DNA of 64,000 bases from Candidatus Brocadiia bacterium (GCA_050015075.1 JBEKCB010000006.1:32001-96000); one strand, 5' to 3'; positions 1-64,000 are shown, numbered from the stretch's first letter. Program-made: numbers and translations. The notes: generated from the sequence alone by a model not told the origin.

Positions 1-1329
1 GACGGGGCAATCGGTAAAGGTGTTGCCTTCCAGCGTGATTCGTTCCGCCTCGGGGCTGATGCGGATGGCGACTTTTTGCTTGCCGTCCTTGCTGTTCTTG
101 AAGCGGCAGTTGACGATGGTGATGTCGCGCGTCCTGCCCTGAATGTCCACGCCGCAGTCGCCCAGGGCGCCGCCGTTGTCGCTGATCGCGCAGCCCTCGA
201 GGCGGTTGCGGTCGCCCTGGCGGTTCTCGCCCTGTTCGATCCGGAAATTGACGCCCGATTTGCCGTTGCGCTCGATGGCGCAATTGCGGAGGACGTTGTC
301 GGTGTCCCTGTGGCCGAAGTTCGTCCCGTACCGGATGTTGTCGGACAATGTGCAGTCCTCGGCCAGGCCGTCGCAGGCCGACCAGCACCAGTAGAGCCCC
401 TCGTAGTTCCCCTTCGCGACGCAGCTCTTGAAGGTCGGCCGCTGCGATCCGCTGCCGGGATGGAAGCCCAGGACCGTGTTGTTGAGCGACCGGCAGTTCT
501 CGAAACGGAAGTCGTTGCTGCCCTGGAAGCTGAATCCGTCGCCGTTGAAGTCGTGCGCGATCACGTTCCGGAAGCTCCAGCGATTGCAGTTCTGCGCGAA
601 AGCGGCGCAGCCGTAGTTGTCGTCCAGTTTCGCATTCTCGGCGCGGCTTCCGTCGAGGACGATGTCCTCGACCGATACGTCATTCACGTCGCGCCCGTAA
701 AGGATGGAGAAGAGCGTCTGGACCTTGGCCTCGGTCTCCATCCAGTAATCCTTCTCGCAGTGGCGGTCGAGGTACAGGACATTTCCCTGGATCGCCGTGA
801 CGGTGTAGAAGGCGATCTCCGTTATGTCATGCTCCGCGGCCGACGGCTTGTTCTGGACGCAAATCCCGCAGCCGACGGTGAACCCTTTCGGGTCGGCCAC
901 CTGGAGGCAGTACTCGAACGCGTCGGCGTCGCGGGTGAGCGACGTGCTGACGCTGGGCGCTTTCTTGAGGATGGTCTTGTCGCCGGAGCCGCGCAAGGTG
1001 ATGCCCGGCCGGAGGAAGATGGAGTTGCGCATCATGTACGAGCCGGGGAGCACGCGGACCGCGCCGCCGCCCAGGCGGAAAACGTAGTCCACCGCCGCCT
1101 GGATGACCTTGTCGTCATTGCCCTGCAGGTCTCCTTCACCCTGGCCGACGGTGATCTCCATTCGCTGCGGCTTGCGGATCGGGCGCATAGTGCTGAAATC
1201 GGCGGGCAGGTTCTGTGACATTCCTTTGGGCTCCTTCATATCGGCTGCCATCGCGTCCACCGGCGCGCCGGCGCACACAAACGCTAGCGCCAGCCATCCG
1301 ATAGGCCTCGCGACTATGCTCGATTTCAT
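1..1329 (-). CDS. Secreted right-handed parallel beta-helix (pectate-lyase-like) protein; 3' end runs off the window
   Basis: Hand-translated from ATG at 1329: signal peptide MKSSIVARPIGWLALAFVCAG, then DDKVIQAAVDYVFRLGGGAVRVLPGSY...GITLRGSG, the typical N-cap of beta-helix proteins. Absent from the ORF track because no stop is in the window. Confidence 0.8.
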   Translation of the reverse strand, partial: MKSSIVARPIGWLALAFVCAGAPVDAMAADMKEPKGMSQNLPADFSTMRPIRKPQRMEITVGQGEGDLQGNDDKVIQAAVDYVFRLGGGAVRVLPGSYMMRNSIFLRPGITLRGSGDKTILKKAPSVSTSLTRDADAFEYCLQVADPKGFTVGCGICVQNKPSAAEHDITEIAFYTVTAIQGNVLYLDRHCEKDYWMETEAKVQTLFSILYGRDVNDVSVEDIVLDGSRAENAKLDDNYGCAAFAQNCNRWSFRNVIAHDFNGDGFSFQGSNDFRFENCRSLNNTVLGFHPGSGSQRPTFKSCVAKGNYEGLYWCWSACDGLAEDCTLSDNIRYGTNFGHRDTDNVLRNCAIERNGKSGVNFRIEQGENRQGDRNRLEGCAISDNGGALGDCGVDIQGRTRDITIVNCRFKNSKDGKQKVAIRISPEAERITLEGNTFTDCPV

Positions 1330-1501
1330 GGACCGCTTCCTCTCCAACACTTCAGCCGCGATTTCCCGTCCAACCGTCCTCCAAAGCCCGGCCTCCTTTG
1401 GAGCGCGAGATTACATGGTCGAATTACCGCTGTCAAGCAGCTTGCGTCAGTGGGCTTTTTCCGGCGAACTGCACTTGACAGGCTGATGTGATATCCGACT
1501 T

Positions 1502-1543
1502 GTCCGCCGTAGCCCTGAGCGCAGCCGAAGGGGCGAAGACGGA
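1502..1543. repeat. Composite REP: CCCTGAGCGCAGCCGAAGGG inside GTCCGCCGTAGC...GCGAAGACGGA
   Basis: Core 1513-1532 recurs at 34038, 36668 and 37377. Confidence 0.65.
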
Positions 1544-1629
1544 TTAGCGAGTCCGGCGGCGAACTGTCAAGATGCGGACAATAGCCGGCGATGCGTACAG
1601 GAAAAAGGCCGAGAAAACGCGGCCCACGC

Positions 1630-1665
1630 TTGCTTCACACATCGTATTGTGTTATGCTGTGTGTG
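1630..1665 (+). promoter_or_regulatory. sigma70-type promoter of vapBC with an overlapping CACACA...TGTGTG inverted repeat (probable autorepression operator)
   Basis: TTGCTT-N17-TATGCT; GGAGGT RBS immediately downstream. Confidence 0.55.
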
Positions 1666-1677
1666 GAGGTGATGACC

Positions 1678-1878
1678 ATGGCAACCAATCTGCAGCTCGA
1701 TGACCGACTCATCCGGAAGGCCGTCATGCTGGGCGGGCACAGGACGAAGAAGGCCGCTGTCACCCAGGCGTTGACGGACTACGTGCGCCATCTTCAGCAG
1801 GAGAAGATTCTCTCGCTGTTCGGTAAGGTGGATTTCGACCCTGATTACGACTACAAGAAACAAAGGGCGAAGGGGTGA
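1678..1878 (+). CDS. vapB: Type II TA antitoxin, VapB family
   Basis: MATNLQLDDRLI...TKKAAVTQAL; GGAGGT RBS; GTGA overlap with the PIN toxin gene. Confidence 0.88.
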   Translation: MATNLQLDDRLIRKAVMLGGHRTKKAAVTQALTDYVRHLQQEKILSLFGKVDFDPDYDYKKQRAKG

Positions 1879-2288
1879 GAGTGCTCGTAGATACGAGCGT
1901 GTGGTCGCTGGCCTTGCGGCGCGGGCAACAGAGAGAACGGCCCGAAGCAGCGGAGCTTCGCCGCCTGATTGCCGATCACCGCGTGGAAATCATCGGCCCT
2001 GTCCGGCAGGAGATTCTTTCGGGAATTCGTGAGCCTTCTCACTTTGAAAAGCTCGAAGAGCGTCTTGCGGATTTCCCGGACTCGCCTATCAGGACTGAAG
2101 ACTATGTAACCGCTGCCAAGTTCTTCAATCTGTGTCGTTCGAAAGGCGTCCAGGGAGCAAACACTGATTTCCTGATTTGCGCCTTGGCCGTGCGAAACGA
2201 ATTCGCCATTTTTACGACCGACAAAGACTTCGCGCTTTTCGCCAAGTGCCTGCCGATTGTGCTGCATAAAAATGCAGAAGATGGGTAA
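1875..2288 (+). CDS. vapC: PIN-domain toxin, VapC family
   Basis: VLVDTSVW, QEILSG, TDFLICA and TTDKDF supply the acidic PIN residues. Confidence 0.92.
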   Translation: MRVLVDTSVWSLALRRGQQRERPEAAELRRLIADHRVEIIGPVRQEILSGIREPSHFEKLEERLADFPDSPIRTEDYVTAAKFFNLCRSKGVQGANTDFLICALAVRNEFAIFTTDKDFALFAKCLPIVLHKNAEDG

Positions 2289-2483
2289 ATATGGTCCTTT
2301 GAAAAGTGCTTCTGGAGCTTTTCGGCAAGATGCACCGGATTCTTATTGAAACTGTGACAGCATAAGTGTTATGTCGTTGTATCGAGCCTCTGTTGGGCGT
2401 GTCGTTGGATTAGATTACAAAGGCGCTCGGCGCGTGCGAGGAGATTCTTAACCTTCGCAGGTATCAGCAAAGTCACAGCCAAT

Positions 2484-2539
2484 CGTCCTCGTCGTCGTCC
2501 TCGCTCTCGGTCGTGAAGGTGAACGGTTCGAGGACGAGG
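2484..2539. repeat. CTCGTCGTCGTCCTCG...CGAGGACGAG imperfect inverted repeat between converging genes
   Basis: CTCGTC/GACGAG arms in the vapC-uvrA gap; may also act as a terminator. Confidence 0.4.
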
Positions 2540-2565
2540 CAGTTCTCGCCTGGGCGTTTATGCCT

Positions 2566-5435
<2,870 letters not shown>

Positions 5436-5439
<4 letters not shown>

Positions 5440-6428
5440 GGGAACGGCTCCTCCTCGACGGGCGCGGCGTTCGCCAGGCGCAGGCGCGCCTCGCGGACAT
5501 CGGCGGCGATGCGCTCGGCCAGCGACTCGGCCGACGGGAAAATCTCCTCGGCGCGGATGCGGTCCACGAACTGGACCTCGACATCCTGCCCGTAAAGGTC
5601 GCCGGAGAAATCCAGGATGTGCGTTTCCACGATGATCCGTTCCGAGAGATACGCCGGGCCGGTCGGCTGCAGCGTCGGCGCCGGGCCGATGTTCGTTACG
5701 GAATCGCGCATCGAGCCGCCGATCAGGCAGCGCGTGGCATAGACGCCCTGCGGCGGCCGAACCTCGTGATGCAGGTCCAGGTTGATCGTCGGGAAGCCGA
5801 TCCGCCGGCCGCGGCCCAGGCCGGCGATAACCGTGCCGCGGACGCACACGCGGCGGCCCAGCAGGCGCTCGGCCAGGCGCAGGTCGCCGGCGCGGATGGC
5901 CTCGCGCAGACGCGTGCTGCTGACCGGCGCGCCGTCGAGTTCCACCACCGGGACGGAGCGGGCCTCGAAATGGAATTGCGCCGCCAGACGGCGCATCAGC
6001 TCGAAGTCTCCGCGCCCGTCGCGCCCGAAGCGCGTATCGTGCCCGAGCAGCACGCCTTCCGCCTTCAGCCGGTCCACGAGAAGGTCCTTCACGAATTCCT
6101 CCGGTTCGAGCGCCGCGAGCGGCGGTTCGAACGTCAGCACGACCGTCGTGTCGAGCCCGAGCCGTTCGAAGAGCATCAGTCGGTGGTCCAGCGACAGGAT
6201 TTGTCCCCAGGACGCGCCATGCGGCAGGCGGGGCTTGCCCGTCAGGGCCGCGCGCGGCGGGCGGTCGAACGTGACGACGACGGCGTCGCCGCCGGTCTCG
6301 CGCGCCCAGGCGAGCAGGCGCCGCAGCACGCTGAGGTGCCCGCGGTGCACGCCGTCAAAAGTGCCAAGGGTCACCTTGGCCTTCGTGAACGGGCCGATCG
6401 CGGATGTGAGACCGTGGAACGTTTTCAC
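5436..6428 (-). CDS. ribF: Bifunctional riboflavin kinase / FMN adenylyltransferase
   Basis: [32 protein letters not shown]. Confidence 0.95.
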
Positions 6429-6528
6429 ATGTCACCGGACGCAAGTGCCTCGCTGCGCCAGATCATATCGGCAGGAGAAGCTACGGCCGCCCTGCGCCGC
6501 GCCGTATTCTTCCCGTTGTTCCTCGGCG

Positions 6529-8304
6529 TCATTGCATCTGCGAGCCGAGGTAATTCATCACTTCCTGCGACGGGTGCGCGTCGCGGCGCACGTCGGCGAG
6601 CCAGGTCTGCCTGACGGTGTCGCGCTTGCGGGACAGGAGATCCTCGGTGATGCCCGCGATGTTCTTTTCGAAATCTGCGCGGTCGGCGGGCTTCACGGCG
6701 ACCCGCTTCAGGAGGAAGACGGCGCGCGCGCCGGCCGGCTCCAGCGCCTTGCCCACTTCGTTGTCCTTGAGCGCGAACGCCGCATCGGCGAAATGGCTAT
6801 AGTCGTAGTCCCCGGGCAGACCGATCCTCATCGCGAACCGGTATCCCATGTATTCCTTGGGACGGGTGAAGAAATCGCTCTTCCCGCGCTCCACGCAGTC
6901 CTTGAGGTCCTTCTGGATTTCCTCCTGCGTGAAGGAAAGCGCCTTCAGCCGCTCGGCGACCGCGGCCTCGATTTTCGCCGCGGCGGCGTCGAGGCTCGAC
7001 GGGTTATCCTTCAACGCCTGCTCGGCCATTTCCTGCGCCAGATCGTATCCCTTCGCCGCGCGATAGTCCTTCTCGACCTGCTTGCGAATGGCGTCGAACG
7101 GCGCGGGACGCGGGTCCTGAATCTTCAGGATCTGAAAGATGAACTTGCCGTCGCGCGCCTCGAGCGTCACGCTGGGCCGGCGGATGTTCGAGGCCGACTG
7201 GCCGAAGGCCTTGGACCTGAGATCGGTCGCTCCCGGGAGTATCATGTCCGCCTTGTCGGCGGGGAACAGCGGGCTGACCTGGTGGACCAGGTTGAACTTC
7301 TTCGCGATTGCCGCGAAATCGGCGGCGCGGACTTCTTCCGATCCGAAAGGCACCTCGGTCTGGGTGGCGATCTCGTCGTTGACGTCCTTCATGTCCTCGT
7401 CCACGACGCGCATGGCCTCTTCCTTGCGCAGCTCGGCCTCGATCTGCGGGGCCACCTCGGCCAGCGGCTTGAACTTGGGCGGCTCGTCCGGCTTGGCCTC
7501 TTGCGGGGGCACGCGGACGCGGTACTGGTCCTTGTGCGCGTTGTAATAGGCGTTCACCTGCTGCTGCGTGATGACGACGCTGTCGAGATATCGCGCGGTG
7601 GGACACAGGAGGTACTCGATGCTGACCTGCTCCGGTTCCAGGTAGCCGACGTCGTTCGGGTCGCGCTCCGGCGGGGTGTTCTTGTGTTCATCGTAGAATT
7701 CCTGCACCGACTTGTCATCCGCGGCGACCAGCGGCGCGAACGCGTCGGCGCGGAGGGCGATGTATTCCGCCATGACGCGCTCGTTGTCGCGGGCGTACCA
7801 GAGCCAGGCTTCGTTTTCGGGGAGCGTCACCGACATCAGCACCGTGCGCGCCAGGGTGACGGCGGTCAGATAGGTCTTCAGCGAGTTTTCGAACGACTGC
7901 TCAGACAGGCGGGCCCGCTCGAGGAACACCGCGTACTCCTTCGCGTCGTAGCCCAAGCCGCTCTGAGAGGGGAAGCGCATCTTGAGGAGTTCGGCGATCT
8001 CATCGTCGCCGGCGTTGATGCCGTATCGTTTCGCCTCTTCCGCGAGGATGAGCATCTGCCAGGCCTGCGCCCGGGCCGCCTCGACGTCCGTCCGGCGCTG
8101 GCTCAGCGAACTGAGCGTCATGGCCAGCGCGTCCACCTGCTGCGCCGGCACCGCCTTGCCGAAGATTTTCCCTTGCGGCCCGGGGGTCTTGGCGAACAGG
8201 TAGTTCCACGGCACGAGCCAGGTCACCATGATGACCACGCAGATGACGACGAGCAAAACACCGGCCTTCTCTCGCATCCACTTGTTCATATCGGCCATGT
8301 GCAT
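6529..8304 (-). CDS. Membrane-anchored periplasmic chaperone, PpiD/SurA N-terminal-domain-like
   Basis: N-terminal TM helix, ILAEEAKRYGINAGDDEI, FAAIAKKF and PFDAIRKQV segments; GAGGAG RBS. Confidence 0.7.
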   Translation of the reverse strand: MHMADMNKWMREKAGVLLVVICVVIMVTWLVPWNYLFAKTPGPQGKIFGKAVPAQQVDALAMTLSSLSQRRTDVEAARAQAWQMLILAEEAKRYGINAGDDEIAELLKMRFPSQSGLGYDAKEYAVFLERARLSEQSFENSLKTYLTAVTLARTVLMSVTLPENEAWLWYARDNERVMAEYIALRADAFAPLVAADDKSVQEFYDEHKNTPPERDPNDVGYLEPEQVSIEYLLCPTARYLDSVVITQQQVNAYYNAHKDQYRVRVPPQEAKPDEPPKFKPLAEVAPQIEAELRKEEAMRVVDEDMKDVNDEIATQTEVPFGSEEVRAADFAAIAKKFNLVHQVSPLFPADKADMILPGATDLRSKAFGQSASNIRRPSVTLEARDGKFIFQILKIQDPRPAPFDAIRKQVEKDYRAAKGYDLAQEMAEQALKDNPSSLDAAAAKIEAAVAERLKALSFTQEEIQKDLKDCVERGKSDFFTRPKEYMGYRFAMRIGLPGDYDYSHFADAAFALKDNEVGKALEPAGARAVFLLKRVAVKPADRADFEKNIAGITEDLLSRKRDTVRQTWLADVRRDAHPSQEVMNYLGSQMQ

Positions 8305-8359
8305 AGAGCGCGCTCCTCAGATAATCAGGTCATCGCAAGGCGCATACTCGAAACGCTGC

Positions 8360-8388
8360 ATTATAATCCGATCCGCCCGCGGCTTCAA
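8360..8388 (-). promoter_or_regulatory. sigma70 promoter for the chaperone-ribF-uvrA unit
   Basis: TTGAAG-N17-TATAAT on the minus strand. Confidence 0.7.
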
Positions 8389-8418
8389 GGCATCCCTGAC
8401 TGAGCGGGAACGCAGACC

Positions 8419-8447
8419 TTGACACGCTCGCCGGGCGGTGCGATAAT
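8419..8447 (+). promoter_or_regulatory. sigma70 promoter for the cobalamin operon
   Basis: TTGACA-N17-GATAAT with extended -10 TG. Confidence 0.8.
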
Positions 8448-8468
8448 CCGACGAGTTGTTGCAACGCT

Positions 8469-8653
8469 CACAGGCGCCCGCGAGGGCGTGAAGGGAAGAC
8501 GGTGAAATTCCGTCGCGGTCCCGCCGCTGTGATCGGGGACGAAAGCCGCATCGCGCGCAGGAAACTGCGCGCGCTTGGCCACTGTTCGGGGCGATCCCCG
8601 GACGGGAAGGCGCGGCAAGTAGGATGATCCGAGAGCCAGAAGACCTGCCTGTG
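8469..8653 (+). promoter_or_regulatory. Cobalamin (AdoCbl) riboswitch
   Basis: AAGGGAAgaCGGTGaAATTCCG, CCCGCCGCTGTGA, GCCACTG, GGGAAGG, B12 box GAGCCAGAAGACCTGCC; closing stem CACAGGC/GCCTGTG; upstream of cob/btu genes. Confidence 0.95.
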
Positions 8654-8884
8654 CGCGCTTCGCTTCATGTCGCATGGCCCGCTCGCAGAGCGGGACATGC
8701 TAAGGCTCCGAGGCTGGGCTGATGAAGATGCGGCTGGGCGGCCACACCGATTGCTCCCCTGCGCCTTCGAGGCAAGGGGCATATTGTTGTTCCAACCCGC
8801 GCGCTCCATCCCTCGACCTCCGCCTCATGAAGTAACCCCGTCCGCGGCCTCCGGAAGAGAGTCCGCCATGGAAAGGAGAGGGAC

Positions 8885-9985
8885 GTGAGCAGTCAGCGTT
8901 ATCCTGGTCGCACGGTGAGGTCGCGCAGGTCGGCGCCGGCGTTTGGGGTGGGCGCGTTCACGCTGATCGAGATGCTGGCCGTCATCGCCATCATCGGTAT
9001 CCTGGCCGGGCTGCTTCTGCCCGCGATCACCGCCGCGCGCGAGCGCGGTCGCGAGGCCGCGTGCAGCAGCAACCTGCGCCAGCTCTTCATGGCCACGGAG
9101 ATGTACTGCAACCATTTCGATGAGTACTACTTCCCCGCCGCCCGCGACGTGAACACGACCAACCTCGAACGCTGGCACGGCATCCGCCAGCAGACCGGCA
9201 CCGATCCGGTGACAAGTGCGCCGATATACACCCCGTTCGACCCGAGCCTGGGCAAGCTCGCTCCGTACCTCTACATCAACACCGTCGTCAACACCACCGG
9301 CACCGCGGGTAACACCGGCACCGTCGAGGCGCAGATCAAGCAGTGCCCCACTTTCGCCGGCAAGTGGATCGGCGCGGGCGCTTATGAGATCGGCTGCGGC
9401 GGCTACGGCATGAGCCACCTGTACGTCGGCAGCCATGAATACAAGACGCCGGTCTACTATACGAGCGACGTGGTGAGCGCGCCGAGTACTTTCGACGACC
9501 TGACCGCCGTCGAATGCGGCTCCAACCGGCATGAAGTGCGCGTGCCGGAGCAGACGCTCCTCTTCGCCGATGCGGCCGCGCCGGACGCCAATTTCTCCGG
9601 CAAGGTCATCGAGTACTCCTTCGCGGAGCCGAACTACTTTACCAATTCCGGGCGGTGGGACCCGACGCTGCCGCCCTGGGGCGACTTCCATCCCGATCCG
9701 AACTATCCGCCCGACACCGTGGACCTCTCGCACTCGGACAATCCGTCGCTCCATTTCCGGCACACCGGCAATGCCAACGTCCTCTGGTGCGACGGGCACG
9801 TCAGCAGCGAGGGGCCGCTGTTCTCGCGGACGCTGACCGCGACGATCTTCTCAACCGGCTTGCAGACGTCCGTGGACTACTCGACGTACGGGCTCGGATG
9901 GTTCGGCGCCGACGACAACTCGGCCTTCCGGCTCGAGAAGAATACCGCGCAGTGCGTGCAGATCCCTGTTCCACCGGCGGAATAA
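8885..9985 (+). CDS. Prepilin-type N-terminal cleavage/methylation protein with H-X9-DG motif (DUF1559-like)
   Basis: GA|[29 protein letters not shown]...CSSNLRQL; C-terminal [15 protein letters not shown]. Confidence 0.9.
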
Positions 9986-10600
9986 ATGGCTGAATATCTC
10001 TACCTGGTCAGGCACGGCTCCACCGGGCCGGCGCGCGACGGCCGATATCTCGGCCGCACCGATCTTCCGTTGGACGCCGCCGGCCGGTCCCAGGTCGAGG
10101 CGCTGGCGCAGTCGCTCCGCGTGAAACGCAAGTGCGGGCGATGCGTGTGCAGCCCGCTCCAACGCGCCGCACAGACGGCCGAGATTTTGCAGTCCGCGAC
10201 CGGTTGCGTGCCCGAAACCGACCCAGACCTGCGCGAGATTGACTTCGGCCGATGGGAGGGTAAGATGTTCAACGAAATCCGCGATTCCAGCCCCGAGGAA
10301 GTCGCCCAATGGGCGCGGTTCGCGGTGGATTTCGCGTTTCCGGGCGGCGAAAGCCTGCGCGACTTTCTCGACCGGGTCCGGCGCGCGGCGGACCGGCTCG
10401 CCGCCGACGACGCGGACACCGTTCTCGCGGTCACGCATGCCGGCGTCATCAAGATCATGCTCTGCCACCTGCTCGGACTCGAGGCGCGCCGGTACGTCGC
10501 GTTCGAGATCGCGACCGCTTCACTGACGGTCGTGCGCCTGTTCGAAGGGAAAGGCGTCCTGTCGGAAATGATCCGCGTCGAGCGGCCGGAGCCGAAATGA
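9986..10600 (+). CDS. cobC: Alpha-ribazole phosphatase (histidine phosphatase family)
   Basis: LVRHG, SPLQRA, LREIDFGRWEG, VTHAGVI; cob operon context. Confidence 0.85.
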   Translation: MAEYLYLVRHGSTGPARDGRYLGRTDLPLDAAGRSQVEALAQSLRVKRKCGRCVCSPLQRAAQTAEILQSATGCVPETDPDLREIDFGRWEGKMFNEIRDSSPEEVAQWARFAVDFAFPGGESLRDFLDRVRRAADRLAADDADTVLAVTHAGVIKIMLCHLLGLEARRYVAFEIATASLTVVRLFEGKGVLSEMIRVERPEPK

Positions 10601-10601
10601 C

Positions 10602-11147
10602 ATGGCGCACATTATCCTGGTGACCGGCGGCAGCCGCAGCGGCAAGAGCGCGCACGCGCTGGACATCGCGCAGCGCCTCGACGGGCCGCGCGCCTTCGTC
10701 GCCACCTGCCCGGCGCTTGACGACGAAATGCTGGCCCGCATTCAGATGCACCGGAACTCCCGCCGGCAGGCCGGCTGGCGGACGATTGAAGAAACCGACG
10801 ACCTCGCCTCCGCGCTCGCGCGGGCCGCGGATTGCCGCGTGGTGCTGGTGGATTGCCTGACGCTGTGGGTCAACAACCTGCTCTATAACGCGGAGCAGGC
10901 CGGCCGCGCGCTGGAGGAGAGCGACATTCAGAAGCACTGCGAGGCGGTGCTTCGCGCCTGCGCTCCGCTCGCGGGAACGGTCCTTTTCGTGACGAACGAA
11001 GTCGGCTGGGGAATCATCCCCGAGAACGCCTCGGCGCGCCGGTTCCGCGATCTCAGCGGCCGTTGCAATACCGTCATGGCCGCCGGCTCGGACGAAGTCA
11101 TCCTGGTCGTGTGCGGACTTCCCATCCATTTGAAGAAAGGAGACTGA
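10602..11147 (+). CDS. cobU: Adenosylcobinamide kinase / adenosylcobinamide-phosphate guanylyltransferase
   Basis: VTGGSRSGKS, LVDCLTLW, VTNEVGWGIIP, FRDLSG. Confidence 0.95.
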   Translation: MAHIILVTGGSRSGKSAHALDIAQRLDGPRAFVATCPALDDEMLARIQMHRNSRRQAGWRTIEETDDLASALARAADCRVVLVDCLTLWVNNLLYNAEQAGRALEESDIQKHCEAVLRACAPLAGTVLFVTNEVGWGIIPENASARRFRDLSGRCNTVMAAGSDEVILVVCGLPIHLKKGD

Positions 11148-11148
11148 C

Positions 11149-12216
11149 GTGGCGAACGTCCTGGAAGAAAGGCTCAACGGCATTCGCGAGCAGGATGCCG
11201 AGTGGCGCGCGAAGGCCCATGCGCGGCTGGAGCAGCTCACGATGCCGCACTGGGCGCTCGGCCGCCTGATGGACCTCGCCGAGGACCTGGCCGGCATGAC
11301 GCGCTCCATGAACCCGCCCGTCGCCCGGAAGACCATCGTCACGATGGCCGGCGACCACGGCGTCGTGGCCGAAGGCGTCAGCAAGTACCCGCAGGTCGTC
11401 ACGCTGGAGATGGTGCACAACTTCGTCACCGGCGGCGCCGGGATCAACGCCCTCGCGCGCGTCGTCGGGGCGCGCGTGGTCGTGGTGGACATGGGCACGG
11501 CGGGCGATCTGGCGGAACTGGCGAAGAGCGGGAAGATCCTGTCGCGGCGCATCGGATCGGGCACGCAGAACATCGCGCGCGGCCCGGCGATGAGCCGCGC
11601 CGACGCCATCCGCTGCATCGAAAACGGCATGGAACTCGCGCTCCAACTCGGCGACTCCACCGACGTCTTCGGCTCCGGCGACATGGGCATCGGCAACACG
11701 ACGCCCAGCGCCGCCATCGCGGCGGCCATCACCGGCTGCACGCCGCTGGCGGCCACCGGGCGCGGGACCGGGATTGATTCGGAGCAGCTCCGGCACAAGG
11801 TCAGCGTCGTCGAGCGCGCGCTGGAGGTGAACAAGCCTGACCCGACCGACGGGCTCGACGTGCTCGCGAAAGTCGGCGGCTTTGAGATCGGCGGCATCAC
11901 CGGGCTGATCCTCGGCGCGGCTCATCTGCGCAAGCCGGTGATTGTGGACGGCTTCATCTCGACCGCCGGCGCGCTGATCGCGCAGACGCTTTCACCGGAG
12001 GCGGCCGACTACATGATCGCCGCCCATCGCAGCGAGGAGTCCGGGCACGCGATCATGCTCCAGCATTTGAAGAAGAAGCCCCTGCTCGATCTCGGCCTGC
12101 GGCTCGGCGAGGGGACCGGCGGCGCGCTCGCCATGAACCTGGTGGAGGCGGCCGCGGCGATCCTGACCCGCGTCAGCACGTTCGACGAGGCCTCGGTCTC
12201 CAAGGCGAACGCATGA
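11149..12216 (+). CDS. cobT: Nicotinate-nucleotide--dimethylbenzimidazole phosphoribosyltransferase
   Basis: AGDHGVVAEGVS, GDMGIGNTT, VGGFEIG, LRLGEGTG. Confidence 0.96.
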   Translation: MANVLEERLNGIREQDAEWRAKAHARLEQLTMPHWALGRLMDLAEDLAGMTRSMNPPVARKTIVTMAGDHGVVAEGVSKYPQVVTLEMVHNFVTGGAGINALARVVGARVVVVDMGTAGDLAELAKSGKILSRRIGSGTQNIARGPAMSRADAIRCIENGMELALQLGDSTDVFGSGDMGIGNTTPSAAIAAAITGCTPLAATGRGTGIDSEQLRHKVSVVERALEVNKPDPTDGLDVLAKVGGFEIGGITGLILGAAHLRKPVIVDGFISTAGALIAQTLSPEAADYMIAAHRSEESGHAIMLQHLKKKPLLDLGLRLGEGTGGALAMNLVEAAAAILTRVSTFDEASVSKANA

Positions 12217-12971
12217 GACGCTTCATCGCGGCGATGAGATTCCTGACGGTGATCCCGTTCCCCGGAACCTGGGGCGCGGATGAAGCCTCGCTCGCCGGCA
12301 GCACGGTTTTCTTTCCCGCGGTCGGCCTGCTGATCGGGCTCGGCGCGGCGGGAATCGCCGCTTGCGCCGTCCGCTGGTTGCCGGCCGGTCCGGCGGCGGC
12401 GCTCGTCATCGTGGCGCTGCTGGCCGTCTCCGGCGGGCTTCACATGGACGGCCTTTCGGACACGGCCGACGGACTGCTGAGCGCGCGGCCGCGCGAGCGC
12501 GCGCTGGAGATCATGCGCGACAGTCACGTCGGCGCGATGGGCGTCATCGCCATCGTCTGCGCGCTGCTGCTGAAGTTCGCGGCCGTGGCGTCCCTGCCGG
12601 CGGCGGAGCTTTGGCGCACCGCCCTGCTCATGCCGGTCGCGGGCCGGGCCGCCCTCGTCGTCACGATCGCGCTGCTGCCCTATGCCCGGCCGGGAGGCGG
12701 CCTGGCCGCGCCGTTCTATCGCAACCGTTCGATGCTCGCCGCGCTGGCGGCTGAAGTCATCCTGCTCGTGACGGCGTGGCTCGTCCTCGACCTGGCCGGA
12801 CTCATCGCCGCGTGCGCCTCGCTGGCGGCGGTCCTGATCTTTGCGGTCTATACCTATCGCCGGATCGGCGGCGCGACGGGGGACACGCTCGGCGCGGCGT
12901 GCGAGATCGCCGAGCTGGTCCCGGCCATGGCCATGGCGGCCTGGTATTTTCAGGCGGGAGGCCATCCGTGA
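12213..12971 (+). CDS. cobS: Adenosylcobinamide-GDP ribazoletransferase (cobalamin synthase)
   Basis: GGLHMDGLSDTADG, IMRDSHVGAMG, GGATGDTLGA. Confidence 0.95.
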   Translation: MRRFIAAMRFLTVIPFPGTWGADEASLAGSTVFFPAVGLLIGLGAAGIAACAVRWLPAGPAAALVIVALLAVSGGLHMDGLSDTADGLLSARPRERALEIMRDSHVGAMGVIAIVCALLLKFAAVASLPAAELWRTALLMPVAGRAALVVTIALLPYARPGGGLAAPFYRNRSMLAALAAEVILLVTAWLVLDLAGLIAACASLAAVLIFAVYTYRRIGGATGDTLGAACEIAELVPAMAMAAWYFQAGGHP

Positions 12972-13894
12972 ACCGCGCGCGATATTGGATTGCGGCCGCT
13001 GCCGTTGTCGGCGCGCCGGCGGTCCTGTTTCTTTGCCTGAGCGCACGCGCTGCGCCGGCCGCTGGAGAGCCGGCCCGCAAGCCCCCTCAGCGAATCGTCT
13101 CGCTCGCGCCCAGCGTCACGGAGATGCTCTTTGCGCTCGGCCTGGGAGATCGCATCGTCGGCGCGACCGACCATTGCGACTTTCCGCCGGAGGCCAAAAA
13201 AATCCCGCGCGTCGGCGGACTCGGCCGGCCGAATGTCGAGAAGCTGCTTTCGCTCTCCCCGGATATCGTCATCGCGACTGATCTCGAGCGCAAGGACCTC
13301 GCCGAGGCGCTGCGGCGCGCCGGAATCAACGTGCTGGAGTTGAAGATCGGCAATTTCGCCGAACTCTTCGAGGCCGAGCGGAAGATCGGCGATGCCGTCG
13401 GCGAGCCGGAGGCCGCGGCCCGGCAAGTCCGTGAAATGCGGGCTCAGCTCGACGCGGCGGCGAAGCTCTCCGCGGGCGTCCCGCGCGACCGGCTGCCCAA
13501 GGTCTTCATCGAGGTCTGGTCCGATCCGCTCATCACCGCCGGAGGAAGGTCCTTTCTCGACGACGTCATCGCGCGCGCCGGCGGAGTGAATGTCGCGCAC
13601 GATCTCGTGCAGGATTATCCGACGATCAACCCCGAAAAAGTCGTCCAGTGGAACCCGGACGTGATCCTGCTCTGCTACATGACTGAAGCGAAGGACGCCG
13701 CGGCGCAGATCGCCGGCCGGATCGGCTGGGGCGGCATCAAGGCCGTGCGCGAAGGGCGGATCATCGCCGACATCTCGCCGGACGCGCTGCTGCGGCCGGG
13801 GCCGCGCCTCGTCGCCGGAGTGCTGCAGCTCGCCGAGCGGCTGCATCCGCCTCATGCCGCACAGCCCGCGCCGCGAAACCCGCCGGAGAAATGA
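12968..13894 (+). CDS. btuF: Cobalamin ABC transporter substrate-binding protein
   Basis: PQRIVSLAPSVTEMLFALG, EKVVQWNPDVI, RPGPR; GTG overlaps the cobS stop. Confidence 0.9.
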   Translation: MNRARYWIAAAAVVGAPAVLFLCLSARAAPAAGEPARKPPQRIVSLAPSVTEMLFALGLGDRIVGATDHCDFPPEAKKIPRVGGLGRPNVEKLLSLSPDIVIATDLERKDLAEALRRAGINVLELKIGNFAELFEAERKIGDAVGEPEAAARQVREMRAQLDAAAKLSAGVPRDRLPKVFIEVWSDPLITAGGRSFLDDVIARAGGVNVAHDLVQDYPTINPEKVVQWNPDVILLCYMTEAKDAAAQIAGRIGWGGIKAVREGRIIADISPDALLRPGPRLVAGVLQLAERLHPPHAAQPAPRNPPEK

Positions 13895-13901
13895 ACTCGC
13901 C

Positions 13902-14873
13902 ATGAATGCGCGACGCGGTTGGGGCATGTTCGTCATCCTGCTCGCCCTCCTGGCCGGAGCGTGCGCCTTGTCGCTCCTGGCCGGCCCGTCGTGGGTTCCG
14001 CTTTCGGAGATGCCTGAGTCAAACATCGTCCGGATGCGGGTCGCGCGCATCCTGCTGGGCATCATCGCCGGCGCGGGGCTTTCGGTCTCCGGCGTGATCT
14101 TCCAGGCGCTGCTGCGCAATCCGCTGGCGGAGCCTTACGTGCTGGGCGTCTCGTCCGGGGCCGGGCTCGGTGCGGCGGTGGCGATCGTGCTGGGTCTTAG
14201 CGGCACCGGCGTCTGGGGCGTGCCTGCCCTGGCCTTCATCGGCGCCCTGTTCACGATCCTGCTGGTTTACGGCCTCGCACGCACGTCCTCGGGCGCGGTC
14301 CCGGTGCCGACGCTCCTGCTCTCGGGCGTCATCGTCGGCGCGGTCTTGAGCAGCATCCTGATGTTCATCGTGTCCACCTCCGAAGGCGAGAAACTGCACA
14401 ACGTCATGTGGTGGCTCCTCGGAAGCCTGCAGGCGCTGGACTGGCGGCCGCTGGAGATTTCGGCCCCGCCGGTCGCGGCCGGGCTGCTGCTGGCGGTGCT
14501 CCTTTCGCGCGACCTGAACCTGATGACGCTCGGCGAGGAGCCCGCCGCGCACCTGGGACTGAACGTGGAGCAGACGAAGAAGCTGTTCTTCCTGGTGGCA
14601 TCGCTCATGACCGGCGCCACGGTGGCGGCGTGCGGGCTGATCGGCTTCGTCGGGCTGATCGTGCCGCATATCGCGCGGCTGATCATGGGGCCGGACCACC
14701 GGCGGCTGGTGCCGGCCGCGGCGCTGGCCGGGGCGACGTTTCTCGTCCTCGCCGACAGCTTCGCGCGCAGCGTGCTGCCGGTGGAAATCCCCATCGGCGT
14801 AGTCACTGCGTTCCTGGGCGGACCTTTCTTCCTGTTCATCCTGCGGCGCAGGACGTCGCCCTATTGGAGGTAG
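13902..14873 (+). CDS. btuC: Cobalamin/FecCD-family ABC transporter permease
   Basis: QALLRNPLAEPYVLGVSSGA, GLIGFVGLIVPH, EIPIGVVTA. Confidence 0.92.
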   Translation: MNARRGWGMFVILLALLAGACALSLLAGPSWVPLSEMPESNIVRMRVARILLGIIAGAGLSVSGVIFQALLRNPLAEPYVLGVSSGAGLGAAVAIVLGLSGTGVWGVPALAFIGALFTILLVYGLARTSSGAVPVPTLLLSGVIVGAVLSSILMFIVSTSEGEKLHNVMWWLLGSLQALDWRPLEISAPPVAAGLLLAVLLSRDLNLMTLGEEPAAHLGLNVEQTKKLFFLVASLMTGATVAACGLIGFVGLIVPHIARLIMGPDHRRLVPAAALAGATFLVLADSFARSVLPVEIPIGVVTAFLGGPFFLFILRRRTSPYWR

Positions 14874-14875
14874 CC

Positions 14876-15655
14876 GTGCTCTCGGTCAAGAACGTCAGCG
14901 CCGGATACGGCCGGAAGCTCGTGGTGCGCGATGTGACGATGCGCGTGGCCGAAGGCGAGTTCGTCGGGCTGATCGGCCCGAACGGCTCCGGCAAGACCAC
15001 CCTGCTGCGCGTCATCAGCGGCGTGCTGGCGCCGTCCGAGGGCGAGGTGCTGCTCCGCGACGCCCCGCTCCGGACGATCGGCAAGCGGCGGCTGGCGCAG
15101 ATGATGGCCTGCCTGCCGCAGGAGCTGGCCTCGGACCTGGCGTTCACGGTGCGGGAGATCGTGCTGATGGGGCGCTCGCCGCATCTTTCTAGGATCGGCC
15201 GCGAGACGCGGCAGGATTCCGAGGCGGCCGAGAAGGCGATGGCGCTGGCGGACATCGCGGACATCGCGGACCGTTTCATGACCGAGATCAGCGGCGGCGA
15301 GCGCCAGCGCGCGTTCATCGCGATGTGCCTGGCGCAGGAGCCGCAGATCCTGCTGCTCGACGAGCCGACGAGCCACCTGGACGTCGGCCACCAGTTGTCG
15401 CTGCTCGACCTGGTCAAGCGGCTGAACCGCCGGAGCGGAATGACCGTCGTCGCGGTCTTCCATGACCTGAACCTCGCCTCTGAGTACTGCGACCGGCTGC
15501 TGCTGCTCCACCAGGGCCGCGCCGAGGCGCTCGGCTCGCCGCAGGAAGTCCTCACGGCGGAAATCATCCGGCGGGTCTACCAGGCCAAAGTCCTCACCGA
15601 GCCGAACCTCGTCTCCGGCAAACCGCACATCGTCATCTCCGCCGGGACAGACTAA
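14876..15655 (+). CDS. btuD: Cobalamin/iron-chelate ABC transporter ATPase
   Basis: GPNGSGKTT, ISGGERQR, LLLDEPTSHLD, HDLNLA. Confidence 0.92.
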   Translation: MLSVKNVSAGYGRKLVVRDVTMRVAEGEFVGLIGPNGSGKTTLLRVISGVLAPSEGEVLLRDAPLRTIGKRRLAQMMACLPQELASDLAFTVREIVLMGRSPHLSRIGRETRQDSEAAEKAMALADIADIADRFMTEISGGERQRAFIAMCLAQEPQILLLDEPTSHLDVGHQLSLLDLVKRLNRRSGMTVVAVFHDLNLASEYCDRLLLLHQGRAEALGSPQEVLTAEIIRRVYQAKVLTEPNLVSGKPHIVISAGTD

Positions 15656-15965
15656 AGTTGCTTTCATGCCCCGGAATTATTACAAGGCGTTTCAAACACG
15701 GCTGACCAAATCGGTCCTGCGATAAACCGCTCAGAATCGTCGTTTCCGTCAGGAATATCCCCACCTACTCAATTACCCGTGTTGAATTCTCTCAACATAG
15801 GGGATTCTCCTATGTTCGTCTAGGTTTTTCCTCTATTCGGCGTCAATCAGGGTCCGTTTGGTGTAGGGGCAGCGCAACACTCCCTCATTCCGCATTAAGA
15901 CCACGATCTGCGAGATAGCACCGTGTTTATAGGCCAACACTATGGTTGTGGTGAAGGCAGCAGTC

Positions 15966-15982
15966 TCGGCATAGCATTTGCT
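15966..15982 (+). promoter_or_regulatory. Putative sigma54 (-24/-12) promoter
   Basis: TCGGCATAGCATTTGCT = GG-N10-GC with TTGC; about 105 nt upstream of the PEP-CTERM gene. Confidence 0.55.
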
Positions 15983-16086
15983 GAACCAAAATTGAGCAGA
16001 TTGGCCAATCCTTACCGCCAAGGATATGGCAACATCTTGTGCGCACTGAACTTGCGCCTATTCTTTGGAAAGGGAGGATTTTGCCG

Positions 16087-16749
16087 ATGCGCAGATTATG
16101 TCTCACGCTTTCGGTTGCAGCTCTCCTCAGCCTCATTGGCCGGTCGTCGTTCGCAACAAGCATCTTCGTCGAGAGCGATGCATCAACCCTTTGTGCCGCG
16201 GTGTCCTCCGGGGTGCCGACAACCGCGGAGCTTACGAAACTCAACGGCGGAAACACGGCCGGCCTGACGTTCCACACGGTCTTTCCAGGCGCGCAAGGGA
16301 CGTTCACGCCTGTGCCGCCTGGCGCTCCGGCCGGCACTGAAGTCGTCAGCATCCCTCTCATCGTGTCGAGCGTGAGCCCGAGCGGTTTCTTCGAAGTTAC
16401 CTTTGACCTGCCGAGCGTGTTCGAGGACGTTCAACTGACAGGCGTCGCCAACGCCGACGACAAAGGCCGGGCCTTCTTGAACGGCCACGCCATTTCCCCC
16501 GCGTTGTCCGCCACCGGTCACATTGACGAATTCGATAACGTTGGTTTCTCGACCTCCGACGCCTCTTACTTCGAGCCGGGTGAAAACGTCCTGCTCATCG
16601 CCGACGACAACACAGGCGGCCCAAGTGGTGTAGCTTTTTATGCCGACATCACCTACAACACGGTTCCTGAGCCGGCGACGATGACGCTGTTCGGGCTGGG
16701 ACTTGCCGGGCTGATCGGCCGCCGGATACGCCGGAGCAGCGGCAGGTAA
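16087..16749 (+). CDS. PEP-CTERM exosortase-sorted surface protein
   Basis: Signal peptide; C-terminal VPEPATMTLFGLGLAGLIGRRIRR; GGAGG RBS. Confidence 0.92.
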   Translation: MRRLCLTLSVAALLSLIGRSSFATSIFVESDASTLCAAVSSGVPTTAELTKLNGGNTAGLTFHTVFPGAQGTFTPVPPGAPAGTEVVSIPLIVSSVSPSGFFEVTFDLPSVFEDVQLTGVANADDKGRAFLNGHAISPALSATGHIDEFDNVGFSTSDASYFEPGENVLLIADDNTGGPSGVAFYADITYNTVPEPATMTLFGLGLAGLIGRRIRRSSGR

Positions 16750-16781
16750 GCGACCTTCGTTCTTTCGATGTGCGCCTTCTC

Positions 16782-16824
16782 GCGCCGCGCGATGTTCCAC
16801 AGGAATATCGCGCGGCGCTTTTTT
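16782..16824 (+). terminator. Rho-independent terminator
   Basis: GCGCCGCGCGATGTTCC-ACA-GGAATATCGCGCGGCGC followed by T6. Confidence 0.85.
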
Positions 16825-17071
16825 GTCGGCGAGTATTCCGGGTAAATAATACATCTCTTGTCAACCTTGCAAAGGTTTGTATGAACCTTCGCAAGTTTTT
16901 CCATTTTGTGCCATCCTGAAGGCTGCCGCCCGTCGAGAGTCTCTCTTCGAGCCTGAGCCTCGGAGCCGCAGCGCCGAAGTTGCGGGCGAAATCCCTTCTC
17001 AGTTACAATGATGGGCGATGCGGCCTCAAGTCCCTTTGGCCGAATCCGGCCTCGTTCCAGGAGACCACGGT

Positions 17072-18031
17072 TTGGAGCTGTTCGGCGACTTTTCGCGCGT
17101 GCTGTTGAGCATCCTCTTCGAGGCGCTCCCTTTCGTGCTCCTGGGATCCCTGGTCAGCGGGGTCATGGAGGTCTTCCTTCCGTCGGAAGTGCTGACGCGG
17201 ATCCTGCCGAAGAACCGCTTCCTGGCCACGCTCAGCGGCGCGCTGGCCGGGCTGGCGCTGCCGATGTGCGAGTGCGGCGTGATCCCGGTGATGCGCCGGC
17301 TGATCCGCAAAGGCACGCCGCTCAATGTCGCCCTGGCTTACATGCTCGCCGCGCCGGTGGTCAATCCGATCGTCATCCTCAGCACGATGGTCGCTTTTCG
17401 CTCGATGCGGCCGCTGACCGTGACGGGATTGCGCATGGGCATGGGCCTGGTCATCGCCATGATCACCAGCGGCGTCGTGACGATGTTCGCGGGAACGAAG
17501 GCGCACACGATCGAACTGAAGGCGCCGGCGGCCGCGCGGCCGTCGTGGCGGCAAGGATCGCGCGAGGCGCTCGGTCACGCGGGCCGGGACTTCATCGAGA
17601 TCGGCGCGTTCCTGGCGATCGGCGCGGCGATTTCCGCGGCGCTGAACGTCCTCGTCGAGCGCAAGATCGTCGTCCAGTTCGCCGGTCAGAACGTCATGGC
17701 GACGGTGACGATGATGGCCATGGCGCTCGTCCTGAACCTGTGCAGCGAGGCGGACGCGTTCGTGGCGTGGAGCTTCCGCGATTTCTCGATCTCCAGCCGG
17801 CTGGCGTTCCTGGTCCTCGGGCCGATACTCGACATGAAGCTCATCGCCATGTACACGCGCGTCTTCCGCCGGCGGACGATCCTGATCCTGTGCGCGTGCA
17901 GCGTGGCGCTGGTCTTCACGGCGACCATGCTGCTCAGCAACCTCTGGCCCGAACTCGCCAAGCCGAGCCCGCTGACGGACGCCGCCCGGCAGGCGCAACA
18001 GCAGCAGCCGGCGCAGAGGTTGCAGCCATGA
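17072..18031 (+). CDS. Predicted permease (DUF318/YcgR-like); start uncertain (17018 or 17072)
   Basis: EALPFVLLG, PMCECGVIP, APVVNP, LCSEADAF, GPILDMK. Confidence 0.85.
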   Translation: MELFGDFSRVLLSILFEALPFVLLGSLVSGVMEVFLPSEVLTRILPKNRFLATLSGALAGLALPMCECGVIPVMRRLIRKGTPLNVALAYMLAAPVVNPIVILSTMVAFRSMRPLTVTGLRMGMGLVIAMITSGVVTMFAGTKAHTIELKAPAAARPSWRQGSREALGHAGRDFIEIGAFLAIGAAISAALNVLVERKIVVQFAGQNVMATVTMMAMALVLNLCSEADAFVAWSFRDFSISSRLAFLVLGPILDMKLIAMYTRVFRRRTILILCACSVALVFTATMLLSNLWPELAKPSPLTDAARQAQQQQPAQRLQP

Positions 18032-18978
18032 ACCACCATACGATCCATCGCGTCGTCGGCGCCGGCCGCGTGGCGGTCATTCTCGTCTGGGCGGTCTTCC
18101 TCGCATTCGCCTGGTATACGACGAAATACCCGCACGCGGGAAAACCCGGCCGGCTGGGGATCATCAATCCCTCGTACCGCTGGCTGAGCCTGGCGTCGGC
18201 GGCGACGTTGATCCTCGTCAGCGCCGCCCTGCTGCCGGCGCGGCGGGACGAGCATGAGCATCACCCCGGCGGCGGCTCCGACCGCGAAGGCGACCACGAT
18301 CACGAAGAGCACGAAGCCGCTTCGCCCGGCGAGCTGGTCTTCCAGGCGCTGTTCCTCGCCCCGATTGTCCTTTCCTTGTGCAGCACCGGCAGCGGGCTCA
18401 GCGGCGCCAGCCTCTCGCGGCGCGGAGTCCATGAGATCCAGTTGCCGCAACAGACTCAAATCCGCTCCGCGGCGCCGACCGCGCGCGCGCCGGCGGTCCT
18501 GGCCGAACCGATAAAGCCTGCAGGCGCGGAATCCGAGGAAGTTCAGCCGCCGTTGTCCATGGCGGACCTCTACGAATACCTGCTCACGGGCGCGCCGGCG
18601 CAGTGGGTGGGACGGCCGGTGGACGCGATCGGCCAATACTTCGTGGACGAGCGCTGCAGCGCGAACCAGTTCGTCGTGACCCGCATCGTGGTCACCTGCT
18701 GCCTGGCCGACGCTGAGGTGATCGGTGTGCGCGCCCAGTCGCCAGAGCTGTTCAAGCCAAGCGCCGCAGTGAATTCCTCTCAGAGACCGCAGGCGCCCGG
18801 CAAGCCGCTTGCTCGCGTGGCCAGGCTGGGGCCATGGATCGAAGTGCGCGGCAAGCTGCAGGCGTTGAACGACCGGTTCGGCAACCCGGCGCTCTTCATC
18901 GGTGACGCTACCGTCTCAGAAGTTCCTCCGCCCGACGATATCCTGCTCTACCCGCGCCGCCGCAAAATGCCCTGGTGA
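18028..18978 (+). CDS. TIGR03943/YcgQ-like (DUF1980) membrane protein with His-rich loop
   Basis: IINPSY, His/acidic loop, VTRIVVTCCLADA, WIEVRG; ATGA-coupled to the permease gene. Confidence 0.78.
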   Translation: MNHHTIHRVVGAGRVAVILVWAVFLAFAWYTTKYPHAGKPGRLGIINPSYRWLSLASAATLILVSAALLPARRDEHEHHPGGGSDREGDHDHEEHEAASPGELVFQALFLAPIVLSLCSTGSGLSGASLSRRGVHEIQLPQQTQIRSAAPTARAPAVLAEPIKPAGAESEEVQPPLSMADLYEYLLTGAPAQWVGRPVDAIGQYFVDERCSANQFVVTRIVVTCCLADAEVIGVRAQSPELFKPSAAVNSSQRPQAPGKPLARVARLGPWIEVRGKLQALNDRFGNPALFIGDATVSEVPPPDDILLYPRRRKMPW

Positions 18979-19001
18979 AAGCGGCGGCCGCAGATAGCAC
19001 G

Positions 19002-19994
19002 CTATTCAGCCGGCCGCGCGAAACTCTCCCGAAGCATCAGGGCCGCCCCGAACAGGTAAATCGGCAGCCACGGTATCCAGCTCACCACGTGGCATGCCAG
19101 CGAACGGTCCGCGGGGACCTTGAATGCAGCCAGCAGCCCGACGAACGCCACCTGCGGCAGTCCCAGGCCGGAGAGGCCGATGGGAATCATGCTCGCGACT
19201 TCCACCGCGCACATGATCCAGAGGATGCGGACATACCAAACCTCATTGAGGCCGACGCCCTCCGCGCCTATGGCGATCAGGCAGAACAGAGGGCCGAAGT
19301 TCGCCACGAACATCCGCGCGACGTTGGCCGCGAGCGCGCCCAGCAGGCTCGGCCCGTGCGAGCGATAGGTCTCCAGCGATTCCAGGATTTTTCGCAGCGC
19401 GTCGTGCAGCCGATGCGGCATCAGGCCATGAAGCGACTGCACGTGAAAACGCTTGAGCCGGCCGGTGAGCCCCGTGGCGAGCATCAGCAACAAGATCAGC
19501 GTCGGGAGAGCCCCAATGATGAGCAGCGGCACGATCCAGGCGCGATGCTCCTGCGCGGCCTGCACGTCCAATGCCAGCGCCAGCGCGCCGACGCCGCAGA
19601 TCGCGACGACCTTCAGCGCCGCATTGAGCGACAGCGCCACGAACATCTGCGCGTGCAGCTTGTCCGGCCGCGCCAGCCGGTACCACGCCACCGCGCCGCC
19701 GCCCACCGTGCCCGGCAGGAACAGCGATACGAAGTTGACGACAAGCGTCGTCCTCGCCACGGCCCACCAGCCGCCGCTGAACCCGACGGGCCGGACCAGC
19801 AAGTAGAGCTTGAGCGCGTCGAGCATGATCGCGCAGACGGCGACCGGCACGGCGGCGAGCACCCACAGGTATTCCGCGCCGGCGAGCGCCGACCAGAGCC
19901 GCGAAGGCTTGGCGATGACGACCAGGCCGGCGATCATCGCCAGCACGAGGACCAGGCGCAGCCACCAGCCGACGCGCTGCCATGTCCAGCTCAC
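19002..19994 (-). CDS. Lysylphosphatidylglycerol-synthase TM-domain (flippase-like) membrane protein
   Basis: FVSLFLPGTVGG, MIPIGLSGLGL, many TM helices; coupled to a glycosyltransferase. Confidence 0.8.
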   Translation of the reverse strand: MSWTWQRVGWWLRLVLVLAMIAGLVVIAKPSRLWSALAGAEYLWVLAAVPVAVCAIMLDALKLYLLVRPVGFSGGWWAVARTTLVVNFVSLFLPGTVGGGAVAWYRLARPDKLHAQMFVALSLNAALKVVAICGVGALALALDVQAAQEHRAWIVPLLIIGALPTLILLLMLATGLTGRLKRFHVQSLHGLMPHRLHDALRKILESLETYRSHGPSLLGALAANVARMFVANFGPLFCLIAIGAEGVGLNEVWYVRILWIMCAVEVASMIPIGLSGLGLPQVAFVGLLAAFKVPADRSLACHVVSWIPWLPIYLFGAALMLRESFARPAE

Positions 19995-21115
19995 GAGAGG
20001 TCCTTCTTCAAAGCGATATCGCGCACGAGGCCGACAATGCGGTTGGCCTCGGACGCGCGATCTCGGAACCATGCCTGCACGCCCCGCTCGTAGGATCGCC
20101 AGGCGTCCTCATCCGTCAACAGCATGCGCGCCGCCTCCACGAGCCGCTCGAAGTCCCCGCCGCAGACGATGCCGGCGTTCCGCTCCGCCAGCGAGCCGCC
20201 TGAATCCACAGAGAGAGAGAGAATGGGCATCCCGGCCTGGGCGGATTGGACGAAAGTCTGAGGGAAGACGCCCTCCGAGGAACTCGTCGAGACAAAGATG
20301 CGATGTTGTGCGAAGAGCGCGTTGGCCTCGTCGAAGGGCAGGCCTTCGTAGAGCATAAGATTGTCCGGCGCGCGTCTTCGCAACCGCGCGATGTCCTGGC
20401 TCGGATCGGGCTGGCAGACGAGGGTGAAGGAGTGACCCGGCAGCCGCGCTGCCAGGTCAACGAAAATGTCCGCGTGCTTGCCCACCGCGTCGCGGCCCAC
20501 CCACAGCGCGCCCGCGCGCGGTCCCTCTGCCGCCGGCGGCGGTGGCGGCAACGGCGCGGGAAAGATCACCGCCGCGCGGCCATACGTGCGCCGGAGAACC
20601 TCGGCCTGCTGCGCGGTATCGCAGGAGAGCGCGCGGGCGTGACGCATGGCGAACTCGTGAAAGCGTCGGGCGAGGGGCGACAACGAGCTGTCGGGCTGGC
20701 CCGAGCATTCCTTGTCGCTGGCGCTGCGGCACATGTGCAGATGAGTTCTCCCCGCCGCAAACGCCGCGAAACTCACCAGGCCGTTGACGCCGCTGGCGCT
20801 CTGCGTGATATACAGGTCGTGCCGCCCCGCCAGCAGGCGCCAGACCAGCCGCGCCAGTTGCGCCGCCGTGAAGTGAGGACCCGGCGACATGCGAATCACG
20901 GGGCGTATCGTCATGCCCGGTTCGCGGCGCACCGGCTGGCCGATGTCCGCCACGTAGAGCGTCACCTCGAACCCGCCCGCCTGCGCCAGAAGCCGGGCGA
21001 TCTGGAGCGACTCCAATTCCGCGCCGCCGAACGGAAATCGGCATCCCGGCTCCGTGAGGGAGCACGCGGCCAGTGAGATAATCCCAACGGAGATCGGAGA
21101 ATCAGGGCGCTTCAT
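19991..21115 (-). CDS. Glycosyltransferase family 4
   Basis: FGGAELES, LWVGR...KH, FVSTSSSEGVFPQTFVQS. Confidence 0.85.
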   Translation of the reverse strand: MKRPDSPISVGIISLAACSLTEPGCRFPFGGAELESLQIARLLAQAGGFEVTLYVADIGQPVRREPGMTIRPVIRMSPGPHFTAAQLARLVWRLLAGRHDLYITQSASGVNGLVSFAAFAAGRTHLHMCRSASDKECSGQPDSSLSPLARRFHEFAMRHARALSCDTAQQAEVLRRTYGRAAVIFPAPLPPPPPAAEGPRAGALWVGRDAVGKHADIFVDLAARLPGHSFTLVCQPDPSQDIARLRRRAPDNLMLYEGLPFDEANALFAQHRIFVSTSSSEGVFPQTFVQSAQAGMPILSLSVDSGGSLAERNAGIVCGGDFERLVEAARMLLTDEDAWRSYERGVQAWFRDRASEANRIVGLVRDIALKKDLS

Positions 21116-21245
21116 CTTTCGCAGGCGATCCTCTTCAGGGGCTGAAATTCATGCGTAGCGTAGGTTCCCTGGGAAAAAGAGTCAAGTGGGCGAGGTTCAG
21201 GGCCTCGCGCAAGCGGTTGCGCGCTCTCTTCTGCCGCCCGTTTGT

Positions 21246-21287
21246 CGGCTATATCCTGTCGCAGTATACTGCCGCAGGATATAGCCG
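21246..21287. repeat. 42-bp near-perfect palindrome
   Basis: CGGCTATATCCTG-TC-GCAGTATACTGC-CG-CAGGATATAGCCG. Confidence 0.85.
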
Positions 21288-21580
21288 CCCGCTTTAACGC
21301 GAACGGGCTTGGGGCCGCGAACGTCTTTGGCTTTCTTCGCGCTCACTGTCTCCGCTCGTCCCTCGGCTATGTTCTGTCACGGTATACCTCCGTGGAATAT
21401 GGTCACCCGCTTCCGCGAAAAATGGACTTGGGGCCGCGTACCGCTCCGGCTTTCGCCGATCGGCCACGCCGCATGCGTTTTCCTTATCATTTCTTCAACG
21501 CCTTTCCCCGCCGGCGATCGGGGAGCGGAAGAAATGTCACAGCGGAACCGACGCATTTTACGCCCGCGCCGTTATTGTTC

Positions 21581-21609
21581 TTGACAGTGGGATTCACGGC
21601 GGATAGATT
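21581..21609 (+). promoter_or_regulatory. sigma70 promoter
   Basis: TTGACA-N17-TAGATT; GGAGG RBS before the ATG at 21664. Confidence 0.7.
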
Positions 21610-21663
21610 CCGCTGGTGTGTGTCGCTGGATTCCGAGAATAACCCGCTGCCCACGGAGGTCCT

Positions 21664-23910
21664 ATGTCAAGGATAGCCGCCTTCACCGCTTTGTTGATCC
21701 TGCTTGCGCCCTCGGCGCTGTTCGCGCAGACGCCTGAAGGCCCGGGCACGTGGGCCTTTCAGCCGGCTCGGGACGAGTTCCGGCCCGATGCGTTGCTGGA
21801 CCTGCGCTCGCTCAACGAGAAACAGGCCGGCGAATCGGGGTTCGTGAAGGTGGATGCCAACGGCGATTTCGTCCTCGGCAACGGCGACCCGGTGCGGTTC
21901 TGGGCGGTCAATACGAACGTCGGGCGCGATAAGCCGTTCCACGCCCGGCCGCTCTGGTCGGAGGCCGAGCCGGACCTGGCGCATCACGCCCGGTTCCTGG
22001 CCAAGCGCGGCGTGAACATGGTCCGGTTGCACGCGCACCTCGACCCCGGGCCCAAGGGCAAGCTGACGGAGTTCGATCGGGCCGAGCGCGACTGGATCTG
22101 GCGGGCAGTCGCCGCGATGAAGAAAGAGGGCATCTACGCGACCATCTCGCCGTTCTGGGCTGAGGGCTCCAGCGTCGGCCCGAGCTGGGGCATTCCCGGC
22201 GTGACGAAGGAGCAGAGCGCCGCCAGCCTGCTCTTCTTCGACCCGACGATGCAGGAAGGTTACCGGGCCTGGCTGAAAGCCCTCTACGCCGAGACGAACC
22301 CTTACACCGGCATCCCGCTGGCGAAGGACCCGGCGGTCGCGATCATCCAGCTTCAGAATGAGGACAGCCTGCTGTTCTGGACGTTCAACAGCATCCAGGG
22401 CGAGCAGCGGCGACGGCTCTCCAGGCTGTTCGGCGATTTCCTCAAGAGCAAATACGGCTCGCTGGACAAGGCGAAGCCGGCGTGGGGCGGCGCCGACAAC
22501 AAGGATGACGACCTCGCCGACGGCGTCGTCGCGCTGGACAATATCTGGGAACTGACCCAGGAGCGCAGCGGCGCGCGGGCCCGGCGGCTGGCCGATATGA
22601 CCGAGTTCCTCAGCCGGACGATGGACGACTTCAACCGGAAGATGGAGAAATTCCTCCGCGAGGAACTCGGCTGCAAACAGCTCATCAACGCGGGCAACTG
22701 GCAAACGGCCGACATGGTCAAGCTCAACGATGCGGAGCGGTGGAGCTATACGGCCAACCAGGTGCTGGCGGTCAACCGCTATTTCGACGGGATTCATATC
22801 GGCAAAAACAACGGCTGGGCGATCGAAAACGGAGACCAGTTCACGTCGCCCTCGGTGCTCCTCGAGCCGAGGCAACTGCCGGTCAGCCTCAAGCTGGTCA
22901 AGGGATTCCCGATGATGGTCACCGAGTCCGCCTGGGTCATGCCGGACGCGCACGCGAGCGAGGGGCCGTTCCTGGTGGCGGCTTACCAGTCGCTGTCCGG
23001 CGTGGACGCCTACTTCTGGTTCGCCACCGACACCGACGAATGGACTCCGCCGCAGTCGGCCAACGGCTACATGCCGTCGCAGGGCAAATGGCTGTTCGCC
23101 AACCCGGACATGCTGGGCGGTTTCCCGGCGGCCGCGTTGATGTATCGCATGGGCTACGTTCGCCGCGGAGAGCCGGTGGTGCACGAGGAGCGGTCGCTGG
23201 AGAACATTTTCCAGCGGCGCGACCCGATCATCGCGGAAGGCGCCGGGTTCGATCCCAACCGCAACTCCGGGAACATCGCCCCGGACTCGTCGGTCAAGGG
23301 AGGCGTCAACCCGCTGGCATTCCTGGCCGGCCGGGTGGAAGTCGTCTATGGCGGGCAGCCGCAGGCCAGCAAGGTGGCCGATCTGAAGCCGTTCATTGAC
23401 GAACCGAACAAGGAAGTGCGCAGCGTCACCGGCGAGCTGACGTTCAACTACGGCAAGGGCTTCTGCCTGCTGAACGCGCCGAAAGCCCAGGGCGTCGCGG
23501 CGTTCTTCAAGAACCGGAAGGACTTCAAGACTGACGACGTCGAGATCGCCTCCGACAACGATTACGGAACCGTGCTCGTCGTCTCGATGGACGACAAGCC
23601 GATCCGCGAATCCGGCAAGCTGCTCGTGCAGACGACGACGCAGTGCCGGCCGACCGGCTGGCGGGAGAAACCGGTCACGATCAAAGTGAAAGAAGGCACT
23701 TTCCCCGGCTTCGAGGTCGTCAATTTCGGCAAGGCGCCCTGGCAGGTGACGCGAGCCCGAGTCACGCTGACCATCCACAACCCCAGCCTGGCCAAGGCGA
23801 CGGTGCTTGACGCCAACGGCAATGCCGCCGGGGAAGCCAAGTTGGAGAGACGAGGCGACGAGGTCGAGTTCAGGTTTCCGGAAAACGCCTTGTACGTCAT
23901 CCTCCAATGA
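21664..23910 (+). CDS. Secreted glycoside hydrolase, clan GH-A-like TIM barrel
   Basis: Signal peptide; GVNMVRLH, NPYTGIPLAKDPAVAIIQLQNE (acid/base), PMMVTE (nucleophile). Confidence 0.75.
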   Translation: MSRIAAFTALLILLAPSALFAQTPEGPGTWAFQPARDEFRPDALLDLRSLNEKQAGESGFVKVDANGDFVLGNGDPVRFWAVNTNVGRDKPFHARPLWSEAEPDLAHHARFLAKRGVNMVRLHAHLDPGPKGKLTEFDRAERDWIWRAVAAMKKEGIYATISPFWAEGSSVGPSWGIPGVTKEQSAASLLFFDPTMQEGYRAWLKALYAETNPYTGIPLAKDPAVAIIQLQNEDSLLFWTFNSIQGEQRRRLSRLFGDFLKSKYGSLDKAKPAWGGADNKDDDLADGVVALDNIWELTQERSGARARRLADMTEFLSRTMDDFNRKMEKFLREELGCKQLINAGNWQTADMVKLNDAERWSYTANQVLAVNRYFDGIHIGKNNGWAIENGDQFTSPSVLLEPRQLPVSLKLVKGFPMMVTESAWVMPDAHASEGPFLVAAYQSLSGVDAYFWFATDTDEWTPPQSANGYMPSQGKWLFANPDMLGGFPAAALMYRMGYVRRGEPVVHEERSLENIFQRRDPIIAEGAGFDPNRNSGNIAPDSSVKGGVNPLAFLAGRVEVVYGGQPQASKVADLKPFIDEPNKEVRSVTGELTFNYGKGFCLLNAPKAQGVAAFFKNRKDFKTDDVEIASDNDYGTVLVVSMDDKPIRESGKLLVQTTTQCRPTGWREKPVTIKVKEGTFPGFEVVNFGKAPWQVTRARVTLTIHNPSLAKATVLDANGNAAGEAKLERRGDEVEFRFPENALYVILQ

Positions 23911-24005
23911 CGGACCGTCTCGAAGATTCAGTTGGCATGTTCGGGAATGCCATGAAATGACTTGAAGTGGCTGTGCATCCGGATTATGCTGATGAGATGC
24001 CTGCA

Positions 24006-24206
24006 ATGAAGAAAGAATACGACTTCTCAAAGGGCCAACGCGGCAAGTTCTGCCGGCGTGACGCACGCTTCAATCTGCCAATCTATCTTGAAAAGGACGT
24101 GCGCAAATTCGTCGAGGGGATTGCAGGCAAGAAGAAGCGGGACGTATCCACGGTCGTAAACGACCTTCTCAAGTCGGACATGCGGCTTGCGAAAGCCATA
24201 AAGTGA
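24006..24206 (+). CDS. Orphan antitoxin-like ribbon-helix-helix protein (BrnA/CopG-like)
   Basis: MKKEYDFSKGQRGKF...PIYLEKDV...STVVNDLLK. Confidence 0.75.
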   Translation: MKKEYDFSKGQRGKFCRRDARFNLPIYLEKDVRKFVEGIAGKKKRDVSTVVNDLLKSDMRLAKAIK

Positions 24207-24302
24207 GATGGTCGCGGGCACCCGCTCTTCGCAGCTCCGCTGCTTCGGCGGGCGGAGAAGAGTCGGGCTGGGTATGATGTTCATGCAGAGGAAGGCTGAG
24301 AC

Positions 24303-24569
24303 ATGGGCAAGCAGTATCAGGAATTTGCGATCAACTACTATCAGGACGCAGACGGCATTTTCACCGCCCAGGTTCCCGCCATTCGCGGCTGCGTAGCTTC
24401 AGGGAGGACGCTTGAGGAAGCCTACCGGAATGCGGCGGATGCCATCGAGAGTTGCCTGGAGGCGCGCGCCAAAGTGGCGGCAACGGCCCCGCTGTCCATG
24501 CTAGTCCCGAGCGCCCTCCTCGTTGGCCCGCAACCTTTCAAGAATCATCGCAGCAACTTCAGGCGCTGA
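24303..24569 (+). CDS. hicB: HicB-family antitoxin, C-terminus probably disrupted
   Basis: FTAQVPAIRGCVASGRTLEEAYRNAADAIESCL; last 69 nt overlap the TIR gene on the opposite strand. Confidence 0.8.
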   Translation: MGKQYQEFAINYYQDADGIFTAQVPAIRGCVASGRTLEEAYRNAADAIESCLEARAKVAATAPLSMLVPSALLVGPQPFKNHRSNFRR

Positions 24570-25493
24570 AAATTGTTGGATGTCAATATAACCGTCAATT
24601 CCGTATAGGCCATCTATTTGCGCTTCGTCAAAGCGGAAGAACATAATGGCAGAACTCTCACGTTTCTTCATCAGGTCTCGGATAGGCCGCCACTCAAGCC
24701 CACACCATTCTTTCTTTTGATAATCGGCACAAAGGAACACGGCTATCAACTCAGATTGCTCGTGGTATAGACGCTGTAAGTACGTGTCGAGATTAGGGCG
24801 CGCAAACTCCGGTTTGTGATATTTATCGTAAAGGATCCGTTTCCTTCCCAATACTCTACCAAGGTCTTCCGCGACCATCTGCACGAAAGCGCGCCGCTCG
24901 CCGGGAAAGGATAGACCGACTGCAAATCTCTTTCTCTGCTTGGCATCCTCTTTGCACGACGCTGGCGCTACAGCGGCCGGCGGCGTTACGCATGGCGAAG
25001 GCGCGACGGCTTCGCGTTCACGAAGCGCCTTACTGAACTCCCGTAAATTTTCCAGAATCGGGCCGGCCTGGGCTGTAGGCTTTGGTAGTATGCCGAGTTC
25101 TCTCCGAATCCCTGGCTCCCAATCAGCCGCCCGCCGATAATCCGAAGCGAGAAGCGAAAGCCCGCAAAAAAAATCTTCAATGTCGGAAGTCCCAGATTCC
25201 CCCCTCACACAAGCAAGAACCTTATCCAATTGGCGTTGCGCTCGCGTCCGCCGCACCTCGTCCATATCATCTTCACTGACAACGCTGTACTCAGCCGCCG
25301 GAAGGCAGCTATGTCTAGGTTCTTCTTTGAAGTGTGTTGCCAAGCGGTCGGCGATGGCCTTGGAATCGGTAACATAGAAGACGTGGGGCATTCCAGGGAT
25401 GTCGGGAACCTTATCCATGCCTCTTCCCTGCATCTGGGGAACCGGCGAACAGGCTATGAGGAGGTATCGCCCGGCGCTCCTTTCCTTGCTCAT
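24501..25493 (-). CDS. Protein with unknown N-terminal domain and C-terminal TIR domain
   Basis: FAVGLSFPGERRAFV...YDKY...LYHEQSELIAVFLCADYQKKEWCGLEW; ATG overlaps the RM gene stop (ATGA). Confidence 0.88.
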   Translation of the reverse strand: MSKERSAGRYLLIACSPVPQMQGRGMDKVPDIPGMPHVFYVTDSKAIADRLATHFKEEPRHSCLPAAEYSVVSEDDMDEVRRTRAQRQLDKVLACVRGESGTSDIEDFFCGLSLLASDYRRAADWEPGIRRELGILPKPTAQAGPILENLREFSKALREREAVAPSPCVTPPAAVAPASCKEDAKQRKRFAVGLSFPGERRAFVQMVAEDLGRVLGRKRILYDKYHKPEFARPNLDTYLQRLYHEQSELIAVFLCADYQKKEWCGLEWRPIRDLMKKRESSAIMFFRFDEAQIDGLYGIDGYIDIQQFSAPEVAAMILERLRANEEGARD

Positions 25494-28400
25494 GCCTTCG
25501 CCCCCGCTTCGGCTACGCCCGGCCAAGCGTAAGCGTGGCTCTTGGCAATCGTGTAGTTGGCGTCCAGCGTCGGTTGCAGAAGGACGATCCGCGCCAGCCG
25601 GCGCGCCATCGCGGTCACTTCGCGGGCTTCTTCGGCCTTCAACGCGCGGCCGAGCAATTCCTGTTCGCGGTAGCTGAGCCACTTCTTGATAACCTGATAC
25701 CCGCCGATGTAATACTCCCACACTTTCGCGGGGATGTTCTTCCAGTAGGCTACGTCATTCAGGTACACGTCTGTTGTGTCCGCGCCCAACAGCGCAATGG
25801 CCTTGCTCAGTGAAAGCCCGCGCGCTTCGGCGGCGTTGCGCAACGCTTCCAATTCGGCCTTGTCATACGGACGTTGCACAATCCGCCCCTTGGCCGGCAT
25901 GGTGACACCTTCCTTGCCCGCGTGCCCCCAACCGGCGGTTACGGCGAGGTCCGCCGCGTCCGGGTCCAAATTGCCGCCGCCCACTTTCGTCAGTAAGCCT
26001 ACGGTTCGGAAGATCGGCTCCAACTTGCCGGACGTGACGCCTGTTACTTCGGCTTCGGTATCGAGCAACGCCGCCAATTGCCGGCCCAAGGCGGCGGACG
26101 CTTCCAGCGTCTTGCGCGAATCGGGAAGCGGAATGCGCGGCCAGTCGCGCCGGATTCCGTCGGCGTTTTCGGCTAGGTACGCCGGGCTGTATCCCACGGC
26201 CAGGGCGTGAAGCCAGATTGTACCTGCCGCGTCCGCGCCGGCGTCAGGGTCATTGATTCCCAATCCGGCCAGGTACGCGCGCGCGGCGGAGGAAAGATTC
26301 GCCGTCGGCTCGGAAGGCCCACTTGCATCATGGAATAGTCCCTTTGCTCTCCCGGCCTCCTTCTGCAAGCGGATCGGCACGAAATAAGCGTCTGTGTGCA
26401 GAACGTGTTGGTCGGCGATATGGCCAACCAAGTGGAAAGTCGCGCCATCCGGCGCCTTCGCCGCGTGGCAGCGGATCAGAAGAAACCTGTTTCCATGCCA
26501 CGCTTGAGCCAGAAGTTCCGGGCGCACGCGGTTCCACAAGTTAGCGATTCGCTCAATATACGCCCACCGCAGGTCAAATGGTTTGAAAAGAAAACGCGCG
26601 ATGTTGCTGTCCCGGAATCCGCTCGCGGTCAACAATCGCTTGCGAACATCGGCCGCGCAGAATCCGGCCGCATCGGTTGTCAGCCCGGCGTGTAGGCGGG
26701 CAACATCTTCAAGTGCAACATTGGCGGCATAGTATGCCTTCATCCGGTCCGCAATGGTTTCTTTCTCAATTGCGTGAGTTCCTTGCTTCCTGTTATCATT
26801 CAATCCAAGCAAAGGTTCAGCTTCCGCCAACTCTACAACGGCGGGCCACGCCAAGTATCCTGTTGCGGTTTCGATTGGGCGGAATGAATAGGCATTCTCA
26901 TTACGTGGCTCGGCTTGCGTGTAGGCTGCATCAAATCGCTTAGCGTCCAAGGTGGCAAGTAGCTGGTGACGACGTTCTTCGGCTTTTGCCGCTTCCACGT
27001 CGTTTCGGAAAAGGACTTGCGCCTGCCCGCCAGCCTTGCGCGGCTTGCCGGTCTTGACCCATAGCGACGTTGCTACCCCCTGTTGTATGCCAGAAGAAAA
27101 GCCTCGAATCGCAAAGACGGTTTCACTCGTGCGTCCGTCCGAAGCGTACTCGGAAATCCTGCGGTCGCCGTGAAGGTTCTCAATCCAGAAGCGGTCGAAG
27201 GAATCCAGCAGGTGCTTGCGAAGGACCACAAACGACGGCTCACCCGTCCAAGATTGATTAGAGATGAAGGACACAACGCCCTTGCCACTCATCTCAGCAA
27301 TGCGCCTCTCGGCCAGGCGGAAGAAGCGAACGTACAAGTCGTCAAGGTAGTTCTTCGTTATCCCCCATTCCTTCAATCCCGCCTTGTACGGTTCAATCAG
27401 TCTTGCTTCTTCATCAAGTGCGACGCCTGCGAAACCGTTATATGGCGGGTTGCCCAGGACAACGAGTATCTTCCTGTCGCGCTTGACGTGTTCGGCGGCA
27501 TCCTTTTCCTGTTGCAGTTCTTCCATGAACCCCAAGACAGTTTGCTTCGGCTCCTTGGGCGGTTCCCAGCCGGTCAGGGCATTGGTCAGGTACACACCGA
27601 CGCGTTCATTGCTCTTGGCGGAGAGCGGAACGCCGAGTCTGTGAAGCAGCAATCCCAATTGCAAGTGCGATACGACGAAGGGTGCGGGGAGAATCTCAAA
27701 GCCGAATACCCGCGTCATGGCGGCCTTCTTCAAGTCCGAAGCAATCAGGGCGTCGCCGCCCTTGGCCTTCAGCGTTTCGGCAATCTTCTTCAGCACTTCC
27801 ACCAGGTACGCCGCAGTGCCGCAACAGGGGTCTAGCACGACAACGTTGGGATCGGCCAAGCCGTCGGCCAGGCCCAATTCTTCGCGCAGGACGGTATCCA
27901 CGCGAGCGACCTGGTATTGCACGATTTCGGGCGGCGTAAACCATACGCCCAATTCCTTCCGCAACTCCGGGTCGAAAGCTTCAAGGAACGGCTCATAGAA
28001 ATACTGGACGGCATGTTCGCCCTGAAACTTCTGGAAGAAGACGGCGCGGTCCACGCGGTTCAAGGCCCCGGTTGTCCAGTCCAGGACTTCCACAAGCTCC
28101 AGGTCGCCCAACTTTCTGGGCGTGGCGATCTGTTCATACAGGGCGCGGATGAAGGGGACGCGCAAGGAAAAAGCGCTCTCATGCCAGTTGAAGGCGTCTT
28201 CGCGCTCCGGGCGCTCCCTATGCCAGAGCACCCAGGCCGAAAAGACGCCGTAGAAGATCGTCTGAACCAATGTTGAGCGGAAGAAATGCGCGCCCTTTTC
28301 CCCTGTGAACTTCATTCCCAGGGCTTCTTCAAGCGCGCCGCGCACGGCGTCCAGGGCGGACAAGTCCTTGTGGTTTTCGACGCGGGCCCTGGCGTCGCGC

Positions 28401-29035
28401 GCGTAGGAAGCCAGAAACCAGGCCAGGTCTTGCGGGGCGGACAGGGGCGCGACGGACAGCATAACGCGCTTCAGGTATTCGCAGAAACGCGCGCCTTGCG
28501 CGGCTTCCTTTTGAGCGTCCTTTTCCTCCGCTGCTTTGCGCGGCTGTGCAGCCAATTTCCAAAAAGCCGACGCAGACTCGGCCAGCGTGAAGCGTTCCGC
28601 TGGAAGCGGATTACTTTGAGCGTCTCGCCCAAGCAACAGGAAATCGCGGTAATTCGTCACGAGTACAACGCCGTACTTCGCGGAGTACCGCTTGACCTGT
28701 TCGCTTTCGGCAACCTTCGTCACGTCCTCGGCCGGGCCTTTGACTTCCACCACGCCACGGGCGGGAAGTTGGCCTTGCATCCCCGGCGCGGTACTCCGCG
28801 CCATTGGGTTTGGATCATTCTTGCGAATCTGGTCCGCCGTGAAAAGGCCGAAGTCCGGTAAGCCCGCGCCCGAATCAGCCGGCGTCTGGACGCAGCGGAC
28901 CTTGGGCTTGAGGGTCTTGCCGATTTCGTCCAACAGATTCGACAAGGCAGGATAATATGACGTTTCGTCGGTAGCGGCCCCGGTATCGTGAATGTCGCGC
29001 ATGTGCTTCAGGTAGGCTTCAAGCGGATTCGTCAC
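25490..29035 (-). CDS. Single-polypeptide restriction-modification enzyme (N6-adenine MTase, N-terminal PD-(D/E)xK nuclease, Type ISP-like C-terminal specificity domain; no helicase)
   Basis: PDFGL...VEVK; YEPFLEAFDPELRKELGVWFTPPEIV; LDPCCGT; GNPPY; VWEYYIGGYQVIKKWLSYRE. Confidence 0.9.
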   Translation of the reverse strand: MTNPLEAYLKHMRDIHDTGAATDETSYYPALSNLLDEIGKTLKPKVRCVQTPADSGAGLPDFGLFTADQIRKNDPNPMARSTAPGMQGQLPARGVVEVKGPAEDVTKVAESEQVKRYSAKYGVVLVTNYRDFLLLGRDAQSNPLPAERFTLAESASAFWKLAAQPRKAAEEKDAQKEAAQGARFCEYLKRVMLSVAPLSAPQDLAWFLASYARDARARVENHKDLSALDAVRGALEEALGMKFTGEKGAHFFRSTLVQTIFYGVFSAWVLWHRERPEREDAFNWHESAFSLRVPFIRALYEQIATPRKLGDLELVEVLDWTTGALNRVDRAVFFQKFQGEHAVQYFYEPFLEAFDPELRKELGVWFTPPEIVQYQVARVDTVLREELGLADGLADPNVVVLDPCCGTAAYLVEVLKKIAETLKAKGGDALIASDLKKAAMTRVFGFEILPAPFVVSHLQLGLLLHRLGVPLSAKSNERVGVYLTNALTGWEPPKEPKQTVLGFMEELQQEKDAAEHVKRDRKILVVLGNPPYNGFAGVALDEEARLIEPYKAGLKEWGITKNYLDDLYVRFFRLAERRIAEMSGKGVVSFISNQSWTGEPSFVVLRKHLLDSFDRFWIENLHGDRRISEYASDGRTSETVFAIRGFSSGIQQGVATSLWVKTGKPRKAGGQAQVLFRNDVEAAKAEERRHQLLATLDAKRFDAAYTQAEPRNENAYSFRPIETATGYLAWPAVVELAEAEPLLGLNDNRKQGTHAIEKETIADRMKAYYAANVALEDVARLHAGLTTDAAGFCAADVRKRLLTASGFRDSNIARFLFKPFDLRWAYIERIANLWNRVRPELLAQAWHGNRFLLIRCHAAKAPDGATFHLVGHIADQHVLHTDAYFVPIRLQKEAGRAKGLFHDASGPSEPTANLSSAARAYLAGLGINDPDAGADAAGTIWLHALAVGYSPAYLAENADGIRRDWPRIPLPDSRKTLEASAALGRQLAALLDTEAEVTGVTSGKLEPIFRTVGLLTKVGGGNLDPDAADLAVTAGWGHAGKEGVTMPAKGRIVQRPYDKAELEALRNAAEARGLSLSKAIALLGADTTDVYLNDVAYWKNIPAKVWEYYIGGYQVIKKWLSYREQELLGRALKAEEAREVTAMARRLARIVLLQPTLDANYTIAKSHAYAWPGVAEAGAKA

Positions 29036-29195
29036 GGCGTTGCACCCTCGCGTCTGCAACCTCGCGTGAAAAGCAGGCGGGGCGGAAAGCCGTGCGAGTT
29101 CCGACGGATCGGGTCGCGTTCCCTATCCGCCCCGTGTGAGGATTCTACAATTCCCCGCCCGAAAATGCTACCCGGCGTCAAGAGACAGGGCATGT

Positions 29196-29577
29196 TCCGG
29201 GGAAACCCTATTTCCTCCGCCTTCGCATGCCGCGAAAACGAGGCCTGGGCGATTGTCCCAGGCTGATACACGCGATTGGATTCGTTTTTTCAGATGGACT
29301 TGTCGCGCCAAGAGGTCGTTCGTCGGCCTTCGCGAAGCTGCGTCAATGGAGCGGGGATTTAGCGGCATGCGGGGGCCGATGCGGCATCATTCCGGCTCCT
29401 TACGGCGGCATTACGACGGCATGAAAGCGGCATGGTTGTAGTCCGGGGAAATAAACCCTATTTGCTCCGCCTTCGCGTGATGGCGTCAATGAAGAGGGGA
29501 TTTGGCGGCATGCGGAGGCCGAGACGACATCATTCCGGCTCCTCACGGCGGCATGGCGACGGCATGAAAGCGGCATG
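29196..29577. repeat. Degenerate tandem duplication of a ~140-bp unit; first copy interrupted by a ~100-bp insert
   Basis: 29326-29434 matches 29469-29577; 29196-29226 matches 29442-29476; GCCTTCGC flanks the insert. Confidence 0.8.
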
Positions 29578-29597
29578 ACTATCAGAATGAGTCTGAT

Positions 29598-29613
29598 TGT
29601 TCCACGTGAAACA
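29598..29613. promoter_or_regulatory. parS: parS centromere-like site (ParB binding)
   Basis: TGTTCCACGTGAAACA matches the TGTTNCACGTGAAACA consensus; intergenic. Confidence 0.85.
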
Positions 29614-29658
29614 ATTTATAACTTATCTTATGTTCCTGATCCTGCAATGGCGGACTGC

Positions 29659-29795
29659 GGGCTGTTGAAAAAGGCCATTGCCGCGTCTTCGCCGCGTCAT
29701 TCCCGCGAAAGCGGGAATCCAGATCATTGCGCGGTGGGGCGAATTTTGGATTCCCGCTTTCGCGGGAATGACAAAGCGACTTTTATAGCGGCCCT
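29659..29795. mobile_element. MITE-like element containing an inverted pair of GTCATTCCCGCGAAAGCGGGAATCCA REPs
   Basis: Perfect 26-bp inverted pair (29696-29721 / 29747-29772); imperfect outer IR GGGCTGTTGAAAAAG / CTTTTATAGCGGCCC; ACTGC on both flanks. Confidence 0.7.
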
Positions 29796-29808
29796 ACTGC
29801 CCGCCGCT

Positions 29809-30969
29809 TCAGCCGATGGCCTCGCGGATGCGGTGCAGGGCGTGGCGGATTTTGTCGAGCGACGTCGCGTACGAAAGGCGCAGGAACCCTTCGCCGTATT
29901 TCCCGAACGCCGTCCCGGCGAGCGTCGCCACGCTGCCCTGGTAGAGTAATTTGTCGGCCAGCTCGCGCGAGGTGACGCCCAGTTCGCTGATGTTCGGGAA
30001 GACGTAGAACGCCCCGTGCGGCATGCAGCAATGGATGCCGGGGATGTCGTTCAGGCCCCGCACGATCGCGTCGCGCCGGCGACGGAATTCCTCCACCATC
30101 TTGCGAGCTTCGCCCTGGTCGCCCGTCAGCGCGGCGATGCCGGCCATCTGCGTGAAAGCCGCGGTGCACGAGTTGCTGTTGCTGATCAGGCGGCTGGTCC
30201 AGGCGGCCAGCTCGCGGCGCATCACGCCGTAGCCGAGGCGCCAGCCGGTCATGGCGTACGTCTTCGAGAACCCGTCGAGGATGACCGTGCGCTCCTGCAT
30301 GCCGGGCAGCGAGGCGATGCTGACGCTCTCGCCCTCGTACAGAATCCGCGAGTAGATTTCGTCCGAGAGGACATAGCAGTCGTGTTCCTGCGCCTCGGCG
30401 GCCACGACCTCGAGGTCGGCCCGAGTCAAGACGCCGCCGCACGGATTCCCCGGCGAATTGAGGATGATCAGCTTGGTTCGCGGGGTCATGAGCGACCGGA
30501 ATTCGTCCGGGTCAAAGCTGAACTGGCGCTCTTCGCGGAGCCGCATCGGCACGGGAACGCCGCCCACGAAGTTGATCATGCTTTCGTAGATCGGGAATCC
30601 CGGGTTCGGATAGATCACTTCGTCTCCGGGATTGAGGAGCGCCATGATCGTGAAGAAAATGATCATTTTGCCGCCGGGGACGACGACGATGTTCTCCGCG
30701 GTCACCGGGATCCCGCGCGTCCGGGCCACTTCTTCGGCGATGGCGCGCCGCAGCGCCGGGAGGCCGGCGGCGGGCGTGTAATGCGTGTAGCCTTCGTCGA
30801 GCGCGCGCTGGGCGGCATGCCGGATGTCGGAGGGCGTGTCGAAATCGGGTTCGCCGATTTCCATGTGGATGATTCTCGCGCCTTGGGACTCCAGCGCTCG
30901 CGCGCGCGCCAGGACGTCAAACGCCGTTTCCGTGCCCAGTTTTCGCAAACGGTCGGCAAATGGCTTCAT
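29809..30969 (-). CDS. PLP-dependent aminotransferase class I/II (aspartate aminotransferase-like)
   Basis: GEPDFDTP, NSPGNPCG, SDEIY, GFSKTYAMTGWRLGY. Confidence 0.93.
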   Translation of the reverse strand: MKPFADRLRKLGTETAFDVLARARALESQGARIIHMEIGEPDFDTPSDIRHAAQRALDEGYTHYTPAAGLPALRRAIAEEVARTRGIPVTAENIVVVPGGKMIIFFTIMALLNPGDEVIYPNPGFPIYESMINFVGGVPVPMRLREERQFSFDPDEFRSLMTPRTKLIILNSPGNPCGGVLTRADLEVVAAEAQEHDCYVLSDEIYSRILYEGESVSIASLPGMQERTVILDGFSKTYAMTGWRLGYGVMRRELAAWTSRLISNSNSCTAAFTQMAGIAALTGDQGEARKMVEEFRRRRDAIVRGLNDIPGIHCCMPHGAFYVFPNISELGVTSRELADKLLYQGSVATLAGTAFGKYGEGFLRLSYATSLDKIRHALHRIREAIG

Positions 30970-31109
30970 GGCCGCCCTCCAGTCCACCCGTTACCGACTT
31001 ATGTATAACGAACTGGGCGGCGAGGAGTCAATGCCAATCTTCGGGCCAGAGAGAATGGATGAGAGCGGGCGGCTTGAGGAGGGTTCGAGCTTCGGTATTT
31101 TCCGTGCGG

Positions 31110-31478
31110 CTAATTCCGCATGACCTTGACGGTTTCATGCAGCACGGTCTCGGGATCGAGGTCGCTCAGAATGAATTTCGAGACGCCCGCGCGGCGCGCC
31201 TCTTTCGAGAGTCCCTTGACCTTGGGAGCGTTGAACATCACGACCGGAACGTGCGGATCGGATTTCTTCAGGCTTTTGACGAGTTCCCAATCTTCCCCGT
31301 GACCGACCTTCGCGCTGAGGATGACGACGCTCATGTACCGTTCCGCGATGATGGCAAGGCCGACGGTCCCGGAGAGGGCAATTTCCGCCTCGTAGCCGGA
31401 TTGAACAAATTGCTCTTGCAATCTGTCCACCGTACGCCGATCCTCGTCAATGATCAGAACTCTGCGCCGGGTGATCAA
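31110..31478 (-). CDS. Single-domain atypical response-regulator receiver
   Basis: RVLIIDED...VVILSAKV...PVVMFNA...GVSKFILSD; TTG start with GGAGG RBS. Confidence 0.8.
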   Translation of the reverse strand: MITRRRVLIIDEDRRTVDRLQEQFVQSGYEAEIALSGTVGLAIIAERYMSVVILSAKVGHGEDWELVKSLKKSDPHVPVVMFNAPKVKGLSKEARRAGVSKFILSDLDPETVLHETVKVMRN

Positions 31479-31799
31479 ACGAACCTCCGGAAGAGAACAT
31501 AACCTTCGACGGACGCCCACAGAACCCCTATCTCTGTAGGAATTTACATGACGCATTGTATCAGGAAGAGGTTGCCCTGTCAATCATTTTTTTGTGGCTC
31601 GACTACAAAAACGCTGGACTCAGTTGTAAGGCGCGTTGTACCGGCATGTTATGATACGGCGCTTTTCGAATCCAACGGCATGGATCTTGCTGGCGCGGCC
31701 AGTTATTTCGTCTCGAAAGATCCTTTTTCGTCGCCAGGAGATTTTCGGTTCGAAGGAACACAGGGAAGCTACCGAGTCATAAATGGAACAGGCTTCGCT

Positions 31800-32912
31800 T
31801 CAAAATGGAACAACATTTTTCTCAGCACTTTTCTTTTCGTAAAGCAATTCATTTTTTTCGACCATCGTCTTGACCGAGAATTCGCGCTCAACGCGCTCAC
31901 GCGCGGCCGCACCGAGTCGCCGGCGCAGCGCCGCATCGCGCAGAAGCCGCAGGATGCGCTCCGCCAGCGCGGCTTCGTCGGCGGGCGGCACAAGGAATCC
32001 GGTTTCGCCTTCGACAATCAGTTCCGCGCAGCCGCCTACATTCGTGGCCACCGCGGGCTTCCCGCAGGCCATAGCCTCAAGGATCGCATTGGGCATTCCT
32101 TCCCAGGACGATGGCAGCGCGATGAGGTCCATCCTCGCGAGGAGCGGCCGAGTGTCGGACAGCCATCCCAACCAGCGTACGCTGCTCGAGAGGCCCAGCC
32201 GGTCAGCTTCCGCCCTGCACTGCGTTTCCAGCCGCCCGGTTCCGGCGAAGGCGAATACCGTTTGCGGGGCCTCGCGCACCACTCGCGCCGCGGCCCGCAG
32301 AAGCAAGAGCGGGTTCTTCTGCCGGTCCAGCCGTCCGACAAAAGCCACCATCAGCACGCCTTCCGGCAGGCGCCACTCCGGCGGCGGCGCCAGCACCGGA
32401 GCATCGCAATCGGATGGGTCCACGCCGTTCGGCACCACCACCAGCTTGTGCATCGGCACATGCGCGCGCCGATGGGTGTATTGCCGCGCCGATTCCGAAA
32501 CACACGTGAAGACGTCCGTCAGCCGCTGCGTCAGGAATTCGACCCAAACGTGCCGGAGCCGTGGCTCCTCGACCCGGATGGACGCTATTTTTGTGCCGAT
32601 TCCCGACCGGATTGCGACCAGACTGCCGACAAAGTTGGCATGGAACAGGAATGTGTGCAGCACATGCGGCCGGTTCGCGCGCAGCGCCCGGCGCAGCCGC
32701 AGCCACGCGCCGAGATCCCACCAGCCGCGCATGTCAATCGGGATGACTTCGATCCCTTTTTCCTTGAGCCGACCGAAGATCGGGCCGCGGCCGGAGAGGC
32801 ATGCGACGATCGGCTCGAACCTCCGCCGGTCCAGGCGCGTGGCCAGCTCGTACAGCGCCTTCTCCGCGCCGCCGATTTCCAGTTCCGTAATGAGATAGAA
32901 AATCCTTCGCAT
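31800..32912 (-). CDS. Glycosyltransferase family 4
   Basis: LITELEIGGAE, VGRLDRQK, PSSWEGMPNAILEAMACG. Confidence 0.93.
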   Translation of the reverse strand: MRRIFYLITELEIGGAEKALYELATRLDRRRFEPIVACLSGRGPIFGRLKEKGIEVIPIDMRGWWDLGAWLRLRRALRANRPHVLHTFLFHANFVGSLVAIRSGIGTKIASIRVEEPRLRHVWVEFLTQRLTDVFTCVSESARQYTHRRAHVPMHKLVVVPNGVDPSDCDAPVLAPPPEWRLPEGVLMVAFVGRLDRQKNPLLLLRAAARVVREAPQTVFAFAGTGRLETQCRAEADRLGLSSSVRWLGWLSDTRPLLARMDLIALPSSWEGMPNAILEAMACGKPAVATNVGGCAELIVEGETGFLVPPADEAALAERILRLLRDAALRRRLGAAARERVEREFSVKTMVEKNELLYEKKSAEKNVVPF

Positions 32913-32968
32913 GGCTGTACCCTTTCCGCGCCGCCGGAGATTGTAGCAGCCCGCGCCGAGCCGGACAA

Positions 32969-32996
32969 TTGCCAGCGCGCGTCCAGCGGCTATAAT
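32969..32996 (+). promoter_or_regulatory. sigma70 promoter of tilS (probably leaderless transcript)
   Basis: TTGCCA-N16-TATAAT, 7 nt before the GTG start. Confidence 0.6.
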
Positions 32997-33003
32997 AGAG
33001 CGC

Positions 33004-34479
33004 GTGCAAGACATCATCGAGAAATTCGAGGCGACGATTCGGCGGCATAACCTGCTGCCTGACCGCGGCTGCGTCGTCATGGCGGTCTCCGGCGGGCCGG
33101 ACTCGTTGGCGCTGCTCCACCTGATGCGCGAGGTCCGGGACCGGAGCCATCCGCGGCTCGCGCTGCACGTGGGGCATCTGCATCACGGCATGCGCGGCGC
33201 GGCGGCGGACGAGGACGCGCAGTTCGTCGCGTCGGAGGCCGCGCGGCTGGGCGTCGCCTGCACCATCGAACGCACGGACGTGCCGGCCCTGGCCGCCGAG
33301 CGCCGGCTGGGAATCGAGGTCGCCGGCCGCGAGGCGCGCTATGAATTCCTGACGCGGCTGGCGAAATCGCTCGGCGCGCGCGACATCGCCTTCGGACACC
33401 AGGCGGACGACCAGGCCGAAACGGTCCTCATGCGCGTGATGCGAGGCGCGGGTCAGCGCGGGATGGGCGGCATCCCTTATGTCCGCCCGGTCGCCGACGC
33501 GCCCGGGATCCGCGTCGTCCGTCCCCTGCTCGACTGCTCCCGGCGCGAAATCGTTCAATTCCTCCGCCGGCGCGGACTGCGCTCGCGGCTGGACTCGACG
33601 AACCTCTCCCGGAAATACCTTCGGAATCGCCTGCGCCGCCTCGCCATTCCCGAAATGAAGCGCGACTGGGGCGGGCGGCTGACGCCGGACCTCTGCTCGC
33701 TCGCGGCCCTCGCGCAGAGATTCCAGGCGCGGTCGGACGCGATTCGAGCGGCGCTCCAGTCGCAGAACTCCGTGCGCGTGACGAACGGGTACGTCGAGAC
33801 GGAGTCCGCCTGGCTGCGCCGCATCCCGCCGGCGATGCTGCCGGACCTGGTTCAAGCCTGGATGAAAGAGGCTGATCTGTGGCGGAAGATGCTGTCGGCC
33901 GGCGAGTACGAGCGAATCGCCGCACTACTCGCTCGCGGCCGCGGGCGCGTCGCCCTCTCCGGCGCCGTGCTGGCCTGCGTCTGGCGGCGATTATTCATCC
34001 TCTGCCCCGCGCCTGCTGCGGCGCGCGACCGCCGCAGCCCTGAGCGCAGTCGAAGGGCCGGATCGTCCGAGATGGAGTATCGCGTCCAACTCAATGTGCC
34101 GGGCCGCACGCGCATCGAGCCGCTGGGCGGCATCATCGAGGCGGAAATTCTCGAAGCGGGAAAGGAACTGATCGCCCGCAATCGAGCGACGCGGGACGGA
34201 TTCGAAGAATTCCTCGACATGGAGAACGTGGAACTGCCGCTAGTCGTGCGTTTCCCGCGTCCCGGAGACCGCATGCGGCCGCTGGGCGCGCCGGGCAGCC
34301 GAAAACTTCAAGATATTTTCACCGACCTTCACGTACCGCCGTGGCTCCGAACGCGGACCCTTCTCGTCACCGTCGAGGATCGCCCGATCTGGATCGTAGG
34401 CCGCCGCATCGCCGACGCCGTGAAGCTCACGGATGGAACGCGCAAAGTCCTGCGGCTGAAATTCGTACCGAAAGGATGA
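33004..34479 (+). CDS. tilS: tRNA(Ile)-lysidine synthetase
   Basis: AVSGGPDS PP-loop, HQADDQAET, YLRNRLR, C-terminal GDRMRPLG...KLQDIF. Confidence 0.95.
   Translation: MQDIIEKFEATIRRHNLLPDRGCVVMAVSGGPDSLALLHLMREVRDRSHPRLALHVGHLHHGMRGAAADEDAQFVASEAARLGVACTIERTDVPALAAERRLGIEVAGREARYEFLTRLAKSLGARDIAFGHQADDQAETVLMRVMRGAGQRGMGGIPYVRPVADAPGIRVVRPLLDCSRREIVQFLRRRGLRSRLDSTNLSRKYLRNRLRRLAIPEMKRDWGGRLTPDLCSLAALAQRFQARSDAIRAALQSQNSVRVTNGYVETESAWLRRIPPAMLPDLVQAWMKEADLWRKMLSAGEYERIAALLARGRGRVALSGAVLACVWRRLFILCPAPAAARDRRSPERSRRAGSSEMEYRVQLNVPGRTRIEPLGGIIEAEILEAGKELIARNRATRDGFEEFLDMENVELPLVVRFPRPGDRMRPLGAPGSRKLQDIFTDLHVPPWLRTRTLLVTVEDRPIWIVGRRIADAVKLTDGTRKVLRLKFVPKG
34037..34058. repeat. REP copy inside tilS
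   Basis: GCCCTGAGCGCAGTCGAAGGGC, read as SPERSRRA. Confidence 0.75.
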
Positions 34480-34565
34480 ATTTGTTTCTCACCACCACCG
34501 GCGCTGCAAGAGCAAGCAGCACCTTGATATCCGTCAGAGAATGCATATCATGACGCCATAAGGGT

Positions 34566-35009
34566 ATGGGACATTCAAATAATTATCCGTTGCACAGAGG
34601 GATGGGACTTCGATGCCTGAACCATGGTCAACGATCTCGTGGGGGCGGCTGTCTGGCACTTCTGGGAGTTTCTGTTCTGCTCCTGATTTACGGTGCTTTT
34701 CGGTATTACAGTATGACATTGGGCCTCCTGTGTTTGGCCCTTGTCGTATGGCCCTTAGCCGGTGAGTTCATCGAGCTTTGGGCGCGGCTTTACGTCCGAG
34801 AATCTATGCATTTCGGCCAAACCAATTTCCTCGGCATTTGGCAAGAAACGCCCGGTACATTCCTAACAAAGGTTGCGGTTGTGGTCTGGATAATTCAGGC
34901 GCTGTTGGTTCTGGCCGCATCCATATCCGCGGTGAGATTGGTTCGCAAAGAGAAGGATAATACCGTTTCCCGGAAGTACGATGGGTTTAGCAGCCACGAG
35001 GATTGCTAA
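34566..35009 (+). CDS. Hypothetical membrane protein (lower GC)
   Basis: About three hydrophobic helices; start uncertain. Confidence 0.5.
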   Translation: MGHSNNYPLHRGMGLRCLNHGQRSRGGGCLALLGVSVLLLIYGAFRYYSMTLGLLCLALVVWPLAGEFIELWARLYVRESMHFGQTNFLGIWQETPGTFLTKVAVVVWIIQALLVLAASISAVRLVRKEKDNTVSRKYDGFSSHEDC

Positions 35010-35240
35010 CGGGCATCTGTAGAGCAGATGCATAGCCGTTTCACCGAATGTTCCGCAAAGGCATTCAGTCCCCCGATTTTCCACTCCGTCACGGTGTCTA
35101 ACCCACGCGCGTGATCCACGGTATTGGACGCATGAGGTGAAAATGACACACCGCAAGGAATTCTTGCGCCCGACCGCGCTGTTCAATGCCATCGGAACTG
35201 CATTTCAGCGCGGCCCGGTCTATAAACTCATGTTTCCTTT

Positions 35241-36479
35241 TTACTTGACCTGATACAGATGCACATCCCACTCGTTGAACTGGTCCCGGAACGTGCCGAC
35301 CGTCGCGCTGACGATGCGGCCTTCGCCGAGCACTTCGATCTGCGCGTAGCGGCGAAGACCGGCCAGGGTGAACGTGACGTCCGTGACGCCGGGCTGCGTC
35401 GCGACGGCAAAAACATAGGTCCTGCCGCGGCACTTCTTCACCATCGCCGCCACCGGCACGCTCGCATTCGAGGATTCCACCGTGAGCGCGCCGAGGACCG
35501 TGGGGCTGTTCAACACCGGCGCCAGTTGCATAATCTGGTGGTTGATCGCCGTGACGGCGGCCAGGTTCACCGGATCGTCCAGCAGGGCATGGTCGTCGAA
35601 CGTGGGCAGGAACTGATGGACGAAATAAATGAGTCCCCTGCTTCCATTGACGAGGGACATCCAGACTTCCGCCCGGATCTCCTGGGGCGTGGCTTTGCCG
35701 GTCCCATTGATGTCCGTGCACTCGATGCAGTTCCAGACGGGTTTCGTTCCCCCGGAGTACGTGACCAGCCGCTCGACGCCCTGGCCGACGAGATAGAGCT
35801 GGCCGTTGACCGCAGGGTCGTCGTCCGCCACGGGGTAGATGTCGAATGAGGCGACATCGCATCCCTCGCAGTACAGGGGATAGTCCTCGTCGTGTCCGGT
35901 GCGCGTGCCGCGGCCGATGTAGCCGTCCCAGGCCACCCCTTGGCCGAGATTGAGGAACACCGGCCGGGTGGGATCCGCGGCGCAGAGCTGTTCGTATTCG
36001 GCAAGGATCGTGGAGGGCAATACGGGCGGCCCGTAACCATCGCCGGACGGAAGCTCCTGAGCGTTGTCCGGCTCATCGGGGTCTATCGTCCAGCCGACGA
36101 TGGTCGGATCCATCAGATGGGCCAGCCCGACGTCGTTCTGGTCGCAGATGACCGGCATTCCGTATTGGGCCAGTTGCGTGAGCTGGTCCTCGGTCGGTCC
36201 TTGCCACAGGCCGAGGTAAAGGTTGATTCCCGCCTGCTGGTAACCGGGCGCCCAACTTGGATCCTGCAGCCAGACGGCGATGGGGAAGTACGTTTCGCTC
36301 TTCGGCAGCCCGTACTGCCACTGCTCATAAGCCCGGACAGCGATGGGGAAGTACATATTGCTCTTCGTCGGCCCGCTCTTCGACTGCGCATAAGGGGCGA
36401 GTTTCGTATTATCGCCGCCGAGCGCAAGCGTCCCGGCCAGCAACAAAGCTCCCGCTGCGAGAAGTCTCGGCCATGTCAT
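35241..36479 (-). CDS. Secreted glycoside-hydrolase-like protein
   Basis: Signal peptide; FPIAVWLQ, DEPDNAQ, SFDIYPV, PVWNCIE, GSRGLIYF; GAGGAG RBS. Confidence 0.75.
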   Translation of the reverse strand: MTWPRLLAAGALLLAGTLALGGDNTKLAPYAQSKSGPTKSNMYFPIAVRAYEQWQYGLPKSETYFPIAVWLQDPSWAPGYQQAGINLYLGLWQGPTEDQLTQLAQYGMPVICDQNDVGLAHLMDPTIVGWTIDPDEPDNAQELPSGDGYGPPVLPSTILAEYEQLCAADPTRPVFLNLGQGVAWDGYIGRGTRTGHDEDYPLYCEGCDVASFDIYPVADDDPAVNGQLYLVGQGVERLVTYSGGTKPVWNCIECTDINGTGKATPQEIRAEVWMSLVNGSRGLIYFVHQFLPTFDDHALLDDPVNLAAVTAINHQIMQLAPVLNSPTVLGALTVESSNASVPVAAMVKKCRGRTYVFAVATQPGVTDVTFTLAGLRRYAQIEVLGEGRIVSATVGTFRDQFNEWDVHLYQVK

Positions 36480-36657
36480 CGCCGCTCCTCCTCTTCCAAG
36501 GCCGACCCGCTCCGGCAACCAGTTTCCAAATGGAGCAGTCTACGGGATTTCTCATTTAGCCGCCCTTCCTGGGGCCGCCGCGTTTCCCACGTGGTACTGT
36601 AGTCCTCGAAGTGGACCCTGTCAACTCCACCCCCGGTGACTTTCCGGCCTTGGAGGG

Positions 36658-36697
36658 CCCTCGACGACCCTGAGCCTGTCGAAGGGCTGCGCTCAGC
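36658..36697. repeat. Nested REPs: CCCTGAGCCTGTCGAAGGG inside a reverse-oriented CCCTCGAC...TGCGCTCAG copy
   Basis: Same family as 1513, 34038 and 37377; just downstream of the nucleoside hydrolase stop. Confidence 0.65.
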
Positions 36698-36713
36698 ATG
36701 GCGCGGGTTTTAC

Positions 36714-37655
36714 TTATGTGGGCGAAAGTGAATCAGATAGCCTTTTCACCAAGTGTTCCTCAAAGGCATTCAGTCCGCCGCTCTTCCACTCCGTCGCAAC
36801 GTTCATCTTCTTCGCGTTCGCATCTTCCAGGGTAAAACCCCATTTGGTTCTGATGCCGATGCACTCCAGCTTCAACCATTTGTCGGCGAAGGCAAGGTAT
36901 ATGGCAACGGTGTCGAAGAGGACTGAACTCGTCTGTTTCGCTTGTTTCTCCCAGACGGTGCCTTTTGACCAGCGCTGGTAACTCTTGATCAGCTCCTGCG
37001 TCAATGGGTCCTTGCTTGCTAATACCTTCTTGAACTTCTCACCTGCGAGCCGGACTACGCCGCAGGTATCCACCGGCGTTACGGTCATGTCCCATGCGGC
37101 TTGGAAAACTCTTGCGGCATCGTAGGCGTACGCGACTACGTTGTACTCTTCGTCCACCCTGCCGGCGAGCCCGTTGTAGCCCTTGCGCACGCTTCCCTGC
37201 ATGCCGACGAACCTTGCCTTCCGCGCGATGCGCGGCTCGACATAGAGCGCCCTGGCGATATTCGGCGTCGGGCCGATGGAGATCAGCGTGACCTTTTCCT
37301 TCGAGCGCATGATGGTCTCGATCATCGCTCGCACGCCGTCCTGCATGACTCTGCCGGGATAATGCGCACGGTTCGACCCTGAGCTCACCGCCGAAGGGAG
37401 GTCAAGTTCGTTCGCGTAATCGTACAGCGTCTCTTTCACCGCGCCGAGAGGGATGCCGATGCCGATCGGCACGTCGGTCCTTCCTCCGGCCTTGAGCAAC
37501 CTGGCGCAGAGTTTCGCGCGGTAGGTCGTGTCGCCTGTCGCCGTGGTGATGAGCTTCACGTCCAGCTCGGGGCACTTGAGCATATAGGCAATCGCCCAGG
37601 AATCGTCAATGTCGGTTCCAAGGTCCGTGTCGAGAATTACGGGTATCTTTTTCAT
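36714..37655 (-). CDS. Nucleoside hydrolase (IU-NH family)
   Basis: VILDTDLGTDIDD, SIGPTPNIA, EYNV, LFDTVA. Confidence 0.9.
   Translation of the reverse strand: MKKIPVILDTDLGTDIDDSWAIAYMLKCPELDVKLITTATGDTTYRAKLCARLLKAGGRTDVPIGIGIPLGAVKETLYDYANELDLPSAVSSGSNRAHYPGRVMQDGVRAMIETIMRSKEKVTLISIGPTPNIARALYVEPRIARKARFVGMQGSVRKGYNGLAGRVDEEYNVVAYAYDAARVFQAAWDMTVTPVDTCGVVRLAGEKFKKVLASKDPLTQELIKSYQRWSKGTVWEKQAKQTSSVLFDTVAIYLAFADKWLKLECIGIRTKWGFTLEDANAKKMNVATEWKSGGLNAFEEHLVKRLSDSLSPT
37372..37398. repeat. REP copy inside the nucleoside hydrolase gene
   Basis: TTCGACCCTGAGCTCACCGCCGAAGGG, read as PSAVSSGSN on the minus strand. Confidence 0.65.
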
Positions 37656-37667
37656 GGTCAGTTCTCT

Positions 37668-37715
37668 GCTTGTAGTGGCGTCGTCAGGCGTTACTTCGTA
37701 TGCCCTGACGGGCAC
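37668..37715 (+). repeat. GTAG-type REP doublet (REPIN), copy 1
   Basis: GCTTGTAGTGGCGTCGTCAGGCGTTAC...TATGCCCTGACGGGCAC; reverse-complement copy at 47844-47892. Confidence 0.75.
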
Positions 37716-37729
37716 ACAACGAGCGGCTT

Positions 37730-37945
37730 CTAATCACCGGTCTTTGCAGAGGGCATGTACAGCCACAGGAAGATGTAGGCGATCAGGCCGATTCCGCCTG
37801 CGAACAGAAAAGTTAGAAACAGGACGCGCCATAACCACGAAGGAAGAGGAGTATATTCTCCGAATCCTCCGCAGATTCCGCCCAGCCTTGCGTCTTTAGA
37901 TGACTTCCGCAGATCCCTCCACTTCCATTCGTGCGCCTCGGCCAT
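37730..37945 (-). CDS. PspC domain-containing protein
   Basis: LRKSSKDARLGGICGGFGEY...WLWRVLF...AYIFLWLYMP. Confidence 0.9.
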   Translation of the reverse strand: MAEAHEWKWRDLRKSSKDARLGGICGGFGEYTPLPSWLWRVLFLTFLFAGGIGLIAYIFLWLYMPSAKTGD

Positions 37946-38076
37946 TGCGTTCCTCCTTAATGCCAATTCCCCAGGCTCCTACGTCGCAACAACTCGTGTA
38001 TATTGCGAAGGAGAGCATTTCAATGTGTTCTGCCCACGGAACATGACCCAGAAGTGCGCCGGACAAGCGAGTCGGC

Positions 38077-38610
38077 TCATGGAAGCCCCCAGCGTGACCG
38101 TGCCTTCGCATAGAGCATCGCGCCGAGGCCGCCAAGAAACAACCCCAGATAGAAGATGCAGAGGATGCCGCTCAGCGTGGGGTTGCTGCCCGAATCGGTC
38201 ATGAACACAATCAAGAATCCTGCCAGCGCGACGATACAGGTCCCGCCACCGAACCGATAGGGACGCTTGATCTCCTTTTGCTTCGATGCGGCTTGAATGC
38301 TCTGCACGGTCGGCGTGCCGCAATGCGGGCAGGCCATTGCCTTTCTTGAGACCCTATGCCCGCATCCGTTACACCAGAGCAGTCCCCTGACCAATACTGC
38401 CCTAAGCAGGACAAATGCCAATCCGTATGCAGTTCCTACCAATGCTCCAAGCGCGATATCCGTCCTAATGTCAGAGCCGCTTCGTGGTAGGCCTGCCGGC
38501 CAAGTGGCTTGTGGCGAGCGAGTAGACGAAGTCATCAGCTCGGCGGTCGTACCGAGTAAACAACCTATGGCAACCGGCACGAGGAGGCGACGTAGGAACT
38601 CGCGCAACAT
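38077..38610 (-). CDS. Membrane protein with zinc ribbon
   Basis: CNGCGHRVSRKAMACPHCG between TM helices. Confidence 0.65.
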   Translation of the reverse strand: MLREFLRRLLVPVAIGCLLGTTAELMTSSTRSPQATWPAGLPRSGSDIRTDIALGALVGTAYGLAFVLLRAVLVRGLLWCNGCGHRVSRKAMACPHCGTPTVQSIQAASKQKEIKRPYRFGGGTCIVALAGFLIVFMTDSGSNPTLSGILCIFYLGLFLGGLGAMLYAKARSRWGLP

Positions 38611-39041
38611 TGGATTCCATCCCTAAAGCACGACGGTCATTGCACCATATCATGCACCGATGCGTACCGGCGGAGCTTTATTTCCGGCGGTCTATTCCAA
38701 GGACACGCGGGATTTCCCATTTGACTCCGACTTTCCCATTTGGCCGTTCCTTCGGGGACGGCAGGTTTCCAAACACGACACTGTACCATCGCAACGAGCG
38801 CTGTCAAGGCCGTTTCTGACAGTTTTGCGACCTTGGAGAGCTTTCGGCGACACTAAACAAGTCAAAACCGCAGTCAAAGATGGGGTCGCAGACCTCCGAT
38901 TATCGCCTCATCCAGAGGTCGCTCCTGTCAAACGAACCGGAACCGTCGTTCACCGCTTCCTACGAAGGAGGTTAAGCAATTCGCGCACCAACAAGAGTCA
39001 ATTGCATCTGGGAAATCCGGGCTTAAAGGACCGACCTGACG

Positions 39042-39482
39042 CTATTGTCCGCTCACCGCATGGCGGCAGTAAGCATAGAGGGCGTCGTAAACGATGAATT
39101 CCTTCGCCAGGATTTCGTGGTCGTCCTTCAACCCCAGGCCGCTGAATCCTTCGGCCACGGCCTTCAACCCTGCCGACTGAGGCTGGTTCCACAGCGTGTT
39201 GTCCGTGTCCGCGCCGTTGACGATCTTCGCCAGCAGGACGAGCGCCGCGTCTTTGTCAAGCTTGTACTTCTTGACCAGGGCGTCGAAGGTGCATTCCTTC
39301 CCGTGATGGCCCAGTTCCGCGCCCTTCACGTCGAACGGCGTTGCGCCTTCCTGGGCCGCAACCTGAGCGACTTTGTCGGACGGCACGAAGATGAACTGCG
39401 CCTGGGGATCAATGAACTTCCGGATGAGCCACGGACAGGCGACGCGATCCACATGGACGTTTTCGCGCGTGATCCATTTCAT
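39042..39482 (-). CDS. Chromate-resistance ChrB-domain protein
   Basis: MKWITRE..VDRVACPWLIRKFIDP, TPFD, CTFD, YDALY. Confidence 0.9.
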   Translation of the reverse strand: MKWITRENVHVDRVACPWLIRKFIDPQAQFIFVPSDKVAQVAAQEGATPFDVKGAELGHHGKECTFDALVKKYKLDKDAALVLLAKIVNGADTDNTLWNQPQSAGLKAVAEGFSGLGLKDDHEILAKEFIVYDALYAYCRHAVSGQ

Positions 39483-39517
39483 GATTGCAGACTCCTTTGC
39501 TTAGCCCGGGGCATCCA

Positions 39518-41026
39518 CTAGCGCACAAGCGGCTGGCAGGCGCCGACATCCCATGGGCCGGATTTGGGCCGAGGAAAGCCGCCCTTGTCAAGATCAAGCG
39601 CGGCGATGCCGGCGCCGGTGAGGTTTTCGCCGGCCCCGATGACCGCGGATTTCGACGTCGGGACGCCGGTCCTGAGGTCAACGCCCGGCTCGGCCGCCGG
39701 ATTGATGGAATGGAGATCGCTGTGGCATGCGGAGCGCCAGGTGTTGAGGTTCGAGGTGAATGTCTTTTCGTTCCAGACAAAGGCGTTATATACGCCGCCT
39801 TGGAAATAACAGTTATTGTCGAAGTCCACGACGCCGGTGATTTTCTTGGCGGCGATAAAGGTGTCGCAGTGGATGGCGAGATTGTTCTTGAAGTGCGCGT
39901 TGACGAGGTTATTGATGCCGTATCCGTTGCCGGTGCCGTTGCTGATGACGGTGTTGTTATACACTTCCGCGGTGCCCATGCCGACGTTCAGCCAGCCGGT
40001 GTACGACACCGAGTTGCCGATGAGCACGTTGTTGAAGATTTTGCTCGTGGCCGCGTTGTCCGACCACGGGCTGGTGCCGCTCTCGATGAAGATGTGGCCG
40101 GTGATGCTTTTGCCGGTATCGCCGTCGAAAAGGTTGTTGTAGATTTGCAGGTCGGTCGCGGCGGCAGGCGGCGTGGCGTAGGCATGGACGCCGTCATGGT
40201 GGTAGGCGTTCTTAAGCGTGTCCCAATTCGCATAATCATGGATGTGGTTGTTGTGGAACTTGATGCCGGAGGCCTTCACGGTTGTGCCCCACCCGCCGAC
40301 GGTGAAGCCGTGGTCCGTGCGGGAAATATCGTTGTTGTAAACGTCAACGTCGGCATCCCCGTTTCCGTAAAAGAATTTAATGGCCCAGTGGACATCGTGG
40401 ATGACGCTGTCGTGGATCTTGATGTGGCTGCCGCTGAAAAGGATCGCGCCGTCGCCATCCAGGTCGCGGGCGTCGTTGACGTCCGTGTGGACGTACAGAT
40501 TGGCGATGTGGAGATTCTTGAACTCGCAGTGGTCGCAAGCCATCGCCTTGATCGCCACGGACGGGACGTGGAATTTCAATTGGGTGCCGTTGTCCGTGTT
40601 CTCGATGATTCCGTTCTTGCCGCCATCAATGATGACATAGCTCCGATTGGAAACATTCAGGCAGCCGTTGTTGGTATCGCTCGCCCCCATGCTGATTCTG
40701 GCGTCAGGTTCAAAGAGGATGGTCAGCGGCGCATCGGAGGCGCCGTTGCCCTGCGCGGTCAGTTGGGTCGAAATGGGGCCGCAGAGGTGAACGGTCGTTC
40801 CCGGGCCGATCTGAGCAACCCCGGTTCCCCAATTCGCCGGCGCGTTGAAAAAGGAGACCGATTTTGCGTTGGCCGCCGACGAGCCGTCGCCCGCGCCTGC
40901 CGGCGACTCCGCGATGTAGATGTCCGCGTCGGCGGGCTTGCGGTCATCCGCCGCCAAGGCCGTGAGCGAGATTACCGAGCACAGGAACCCGGCGGCCGAA
41001 ATCCGGAGGACAGCAGCTATTGTCAT
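39518..41026 (-). CDS. Secreted parallel beta-helix protein
   Basis: Signal peptide; repeated IHD/IYNN/IFNNV/VYNNT strands; C-terminal PRP..GPWDVGA. Confidence 0.8.
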   Translation of the reverse strand: MTIAAVLRISAAGFLCSVISLTALAADDRKPADADIYIAESPAGAGDGSSAANAKSVSFFNAPANWGTGVAQIGPGTTVHLCGPISTQLTAQGNGASDAPLTILFEPDARISMGASDTNNGCLNVSNRSYVIIDGGKNGIIENTDNGTQLKFHVPSVAIKAMACDHCEFKNLHIANLYVHTDVNDARDLDGDGAILFSGSHIKIHDSVIHDVHWAIKFFYGNGDADVDVYNNDISRTDHGFTVGGWGTTVKASGIKFHNNHIHDYANWDTLKNAYHHDGVHAYATPPAAATDLQIYNNLFDGDTGKSITGHIFIESGTSPWSDNAATSKIFNNVLIGNSVSYTGWLNVGMGTAEVYNNTVISNGTGNGYGINNLVNAHFKNNLAIHCDTFIAAKKITGVVDFDNNCYFQGGVYNAFVWNEKTFTSNLNTWRSACHSDLHSINPAAEPGVDLRTGVPTSKSAVIGAGENLTGAGIAALDLDKGGFPRPKSGPWDVGACQPLVR

Positions 41027-41082
41027 TTCTCGTGTTCCATTTCCGTTAGGACTGCGGAGGACGGTCGGCCGCTAACCATCGG

Positions 41083-41110
41083 ATTATACACCCGAGGCGC
41101 CGGCTGTCAA
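41083..41110 (-). promoter_or_regulatory. sigma70 promoter
   Basis: TTGACA-N16-TATAAT on the minus strand. Confidence 0.75.
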
Positions 41111-41171
41111 CAGTTTAAGTAATGCCTGCCGATCTTAAAAGGCGATCTACGGCAGGTGGGCGAGAAATTCC

Positions 41172-41200
41172 TTGACATAGGCGACTAGATATGTCAGAAT
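41172..41200 (+). promoter_or_regulatory. sigma70 promoter with overlapping TGACATA-N10-TATGTCA inverted repeat
   Basis: TTGACA-N17-CAGAAT with extended TG; palindrome at 41173-41196. Confidence 0.65.
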
Positions 41201-41339
41201 ACGGCGCCTAGCGTTGACCGTACTGCAAAGAGCAGTCACAGGGCGATTCCTGGTCGAGGCGTTTGGACAGGAGAGCGGCCGCCGATAAATCGGCCCTCCG
41301 GGAACGCCGGCGCCGGCGCAATGGGGAAAACCAAACTTC

Positions 41340-42914
41340 ATGCCCAGCCAATTCGGGTATTGCAATCAATGCAAAAAACTCTCGCCCGCGCGCTACGAGG
41401 AGCGCGGCAACACCGTACTCCTGGTGAAGAACTGCGCGAACTGCGGACCGACCGAGACGATCGTTTCGACCGATACGGCGATCTGGCACGCCAAGCGGCA
41501 GATTGACCGCCTGAAGAGCGACGGCGGCTGCGCGCTGGACTGCAAGACTTGCGGCCACTCGCACCACCCCTGCGTGATTTTCATGGACCTCACCAACCGC
41601 TGCAACCAGGACTGCCCGATCTGCATCGCCAACATCGCCGGCATGGGGTTCAAGTTCGAGCCGCCGTACGAGTACTTCGAGCAACTGCTCCAGTACCTCG
41701 CCGCGATGACGCCGAAGCCCTCCGTCAAGCTTTTCGGCGGCGAGCCGACGCTGCACAAGGACCTCTTCCAGATCGTGACCCGCGCCCGCGGGATGGGACT
41801 CTCGACAAGCATTGTCACCAACGGCGTGCGGCTGGCGGACGAGGCGTACTGCAAGGATCTCCTGGCCACCGGCGTGAAGATCGTCTTCTCATTCGACGGC
41901 CGAGACCCGAAGGTGTACGAGACGCTCCGCGGCGACGCGGGGGTCTATGACGTGAAGCTCAAGGCGCTGGAGAACATCCGCAAGCACCGGCGGTCCAAGG
42001 TCACGATCATGTGCGTCGTCGCGCGGGGCCTCAACGACCACCTGATCGGGGACCTGCTTCAGTTCTGCCACGAGCGATCGGACTTCATCAACGCGTGCGA
42101 TTTCATCCCGCTCTCGCGGACGTGGGTGCCCGGCACGGTCGCGGCGGACGGGGCCGACATCACCGCGATGGAGGACGTGGAGAAGGACGTCGCCGCAGCG
42201 ATGCCCGGCGGCAAGCTGGAGTTCCTGCCCGCGGGGCTGACGCCGTTCAAGACGATCTCCAAGTACCTGCCGATCCCGCGGCTGACCTTCGCCGGGGCGC
42301 ATCCCAACTGCGAGAGCATCGCCTTCCTCATCTCGAACGGAAAAGAGTATGTCCCGGTGTCGAACTACCTCAAGGGCCGGTCGCTGTACGAGGTGCTCGA
42401 GAAGTGGATCGCGCGGGACGAGGAACTCGGCCGCCGGATGGAGCGAACCGAGAAAGGGATCGCGGGTCGGCTGGGCTTGGCGCGCTTCATCGGGCGGGCG
42501 CGCAGCTTGAAGGAACTCGCCGGCGCGGTCCGCGAGAGCGCCGACACGCGGGCGATCTTCGGCAACCACGCCGCGTGGAAGACGCTCAAAATCGCGGTCG
42601 GCATTTTTCTCGGGCGCAAGCCCAAGGTCATGGTCCGCGCCAACACGCGGCTTCAGAAGGTCCTGCGCATCGCGATCCTGCCCTTCGAGGAGCCGCGCAC
42701 GATGGACAGCAGCCACCTGCAGCGGTGCCCGGCGGGCTTCGCATACCTGGACCCGGCCACCGGCGAGCCGCGCACGATGCCGGTCTGCAGTTGGCCGCTC
42801 TACAAGAACGACATCATGCGGCGGATCATGGAACGCTACCCGGCAGCGCGCGAAGAACAGGCCGCGCCGGGCCGGCCTGTCGCCACGGACAGCACTCTGC
42901 GCGTGCGTGCATAA
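41340..42914 (+). CDS. Radical SAM protein, Tes/GDGT-MAS (MJ0619)-like architecture
   Basis: CNQC...CANC, CALDCKTC, CNQDCPIC, GGEPT, TNG, HPNC, LQRC...PVC. Confidence 0.8.
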   Translation: MPSQFGYCNQCKKLSPARYEERGNTVLLVKNCANCGPTETIVSTDTAIWHAKRQIDRLKSDGGCALDCKTCGHSHHPCVIFMDLTNRCNQDCPICIANIAGMGFKFEPPYEYFEQLLQYLAAMTPKPSVKLFGGEPTLHKDLFQIVTRARGMGLSTSIVTNGVRLADEAYCKDLLATGVKIVFSFDGRDPKVYETLRGDAGVYDVKLKALENIRKHRRSKVTIMCVVARGLNDHLIGDLLQFCHERSDFINACDFIPLSRTWVPGTVAADGADITAMEDVEKDVAAAMPGGKLEFLPAGLTPFKTISKYLPIPRLTFAGAHPNCESIAFLISNGKEYVPVSNYLKGRSLYEVLEKWIARDEELGRRMERTEKGIAGRLGLARFIGRARSLKELAGAVRESADTRAIFGNHAAWKTLKIAVGIFLGRKPKVMVRANTRLQKVLRIAILPFEEPRTMDSSHLQRCPAGFAYLDPATGEPRTMPVCSWPLYKNDIMRRIMERYPAAREEQAAPGRPVATDSTLRVRA

Positions 42915-42964
42915 TGGGGCGCACGACGGAAGGCGAATGCGGGGCCGAAGTCTGAACTTATCCC

Positions 42965-44494
42965 TCAGCGAGCCGTGTCCGCCGGAGCGCCGGTCGCGGC
43001 GGGCATGGATGTCGCCGCCGCAGGCGCCGATGGCGATTCGGGAGCGGCCGTCGTCGCCGGCGCGGATGTCCCTGCGGGCGTGGGTGCGGTTTGCCCTTCG
43101 CGCAACGCGCGGAGCCTGTCCTCCTGCCACACTTCCGTTTTCGGGTGCGCGCCCAGCCACGCGATCCAGAACATCGCCTCGGTCAGCACCGGATTGCCCT
43201 CGGCGTCTTTCGCGCTGAGAATGAGCGTGTCCGGGTTGAACTGCAGCGTGAGCTTGCGGTCGCCGACGGTGTCCTCAAACGGCCCCGGCTTTTCCCGCAG
43301 GAGCGCGGGCAGGTAGGCCTTGGCGGCTTTGCCCTGCGAATCGGTTATGCCGAAGACGCTCGCCTTGGGGAAAAACGGGTTCTTCTCCACGTCCAGGCCG
43401 TACACGGGATGCGGAAGCACGGGGTTCTGCGGATTCAGATAGTCCGCCGGCACGGCCATGGTGCCGTCGTAGTTGAACGGCTGCGCCGGCTTCGTCCCGA
43501 TGAGGACGGTGGTTTCCGGGTTGATGGTCTTCCACGTCTTCCACGTCACAAGCTCCGCCTGAAGCGGCCTGAGCCGGGAACCCGCGCGCTCCCCGGCGAT
43601 GCAGAGCCGCAGCGTCGGCGACCAGAGAGAGAACTTCTCGACCTTCTTTCCATCCGCAGCCGCGCCGGTGTCCTTGCTGTACATCACGATGGCGCCCTGG
43701 TACACGAGGCCGGCCGAGCCGAACGTGAGTTGATCGCGGTACATGGCGCTCGGCGCGCTGGCCGCAGCGCTCCAGACCACGGCGATCGGCTCGCCGCCGA
43801 CGGTATCGTTGATCACGTCATGATAGTTCATGAACTTGACCGGATAGGCGCGCGCTTCCGCGCCGACCTTGACGCCGATGACCGGCTGCCTGTCGGGCAG
43901 CGCGTCCATCGTCACCTCGGCCGCCGGCTTCAGGACCATCTCAAGATGCGGGTCCATTCCCAGCGGCGGGAACATATCCATGAAAAGAGCCTGGCTCTGG
44001 CTCGCCCCATAGACCATTCGCCGCTGCAGCATCTCCGGCTTGACGCCTTCGGCCAATTTCGTGACATCGAACAGGGTTCCCGGAATCACCCTGTCGGGCT
44101 CCTGGGCGTTCCCTCTCCCGCCGGCCGGGACAGCGGGCATCGCCAGGAGGAACGTCCTGTCGCCCGCGCTGAACATTTCGCCCTGGATCTCCATCTCGTG
44201 CACGTGCAGCATCCGGGCGTAGAGTTCCGTCGGCGACAGGTTCGGCATGGAAGGCTGGGGCCCTTCCCTGGATGCGGTTTCTTTCGACGGCACGGGCTCG
44301 GCCGACGGCTTGGAATACCATTTCTTGTTGGCATAGATCGCGATCAGAAAGAGCACCGCCATGCAGATCACGACGACGAGCCTCCAGTCGAGCTTCGGCT
44401 CGGCCGGCGGCGTCGGCGGCTGGGGCGATGCGGGCGGAGCGGAAGGCGCCGGCGACGGCTGCTCCGGGTCCTGCGGCGCGGGAGTTTCAGTCAT
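42965..44494 (-). CDS. DUF3179-domain membrane-anchored protein
   Basis: VIGV...EARAYP...HDVINDTVGG, SLWS...CIAG, TWKTW...PETTVL, FWIAW...HP.T. Confidence 0.8.
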   Translation of the reverse strand: MTETPAPQDPEQPSPAPSAPPASPQPPTPPAEPKLDWRLVVVICMAVLFLIAIYANKKWYSKPSAEPVPSKETASREGPQPSMPNLSPTELYARMLHVHEMEIQGEMFSAGDRTFLLAMPAVPAGGRGNAQEPDRVIPGTLFDVTKLAEGVKPEMLQRRMVYGASQSQALFMDMFPPLGMDPHLEMVLKPAAEVTMDALPDRQPVIGVKVGAEARAYPVKFMNYHDVINDTVGGEPIAVVWSAAASAPSAMYRDQLTFGSAGLVYQGAIVMYSKDTGAAADGKKVEKFSLWSPTLRLCIAGERAGSRLRPLQAELVTWKTWKTINPETTVLIGTKPAQPFNYDGTMAVPADYLNPQNPVLPHPVYGLDVEKNPFFPKASVFGITDSQGKAAKAYLPALLREKPGPFEDTVGDRKLTLQFNPDTLILSAKDAEGNPVLTEAMFWIAWLGAHPKTEVWQEDRLRALREGQTAPTPAGTSAPATTAAPESPSAPAAATSMPAATGAPADTAR

Positions 44495-44508
44495 GGGGCT
44501 CCTTTCAA

Positions 44509-45072
44509 TTACTCGATATTGGCGTGTCTCTTCGCGAGCTTCTGCGGGGTCAGGTGCAGGCGGTCCATGAGGACCAGGACGAGCGTGTCCATCAGCAGCA
44601 GCGTGGCCTGTTCGAACAGCGAACCGGGCGGCTGGCGCGTGGTTTTATGGCGATTGATTTCGCCCTTGGTCGGGGCCGGGACGACAACGACGATGTCGGC
44701 CATCGCGGCGATGCGCGCCTCCGGATGCGCCGTGATCGTCGCCAGGCGCGCGCCCGCCTCCTTGGCGGCCGCCGCGACGTGGTATACGAAGCGCGTCTGA
44801 CCCGTGCCGGAATTGACCAGGCACAGGTCATGGCGGGTGATGGGCGGCGTGGTGGTCTCGCCGACGAAATACGCGTCCATCCCCAGGTGCATCAGTCGCA
44901 CGGCGAACGTCCGGCTGACGTGTCCGGTCCGCCCCTGGCCGTAGATGAAGATCCTGCGCGCGCGCAAAAGCGCCTGCGCGAGTTCGTCCACGCTCCGCAC
45001 GTCCACTTCGTTCAGGACGGATTGCAGCTCGGAGATGATGCCCTGGAGTCTGCTTCTGAAGAGTCGGGTCAA
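44509..45072 (-). CDS. hxlB: SIS-domain sugar isomerase (6-phospho-3-hexuloisomerase-like); start uncertain
   Basis: IFIYGQGRTG, FAVRLMHLG, VGETTTP, SGTGQT, GSLFEQ, RHANIE. Confidence 0.82.
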   Translation of the reverse strand: MTRLFRSRLQGIISELQSVLNEVDVRSVDELAQALLRARRIFIYGQGRTGHVSRTFAVRLMHLGMDAYFVGETTTPPITRHDLCLVNSGTGQTRFVYHVAAAAKEAGARLATITAHPEARIAAMADIVVVVPAPTKGEINRHKTTRQPPGSLFEQATLLLMDTLVLVLMDRLHLTPQKLAKRHANIE

Positions 45073-45287
45073 AAGGGGAAATCTCCCGCGCAAAAGCCTG
45101 GAGAGCCGGCGCTCGTGAGAAATTGATCTTATCACGCAGGCAGAGGCCGCGTCAAGGAAGCGGACTGTCCGGCGCTTTGCGCTCCGCGTTTTCCGATGGG
45201 CGTTCTATACCTGCTTTCTCGCGCGTGGTAGAATGCGGCTGATCTGGCGCCTCATTGCATGCCGTCGCCATTCATGGAGGATCGCCC

Positions 45288-46085
45288 GTGGCCGGAAAAA
45301 TCATTGACATGCACCAGCATTTGATCAATGCCAACACCCCCGACGCGCTGGCGGAGACGTACGGCCGCCTCGGCGTCGAAAAGGCGTTGCTCGTGGGCGT
45401 GCCGCCCACGCAGATTCCGGGCGATAACGAGGCGGTGCTCGCGGCGACCCGAAAGTACCCGAAACTGTTCCTGGGCCTCGTCGGCTTCGACCTGGACACG
45501 ATGTCGCCCGCGGAGCTTCCGCGCTTTCACGACGAGGGGTTCATCGGCGTCAAGTTCATCGGCCCGGCGAAGGCGTACAACGATCCGTCGTATTTCCCGG
45601 TTTACGAGAAGGCGGCGGAGCTGCGGATGATCACGCTCTTTCACCTCGGGATCGTGGCGAACAGCGGGCCCTGGCGCGGTTGCGACAGCAACCTGATGCG
45701 GCCGATCCACCTGGACTACATCGCGCGGAAAATCCCGGAGTTGACGGTCATCGGCGCGCACCTGGGCAACCCGTGGTCCGACGAGGCCGCGATGTCCTGC
45801 CGATGGAACCCGAACCTGTTCTTCGATCTGTCCGGATCGCTGCTGAAGTACCGCTCGCCGCAGTACCTCGCCGAACTGCTCTGGTGGACGCCGACCAGCG
45901 CGTACAAGAGCCCGGACCGCACCGACGCCTGGCAGAAGATTCTTTTCGGGAGCGACGTGCCGACGGACAGTATCGCCGACGTCATCAAGGACTACGAAAA
46001 ACTGATGGACGGGATCAACATGCGCCCCGAATTGCGCGAAGCGGTCTGGTACGGGACGGCCGCGAAGCTGCTCGGGCTGAAGTGA
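45288..46085 (+). CDS. Amidohydrolase family 2 protein
   Basis: IIDMHQH, LFHLG, GAHLG, FFDLS, ILFGSD. Confidence 0.88.
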   Translation: MAGKIIDMHQHLINANTPDALAETYGRLGVEKALLVGVPPTQIPGDNEAVLAATRKYPKLFLGLVGFDLDTMSPAELPRFHDEGFIGVKFIGPAKAYNDPSYFPVYEKAAELRMITLFHLGIVANSGPWRGCDSNLMRPIHLDYIARKIPELTVIGAHLGNPWSDEAAMSCRWNPNLFFDLSGSLLKYRSPQYLAELLWWTPTSAYKSPDRTDAWQKILFGSDVPTDSIADVIKDYEKLMDGINMRPELREAVWYGTAAKLLGLK

Positions 46086-46123
46086 GCGGCGTTTGCGTTG
46101 CCCCCGACGGCCGCGGGCGTCCG

Positions 46124-46891
46124 CTACGGAGCGCCCTTGTCCGCGTCCTTCTTCATGCTTTCTCTGCGGGCGACGAGGTTCGCGGAAACCTCGGCCCCGT
46201 CCAGTAACACGCGGCCCATGGGATCCCGCACCGGTGCGACAGAAATCCCGATCGCATTCAGCTCCGTCTCCAACTTGCCCGATTGCGCCTGCAAGTCATC
46301 CGCCAGCAGGCCCAACTCGTTTTTTTCGGAAGGCTCCAGGGGCGTATTCAACTGCCAGGGGTCGTCGCCGCCGGCCTTCTCTGCGGACTGGGTTGCCTTC
46401 TCCTCCTCGTCAAGCACTTCCCTTCGAAGCGCATATTCAAAGTCGGTCACCGGCTCATAACTGTTGATCTTCATCAGCACTTCGCGCGCTCGGAGGCGCC
46501 GCTCCGTGACGCGCAACTCCCGGTATCGTCTGACCATCTCCTCCAATTTGCCGATCTCGATGAGCTGCGCGTCCAGCCGCGCTTGTTGCCCCGTCGTCAG
46601 CGTGGGACCGTTGCCTTCTTCAGCGGTGCCCAGCGTGCCGCGTCTTCTCAGCGTGATCGCAACGCAGATGGCGCAGAGCAATATGATCCCCACCAGGACG
46701 AGCCAGACCGCTTTGCCGGATCGGGGCCGCTCTTGAGGCTCGGGGAGCGGAGGAGGCGGAGAAATTTCGTGCGGCGGAAGTGGAACTCTTATCGCGCCGC
46801 CGCAGATCGGACATCGCCCATGCCTGCCCGCTTTGCTTCCGGGCACTCTGAGCATCGTCTCGCACCGCGGGCATTTGAGCTCGATCATCAT
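46124..46891 (-). CDS. Zinc-ribbon, single-TM, coiled-coil hypothetical protein
   Basis: CPRC...GRCPICG, Pro-rich linker, TM helix. Confidence 0.7.
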   Translation of the reverse strand: MMIELKCPRCETMLRVPGSKAGRHGRCPICGGAIRVPLPPHEISPPPPLPEPQERPRSGKAVWLVLVGIILLCAICVAITLRRRGTLGTAEEGNGPTLTTGQQARLDAQLIEIGKLEEMVRRYRELRVTERRLRAREVLMKINSYEPVTDFEYALRREVLDEEEKATQSAEKAGGDDPWQLNTPLEPSEKNELGLLADDLQAQSGKLETELNAIGISVAPVRDPMGRVLLDGAEVSANLVARRESMKKDADKGAP

Positions 46892-47204
46892 CGGCGTTCA
46901 TATCTCGCAGGACGCCGACAACTCTATCATGGACCCGGCGGTTGTGCAAGAACATAGCGGACGGATTCGTCGTTTCTCCGCGCCGCGACCCCGCACGCGC
47001 CTGCTTCAGAATCTGTGTCAGCAAACGCCACATCTCGGCGCCCTCTGTAGCAAGTTGAGCCGAGTGACCCCGTTACTGATGCGCTCTATCGGCCGCTCCC
47101 TCGATTGCGCATCCCGATAAAAACGAGCGTTACTCACGCTCTGCCAAGCACTTATCCGCACGGGCCGTTGGACGTCACTGGCGCCTGCGCCTGAATTCAT
47201 CGCG

Positions 47205-47221
47205 TCGGCACAAAGATTGCT
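47205..47221 (+). promoter_or_regulatory. Putative sigma54 promoter
   Basis: TCGGCACAAAGATTGCT (GG-N10-GC), 70 nt upstream of the PilZ-like gene. Confidence 0.65.
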
Positions 47222-47290
47222 CTATTCGACCAAAGTTGCCTGGCGAGGTGGACAATCTATCAGCTAATTTATGCGAGGAGCGTTCCGACG

Positions 47291-47827
47291 ATGAGTTCGA
47301 ATGCGCTGGACATCGTTCGCCTGGAGCCCGTTGAAGTCGTCAACATAGAGCAGCATCTGCCTCCCGCCGAACCATCCCTCAAGAGACGCTTGACGGAGCG
47401 GTTCTCCGTGCCCGGCGCGCTGGTGATCTGCCGTCACCGGACCATCTTCGGAACATGGAAGGCATGCAGGACGCCGTTCCACGTCTATAATCTCGGCATG
47501 GGCGGACTGAACTATTGGAACCTGGGCAAGACTCCCAAGCCGGGCGGGAAGATCAAGCTGACTCTCCTCGTGCCCAACGTGATTCCCATAAACGTAGTCA
47601 GCGTCGTGGTCTGGAGCAAGGCCATGCCGCGTTCCGACGATGGCGGCGGAGCGCAACGGTACAGCCACATCACCGGCGTCAAGTTCGTGGATTACGATGC
47701 CGAAGCGTGGGCGGTGCTGCGCAAGATTCACGAGATTGTCGCCGCCGAGTTGAAGAGCGCCCCGCCGCCGGCGCTTGCCCCGTCACAGAACCAGTCTGAA
47801 AACCCCACGGCATCCGCGCCGCGTTGA
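47291..47827 (+). CDS. PilZ-like domain protein
   Basis: RRLTERF (RxxxR), NLGMGG (NxSxxG-like), VVWSK, GVKF. Confidence 0.75.
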   Translation: MSSNALDIVRLEPVEVVNIEQHLPPAEPSLKRRLTERFSVPGALVICRHRTIFGTWKACRTPFHVYNLGMGGLNYWNLGKTPKPGGKIKLTLLVPNVIPINVVSVVVWSKAMPRSDDGGGAQRYSHITGVKFVDYDAEAWAVLRKIHEIVAAELKSAPPPALAPSQNQSENPTASAPR

Positions 47828-47843
47828 CCCGGCGGCTTGCAGG

Positions 47844-47892
47844 GTGCCCGTCAGGGCATAATGGAGTAGCGCCTGACGGCGCCACTACAAGC
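47844..47892 (-). repeat. GTAG-type REP doublet (REPIN), copy 2
   Basis: Reverse complement of 37668-37715 with few differences. Confidence 0.75.
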
Positions 47893-47996
47893 AAGTCTTT
47901 GACAACCCGCCGCCTGTCCTGATACACTGATAGCTTATTGTTTTCTCGGCAAAGCCATCGAAACTGCATCGCCGCGGACCCGGAGGTTCCCATCCT

Positions 47997-49223
47997 ATGG
48001 TGAAGCTCGTCCTCGCGTATTCCGGCGGGTTGGATACATCCGTCATCCTTCACTGGCTGCGGACGCGGAAGCACTTCGACGTGATCGCCTTCGCGGCCGA
48101 CCTGGGCCAGGGAGACGACCTGAAACTCACGGCCAAGCGCGCGCTCGCCACGGGCGCCTCGGCCGTTTTCGTCCAGGATCTGTGCGAGCCCTTCGTTCAG
48201 GACTACGTCTTTCCCGCGCTCCAGGCCAACGCGGTCTATGAGAACGGCTACCCGCTGAACACCGCGCTCGGGCGGCCGCTGATCGCGCAGGAGCTGGTGC
48301 GCATCGCCCTCAAGCACAAGTGCACCACGGTCGCGCACGGCTGCACCGCCAAGGGCAACGACCAGGTCCGCTTCGAGGCGGGCGTCGCCGCGCTCGCGCC
48401 CCACCTGAAGGTCCTCGCGCCGGTCCGTGAATGGGAATTCAAGAGCCGCGAGGAAGAGGTGGACTACGCCCTCAAGCACCACATCGCAGTGCCCGTCACG
48501 CGCAAGTCGCCCTACTCGATTGACCGGAACCTCTGGGGCGCCAGCATCGAGTGCGGCGAACTCGAAGATCCCTGGCGCGCGCCGCCGCGCGACGCGTACC
48601 TGATGACCCGCCCGCCCGAGGCGGCGCCCAACCAGGCCGCCGAGATCGAGATTGCCTTCGAGGGCGGTATTCCCGTCGCGCTCGACGGCCGCGCGACCGG
48701 CGGGGTCAAGCTGATTCAAACGCTCAACGAGATCGGCGGCGAACACGCGGTCGGCCGGCTGGACATGATCGAGAACCGGGTCGTCGGCATCAAGTCGCGC
48801 GAGGTCTACGAGGCCCCTGCCGCGACGATCCTGCTCGCCGCGCACCGGGGACTCGAGGAGATCACGCTGAGCCGCGACGTGGCCCGGCAGAAAACCTATC
48901 TCTCGCAGATCTTCAGCGACATCATCTACTCCGGCCGGTGGTTCACCGACCTGCGCGAGGCGCTGGTGGCTTTCATGGGCGTCACGCAGAAGTACGTCAC
49001 CGGCACGGTGCGCGTCCGGCTCTACAAAGGCCAGTGCGTGGTCACGGGCCGGCGCTCGCCGTATTCGCTCTACGAGAAAAAACTCGCCACCTACGGCGCC
49101 GGCGACGCGTTCCAGCACGGCGCCGCCCAGGGCTTCCTGGAGATCTTCAACCTCGACATCAAAGCGCAGGGTTTCCGGCGCGAGCGCTACCTGGCGAGCC
49201 GCGGCAAAAGGCGAAAAGCATGA
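47997..49223 (+). CDS. argG: Argininosuccinate synthase
   Basis: LAYSGGLDTS, HGCTAKGNDQVRFE, SIDRNLWG, GIKSREVYEAP. Confidence 0.97.
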   Translation: MVKLVLAYSGGLDTSVILHWLRTRKHFDVIAFAADLGQGDDLKLTAKRALATGASAVFVQDLCEPFVQDYVFPALQANAVYENGYPLNTALGRPLIAQELVRIALKHKCTTVAHGCTAKGNDQVRFEAGVAALAPHLKVLAPVREWEFKSREEEVDYALKHHIAVPVTRKSPYSIDRNLWGASIECGELEDPWRAPPRDAYLMTRPPEAAPNQAAEIEIAFEGGIPVALDGRATGGVKLIQTLNEIGGEHAVGRLDMIENRVVGIKSREVYEAPAATILLAAHRGLEEITLSRDVARQKTYLSQIFSDIIYSGRWFTDLREALVAFMGVTQKYVTGTVRVRLYKGQCVVTGRRSPYSLYEKKLATYGAGDAFQHGAAQGFLEIFNLDIKAQGFRRERYLASRGKRRKA

Positions 49224-50464
49224 ACGCCGAGGTGCTCTCGATCGGCAGCGAGTTGATGGCCGGGCGCATCGCCGATACGAACGCGGCGTTTCTCTCCGAG
49301 CAACTCCAGTTGCTCGGCTTCGACGTCGTCCGGCACACCACCGTCGGCGACCGCCGGGCGGACATCCGCGCGGCGATCGAGGAGATTGCGCCGCGGGCCG
49401 ACCTGGTTCTCGTGACCGGCGGACTGGGACCGACGCGCGACGATCCTACCCGCGAATCCTTCGCCGCCGCCTGCGGCGCGGACCTGGTCGAAGACCCCGA
49501 GAGCACGCGCCGCATCCGCGAGATGTTCGCCGCCCGCCACGCTCCGGTCGGCCCTTCCAACCTCAGCCAGGCGTATTTCCCGCGCGGCGGCGAGGTGCTC
49601 CGCAACTCGACCGGCACGGCGGCGGGATTCGCCGTCCGGCTCGGCCGCTGCCGCTTCTTCTGCATGCCCGGCGTGCCCTCCGAGATGAAAGTGATGTTCC
49701 GCGAGTCGGTCGAGCCGCAACTGCGCTCCGCCGCCGGCCGCGCCACGCTGGTGCGGTCGCTGCACATCTTCGGCCTGGGCGAATCCACCGTCGGGGAGCG
49801 GCTCTTCGATTTGATGGCCGAAGACCACAACCCCGAGGTGGCGACGCAGGTGCATGACGGCCTCATCACGCTGCGCCTGACCGCGACGGACTCCGGCGAG
49901 GCCGCCGCGCGCCGGCGCCTGGACGAGGCGGAAACGCAGGTCCGCGCCCGCCTCGGCAGCACCATCTTCGGCGCCGACGAGACGGCCACGCTCCAGGCCG
50001 CCGTCGCGGCGCTCCTCCAGCGGACCGGGCTGAAGGTCGCCTTCGCGGAATCCTGCACCGGCGGCGAACTCTCCGCGCGCCTGACCGACGTTCCGGGCAT
50101 CAGCGCCTTCCTGCTGGAATCGGCGGTGACCTACAGCAACGAGTCGAAGATCCGCCGGCTGGGAGTGCCGCCCGAGGTGATTGAGCGCGAAGGCGCCGTG
50201 AGCGCCGCAACCGCCGAGGCGATGGCGCGCGGCATGCGCGCGACTTCCGGCGCCGATGTCGCCCTGGGCGTGACCGGCATCGCCGGGCCGGACGGCGGAA
50301 CCGCCGCCAAGCCCGTCGGTCTGGTCTATATCGCGCTGGCCGACGCGGCCGGCGCGCGCGTGGAGGAAGCTCATTTCCGCGGGACGCGGCAGCAGATCAA
50401 GGACCGCGCCGCCAAGAGCGGCCTGAATATGCTGCGGCTTTATCTCGAAGGACACACAGCCTAA
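49220..50464 (+). CDS. cinA: Competence/damage-inducible protein A (NMN deamidase fusion)
   Basis: IGSELMAG..DTN, TGGLGPTRDD, AESCTGG, TGIAGPDGG. Confidence 0.93.
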   Translation: MNAEVLSIGSELMAGRIADTNAAFLSEQLQLLGFDVVRHTTVGDRRADIRAAIEEIAPRADLVLVTGGLGPTRDDPTRESFAAACGADLVEDPESTRRIREMFAARHAPVGPSNLSQAYFPRGGEVLRNSTGTAAGFAVRLGRCRFFCMPGVPSEMKVMFRESVEPQLRSAAGRATLVRSLHIFGLGESTVGERLFDLMAEDHNPEVATQVHDGLITLRLTATDSGEAAARRRLDEAETQVRARLGSTIFGADETATLQAAVAALLQRTGLKVAFAESCTGGELSARLTDVPGISAFLLESAVTYSNESKIRRLGVPPEVIEREGAVSAATAEAMARGMRATSGADVALGVTGIAGPDGGTAAKPVGLVYIALADAAGARVEEAHFRGTRQQIKDRAAKSGLNMLRLYLEGHTA

Positions 50465-50465
50465 A

Positions 50466-51215
50466 ATGGGTGAGAAATCAGACGACGGAAAAGTTCGCGT
50501 CCGCTGCACAGGCTGCGGCAAGAGGGTCAAGTACCCCGCGAACCACCCGGGCGGCACGTTCCGCTGCCCCATCTGCCATACGGTCATGGTCGCGCCGCTG
50601 GACGGCGCCAATGAGCTGACGCTCGAAGAGGAATCCCACTCCGGCATCATCGCCGCTGCGGCGTCGGCCCAGGTCACGAACGATTCCGACTCGGAGCCCG
50701 ACGCCGCCCCGAGCGCGCCGCCTCAGAAACCTCCCGCGATCGAGCGCGTGAATGCTTTCCTCGTCAGGGAAACCGAGCGCATCGGCCGGCTCTGCGAGGA
50801 AGTCGTCTCGAATTCGTTCATGCCGGGCGAGGAACAGGCGAACAAGCTGCGGGCGCTGCGGCACGCCAAGGCGGTGTACTTCAAGCGATACGTCGAAGCG
50901 GTCCTGAAAGACCTGGACAACGAACTCGCCGAGCTGCGCGACGATCCGGCGTCGGAAACTCAGACGGGGAAGAGCAAGATCAGCCGGTTGCTCCTGGAGA
51001 AGCGCGGGCTGGTGCTTTTCCTCAACGTCATGTTTGAGCTTCGGCCGGGCGCTTCGCCCGCTCGGAACGGCGCCACGCCCGATACTCGCGGTAGCGCTGC
51101 GGCACCGCCCACCACACCTTCTCAGCCAGCCGCTCAAACTCCGCGAAGCACTCCAGCCGCCGACCCTGCGCCAGATAGCAAAGGCCCAGGTAGTAATGGG
51201 TCTCCGTCATGCTGA
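50466..51215 (+). CDS. Hypothetical protein with N-terminal zinc finger
   Basis: CTGCGKRV...CPIC; starts 1 nt after the cinA stop. Confidence 0.7.
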   Translation: MGEKSDDGKVRVRCTGCGKRVKYPANHPGGTFRCPICHTVMVAPLDGANELTLEEESHSGIIAAAASAQVTNDSDSEPDAAPSAPPQKPPAIERVNAFLVRETERIGRLCEEVVSNSFMPGEEQANKLRALRHAKAVYFKRYVEAVLKDLDNELAELRDDPASETQTGKSKISRLLLEKRGLVLFLNVMFELRPGASPARNGATPDTRGSAAAPPTTPSQPAAQTPRSTPAADPAPDSKGPGSNGSPSC

Positions 51216-52146
51216 AGCCGGGCTCGGCGCCGGCGCGGAACTGCTCGAACGCCTGGTCAATGCGGCCGAGGGCGTAAAGCACTCTGCCTTCCGCGCGGCT
51301 GATTTCGGGAGTCGGCGCTGCCGGCGGGTTCTGCGGATCCGCCGCCAGCCGCTTCGCCTCGCTCAGTTCCCGGTCCGCCTCTTCGAGCCGCTCCACGTCG
51401 GCCAGGTGAGAAGCCAGCTCGATGCGCGCCTCCGGCGACTGGGGCGACTCGACGACGCGCTGCTGAGCGGCGCTCAAGGCGGCGTCGCGGCACTCCTTCA
51501 GCAACGCCGCTCCGGCCGGATGTCCGGGCTGCATCTCCATGACCATTTCGCCGTAGGAGGAGGCCCTGTCCAGGTTTCCCGCCTTTCGCGCCATCTCCCC
51601 GCGCCACAGCGCGTAGGCGATGCGCGGCCTGTCGAGCCACGGCGTGCGCCGCTCCTTGTCCACCAGGTCCACCGACCGCCCGCGCAGGTCCGTCTCGATC
51701 AGCGCGAGCAACTGCGCGAGGAACGGCGTGGAATCGGGAAGCTCTTCCGGGTTCAGCCGCTCGCGGGCCTCCTGCGAACCGGAGGCCCAGTCGTTGAGGA
51801 TGCGGTAGCTCCGCGCGAGTTCATTGTCGGGGCTCAGCACCAGCGCGCGGGCGAATTCCGCGCGCGCCGGCTCATATTCCGCCGCCTGGAAGAACGCCTG
51901 ACCGGCCAGCAGGTGGAACGCGGCGCTGTCGGGCCTCAGCTCGAGCGCCCGGCGCAGGTGCGGCGCCGCCTCGGCGAACCGGCCCGCCCTCGTCAGCGCC
52001 AGCCCGAGGTGCAGCAGCCCGGTGCCGAGGTCCGGATTGCGCCGCACCGCCTCTTCCAGGGCGGCCAGCGCCTCGTCCGACCGGCCCATCGCGGCCAGCC
52101 GCGCACCATCTCGCACGAGCCGGTCCGACTCCAGAAGTTCTTCCAA
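51028..52146 (-). CDS. Tetratricopeptide repeat protein
   Basis: Multiple TPRs (ALAALEEAVRRNP, HLRRALELRP, HYYLGLCY); TTG start inferred. Confidence 0.85.
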   Translation of the reverse strand: MEELLESDRLVRDGARLAAMGRSDEALAALEEAVRRNPDLGTGLLHLGLALTRAGRFAEAAPHLRRALELRPDSAAFHLLAGQAFFQAAEYEPARAEFARALVLSPDNELARSYRILNDWASGSQEARERLNPEELPDSTPFLAQLLALIETDLRGRSVDLVDKERRTPWLDRPRIAYALWRGEMARKAGNLDRASSYGEMVMEMQPGHPAGAALLKECRDAALSAAQQRVVESPQSPEARIELASHLADVERLEEADRELSEAKRLAADPQNPPAAPTPEISRAEGRVLYALGRIDQAFEQFRAGAEPGFSMTETHYYLGLCYLAQGRRLECFAEFERLAEKVWWAVPQRYREYRAWRRSERAKRPAEAQT

Positions 52147-52171
52147 GTTTCGCCTTTCTAACTCGTCTATC

Positions 52172-53434
52172 CTAGCCCTGTTTGATGAGCGCGATCGCCG
52201 CATCGGCCAGCAGGTCTCCCGCTTCCGGCGCCAGCCGGCTGCTGGAAATGAACGTTGTCTCGTATCCGCCGCGCTTGAAGGCCGCGCGGGTGGGCACGTA
52301 GCCGACCATGCCGTTGGCGTGGCCGACGACGAGCGCGCGCTTGGGATAGCACTCTTCCTTGATCCGCAGGCCGTGCTCGACGAAATATTCCGCCGGGATG
52401 CCCACGAACGCATATTCGTCCAGGAACAGCGCCTGCACCTCGGCTTTGTTGGTTTTCTCCCGGCGCATCTTCTCCAGCAGGCGCGGGGTGCCGGCCTCAT
52501 AGACCTCGTCGGAGCGGAAGCGCTGCGCGCCGAAGACCTTCCCTTTGAGTTCCGCCTCGGTGATCGGCCGGTACGGCAGTTCCAGCGTCCGGCGCGCCAT
52601 GCCGATGCGCACGGACGGACGATACGCGATGTCCCGCATGGCGGCCGCCGCGTCCTCGGCCAGAAGCCGGCCGAAATCGTCAATGGAATGGTCGTGCGGC
52701 TGCTGGAAAGGATCGCCGTGGTGCACATTGCCGCAGGCGCCGTTCAGGTACACGGTCACGGGCACGCCGCGGGCCTTCATCTCCTTCGCCAGGGCGCCGG
52801 GATAGCCGGCGGAGGCGGTCGTCGAGCCACCCTCGTGCGTGGGGTGGCAGGTGAAACACACCAGGCAGCCGAGCATGCGGCCGGCGCGGCTTCGAACGGC
52901 GGCGACGGCCACTTCCGGGTCAATCGGCCCCTCTCGGCAAAGAATGGTCTTCGGGTCGGCATTGACGTGCGTCTTGACCGTCCCGTCGCGCATAATGAAC
53001 CGGCGGTTGCGCGCGAGTTCCCATTCGAGCGCGTGGCCGAAGCCGATCTCGGCCTCGGCGCAGCCGGCCAGGGCCTGCCCGAACGCCGCGACCACCTTGC
53101 GCACCATATCCTCGATGTACGGCTCGTCGCGGGGCAGCGGCTCGACTCCTGACACCGCCGGCCCGGCGTGGTTATGCGTGGCGCAGACGAGGATGCGGTC
53201 GCCGGGGAAGCCGAACTGCGCCTCGACGCGCCGGCGGATATCGTTCACCTGCGTCCAGCGGATGCTCAGGAGGTCGAGCTGCACGAACGCGGCGCGCTGG
53301 CCTTCCGATTCGAAGACGGCGATGCGCGCGAAGAGCGGATCGCGGACTTTCTCGATCGTGATATCCTGCAGCCAGCCGATTTTTCGGGTGCCGATGGGCG
53401 GCGTGATGTCCGCCTCGGCGAAACCTGTACGCAG
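52172..53434 (-). CDS. Neutral/alkaline ceramidase-family hydrolase; probable CTG start
   Basis: GFAEADITPP, DPLFAR, ATHNHAGP, FTCHPT, GACGN, IPAEYF, GYVPT, GGYE. Confidence 0.85.
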   Translation of the reverse strand: MRTGFAEADITPPIGTRKIGWLQDITIEKVRDPLFARIAVFESEGQRAAFVQLDLLSIRWTQVNDIRRRVEAQFGFPGDRILVCATHNHAGPAVSGVEPLPRDEPYIEDMVRKVVAAFGQALAGCAEAEIGFGHALEWELARNRRFIMRDGTVKTHVNADPKTILCREGPIDPEVAVAAVRSRAGRMLGCLVCFTCHPTHEGGSTTASAGYPGALAKEMKARGVPVTVYLNGACGNVHHGDPFQQPHDHSIDDFGRLLAEDAAAAMRDIAYRPSVRIGMARRTLELPYRPITEAELKGKVFGAQRFRSDEVYEAGTPRLLEKMRREKTNKAEVQALFLDEYAFVGIPAEYFVEHGLRIKEECYPKRALVVGHANGMVGYVPTRAAFKRGGYETTFISSSRLAPEAGDLLADAAIALIKQG

Positions 53435-53475
53435 GGGACTTCCTCCTCCAAGACCGATCCGACGGACCGGCCGGA

Positions 53476-54732
53476 TTACCGGACCTGGTCCGTGTTCTCC
53501 ATGACTTTCCGGATGCCGCGCGCCGTGAGCTGCGCCACCTTCGGGCCGTTGGGCGCGCGCAGCGGCACCGTCATGCCGGTGTGCGAATCGCTGTGCTTCT
53601 GCGCCATCGGGTACTGCCGCAGGTCGTAGCTCACCTTCTGCGCGTGCGCGCAGGACCACGGACAGCCGTGGCCGTAGGCGTTCTTGGCCTGGAAGACCGT
53701 CATTGCCGGCAGGATGAACTTCTGCCAGACGCCGGTCTGCACGCCCTCGGCGTTGAGCGCCGCCACCAGCTTGTCACGGAAGGCGCTGGCGTCCTGTTCG
53801 TGTCCGAGGGCCTTCATGTCGAACCGGATGGTGTAATTGTACCAGTTGTGTCCGGCGCCCTTGTAGGCGGTCGGCAGGATGAGGTTGGGCGTGCCCTTGA
53901 GAGCCGCCGTAAGGGCCCGGGCGTTCTCCTTCAACGTCGCCTGGTACTTGTCCAGCTTCGTCAACTGGCTGCGGCCGAAAGCGGCGGTGAGATCAGCCAT
54001 GCGATACATCCAGCCGAGGGCGTAAGCGTGGTAGTCGCGCCGCTCGCGCGGCGTGCGCGTTTCGCCGAAAGACCAAAGTTGCGTGGCCTTCTTCAGCATT
54101 TCGTCATTGTCGGTGACGAACATTCCGCCCTCGCCCGCACAGAGGCATTTGTTCTGGTTGAAACTGAATGCGGCGCAATGTCCCCACGTGCCGACCTTGC
54201 GCCCCTTGAACGTCGCGCCATGCGCCTGGCAGGCGTCCTCGACGACCTTCAGCTTGTGCCTGCGGGCGATGGCCATGACCTTTTCCATGTTCATCGGCAG
54301 GCCGTGGAGATGGACGGCGATGATGGCCTTGGTCTTCTTCGTGATCGCGCGCTCGATCAGCGACTCGTCCATGTTGATCGTGTCGAAGTTGATGTCCACG
54401 AAAACCGGGATGGCGTTGTGGTGGAGGATGCAGGTGGCGGACGAGGACCAGGAGTAGGCCGTCACGATCACCTCGTCGCCGCAGCCGACGTCGCACGCGA
54501 CCAGCGCCATGTGCAGCGCCGCGGTGCCGGAGTTCGTGGCGACGGCGAATTTGTTGCCGTTCCACGCGGCGAACTCGGTCTGGAACGCCGCGCAGTTCTC
54601 GCCGAAGGCATGATTGCTGCCTTCGAGGGACGCCAGGACTCGTTTGCGATCCACGTTGTCTATCGGCGGCCAGTTCTTAACGGTCCCGTCCGGCACGGCC
54701 TTGCGACCGCCGTTAATCGCCAGTTTTTCCAT
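53476..54732 (-). CDS. DegT/DnrJ/EryC1/StrS-family aminotransferase
   Basis: NSGTAALH, VEDACQAHGA, FSFNQNKCLCAGEGG. Confidence 0.93.
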   Translation of the reverse strand: MEKLAINGGRKAVPDGTVKNWPPIDNVDRKRVLASLEGSNHAFGENCAAFQTEFAAWNGNKFAVATNSGTAALHMALVACDVGCGDEVIVTAYSWSSSATCILHHNAIPVFVDINFDTINMDESLIERAITKKTKAIIAVHLHGLPMNMEKVMAIARRHKLKVVEDACQAHGATFKGRKVGTWGHCAAFSFNQNKCLCAGEGGMFVTDNDEMLKKATQLWSFGETRTPRERRDYHAYALGWMYRMADLTAAFGRSQLTKLDKYQATLKENARALTAALKGTPNLILPTAYKGAGHNWYNYTIRFDMKALGHEQDASAFRDKLVAALNAEGVQTGVWQKFILPAMTVFQAKNAYGHGCPWSCAHAQKVSYDLRQYPMAQKHSDSHTGMTVPLRAPNGPKVAQLTARGIRKVMENTDQVR

Positions 54733-55624
54733 CGTTGTCACCTCTATTCCTTAATTTCTCGAACACCATACCGACATATCCCACGGCGCGGTCCGCATCG
54801 AGTTCGTTGAGGACCTCCGCGCTGGTGGTGTACTCGAGCACTCTTCCGGCCGTGGCGCCCATCGCGCGGGCGGCGGCCGTTGCGGCTGCCAGCGCGCCGG
54901 GACCGCAGGAGTTGAAGTGCTCCTGCGCCTCCGCGACGATCTCCTCCGCCTTCAGCGATTCCGCAAGGCTGATGACCCGCCGGTCGTTCGCGTGCATCCA
55001 GCCCATCGCCTTCGACAGCGGCCCGTGGTCGGGCGTGCCGTAATCCATCCCGTAGTGCGTCAAGTCGGTGCTCGCCACGACCATCACGCGCTTCGAGGCC
55101 TGGGCGACGGCCGCCGCGACCGCCTCGCCCATGCCTGCGGCCTCCGGCACCGGCGGCACGGCGATGGGCACGATCTTCGCGCCCGGCGACAGCGCCTGGA
55201 TGAAGGGCAATTGGACCTCGATGGAATGCTCCATGTCGTGCGCGGCGGCGGAAGAGAGGATCGAGCCGTGCGCGGCTTCCAGGATCGCGGAGGCGAGATC
55301 GGCGTCCACCGGAAGTTCTCCGAGCGGCGTCAGCCAACTGCCCGAAGGGAAGATTCCGCCTTTCCGCCCGTGCCACTGGTGCACCGCGCCGAGCAGAACA
55401 TAGGTTTCCGGTTTCGCGGCCGCGAGCGTTGCGAAGACCATGGCCGCCGTGCGCCCGGAGTACATCCATCCGGCGTGCGGAACGACGCCGCCCAGCAGCG
55501 TTCCCAGGTTCTTCGGCGGGACGTATCCAGCGACGTATTCGAGCGCGGTCTGTTTCAGGACGGTCGGCGACGCCTCATAAAACTGGCCCACTCGCACCGG
55601 CATTCGCACATCAGATCTCTTCAT
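54713..55624 (-). CDS. amrB: AmmeMemoRadiSam system protein B (MEMO1 family)
   Basis: GQFY, VPHAGWMYSG, EHSIEVQLPF, ASTDLTHYG, CGPG, VGY. Confidence 0.92.
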   Translation of the reverse strand: MKRSDVRMPVRVGQFYEASPTVLKQTALEYVAGYVPPKNLGTLLGGVVPHAGWMYSGRTAAMVFATLAAAKPETYVLLGAVHQWHGRKGGIFPSGSWLTPLGELPVDADLASAILEAAHGSILSSAAAHDMEHSIEVQLPFIQALSPGAKIVPIAVPPVPEAAGMGEAVAAAVAQASKRVMVVASTDLTHYGMDYGTPDHGPLSKAMGWMHANDRRVISLAESLKAEEIVAEAQEHFNSCGPGALAAATAAARAMGATAGRVLEYTTSAEVLNELDADRAVGYVGMVFEKLRNRGDNDGKTGD

Positions 55625-56615
55625 GGCGTCCTTGACCCCTTTCTGCGCCCGCTGCACCATGGGCTTTCAGCCAGGCGAAGTCGCCGATAGCGAAAAGCGC
55701 CTGGACGTGAACCAGCACCGCCGCCCCGAGAAAGACCCAACCGGAACCGCGGCCCATGGCCAGCGCCAACGCGCCATAGGCGAGCAACGCGCCGTGGCTC
55801 ACCGCCAGCGCCGCGGCGCGCTCATTGAACCCGCAGCGGATGAGTCCCATCGGCGGCCAGAGGACGTCCACGGCCTCGAGTTCCGGGCCGGACGCCGCAT
55901 GACCATCCCGGACGTTCCTCAGCGGCGCCGTGAGGCCGAACCGCCGCGCTTCCTTTCTTTCCCGGCCCGACTGCGCAAGTTGCTCGGTCGCCTCGACCCG
56001 CGCCGCGCGTCCTCGGCCCGCCCTCGCCGGCAACCGCGCGAAGACGCGCTCGACGGATTCCTTTTCGTACAGGCAGAGCGCTTGGGCGGCGAACAGCAGG
56101 TTGCTCCTGCCGGCGCCGCCGAACGGCGTCCCCGCCGCCTGCGCCAGCGCTTTTTCCGAGGACTCGCCCCACGCGCGCTCGAACTCTTCCGCGCCGCGCT
56201 CAACGGAACCGCTCAGCGGCAGCAACCCGAGCAGCGCAACCGAGCCGTCGAACTTCCGCAGAAGCCGCCGGGCGATCTTTCGGCAGTCTCGCGCCGGCAG
56301 ACCGGCGGCCTGTTGCGCCAGTTCACCCAGTTCGCCGGCCTTCGGCGACTCGAAGAACCCCGGCCCGCGGAAGTGCCGGACGATGCCCGCGACGATCCAC
56401 CACAAGATGTAGCCGGCGAGAAGCGCCAGCCCGATCGCCACCGCGTCAGTGGCCACTCGACGGACGGACAGGATCGCGGCGCCCACGGCAAACGCGAGAA
56501 CCCACGCCACCCAGGTAACCAGGACGCGGCGCGCCGCATGCGGAGAGACTTCGAGCACGCCTTGCCCGATGGCCATCAACAGCAGGACTGCGAGGAGTTC
56601 AATCGCAAGGAACAT
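55611..56615 (-). CDS. Hypothetical membrane protein
   Basis: TM helices at both ends; tightly packed between the PilT/PilU gene and amrB. Confidence 0.6.
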   Translation of the reverse strand: MFLAIELLAVLLLMAIGQGVLEVSPHAARRVLVTWVAWVLAFAVGAAILSVRRVATDAVAIGLALLAGYILWWIVAGIVRHFRGPGFFESPKAGELGELAQQAAGLPARDCRKIARRLLRKFDGSVALLGLLPLSGSVERGAEEFERAWGESSEKALAQAAGTPFGGAGRSNLLFAAQALCLYEKESVERVFARLPARAGRGRAARVEATEQLAQSGRERKEARRFGLTAPLRNVRDGHAASGPELEAVDVLWPPMGLIRCGFNERAAALAVSHGALLAYGALALAMGRGSGWVFLGAAVLVHVQALFAIGDFAWLKAHGAAGAERGQGRHEEI

Positions 56616-56632
56616 TGGAGATATCGCGTCCT

Positions 56633-57778
56633 TTAACTTTGTGGAGCTTCCTCGTCCGCCGGGCCGGACGGCCGCTGGGGTCGCGTGTCCACGCTCCGGG
56701 TTATTCCCTTCAACTCCAGCTTCAGGTCCTCCGGATTGTCCGCCGCGGCGAGGGCCTCTTCCTCGCTGATCAGGCCCTCGTCCATGAGATGCTTGAGCGA
56801 CTGGCCGAACGTCTGCGCGCCGTAATATGCGCCGTCGCGCAGCGCCGCCGGGAGTTGCCGCGTGCGCCCCTGCTGGAGCAGATCGCGCGTCGTCGGGGTC
56901 GCCATGAGCAGCTCCACGGCGGGCAGGCGCCCCGCCTCGCCGCTGCGCCGGAGCAGGCGCAGGCTGACGACTCCTTCGAGCACCATCGCCAGTTCAAGCC
57001 GGATGAGCGGATGCAGGTACGGAGGAAAGTATCCCATGATCCGCTCGACGGTCTGCACGGCATTGACTGTGTGCAGCGTGCTGAAAACCAGGTGCCCCGT
57101 CTCGGCGGCGCTCAGGGCGGCCTCCATCGTCTCCGCATCGCGCATTTCGCCGATGAGAATCACGTCCGGGCTCTGCCGGACGCAGTGCTTGAGCGCGGCG
57201 GTGAACGAATGGGTGTCCCGGCCGATTTCCCGCTGTTCGATGAGCGACCGCTTGTCCTGGTAGACATATTCGATCGGGTCTTCGATGGTCACGATGTGCC
57301 GGCGGAACGTGGAATTGATGTAGTCCACCATTGCGGCAAGGCAGGTGGATTTTCCGCTGCCCGCGACGCCCGTCACGAGCACGAGGCCGCGCCGCCGCGA
57401 GCAAAGGCTCTGGAGCGGGGAGACCGGCAGATTCAAATCCTCCAGACTGGGGATCGTCTTGAGGAGAAAGCGAAAAACCAGTCCCGCCTGACCGCGCTGC
57501 CGGAAGGCGTTGACTCGGAACCGCCCCAGTTCCGGCACCTCGTACGCCGCGTCCGCCTCGCCCTCGCTGTGGAACGCCTTCTGATCGTCTTCGTCCAGCA
57601 CCGTCGCCACGGCCTGCGTCATGAAGTCGGCGGCGACCACCTCAGCCCGCTGTTCCTTCGGAAGGATGTCGCGCCGCAGAAGCCCGTCCACTCGAAAAGC
57701 CGGCGGCGCGCCGGTCTTCAGGAAAAGGTCGGACGCACCCGCTTCGACCGTCGCCGTCAGCAGAGTCTGAAGTTCCAT
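56633..57778 (-). CDS. PilT/PilU-family type IV pilus retraction ATPase
   Basis: GASDL, GVAGSGKST, TIEDPIE, RQSPDVILIGEMRD, GHLVFSTLHT; AIRNLIRE motif is degenerate (TTRDLLQQ), so PilU-like. Confidence 0.92.
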   Translation of the reverse strand: MELQTLLTATVEAGASDLFLKTGAPPAFRVDGLLRRDILPKEQRAEVVAADFMTQAVATVLDEDDQKAFHSEGEADAAYEVPELGRFRVNAFRQRGQAGLVFRFLLKTIPSLEDLNLPVSPLQSLCSRRRGLVLVTGVAGSGKSTCLAAMVDYINSTFRRHIVTIEDPIEYVYQDKRSLIEQREIGRDTHSFTAALKHCVRQSPDVILIGEMRDAETMEAALSAAETGHLVFSTLHTVNAVQTVERIMGYFPPYLHPLIRLELAMVLEGVVSLRLLRRSGEAGRLPAVELLMATPTTRDLLQQGRTRQLPAALRDGAYYGAQTFGQSLKHLMDEGLISEEEALAAADNPEDLKLELKGITRSVDTRPQRPSGPADEEAPQS

Positions 57779-57857
57779 CGGTCTCCCGATCCATATAATT
57801 GGACGCGCCCCAGTGTACCGGCGCTCCGGTCAGACTGCAACGCGCCCGGCAGGCGCG

Positions 57858-58328
57858 TCAGGTTCGTGCGCTCTTTGGCGCCGCGCGCTCCTGCCGTTCG
57901 TATTCCATGATCTTGCCCACCCGCCGCTCGTGCCGTCCGGCCTCCGCCGGAGTGGTGAGCCATATCTTAAGAATCGGGTCCAGCAGCGGCCCCTGCACCG
58001 TGTCCTCGCCGAGGCAAAGGACGTTGGTGTCGTTGTGCGAGCGGCTCACGCGCGCCGTCCGTTCGTCATAGACGACGCCGGCGCGGATTCCCTGGACTTT
58101 GTTCGCGGCGATGGACATGCCGATGCCCGTGCCGCAAACCAGCACGCCGCGATCCGCCTCGCCGCGGCTCACGGCCTCGGCCACGCGAAAGGCGAAGTCC
58201 GGATAATCCGACGACTCATCGGTCGTCGCGCCCATCGCCACGAACTCGTGCCCGAGCCGCCGTACCGCCTGCTCCAGTCTCTCGCGGAAAATCCGGCCTC
58301 GGTGGTCCCATCCTGCCGCAATCTTCAT
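57858..58328 (-). CDS. rpiB: Ribose 5-phosphate isomerase B
   Basis: DHRG, DYPD, CGTGIGMSIAANKV, HNDTNVLCLG, GRHERRV. Confidence 0.95.
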   Translation of the reverse strand: MKIAAGWDHRGRIFRERLEQAVRRLGHEFVAMGATTDESSDYPDFAFRVAEAVSRGEADRGVLVCGTGIGMSIAANKVQGIRAGVVYDERTARVSRSHNDTNVLCLGEDTVQGPLLDPILKIWLTTPAEAGRHERRVGKIMEYERQERAAPKSART

Positions 58329-58981
58329 TCGCGCGCCTTTCTTCGATGGCCCGGCGCCAGCAGGCGCAGTATCGCGGCGCGCTTGATCGCGCCTTCGCGC
58401 AGAATGCTCCAGTTCTCGCCGTCGCACTTGACGACGGTGGACGGCTTCCGCCGTTGCGCGGCGCCGCCGTCGAGCAGCACGTCCACGCGGCCGCCCAGGG
58501 CTGAAACGACCTGCGCCGCGGTGAAGGCGTCTTTCTCACCGGAAAGGTTCGCGCTCGTCGCGACGAGCGACCCGCCGCATTGCCGGAGCAGCGCGGCCGC
58601 GACCGGGTGATCGGGCACGCGCAGACCCACCCACCGTCCGTTTCTGCCTTTGACCACAAGCGTGAGAGGCCCCGGCCAGAACGCGCGCGCCAGTTTCCGC
58701 GCGCAGGCCGGCAACCGGCCGCACATCCGCAGCGCCGCATGCCGGCTGCTCACGAGCACCTGGAACGGTTTTTTCCCCTCGCGCCCCTTGATTCGCACCA
58801 GCCGCGCGCGCGCCGCGCGGTCGCCCGTGCGCGCCGCAAGGCCGTAAACCGTCTCGGTCGGAAGCGCCACAACGCCGCCCTCTCGAACGGCGGCCGCCGC
58901 GCGCGCGATGGCCTTCGGCGCCGATGCGTCAAGAACCAGCGGCCGGTCCTCTCGCCGCGGCGGACATTGCCTGCGCGCCAT
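58325..58981 (-). CDS. tsaC: L-threonylcarbamoyladenylate synthase (TsaC/Sua5)
   Basis: PTETVYGL, IKGR, FWPGPLTLV, LRVPDHP, TSANLSG, PSTVV. Confidence 0.93.
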   Translation of the reverse strand: MARRQCPPRREDRPLVLDASAPKAIARAAAAVREGGVVALPTETVYGLAARTGDRAARARLVRIKGREGKKPFQVLVSSRHAALRMCGRLPACARKLARAFWPGPLTLVVKGRNGRWVGLRVPDHPVAAALLRQCGGSLVATSANLSGEKDAFTAAQVVSALGGRVDVLLDGGAAQRRKPSTVVKCDGENWSILREGAIKRAAILRLLAPGHRRKARE

Positions 58982-59040
58982 GGCCACGGTTTCCCAAAAA
59001 CCTCCGGAGGAGACCGGCCGGAACGGGATTATATCAATGC

Positions 59041-59553
59041 TCAACTATACTTCTCGAAGCAGACACATTCCTCGATCGAGTTCCGCGGCCTGGCGACCGG
59101 CTTTTCCGAGGCGTAGCCCATCGGCAGGAGCGCCACCACGCGCACGGTGTCCGGGATTCCGAGGAGTTTCCTCGTCTCCGGCTCCGAGAAGGCGCAGACC
59201 CAGCACGTGCCGAGGCCTTCCTCGACCGCCTGCAACGTCATGTGGTCCAGGGCGATGCTCACGTCAATCGGGCAGGAAAGCTGCCCGCAGCTCATGAGGT
59301 AGTCCGCGACCGTGCCGCAGGCCACGATCACCACCGGCGCCTGGCCGACGAAGGTCTGGTTCTTCGCGGCCTTCATCAGTTTCTCGCGCGTGGCCTTGTC
59401 CCGGACGACGACGAACTTCCGGTCCTGCATATTGCGCGCGCTGGGCGACAACCGGCCCGCTTCAAGGACTCTCTGGAGCTTCTCCTCTTCGACCGCCTTG
59501 CTCTTGAAAGCCCGAATGCTGCGACGCGCCGCAATCGCTTCCGCGACGTTCAT
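59041..59553 (-). CDS. Nitroreductase family protein
   Basis: RRSIR, SPSARNMQ, GLGTCWV, MGY. Confidence 0.92.
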   Translation of the reverse strand: MNVAEAIAARRSIRAFKSKAVEEEKLQRVLEAGRLSPSARNMQDRKFVVVRDKATREKLMKAAKNQTFVGQAPVVIVACGTVADYLMSCGQLSCPIDVSIALDHMTLQAVEEGLGTCWVCAFSEPETRKLLGIPDTVRVVALLPMGYASEKPVARPRNSIEECVCFEKYS

Positions 59554-59697
59554 CCGTTTGCCCTCCTGTGAAAGAGCCGACACCCTGCTTCCGACCGCCA
59601 GTATGTTACCAGCGGTCGGCGCGACGCGCAACGTTGTCTGACCGCGCCGTTTTTGATATAGTCCACCGAACGCGAATTGTCAGGAGGAATCCGCCGC

Positions 59698-60714
59698 ATG
59701 GTGCGCGTGGGAATTCTGGGACCGACCGGCTACACCGGGCTGGAGCTGCTCCGCCTGCTGCTGCGTCATCCGGACGCGGAGATCGTCTATCTCGGCACGC
59801 GCCGCGACGAGCGGCCGCCCATCTCCGAGATCTGGCCGATCCTCCGCGGGCGGCTGGACATGCGCTGCTCCCTGCTCGAGAAGGACCCGGTCCCGAAAAT
59901 GGACCTGGCGTTTCTCGCGCTGCCGCACACGCTGGCGATGGACTACGCCCCCGCGCTGCTCAAGAGCGGCGTCCGCGTGGTGGACATCAGCGCGGACTAT
60001 CGCCTCAAGGACCCGGCCGCCTTCAAGAAATGGTACAAGGTCGAGCACAAGGACCCCGCGAATCTGAAGCACGCCGTGTACGGCTTGAGCGAGCTGTTCC
60101 GGGACGAGATCAAGCCGGCCCGGCTCATCGCGAACCCCGGCTGCTACGCCACGGCGATCCAACTGGCGCTGGCGCCGCTGCTGATGAGCCACCTGGCCGC
60201 CCCGGACGCGCCCATCATCGCGGACGCCAAGTCCGGCGTCAGCGGCGCCGGGCGCGACCCGCGGCCCGACCTCCATTTTCCCGAGGCGAACGAGAGCGTC
60301 AGCGCGTACAAGGTCGGCATCCACCAGCATACCGGCGAAATCGTCCAGGGCATGCGGCGGATCGGCGGGCGCGACGTGGAACTGCTGTTCGTCCCGCACC
60401 TGATTCCCATGGACCGCGGCATACTGGCCACCTGCTACGTGCCGCTCTCCGCGCCGGCGACGACGCAGGAGCTGAAGGACCTCTATGCCCGGACGTACAA
60501 GTCCGAGCCGTTCGTCCGCGTCCGGATGGATGACGCGACGCCGACGACGAAGCACGTCTGCGACACGAATTTCTGCGACATGGCCGTGCGCGGGATCGGC
60601 AAGACGGCGGTCGTGATCTCGTGCATAGACAATTTGGTCAAGGGCGCGGCCGGCCAGGCCGTTCAGAACATGAACATTATGCTGGACCTTCCCGAGACGG
60701 CGGGGTTGTTCTGA
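59698..60714 (+). CDS. argC: N-acetyl-gamma-glutamyl-phosphate reductase
   Basis: GPTGYTG, ANPGCY, SGVSGAGR, DNLVKGAAGQAVQN. Confidence 0.97.
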   Translation: MVRVGILGPTGYTGLELLRLLLRHPDAEIVYLGTRRDERPPISEIWPILRGRLDMRCSLLEKDPVPKMDLAFLALPHTLAMDYAPALLKSGVRVVDISADYRLKDPAAFKKWYKVEHKDPANLKHAVYGLSELFRDEIKPARLIANPGCYATAIQLALAPLLMSHLAAPDAPIIADAKSGVSGAGRDPRPDLHFPEANESVSAYKVGIHQHTGEIVQGMRRIGGRDVELLFVPHLIPMDRGILATCYVPLSAPATTQELKDLYARTYKSEPFVRVRMDDATPTTKHVCDTNFCDMAVRGIGKTAVVISCIDNLVKGAAGQAVQNMNIMLDLPETAGLF

Positions 60715-60716
60715 CC

Positions 60717-61952
60717 ATGAAACGCAACGGCATCCGACGAATCCCCGGCGGCGTCATCGCGGCGAAAGGCTTCCGCTGCGCCGGCGTCCGCTGCGGCATC
60801 AAGACGCGCGCGGGCGTGCCGGACCTTGGCCTGATCCTGAGCGACCGCCCGGCGGCCGCCGCGGCGGTCTTTACGACCAACCGCGTGCAGGCGGCGCCGG
60901 TCCTGTTCGACCGGGAACTCCTGAAACACGGCCCGGTCCGCGGCGTGGTCGTAAATGCCGGGAACGCCAACGCCTGCACCGGCTCGAAAGGCCTCCGCGA
61001 CGCGCGCCGCATGTCGGAGCTGGCCGCCGAATGCGTCCCGCTCCCGCGCGGGAGCGGGGGCCGCTTCCTCGTCGCCAGCACCGGTATCATCGGCGTGCCG
61101 CTCCCGCTCGCCAAGGTCGAATCGGGCATCCGCGACGCCGCGGCGCGCCTCGGCCGGACTCCGGCGCATGCCGACGCCATCGCGCGCGCGATCATGACCA
61201 CCGACCTTGTGCCCAAAGCGGCCGCGGTCGAGGTGCGCGTCGGCGGCAAGCCCGTCCGCATCGGCGGCATCGCCAAAGGCTCCGGGATGCTCGCCCCGAA
61301 CATGGCCACGATGCTCTGCTTCATCACCACCGACTGCGCCATCCGAGCGCCCCTGCTGCGCCGCGCGCTGCGGGAGACGGTCGGAAAAACTTTCAACAGC
61401 ATCACCGTGGACGGCGATTGCAGCACCAACGACACGGTCGCGCTCCTCGCGAGCGCTGCGGCCGGCAATCCGCCGATCGAGCGGCCCGGGCCCGGTTTCC
61501 GCGCTTTTCGGGACGGGCTGCTGGCGGTGGCCGAGGAATTGTCGCAGGCGCTGGTGCGCGACGGCGAAGGCGCATCGCGCTTCGTGGAGATCAGCGTCAC
61601 CGGCGCGCGCTCGGAACCCGAGGCGGCGCGCGTCGCGCGCAGCATCGCCACCAGCCCGCTGGTCAAATGCGCCATCAACGGCGGAGACCCGAACTGGGGA
61701 CGGATCATCTGCGCGGCCGGCTATTCCGGCGCCGCCGTCGAGCCGGAACGGATGCGCCTGTGGATCAACGGGCAGATGCTGTTCCGCAGCGGCATGCCGG
61801 CGGTCGTCGCTCGGGAGAAACTCGTCGCCTGCATGAAGCCGAAGGAAATCGCCATACGCCTCGACCTCGGCCGCGGCCGGCGCCGCGCGCGGGTCTGGAC
61901 GTGCGATCTTTCGAAAGAATACGTCTCCATCAACGCGGATTACCATACCTGA
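60717..61952 (+). CDS. argJ: Ornithine acetyltransferase / amino-acid acetyltransferase
   Basis: GNANACTG, STGIIG, KGSGMLAPNMATML, STND, DGEGA, DPNWGR. Confidence 0.97.
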   Translation: MKRNGIRRIPGGVIAAKGFRCAGVRCGIKTRAGVPDLGLILSDRPAAAAAVFTTNRVQAAPVLFDRELLKHGPVRGVVVNAGNANACTGSKGLRDARRMSELAAECVPLPRGSGGRFLVASTGIIGVPLPLAKVESGIRDAAARLGRTPAHADAIARAIMTTDLVPKAAAVEVRVGGKPVRIGGIAKGSGMLAPNMATMLCFITTDCAIRAPLLRRALRETVGKTFNSITVDGDCSTNDTVALLASAAAGNPPIERPGPGFRAFRDGLLAVAEELSQALVRDGEGASRFVEISVTGARSEPEAARVARSIATSPLVKCAINGGDPNWGRIICAAGYSGAAVEPERMRLWINGQMLFRSGMPAVVAREKLVACMKPKEIAIRLDLGRGRRRARVWTCDLSKEYVSINADYHT

Positions 61953-62362
61953 TGAAGCCCCTGAACAGCCTGACCAAACGCGACCTGGTCGCCGCGAAGA
62001 AGTTCAACCCGGATGACCTCCGGGCGTACGCGGAGCAGTTCTTCTCCGAGGATCGGTTCGGCGACGCCTTCGAGTTCTATCGCAAGCTCGACGACGAGGA
62101 GGGAATCCTCAAGATCAAGAAGGTGGCGATGGAACTGGGCGATCCGGAACTGCTCTGGCGGGTTGAGCATTACAGGCCGGAGCGCGTGGCGCGCGAGGAC
62201 TGGCTGCGCTGCGGCGAGCAGGCGATGAGCCTGGGCAAGCATCGCTCGGCGGCGTACGTCTTCCGGCGCATCGGAGAAACCGGCCGGCTCGCCGAAGCGG
62301 AAAAGGAGTTCAAGCCGGCCGCAGAAGCGCCTCGACCTCCCGAAGGACCTCCGCCGGCCTGA
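61952..62362 (+). CDS. Hypothetical alpha-helical protein
   Basis: TGATG coupling to argJ; G/C-ending codon bias consistent with a real gene. Confidence 0.7.
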   Translation: MKPLNSLTKRDLVAAKKFNPDDLRAYAEQFFSEDRFGDAFEFYRKLDDEEGILKIKKVAMELGDPELLWRVEHYRPERVAREDWLRCGEQAMSLGKHRSAAYVFRRIGETGRLAEAEKEFKPAAEAPRPPEGPPPA

Positions 62363-63263
62363 GCGTTGTTAGATCGGCGCCCGGCGGCGCGGGCTGAAGC
62401 ACCTTCACCCGCGGCGCGCGCGGCTGCCAGACGGCGGGGTTCGTCCGGCCGAAAATCGCCAGCGTCGGCGTGCGCACCGCCGCGGCCATGTGCGTGATCC
62501 CCGAGTCGTTCCCGATGAACCCCTCGCATCGCTCCAGCGTCGCGGCCAGGCACGGCAGCGGCTCGTTCGATAGAAAGAAAACGCGGTCCTCGCCGAGGCT
62601 GCGCCGCAACTCTCCGGCCATTTTTTCCTCGGCCGGCCCGCTGACGATCAGCGCGTGGCCTCTTCGCTTTGCCCAGTGGCGGGCGACCGCGGCATAATGC
62701 TCCGCCGGCCAGTTCTTTCCCGGCGACCCGCTGCCGGGACTGAGCGCTAGGAGCGGGCGGTCGCCGGCGCCGGTGACGCGCATGTAGCGCTCGGCCCAGA
62801 TGCGGTCGCGCTCGGACGGATAGAGGTGCGGCTCGCGGTGTCGAATCTCAAGGCCCGCCTTTTCGCACTGCCGCGCGATGTGATCCACGACATGCACACC
62901 CTTGCCCTCGACCGGCGTCGGGTCCACGGAGACGACGTTCGGCGAACCGGCGCGGCGGAGGTTCTCGCCGATGACGCCGTCGGCGTCCGGCCAGATGCAG
63001 TACGTCTCGTCGAAGCCGGAGAGGTAACGGCGTTCCGCGTCGCCGAGCCGGCCGCCGGGTGAGAAGAGCGCGGCCCACTCCGCTCCGTCCACGCGCCGGA
63101 GATGCGCCGCATGACGCCGCCCGACCGCAAGCTCGGCGATCCCGGCGTAGCCGAGAACGTCCACCTCGGCGTCCGGGTTGCTCATTTTCAGCGCTTCGAA
63201 GACCGGCAGCGTGAAGATGAAATCGCCGATGGCGCCGCCGCGGATAACCAGGATTCGTTTCAT
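62310..63263 (-). CDS. Glycosyltransferase family 9 (heptosyltransferase-like)
   Basis: IRGGAIGDF, PGSG..KNWP, GNDSGITHMAAA, IFGRTNP. Confidence 0.92.
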   Translation of the reverse strand: MKRILVIRGGAIGDFIFTLPVFEALKMSNPDAEVDVLGYAGIAELAVGRRHAAHLRRVDGAEWAALFSPGGRLGDAERRYLSGFDETYCIWPDADGVIGENLRRAGSPNVVSVDPTPVEGKGVHVVDHIARQCEKAGLEIRHREPHLYPSERDRIWAERYMRVTGAGDRPLLALSPGSGSPGKNWPAEHYAAVARHWAKRRGHALIVSGPAEEKMAGELRRSLGEDRVFFLSNEPLPCLAATLERCEGFIGNDSGITHMAAAVRTPTLAIFGRTNPAVWQPRAPRVKVLQPAPPGADLTTLRPAEVLREVEALLRPA

Positions 63264-63329
63264 TCGGCTCACTCCTTCGGCGCCTATTTCACGCAATCCG
63301 CCGCCGGCTGTCAAGCGACCGGTTTTTTC

Positions 63330-63358
63330 TTGACTCGGTGCGGGCGCGGTAATAGAAT
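63330..63358 (+). promoter_or_regulatory. sigma70 promoter
   Basis: TTGACT-N17-TAGAAT. Confidence 0.8.
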
Positions 63359-63397
63359 GAAGCGGTCGGAGCGAGTCGGGTAATCAATTGGGACTTG

Positions 63398-63557
63398 AAG
63401 AACCCGCTGCCCCGTGCGACTCGGAAGAAAACCACGAACCAGATTCTACGTCCTGGGGGCCGAGTCGGCCGCGAGACTCTTGAGCGGCCGCAGGTTTCCA
63501 CCTTTAGAAAAGGGTTTACGGGGCGCTTCCGTCGGCGGGGTGGGGGTTCTTTTTTTG
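63398..63557 (+). ncRNA. ssrS: Probable 6S RNA
   Basis: Terminal pairing AAGAACCC/GGGTTCTT and GCCCCGT/ACGGGGC; GAACC...CTGGGGG...CCACCT...GGGTTT motif order; own promoter; T-tract at the 3' end. Confidence 0.6.
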
Positions 63558-63603
63558 TCGTTTTCGATCCCGAGCGGGCCTCCGTGTTGAGACAGGCGAA
63601 CCG

Positions 63604-64000
63604 ATGACGCTTTTCGAGGACGAGCCCTCATCGCTGGAAATCCCGCCGACGGCGCCGCTGGCGCTGCGCATGCGGCCGCGGACGCTCGATGAGTTCGTCG
63701 GCCAGCAGCATTTCTTCGGCCCGGGCAAGCTCCTGCGGCGGATGCTCGAGGCCGACCGGCTGATGAGCCTGATTTTTTATGGCCCGTCGGGCACCGGGAA
63801 GAGCGCGCTGGCGCACCTGGTCGCGCGCGCGACGCAGGCGCATTGGGAATCGGTCAACGCAGCGACCAGCAACGTGCACGAGGTGCGCGAGGTCATCGCC
63901 GGGGCGCAGCGCCGCATCGCCGGGCGCGGGCGGCGGACGGTGCTCTTCGTGGACGAACTCCACCGCTTCAACCGCGCCCAGCAGGACGTGCTCCTGGCGG
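63604..64000 (+). CDS. rarA: Replication-associated recombination protein A (partial; runs off the window)
   Basis: Hand translation: PLALRMRPRTLDEFVGQQH...IFYGPSGTGKS...LFVDELHRFNRAQQDVLL. Confidence 0.95.
   Translation, partial: MTLFEDEPSSLEIPPTAPLALRMRPRTLDEFVGQQHFFGPGKLLRRMLEADRLMSLIFYGPSGTGKSALAHLVARATQAHWESVNAATSNVHEVREVIAGAQRRIAGRGRRTVLFVDELHRFNRAQQDVLLA

Follow-up and report, generated by a model that had tools for sequence, protein, structure and literature searches.

Does the restriction-modification (RM) gene on the minus strand of a 64,000 nt stretch of DNA from a Candidatus Brocadiia bacterium (GCA_050015075.1, JBEKCB010000006.1:32001-96000; hereafter the window) form a new antiphage system with the TIR-domain gene that follows it, as a first-pass annotation proposed, or do the two genes simply lie side by side? 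On balance we lean to the latter, namely two independent defence genes at a hotspot, at most co-transcribed, and no new two-gene system. The coordinates of the features discussed are collected in Table 1.

Table 1. Features of the locus, in window coordinates.
Feature	Position	Strand	Basis or remarks
Low-GC island	24221..29210	.	4990 bp; indel relative to same-genus genome G001
HicB-like antitoxin fragment, 88 aa	24303..24569	+	Pfam HicB_lk_antitox 3.5e-6, 27.6 bits, cut-off 27
Predicted X-TIR gene, 330 aa	24501..25493	-	ATG 25493; alternative starts 25433 (310 aa) and 25418 (305 aa)
TIR domain	24504..24932	-	Residues 188-330
Candidate catalytic Glu, E267	24693-24695	-	KKEWCGLEW; W263-C-G-L-E267
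Pro/Ala-rich linker	24933..25043	-	Residues 151-187; pLDDT <50 for 164-181
Core of orphan domain X	25068..25388	-	Residues 36-142
RM 3' tail (AEAGAKA, stop) plus ATGAGCAAGGAA	25478..25514	-	DNA alignment; common only to relative G002
Predicted single-chain Type IIG RM enzyme, 1189 aa	25490..29059	-	TTG start; Pfam, PADLOC
Specificity and C-terminal region	25640..26806	-	Pfam Type_ISP_C, residues 752-1140
Methyltransferase motif IV, NPPY	27440..27451	-	Translation
Methyltransferase motif I, VLDPCCGTAAY	27806..27838	-	Translation
PD-(D/E)xK nuclease motif, LPD...EVK	28739..28861	-	D69, E105, K107 from the TTG start

Judged by its domains and motifs, the first gene is an ordinary, intact single-chain Type IIG enzyme. 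Its product matches Type_ISP_C (2.3e-30) and N6_Mtase (3.2e-9) in Pfam, as well as REase_MTase_IIG (5.7e-92 and 3.5e-65) in PADLOC. The early reading of a single polypeptide that combines nuclease, methyltransferase and specificity region was borne out, with all three on the 1189-aa ORF, the gene intact and the motifs kept; its extent needed correction, because the ~1180 aa and the end at 29035 first assigned correspond to a GTG eight codons inside. The N terminus deduced from the TTG, MQTRGCNAVT, matches the MQKRGCN start of two orthologues. Orthologues occur at 11 further loci, with 43-73% identity, and 4/4 of those aligned show no change in NPPY, in the DPCCGT core of motif I or in the D, E and K of the nuclease. 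Sequence variation was concentrated in a region around 26340-27240, with 29-52% identity to orthologues versus 83-92% at both ends, as expected from swapped target-recognition domains.

The enzyme shares with Type IIG/IIL enzymes, such as MmeI and DrdV, the single chain, the N-terminal PD-(D/E)xK nuclease, the gamma-class N6-adenine methyltransferase and the C-terminal specificity region, and the match to DrdV (7lo5; 4.9e-17) covers the methyltransferase part only. Nothing in it is unusual for this class, and it is the TIR gene after it that sets its locus apart from the 11 orthologous loci. Type_ISP_C is also shared with the Type ISP enzymes LlaGI and LlaBIII, which match in the methyltransferase region (1e-17 and 3.9e-15, respectively); however, their solved chains are of 1406 and 1578 aa, and no family of the helicase-like ATPase motor of Type ISP enzymes is among the Pfam matches of the window's protein. 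The lack of a motor and the shorter chain thus suggest a Type IIG/IIL mode of action rather than that of a translocating Type ISP enzyme. As a member of its family, this stand-alone enzyme would methylate its own asymmetric site and cut unmodified DNA.

According to profile matches and structural models, the second and smaller gene ends in a genuine TIR domain, with predicted NADase activity. Pfam TIR_2 matches residues 194-307 (1.8e-7; 32.1 bits, cut-off 28), and no other Pfam family was found in the 330-aa protein at E<=0.1. The AlphaFold model reaches a pLDDT of ~90 over most of residues 188-330 (58-81 around 251-300), Foldseek matched it with probability 1.00 to the TIR domains of MyD88, AbTir and RUN1, and VIA gave Z values of 14.7 for TIRAP, 11.1 for SARM1 and 10.3 for AbTir; a TIR-family profile retrieved no match from PDB sequences at E<=0.01 or at E<=10. 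All 25 invariant columns of a 40-sequence family alignment are kept in the window's protein. Residue E267, invariant in 40/40 aligned members and placed just ahead of helix 268-276 in the model, we take from its motif (W-x-x-x-E context) to be the equivalent of the catalytic Glu of SARM1, AbTir and plant TIRs. The TIR domain with a retained Glu and the Pro/Ala-rich linker, both read from the sequence in the first-pass annotation, are therefore well founded.

The N-terminal ~150 aa, described at first as an unrecognised domain and here designated X, indeed had no match among the models of Pfam, NCBIfam and PADLOC. Searched exhaustively with phmmer, 1.84 billion representatives yielded three X sequences, the protein itself, P0125 (3.2e-26) and P0126 (7.4e-24), and no copy of X turned up in 131 further genomes of the class or in 400 other genomes of the phylum that were sampled. 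No fold was assignable to X, with a pLDDT of 45-75 in the full AlphaFold model and of 39 for X alone with its two relatives, and its look-alikes in the ESM Atlas gave no usable feature match and structure rows at TM<=0.35. The two relatives are a longer X-TIR protein (P0126 type: N-extension, X, TIR) and a protein in which X is fused to a sigma-54 AAA+ ATPase. The location of X ahead of one or the other suggests that it occupies a sensor or regulatory position.

Both genes are carried by a foreign, low-GC island in a variable chromosomal hotspot of a peat bacterium. Blastn comparison of the window with contig C76 of G001 aligned positions 20004-24220 and 29211-33000 at 87-92% identity, with no alignment in between; the shared flanks in G001 enclose a different cargo of 3.8 kb, which includes a HigA-like antidote and a fused BsuBI/PstI-type methyltransferase-nuclease (PADLOC MTase_II 8e-246, REase_II 2.2e-123). 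In 4/4 peat metagenome runs examined out of 24 listed (none of the 24 an RNA run), from four studies but possibly one campaign, contigs diverge from the window at the left border, at 24220-24236, and the exact RM-TIR junction is present with 0 mismatches. The occurrence of other cargo between the same flanks in G001, plus the divergence of the metagenome contigs, therefore identifies this as a swap site. The block had also been noted as more AT-rich than the host genes, which agrees with a GC content of 0.49-0.60 in the island vs. 0.65-0.70 in its surroundings. The RM gene has a GC3 of 0.70 and the TIR gene one of 0.56, vs. 0.75-0.88 in four flanking genes, and the difference between the RM and TIR genes points to different histories.

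Besides these two genes, the island contains only the HicB-like fragment, which covers positions 7-55 of the 123 of the profile, is convergent with the TIR gene and overlaps the 3' end of the latter by 69 bp. A HicAB toxin-antitoxin system needs HicA and a full-length HicB; the 88-aa ORF is not full length, and no ORF of HicA size fits in the 96 bp upstream of it. Scans of the island found no tRNA and no Rfam match at E<=0.01, its promoter-like and terminator-like sites were not above shuffled expectation, and its two sides are paired by short, chance-like repeats only. A 799-aa ORF on the minus strand (21667-24066), considered as a third component, was discarded as the antisense of a real secreted gene of 748 aa.

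The proposal of a coupled system started from the junction between the two genes, where the TGA stop codon of the RM gene overlaps the ATG at 25493 (read as gcgaaggcATGAgcaagg). The ATGA overlap is present in the sequence; the translational coupling deduced from it is insecure, because there are three start calls and the ATG recurs in G002 without a TIR gene. Public gene calls use starts giving 330, 310 and 305 aa, with NCBI and one JGI call skipping the overlapping ATG, so that the co-oriented genes are separated by at most 72 bp and possibly overlap by 4 bp. ATGAGCAAGGAA also follows the RM gene of G002, where it opens an ORF of just 19 codons; the homology runs through the ATG and the next 9 nt, and breaks 12-15 nt after the ATG. 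The ten other RM orthologues end soon after a conserved WP or similar motif; their tails are unrelated and lack ATGA. As the ATG and the following 9 nt recur in G002 without a TIR gene, the DNA alignment indicates that the ATG belongs to the flank of the RM cassette.

The two genes do not show conserved linkage. A TIR or X gene was found at 0/11 RM orthologue loci (tblastn, E<=1e-3), six of them having at least 5 kb downstream and the other five ending 27-624 bp past the RM gene. The next genes in those six loci encode an HSDR_N-RAMA protein, a lipoprotein-like unknown, an asparagine synthase and a hydrolase-like protein, or are convergent PcRGLX-like and LolA genes; ORFs initially seen downstream of the RM gene in G003 were antisense artefacts of a convergent gene. 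From the side of the TIR gene, a related RM gene was present at 0/81 loci of the TIR subfamily, and none of the 78 immediate neighbours at 42 of these loci is a DNA methyltransferase. Hence the linkage of TIR to RM genes, as first proposed, failed wherever it was testable, and the pairing postulated as an RM-plus-guard unit was seen only in the window's island.

The TIR subfamily rather appears, from its domain architectures, to be a promiscuous module. The TIR domain is ~50-70% identical to those of more than 350 proteins with unrelated partner domains; among the 42 longest of the 81 loci, its fusion partners are STAND NTPases (12), LRR-Roc-COR (4), TPR only (3), or EAD1, kinase and cyclase-like domains (one each), with no Pfam match in the remaining 20. 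The window's protein thus has TIR relatives, 50-70% identical, in TIR-STAND/NLR-like (Avs, bNACHT-like), Roc-COR-TIR and TIR-EAD proteins, but it contains no NTPase, repeat or EAD domain and has orphan X as partner. The available text of PMC7159879 describes TIR domains as NAD+-cleaving effectors in NTPase-centred conflict systems. On plasmids, the 3/3 contexts examined, out of 11 matches, correspond to stand-alone genes of 290-340 aa with an unknown N-terminal domain plus TIR, carried on mobile elements without RM genes. A single-protein search of genome contigs returned one distant locus only.

The neighbourhood did not supply other candidate partners. Pfam left 13 of 18 flanking ORFs unmatched (several of them opposite-strand alternatives), the other five being housekeeping genes or containing a domain of unknown function, and PADLOC had no match among 16 neighbour ORFs and named only the RM gene as a defence component. 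The early observation that no known TIR partner lies nearby was thereby confirmed for these 18 and 16 ORFs. Similar to Thoeris proteins, the window's protein is short and has TIR as its only recognisable domain; it differs from that system in that no ThsA-type gene is found in the ORFs scanned, which span 17 to 36.6 kb of the window, nor are SIR2, SLOG or Macro domains, and in that the Thoeris models of PADLOC do not match it. A literature search found no described Type IIG-TIR system.

On the reading of two independent genes, a mobile RM cassette would have acquired the TIR gene at its 3' flank, in a juxtaposition that is probably local and recent; being head to tail, the genes may share a transcript. 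The TIR gene would work as a single-protein sensor-effector, with X holding the NAD+-consuming TIR enzyme inactive until an infection cue lets the TIR domains assemble; by analogy with bacterial TIR effectors, NAD+ would then be destroyed and the infected cell would stop growing. We infer the activities of both enzymes and the trigger of the TIR protein from such parallels. Several observations argue against independent cargo: the genes are co-oriented and very close, they make up with the HicB-like fragment the whole content of one indel, and their junction is kept intact in the metagenome runs examined. Additionally, the host genome has no other TIR_2 gene and no known TIR partner was seen nearby. 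Finally, G293, a further genome of the phylum, has its single TIR_2 gene immediately upstream of a Type I hsdM-hsdS-hsdR operon; TIR and RM genes are thus adjacent in at least one more case, although the TIR protein there is unrelated and the RM system is of a different type.

An unlikely alternative is that the TIR gene is a leftover of a P0126-type gene, truncated at its 5' end upon recombining onto the RM flank, with a product that would be inactive, unregulated or decaying. Both X relatives carry 315-450 extra N-terminal residues that are absent from the window's protein, and both have a conserved RYFLM-HC-VG segment just ahead of the X core, to which the window's protein has no significant match: its first 35 residues align with the two relatives no better than shuffled sequences (of 2000 shuffles, 678 and 679 score at least as high). 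For this reason we dropped an earlier equation of RYLLI (residues 9-13) with the RYFLM strand, which had been taken as proof of the ATGA start. The break of the homology with G002 at the very start of the gene would agree with truncation, as would the truncated appearance of the neighbouring HicB-like ORF. Conversely, the 330-codon frame is open and retains every invariant family column, the prediction of the TIR fold is highly confident, the sequence is unchanged in several peat metagenomes, and stand-alone TIR proteins of ~300 aa are common on plasmids; besides, taking the long form as ancestral is a weak inference from two relatives.

Suicide effectors beside or inside an RM locus, acting as a second line of defence, are exemplified by PrrC and PARIS, and guardians of RM systems are an established concept in the available text of PMC12707154. 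By analogy with PrrC and EcoprrI, the X-TIR protein could be coupled to the RM enzyme, with X monitoring the Type IIG enzyme or phage anti-restriction proteins and triggering the TIR NADase when restriction is blocked; we consider this unlikely. It is favoured by the ATGA overlap, by an island filled solely by the two genes and the HicB-like fragment, by the stability of the junction in the four runs examined, by the position of X ahead of interchangeable outputs, and by the TIR gene adjoining a Type I RM operon in G293. Additionally, the first four codons persist behind the RM gene of G002, as they might after the loss of an ancestral partner; if these 12 nt are what is left of a gene that lay downstream ancestrally, the pair would be older than it seems. 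It is improbable, however, that the locus is an undescribed RM-guard module and that the four codons of G002 derive from an older cassette of two genes from which the guard was lost; in that case X would, more generally, be a portable sensor, able to drive a TIR suicide enzyme in one protein and a sigma-54 AAA+ transcription activator in another. The counts at the orthologous and TIR-subfamily loci are against it, as are the three candidate starts with two calls away from the overlapping ATG, the lack of significant homology to the X relatives in the first 35 residues, the different GC3 of the two genes and the occurrence of a single instance, with no co-variation to lean on. The described cases also differ in composition, since PrrC is an anticodon nuclease whose gene lies within a Type IC locus and PARIS consists of AriA/AriB, neither of them with a TIR domain; the window's pair differs from both, moreover, in that its TIR-RM linkage is not conserved.

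To our knowledge, known signal-effector pairs are encoded together. We consider it highly improbable that the TIR protein is a Thoeris ThsB-like producer of a nucleotide that switches on an effector encoded at another locus of the same genome, since none of the 18 (Pfam) or 16 (PADLOC) ORFs is a ThsA, SLOG, SAVED or caspase-like gene and the PADLOC ThsB models were unmatched (0 families at E<=0.1), even if bacterial TIR domains can make signalling nucleotides (available text of PMC13069673 and PMC7159879) and a homologous locus (L047) has a TIR-only gene between a SLOG cluster3 gene and an NB-ARC-TPR gene.

Read as two independent genes, the locus is an example of how hotspots stack unrelated immune genes tightly enough to resemble operons, the cargo being in this case a restriction enzyme, a TIR effector and a toxin-antitoxin remnant; it also illustrates how poorly an overlap of 4 bp, by itself, supports the existence of a system. 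The stub shared with G002 leaves room for an ancestral arrangement of RM gene and partner and, if the X-TIR protein did guard the enzyme, it would be the first TIR-based guardian of a restriction enzyme within the literature searched. Domain X, very rare and found ahead of two very different outputs, bears what appears to be the signature of a sensor module.

The larger gene of the pair, which the first-pass annotation described as a Type ISP/IIG-like polypeptide, encodes a single-chain Type IIG/IIL restriction-modification (RM) enzyme. Its product matches Type_ISP_C (2.3e-30) and N6_Mtase (3.2e-9) in Pfam and REase_MTase_IIG (5.7e-92) in PADLOC, and its translation contains the motifs LPD...EVK, VLDPCCGTAAY and NPPY, with the catalytic residues and motif cores invariant in all four orthologues aligned. 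The methyltransferase region resembles that of the Type ISP enzymes LlaGI and LlaBIII, which were, with DrdV, the sequence matches in PDB; however, these matches are confined to that region and a Pfam search found no helicase-like motor, for which reasons we ruled out a Type ISP identity in favor of Type IIG/IIL. In four of four metagenome runs, contig depth over a conserved C-terminal segment of the RM gene (25547-25823) was 5-10 times that over the rest of the gene, with loose contig ends at 25731 and 25771; these peat communities probably harbor many related Type IIG genes side by side. The orthologue from the relative G003 (L035, 8603-13285) is an open frame of 1560 aa with several in-frame insertions of the repeated peptides VAQPPSAV and SQPGAAVPH, which look like repeat elements inserted without frame breakage; one stretch matches Pfam Y1_Tnp (IS200-like) at 1.4e-4, just under the cut-off.

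Features of the low-GC island and its surroundings (nucleotide positions are those of the window unless stated)
Feature	Position	Strand	Size	Remarks
RM gene	25490..29059	-	1189 aa	TTG start
TIR gene	ATG 25493, end 24501	-	330 aa	read from the overlapping ATG, one of three starts in public gene calls; N-terminal region, linker, TIR
Pro/Ala linker	residues 151-187 of TIR protein
TIR domain	residues 188-330 of TIR protein			Pfam TIR_2, predicted structure, fold matches
Island	24221-29210		4990 bp	between flanks aligned with same-genus genome G001
HicB-like antitoxin fragment	24303-24569	+	88 aa	27.6 bits (cut-off 27); profile positions 7-55 of 123
Conserved ORF (...EYDFSKGQRGKF...)	23967-24206; 5001-5240 in comparison locus L127	+	79 aa	just beyond left island border, in the window's genome and G001
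Direct repeats	29323-29434, 29466-29577		112 nt x2	86% alike
Inverted repeat	29689-29779		33 nt	upstream of RM gene

The TIR domain and glutamate claimed for the smaller protein were both found. The domain scored 32.1 bits against TIR_2 (cut-off 28), and was modeled with a pLDDT of about 90 over most of its length, falling to 58-81 around residues 251-300. Foldseek retrieved MyD88, AbTir and RUN1 with a probability of 1.00, and VIA Z-scores were 14.7 for TIRAP, 11.1 for SARM1 and 10.3 for AbTir. All 40 aligned relatives keep E267 of a W263-x-x-x-E267 motif, and the motif makes this residue a candidate for the glutamate that is catalytic in TIR NADases of solved structure.

Residues 1 to about 150 of the TIR protein have no match in Pfam, NCBIfam or PADLOC, as expected of the unrecognized N-terminal domain noted at first pass (here X), and structure prediction gave no confident fold for X. 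When 1.84 billion representatives were searched exhaustively with phmmer, X was recovered in only three proteins, the TIR protein itself, P0126 and P0125. It was found neither in 131 further genomes from the class, nor in 400 other sampled genomes of the phylum, nor in a second copy elsewhere in the window's genome. P0126 (630 aa) consists of a 315-aa extension, X, a linker and TIR, and is 57% identical to the TIR protein over residues 36-328. The metagenomic P0125 (1004 aa) has an unrelated 450-aa extension, X, a linker and an RtcR/PspF-like sigma-54 AAA+ ATPase, with X standing where a CARF-type sensor region is usual, and no Pfam HTH domain reported. From these two architectures, X occupies the position of a regulatory domain; it can apparently drive two different outputs, TIR or sigma-54 AAA+ ATPase, and fits a sensor or adaptor.

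P0126 and P0125 both carry an N-terminal extension, whereas the window's protein has none. Public gene calls give the latter as 330 aa (JGI, Logan, ENA), 310 aa from a start at 25433 (JGI) or 305 aa from one at 25418 (NCBI), and its first 35 residues resemble the two relatives of X no better than chance, the score being reached in 678 and 679 of 2000 shuffles. The reported ATGA, in which the RM stop overlaps the TIR-frame ATG 25493, is indeed present. The last eight RM codons plus twelve bases, ATGAGCAAGGAA, recur almost unchanged at the RM locus of the relative G002, where the same ATG opens an ORF of only 19 codons ahead of a lipoprotein-like gene; the ten other orthologues end soon after a conserved WP or similar motif, with unrelated tails, and lack ATGA at their 3′ ends. 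ATG 25493 therefore belongs to the RM cassette's 3′ flank, and a recombination breakpoint lies immediately ahead of the main part of the TIR gene. RM-TIR translational coupling is possible. An unlikely, if not negligible, alternative is that the TIR gene is a 5′-truncated remnant of a P0126-like gene, having lost an extension that P0126 retains.

The first-pass annotation proposed a two-gene system in which the N-terminal domain would sense RM inhibition or phage proteins and trigger TIR NADase suicide. RM guardians are an established idea, with PrrC and PARIS as examples (PMC12707154), and TIR has been presented as a modular effector of NTPase-centered conflict systems (PMC7159879); full-text literature searches, together with PMC11350192 and PMC13069673, yielded no Type IIG-TIR system. 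RM orthologues (43-73% identity) occur at 11 other loci, from searches matching 23 of 61 relatives (E<=1e-20) and 15 of 401 sampled phylum genomes (E<=1e-60), and tblastn found no TIR or X at any of them (0/4 and 0/7). Six of these loci have at least 5 kb downstream, and the other five end 27-624 bp past the RM gene. The next genes at the six encode an HSDR_N-RAMA protein, a lipoprotein-like unknown, a convergent PcRGLX-like protein, an asparagine synthase, a convergent LolA and a hydrolase-like protein. The first of these (363 aa; L033, 8710-9801; PDC-S14 at 3.6e-18 in PADLOC) follows the RM orthologue of G001, the closest one at 73% identity; there, another accessory gene associated with RM fills the place that the TIR gene has in the window.

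Seen from the TIR gene, over 350 proteins share 50-70% identity with the TIR domain, and all differ in their other parts. None of 81 TIR loci (the best 80 of 438 metagenome relatives and one genome locus) contains an RM gene related to that of the window (tblastn, E<=1e-3). Among the 42 longest, TIR is fused to STAND NTPases (12), LRR-Roc-COR (4), TPR only (3), EAD1, a kinase or a cyclase-like domain (one each), or regions without Pfam match (20). Their 78 immediate neighbors include no DNA methyltransferase; SLOG, STAND, GASH, Z1, AbiU2, Schlafen, HNH, HicB and housekeeping genes are found. One locus (L047, 7090-10807) has a row of SLOG cluster3, a 177-aa TIR-only subfamily protein and NB-ARC-TPR. 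On plasmids, the three contexts read, of 11 matches, showed stand-alone TIR genes of 290-340 aa without RM genes. In Bradyrhizobium plasmid NZ_CP088281.1 (L157, 3887-6420), a subfamily TIR gene lies 50 bp after a 'dsDNA nuclease domain-containing protein' gene and adjoins MPN and ThiF family genes. A counter-example of sorts, seen in one of five genomes with TIR genes that were screened for an N6_Mtase close by, comes from G293, another genome of the phylum: its only TIR_2 match, a 563-aa protein with TIR at the N-terminus and 24% identical to the window's, is encoded immediately upstream of, and co-oriented with, hsdM-hsdS-hsdR (L160, 7369-19322). With the linkage not conserved at either set of loci, the proposed two-gene system found no support there, and we consider a true RM guard quite improbable; a TIR protein that makes a signal for an effector encoded far away is very improbable indeed.

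The window and G001 align (87-92%) on both sides of the island, to 24220 on the left and from 29211 on the right. The island contains exactly the RM gene and roughly 150 bp upstream of it, the TIR gene and the HicB-like fragment, which is convergent with the TIR gene, overlaps its 3′ end by 69 bp and has no HicA partner in the island. At this site G001 carries 3.8 kb comprising a fused BsuBI/PstI-type methyltransferase-nuclease and, in the position of the HicB-like fragment, a HigA-like antidote gene. Of 24 sequencing runs listed for the stretch, none is an RNA run; in the four peat metagenome runs examined, contigs diverge from the window at 24220-24236 in all four, and zero-mismatch contigs bridge the RM-TIR junction. 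The AT-richness noted at first pass is borne out (GC 0.49-0.60 inside, 0.65-0.70 outside); the RM gene has a GC3 of 0.70 and the TIR gene one of 0.56, compared with 0.75-0.88 in four flanking genes, and the RM and TIR genes probably have different histories. The 79-aa ORF beside the left border has no Pfam or PADLOC match, and a 799-aa minus-strand ORF just downstream of the island was rejected as the opposite strand of a genuine 748-aa gene for a secreted protein. The intergenic stretch upstream of the RM gene (29211-29780) is repeat-rich, also holding a 27-nt repeat pair, and has no Rfam match. Summed contig depth in bins covering 29425-29978 was about 800-10000, versus 1-50 in most others, in four peat runs. 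The region resembles a REP- or MITE-like element of high copy number. G001 also has copies, including one in inverted orientation at the left edge of the G001 cargo.

The best explanation, which we hold with moderate confidence as the most likely reading, is that two independently acting defense genes are stacked in one hotspot. One would be a stand-alone Type IIG enzyme and the other a self-contained X-TIR effector of abortive infection that may share a transcript with the RM gene, with the enzyme activities and the trigger being those that we infer from the protein families.
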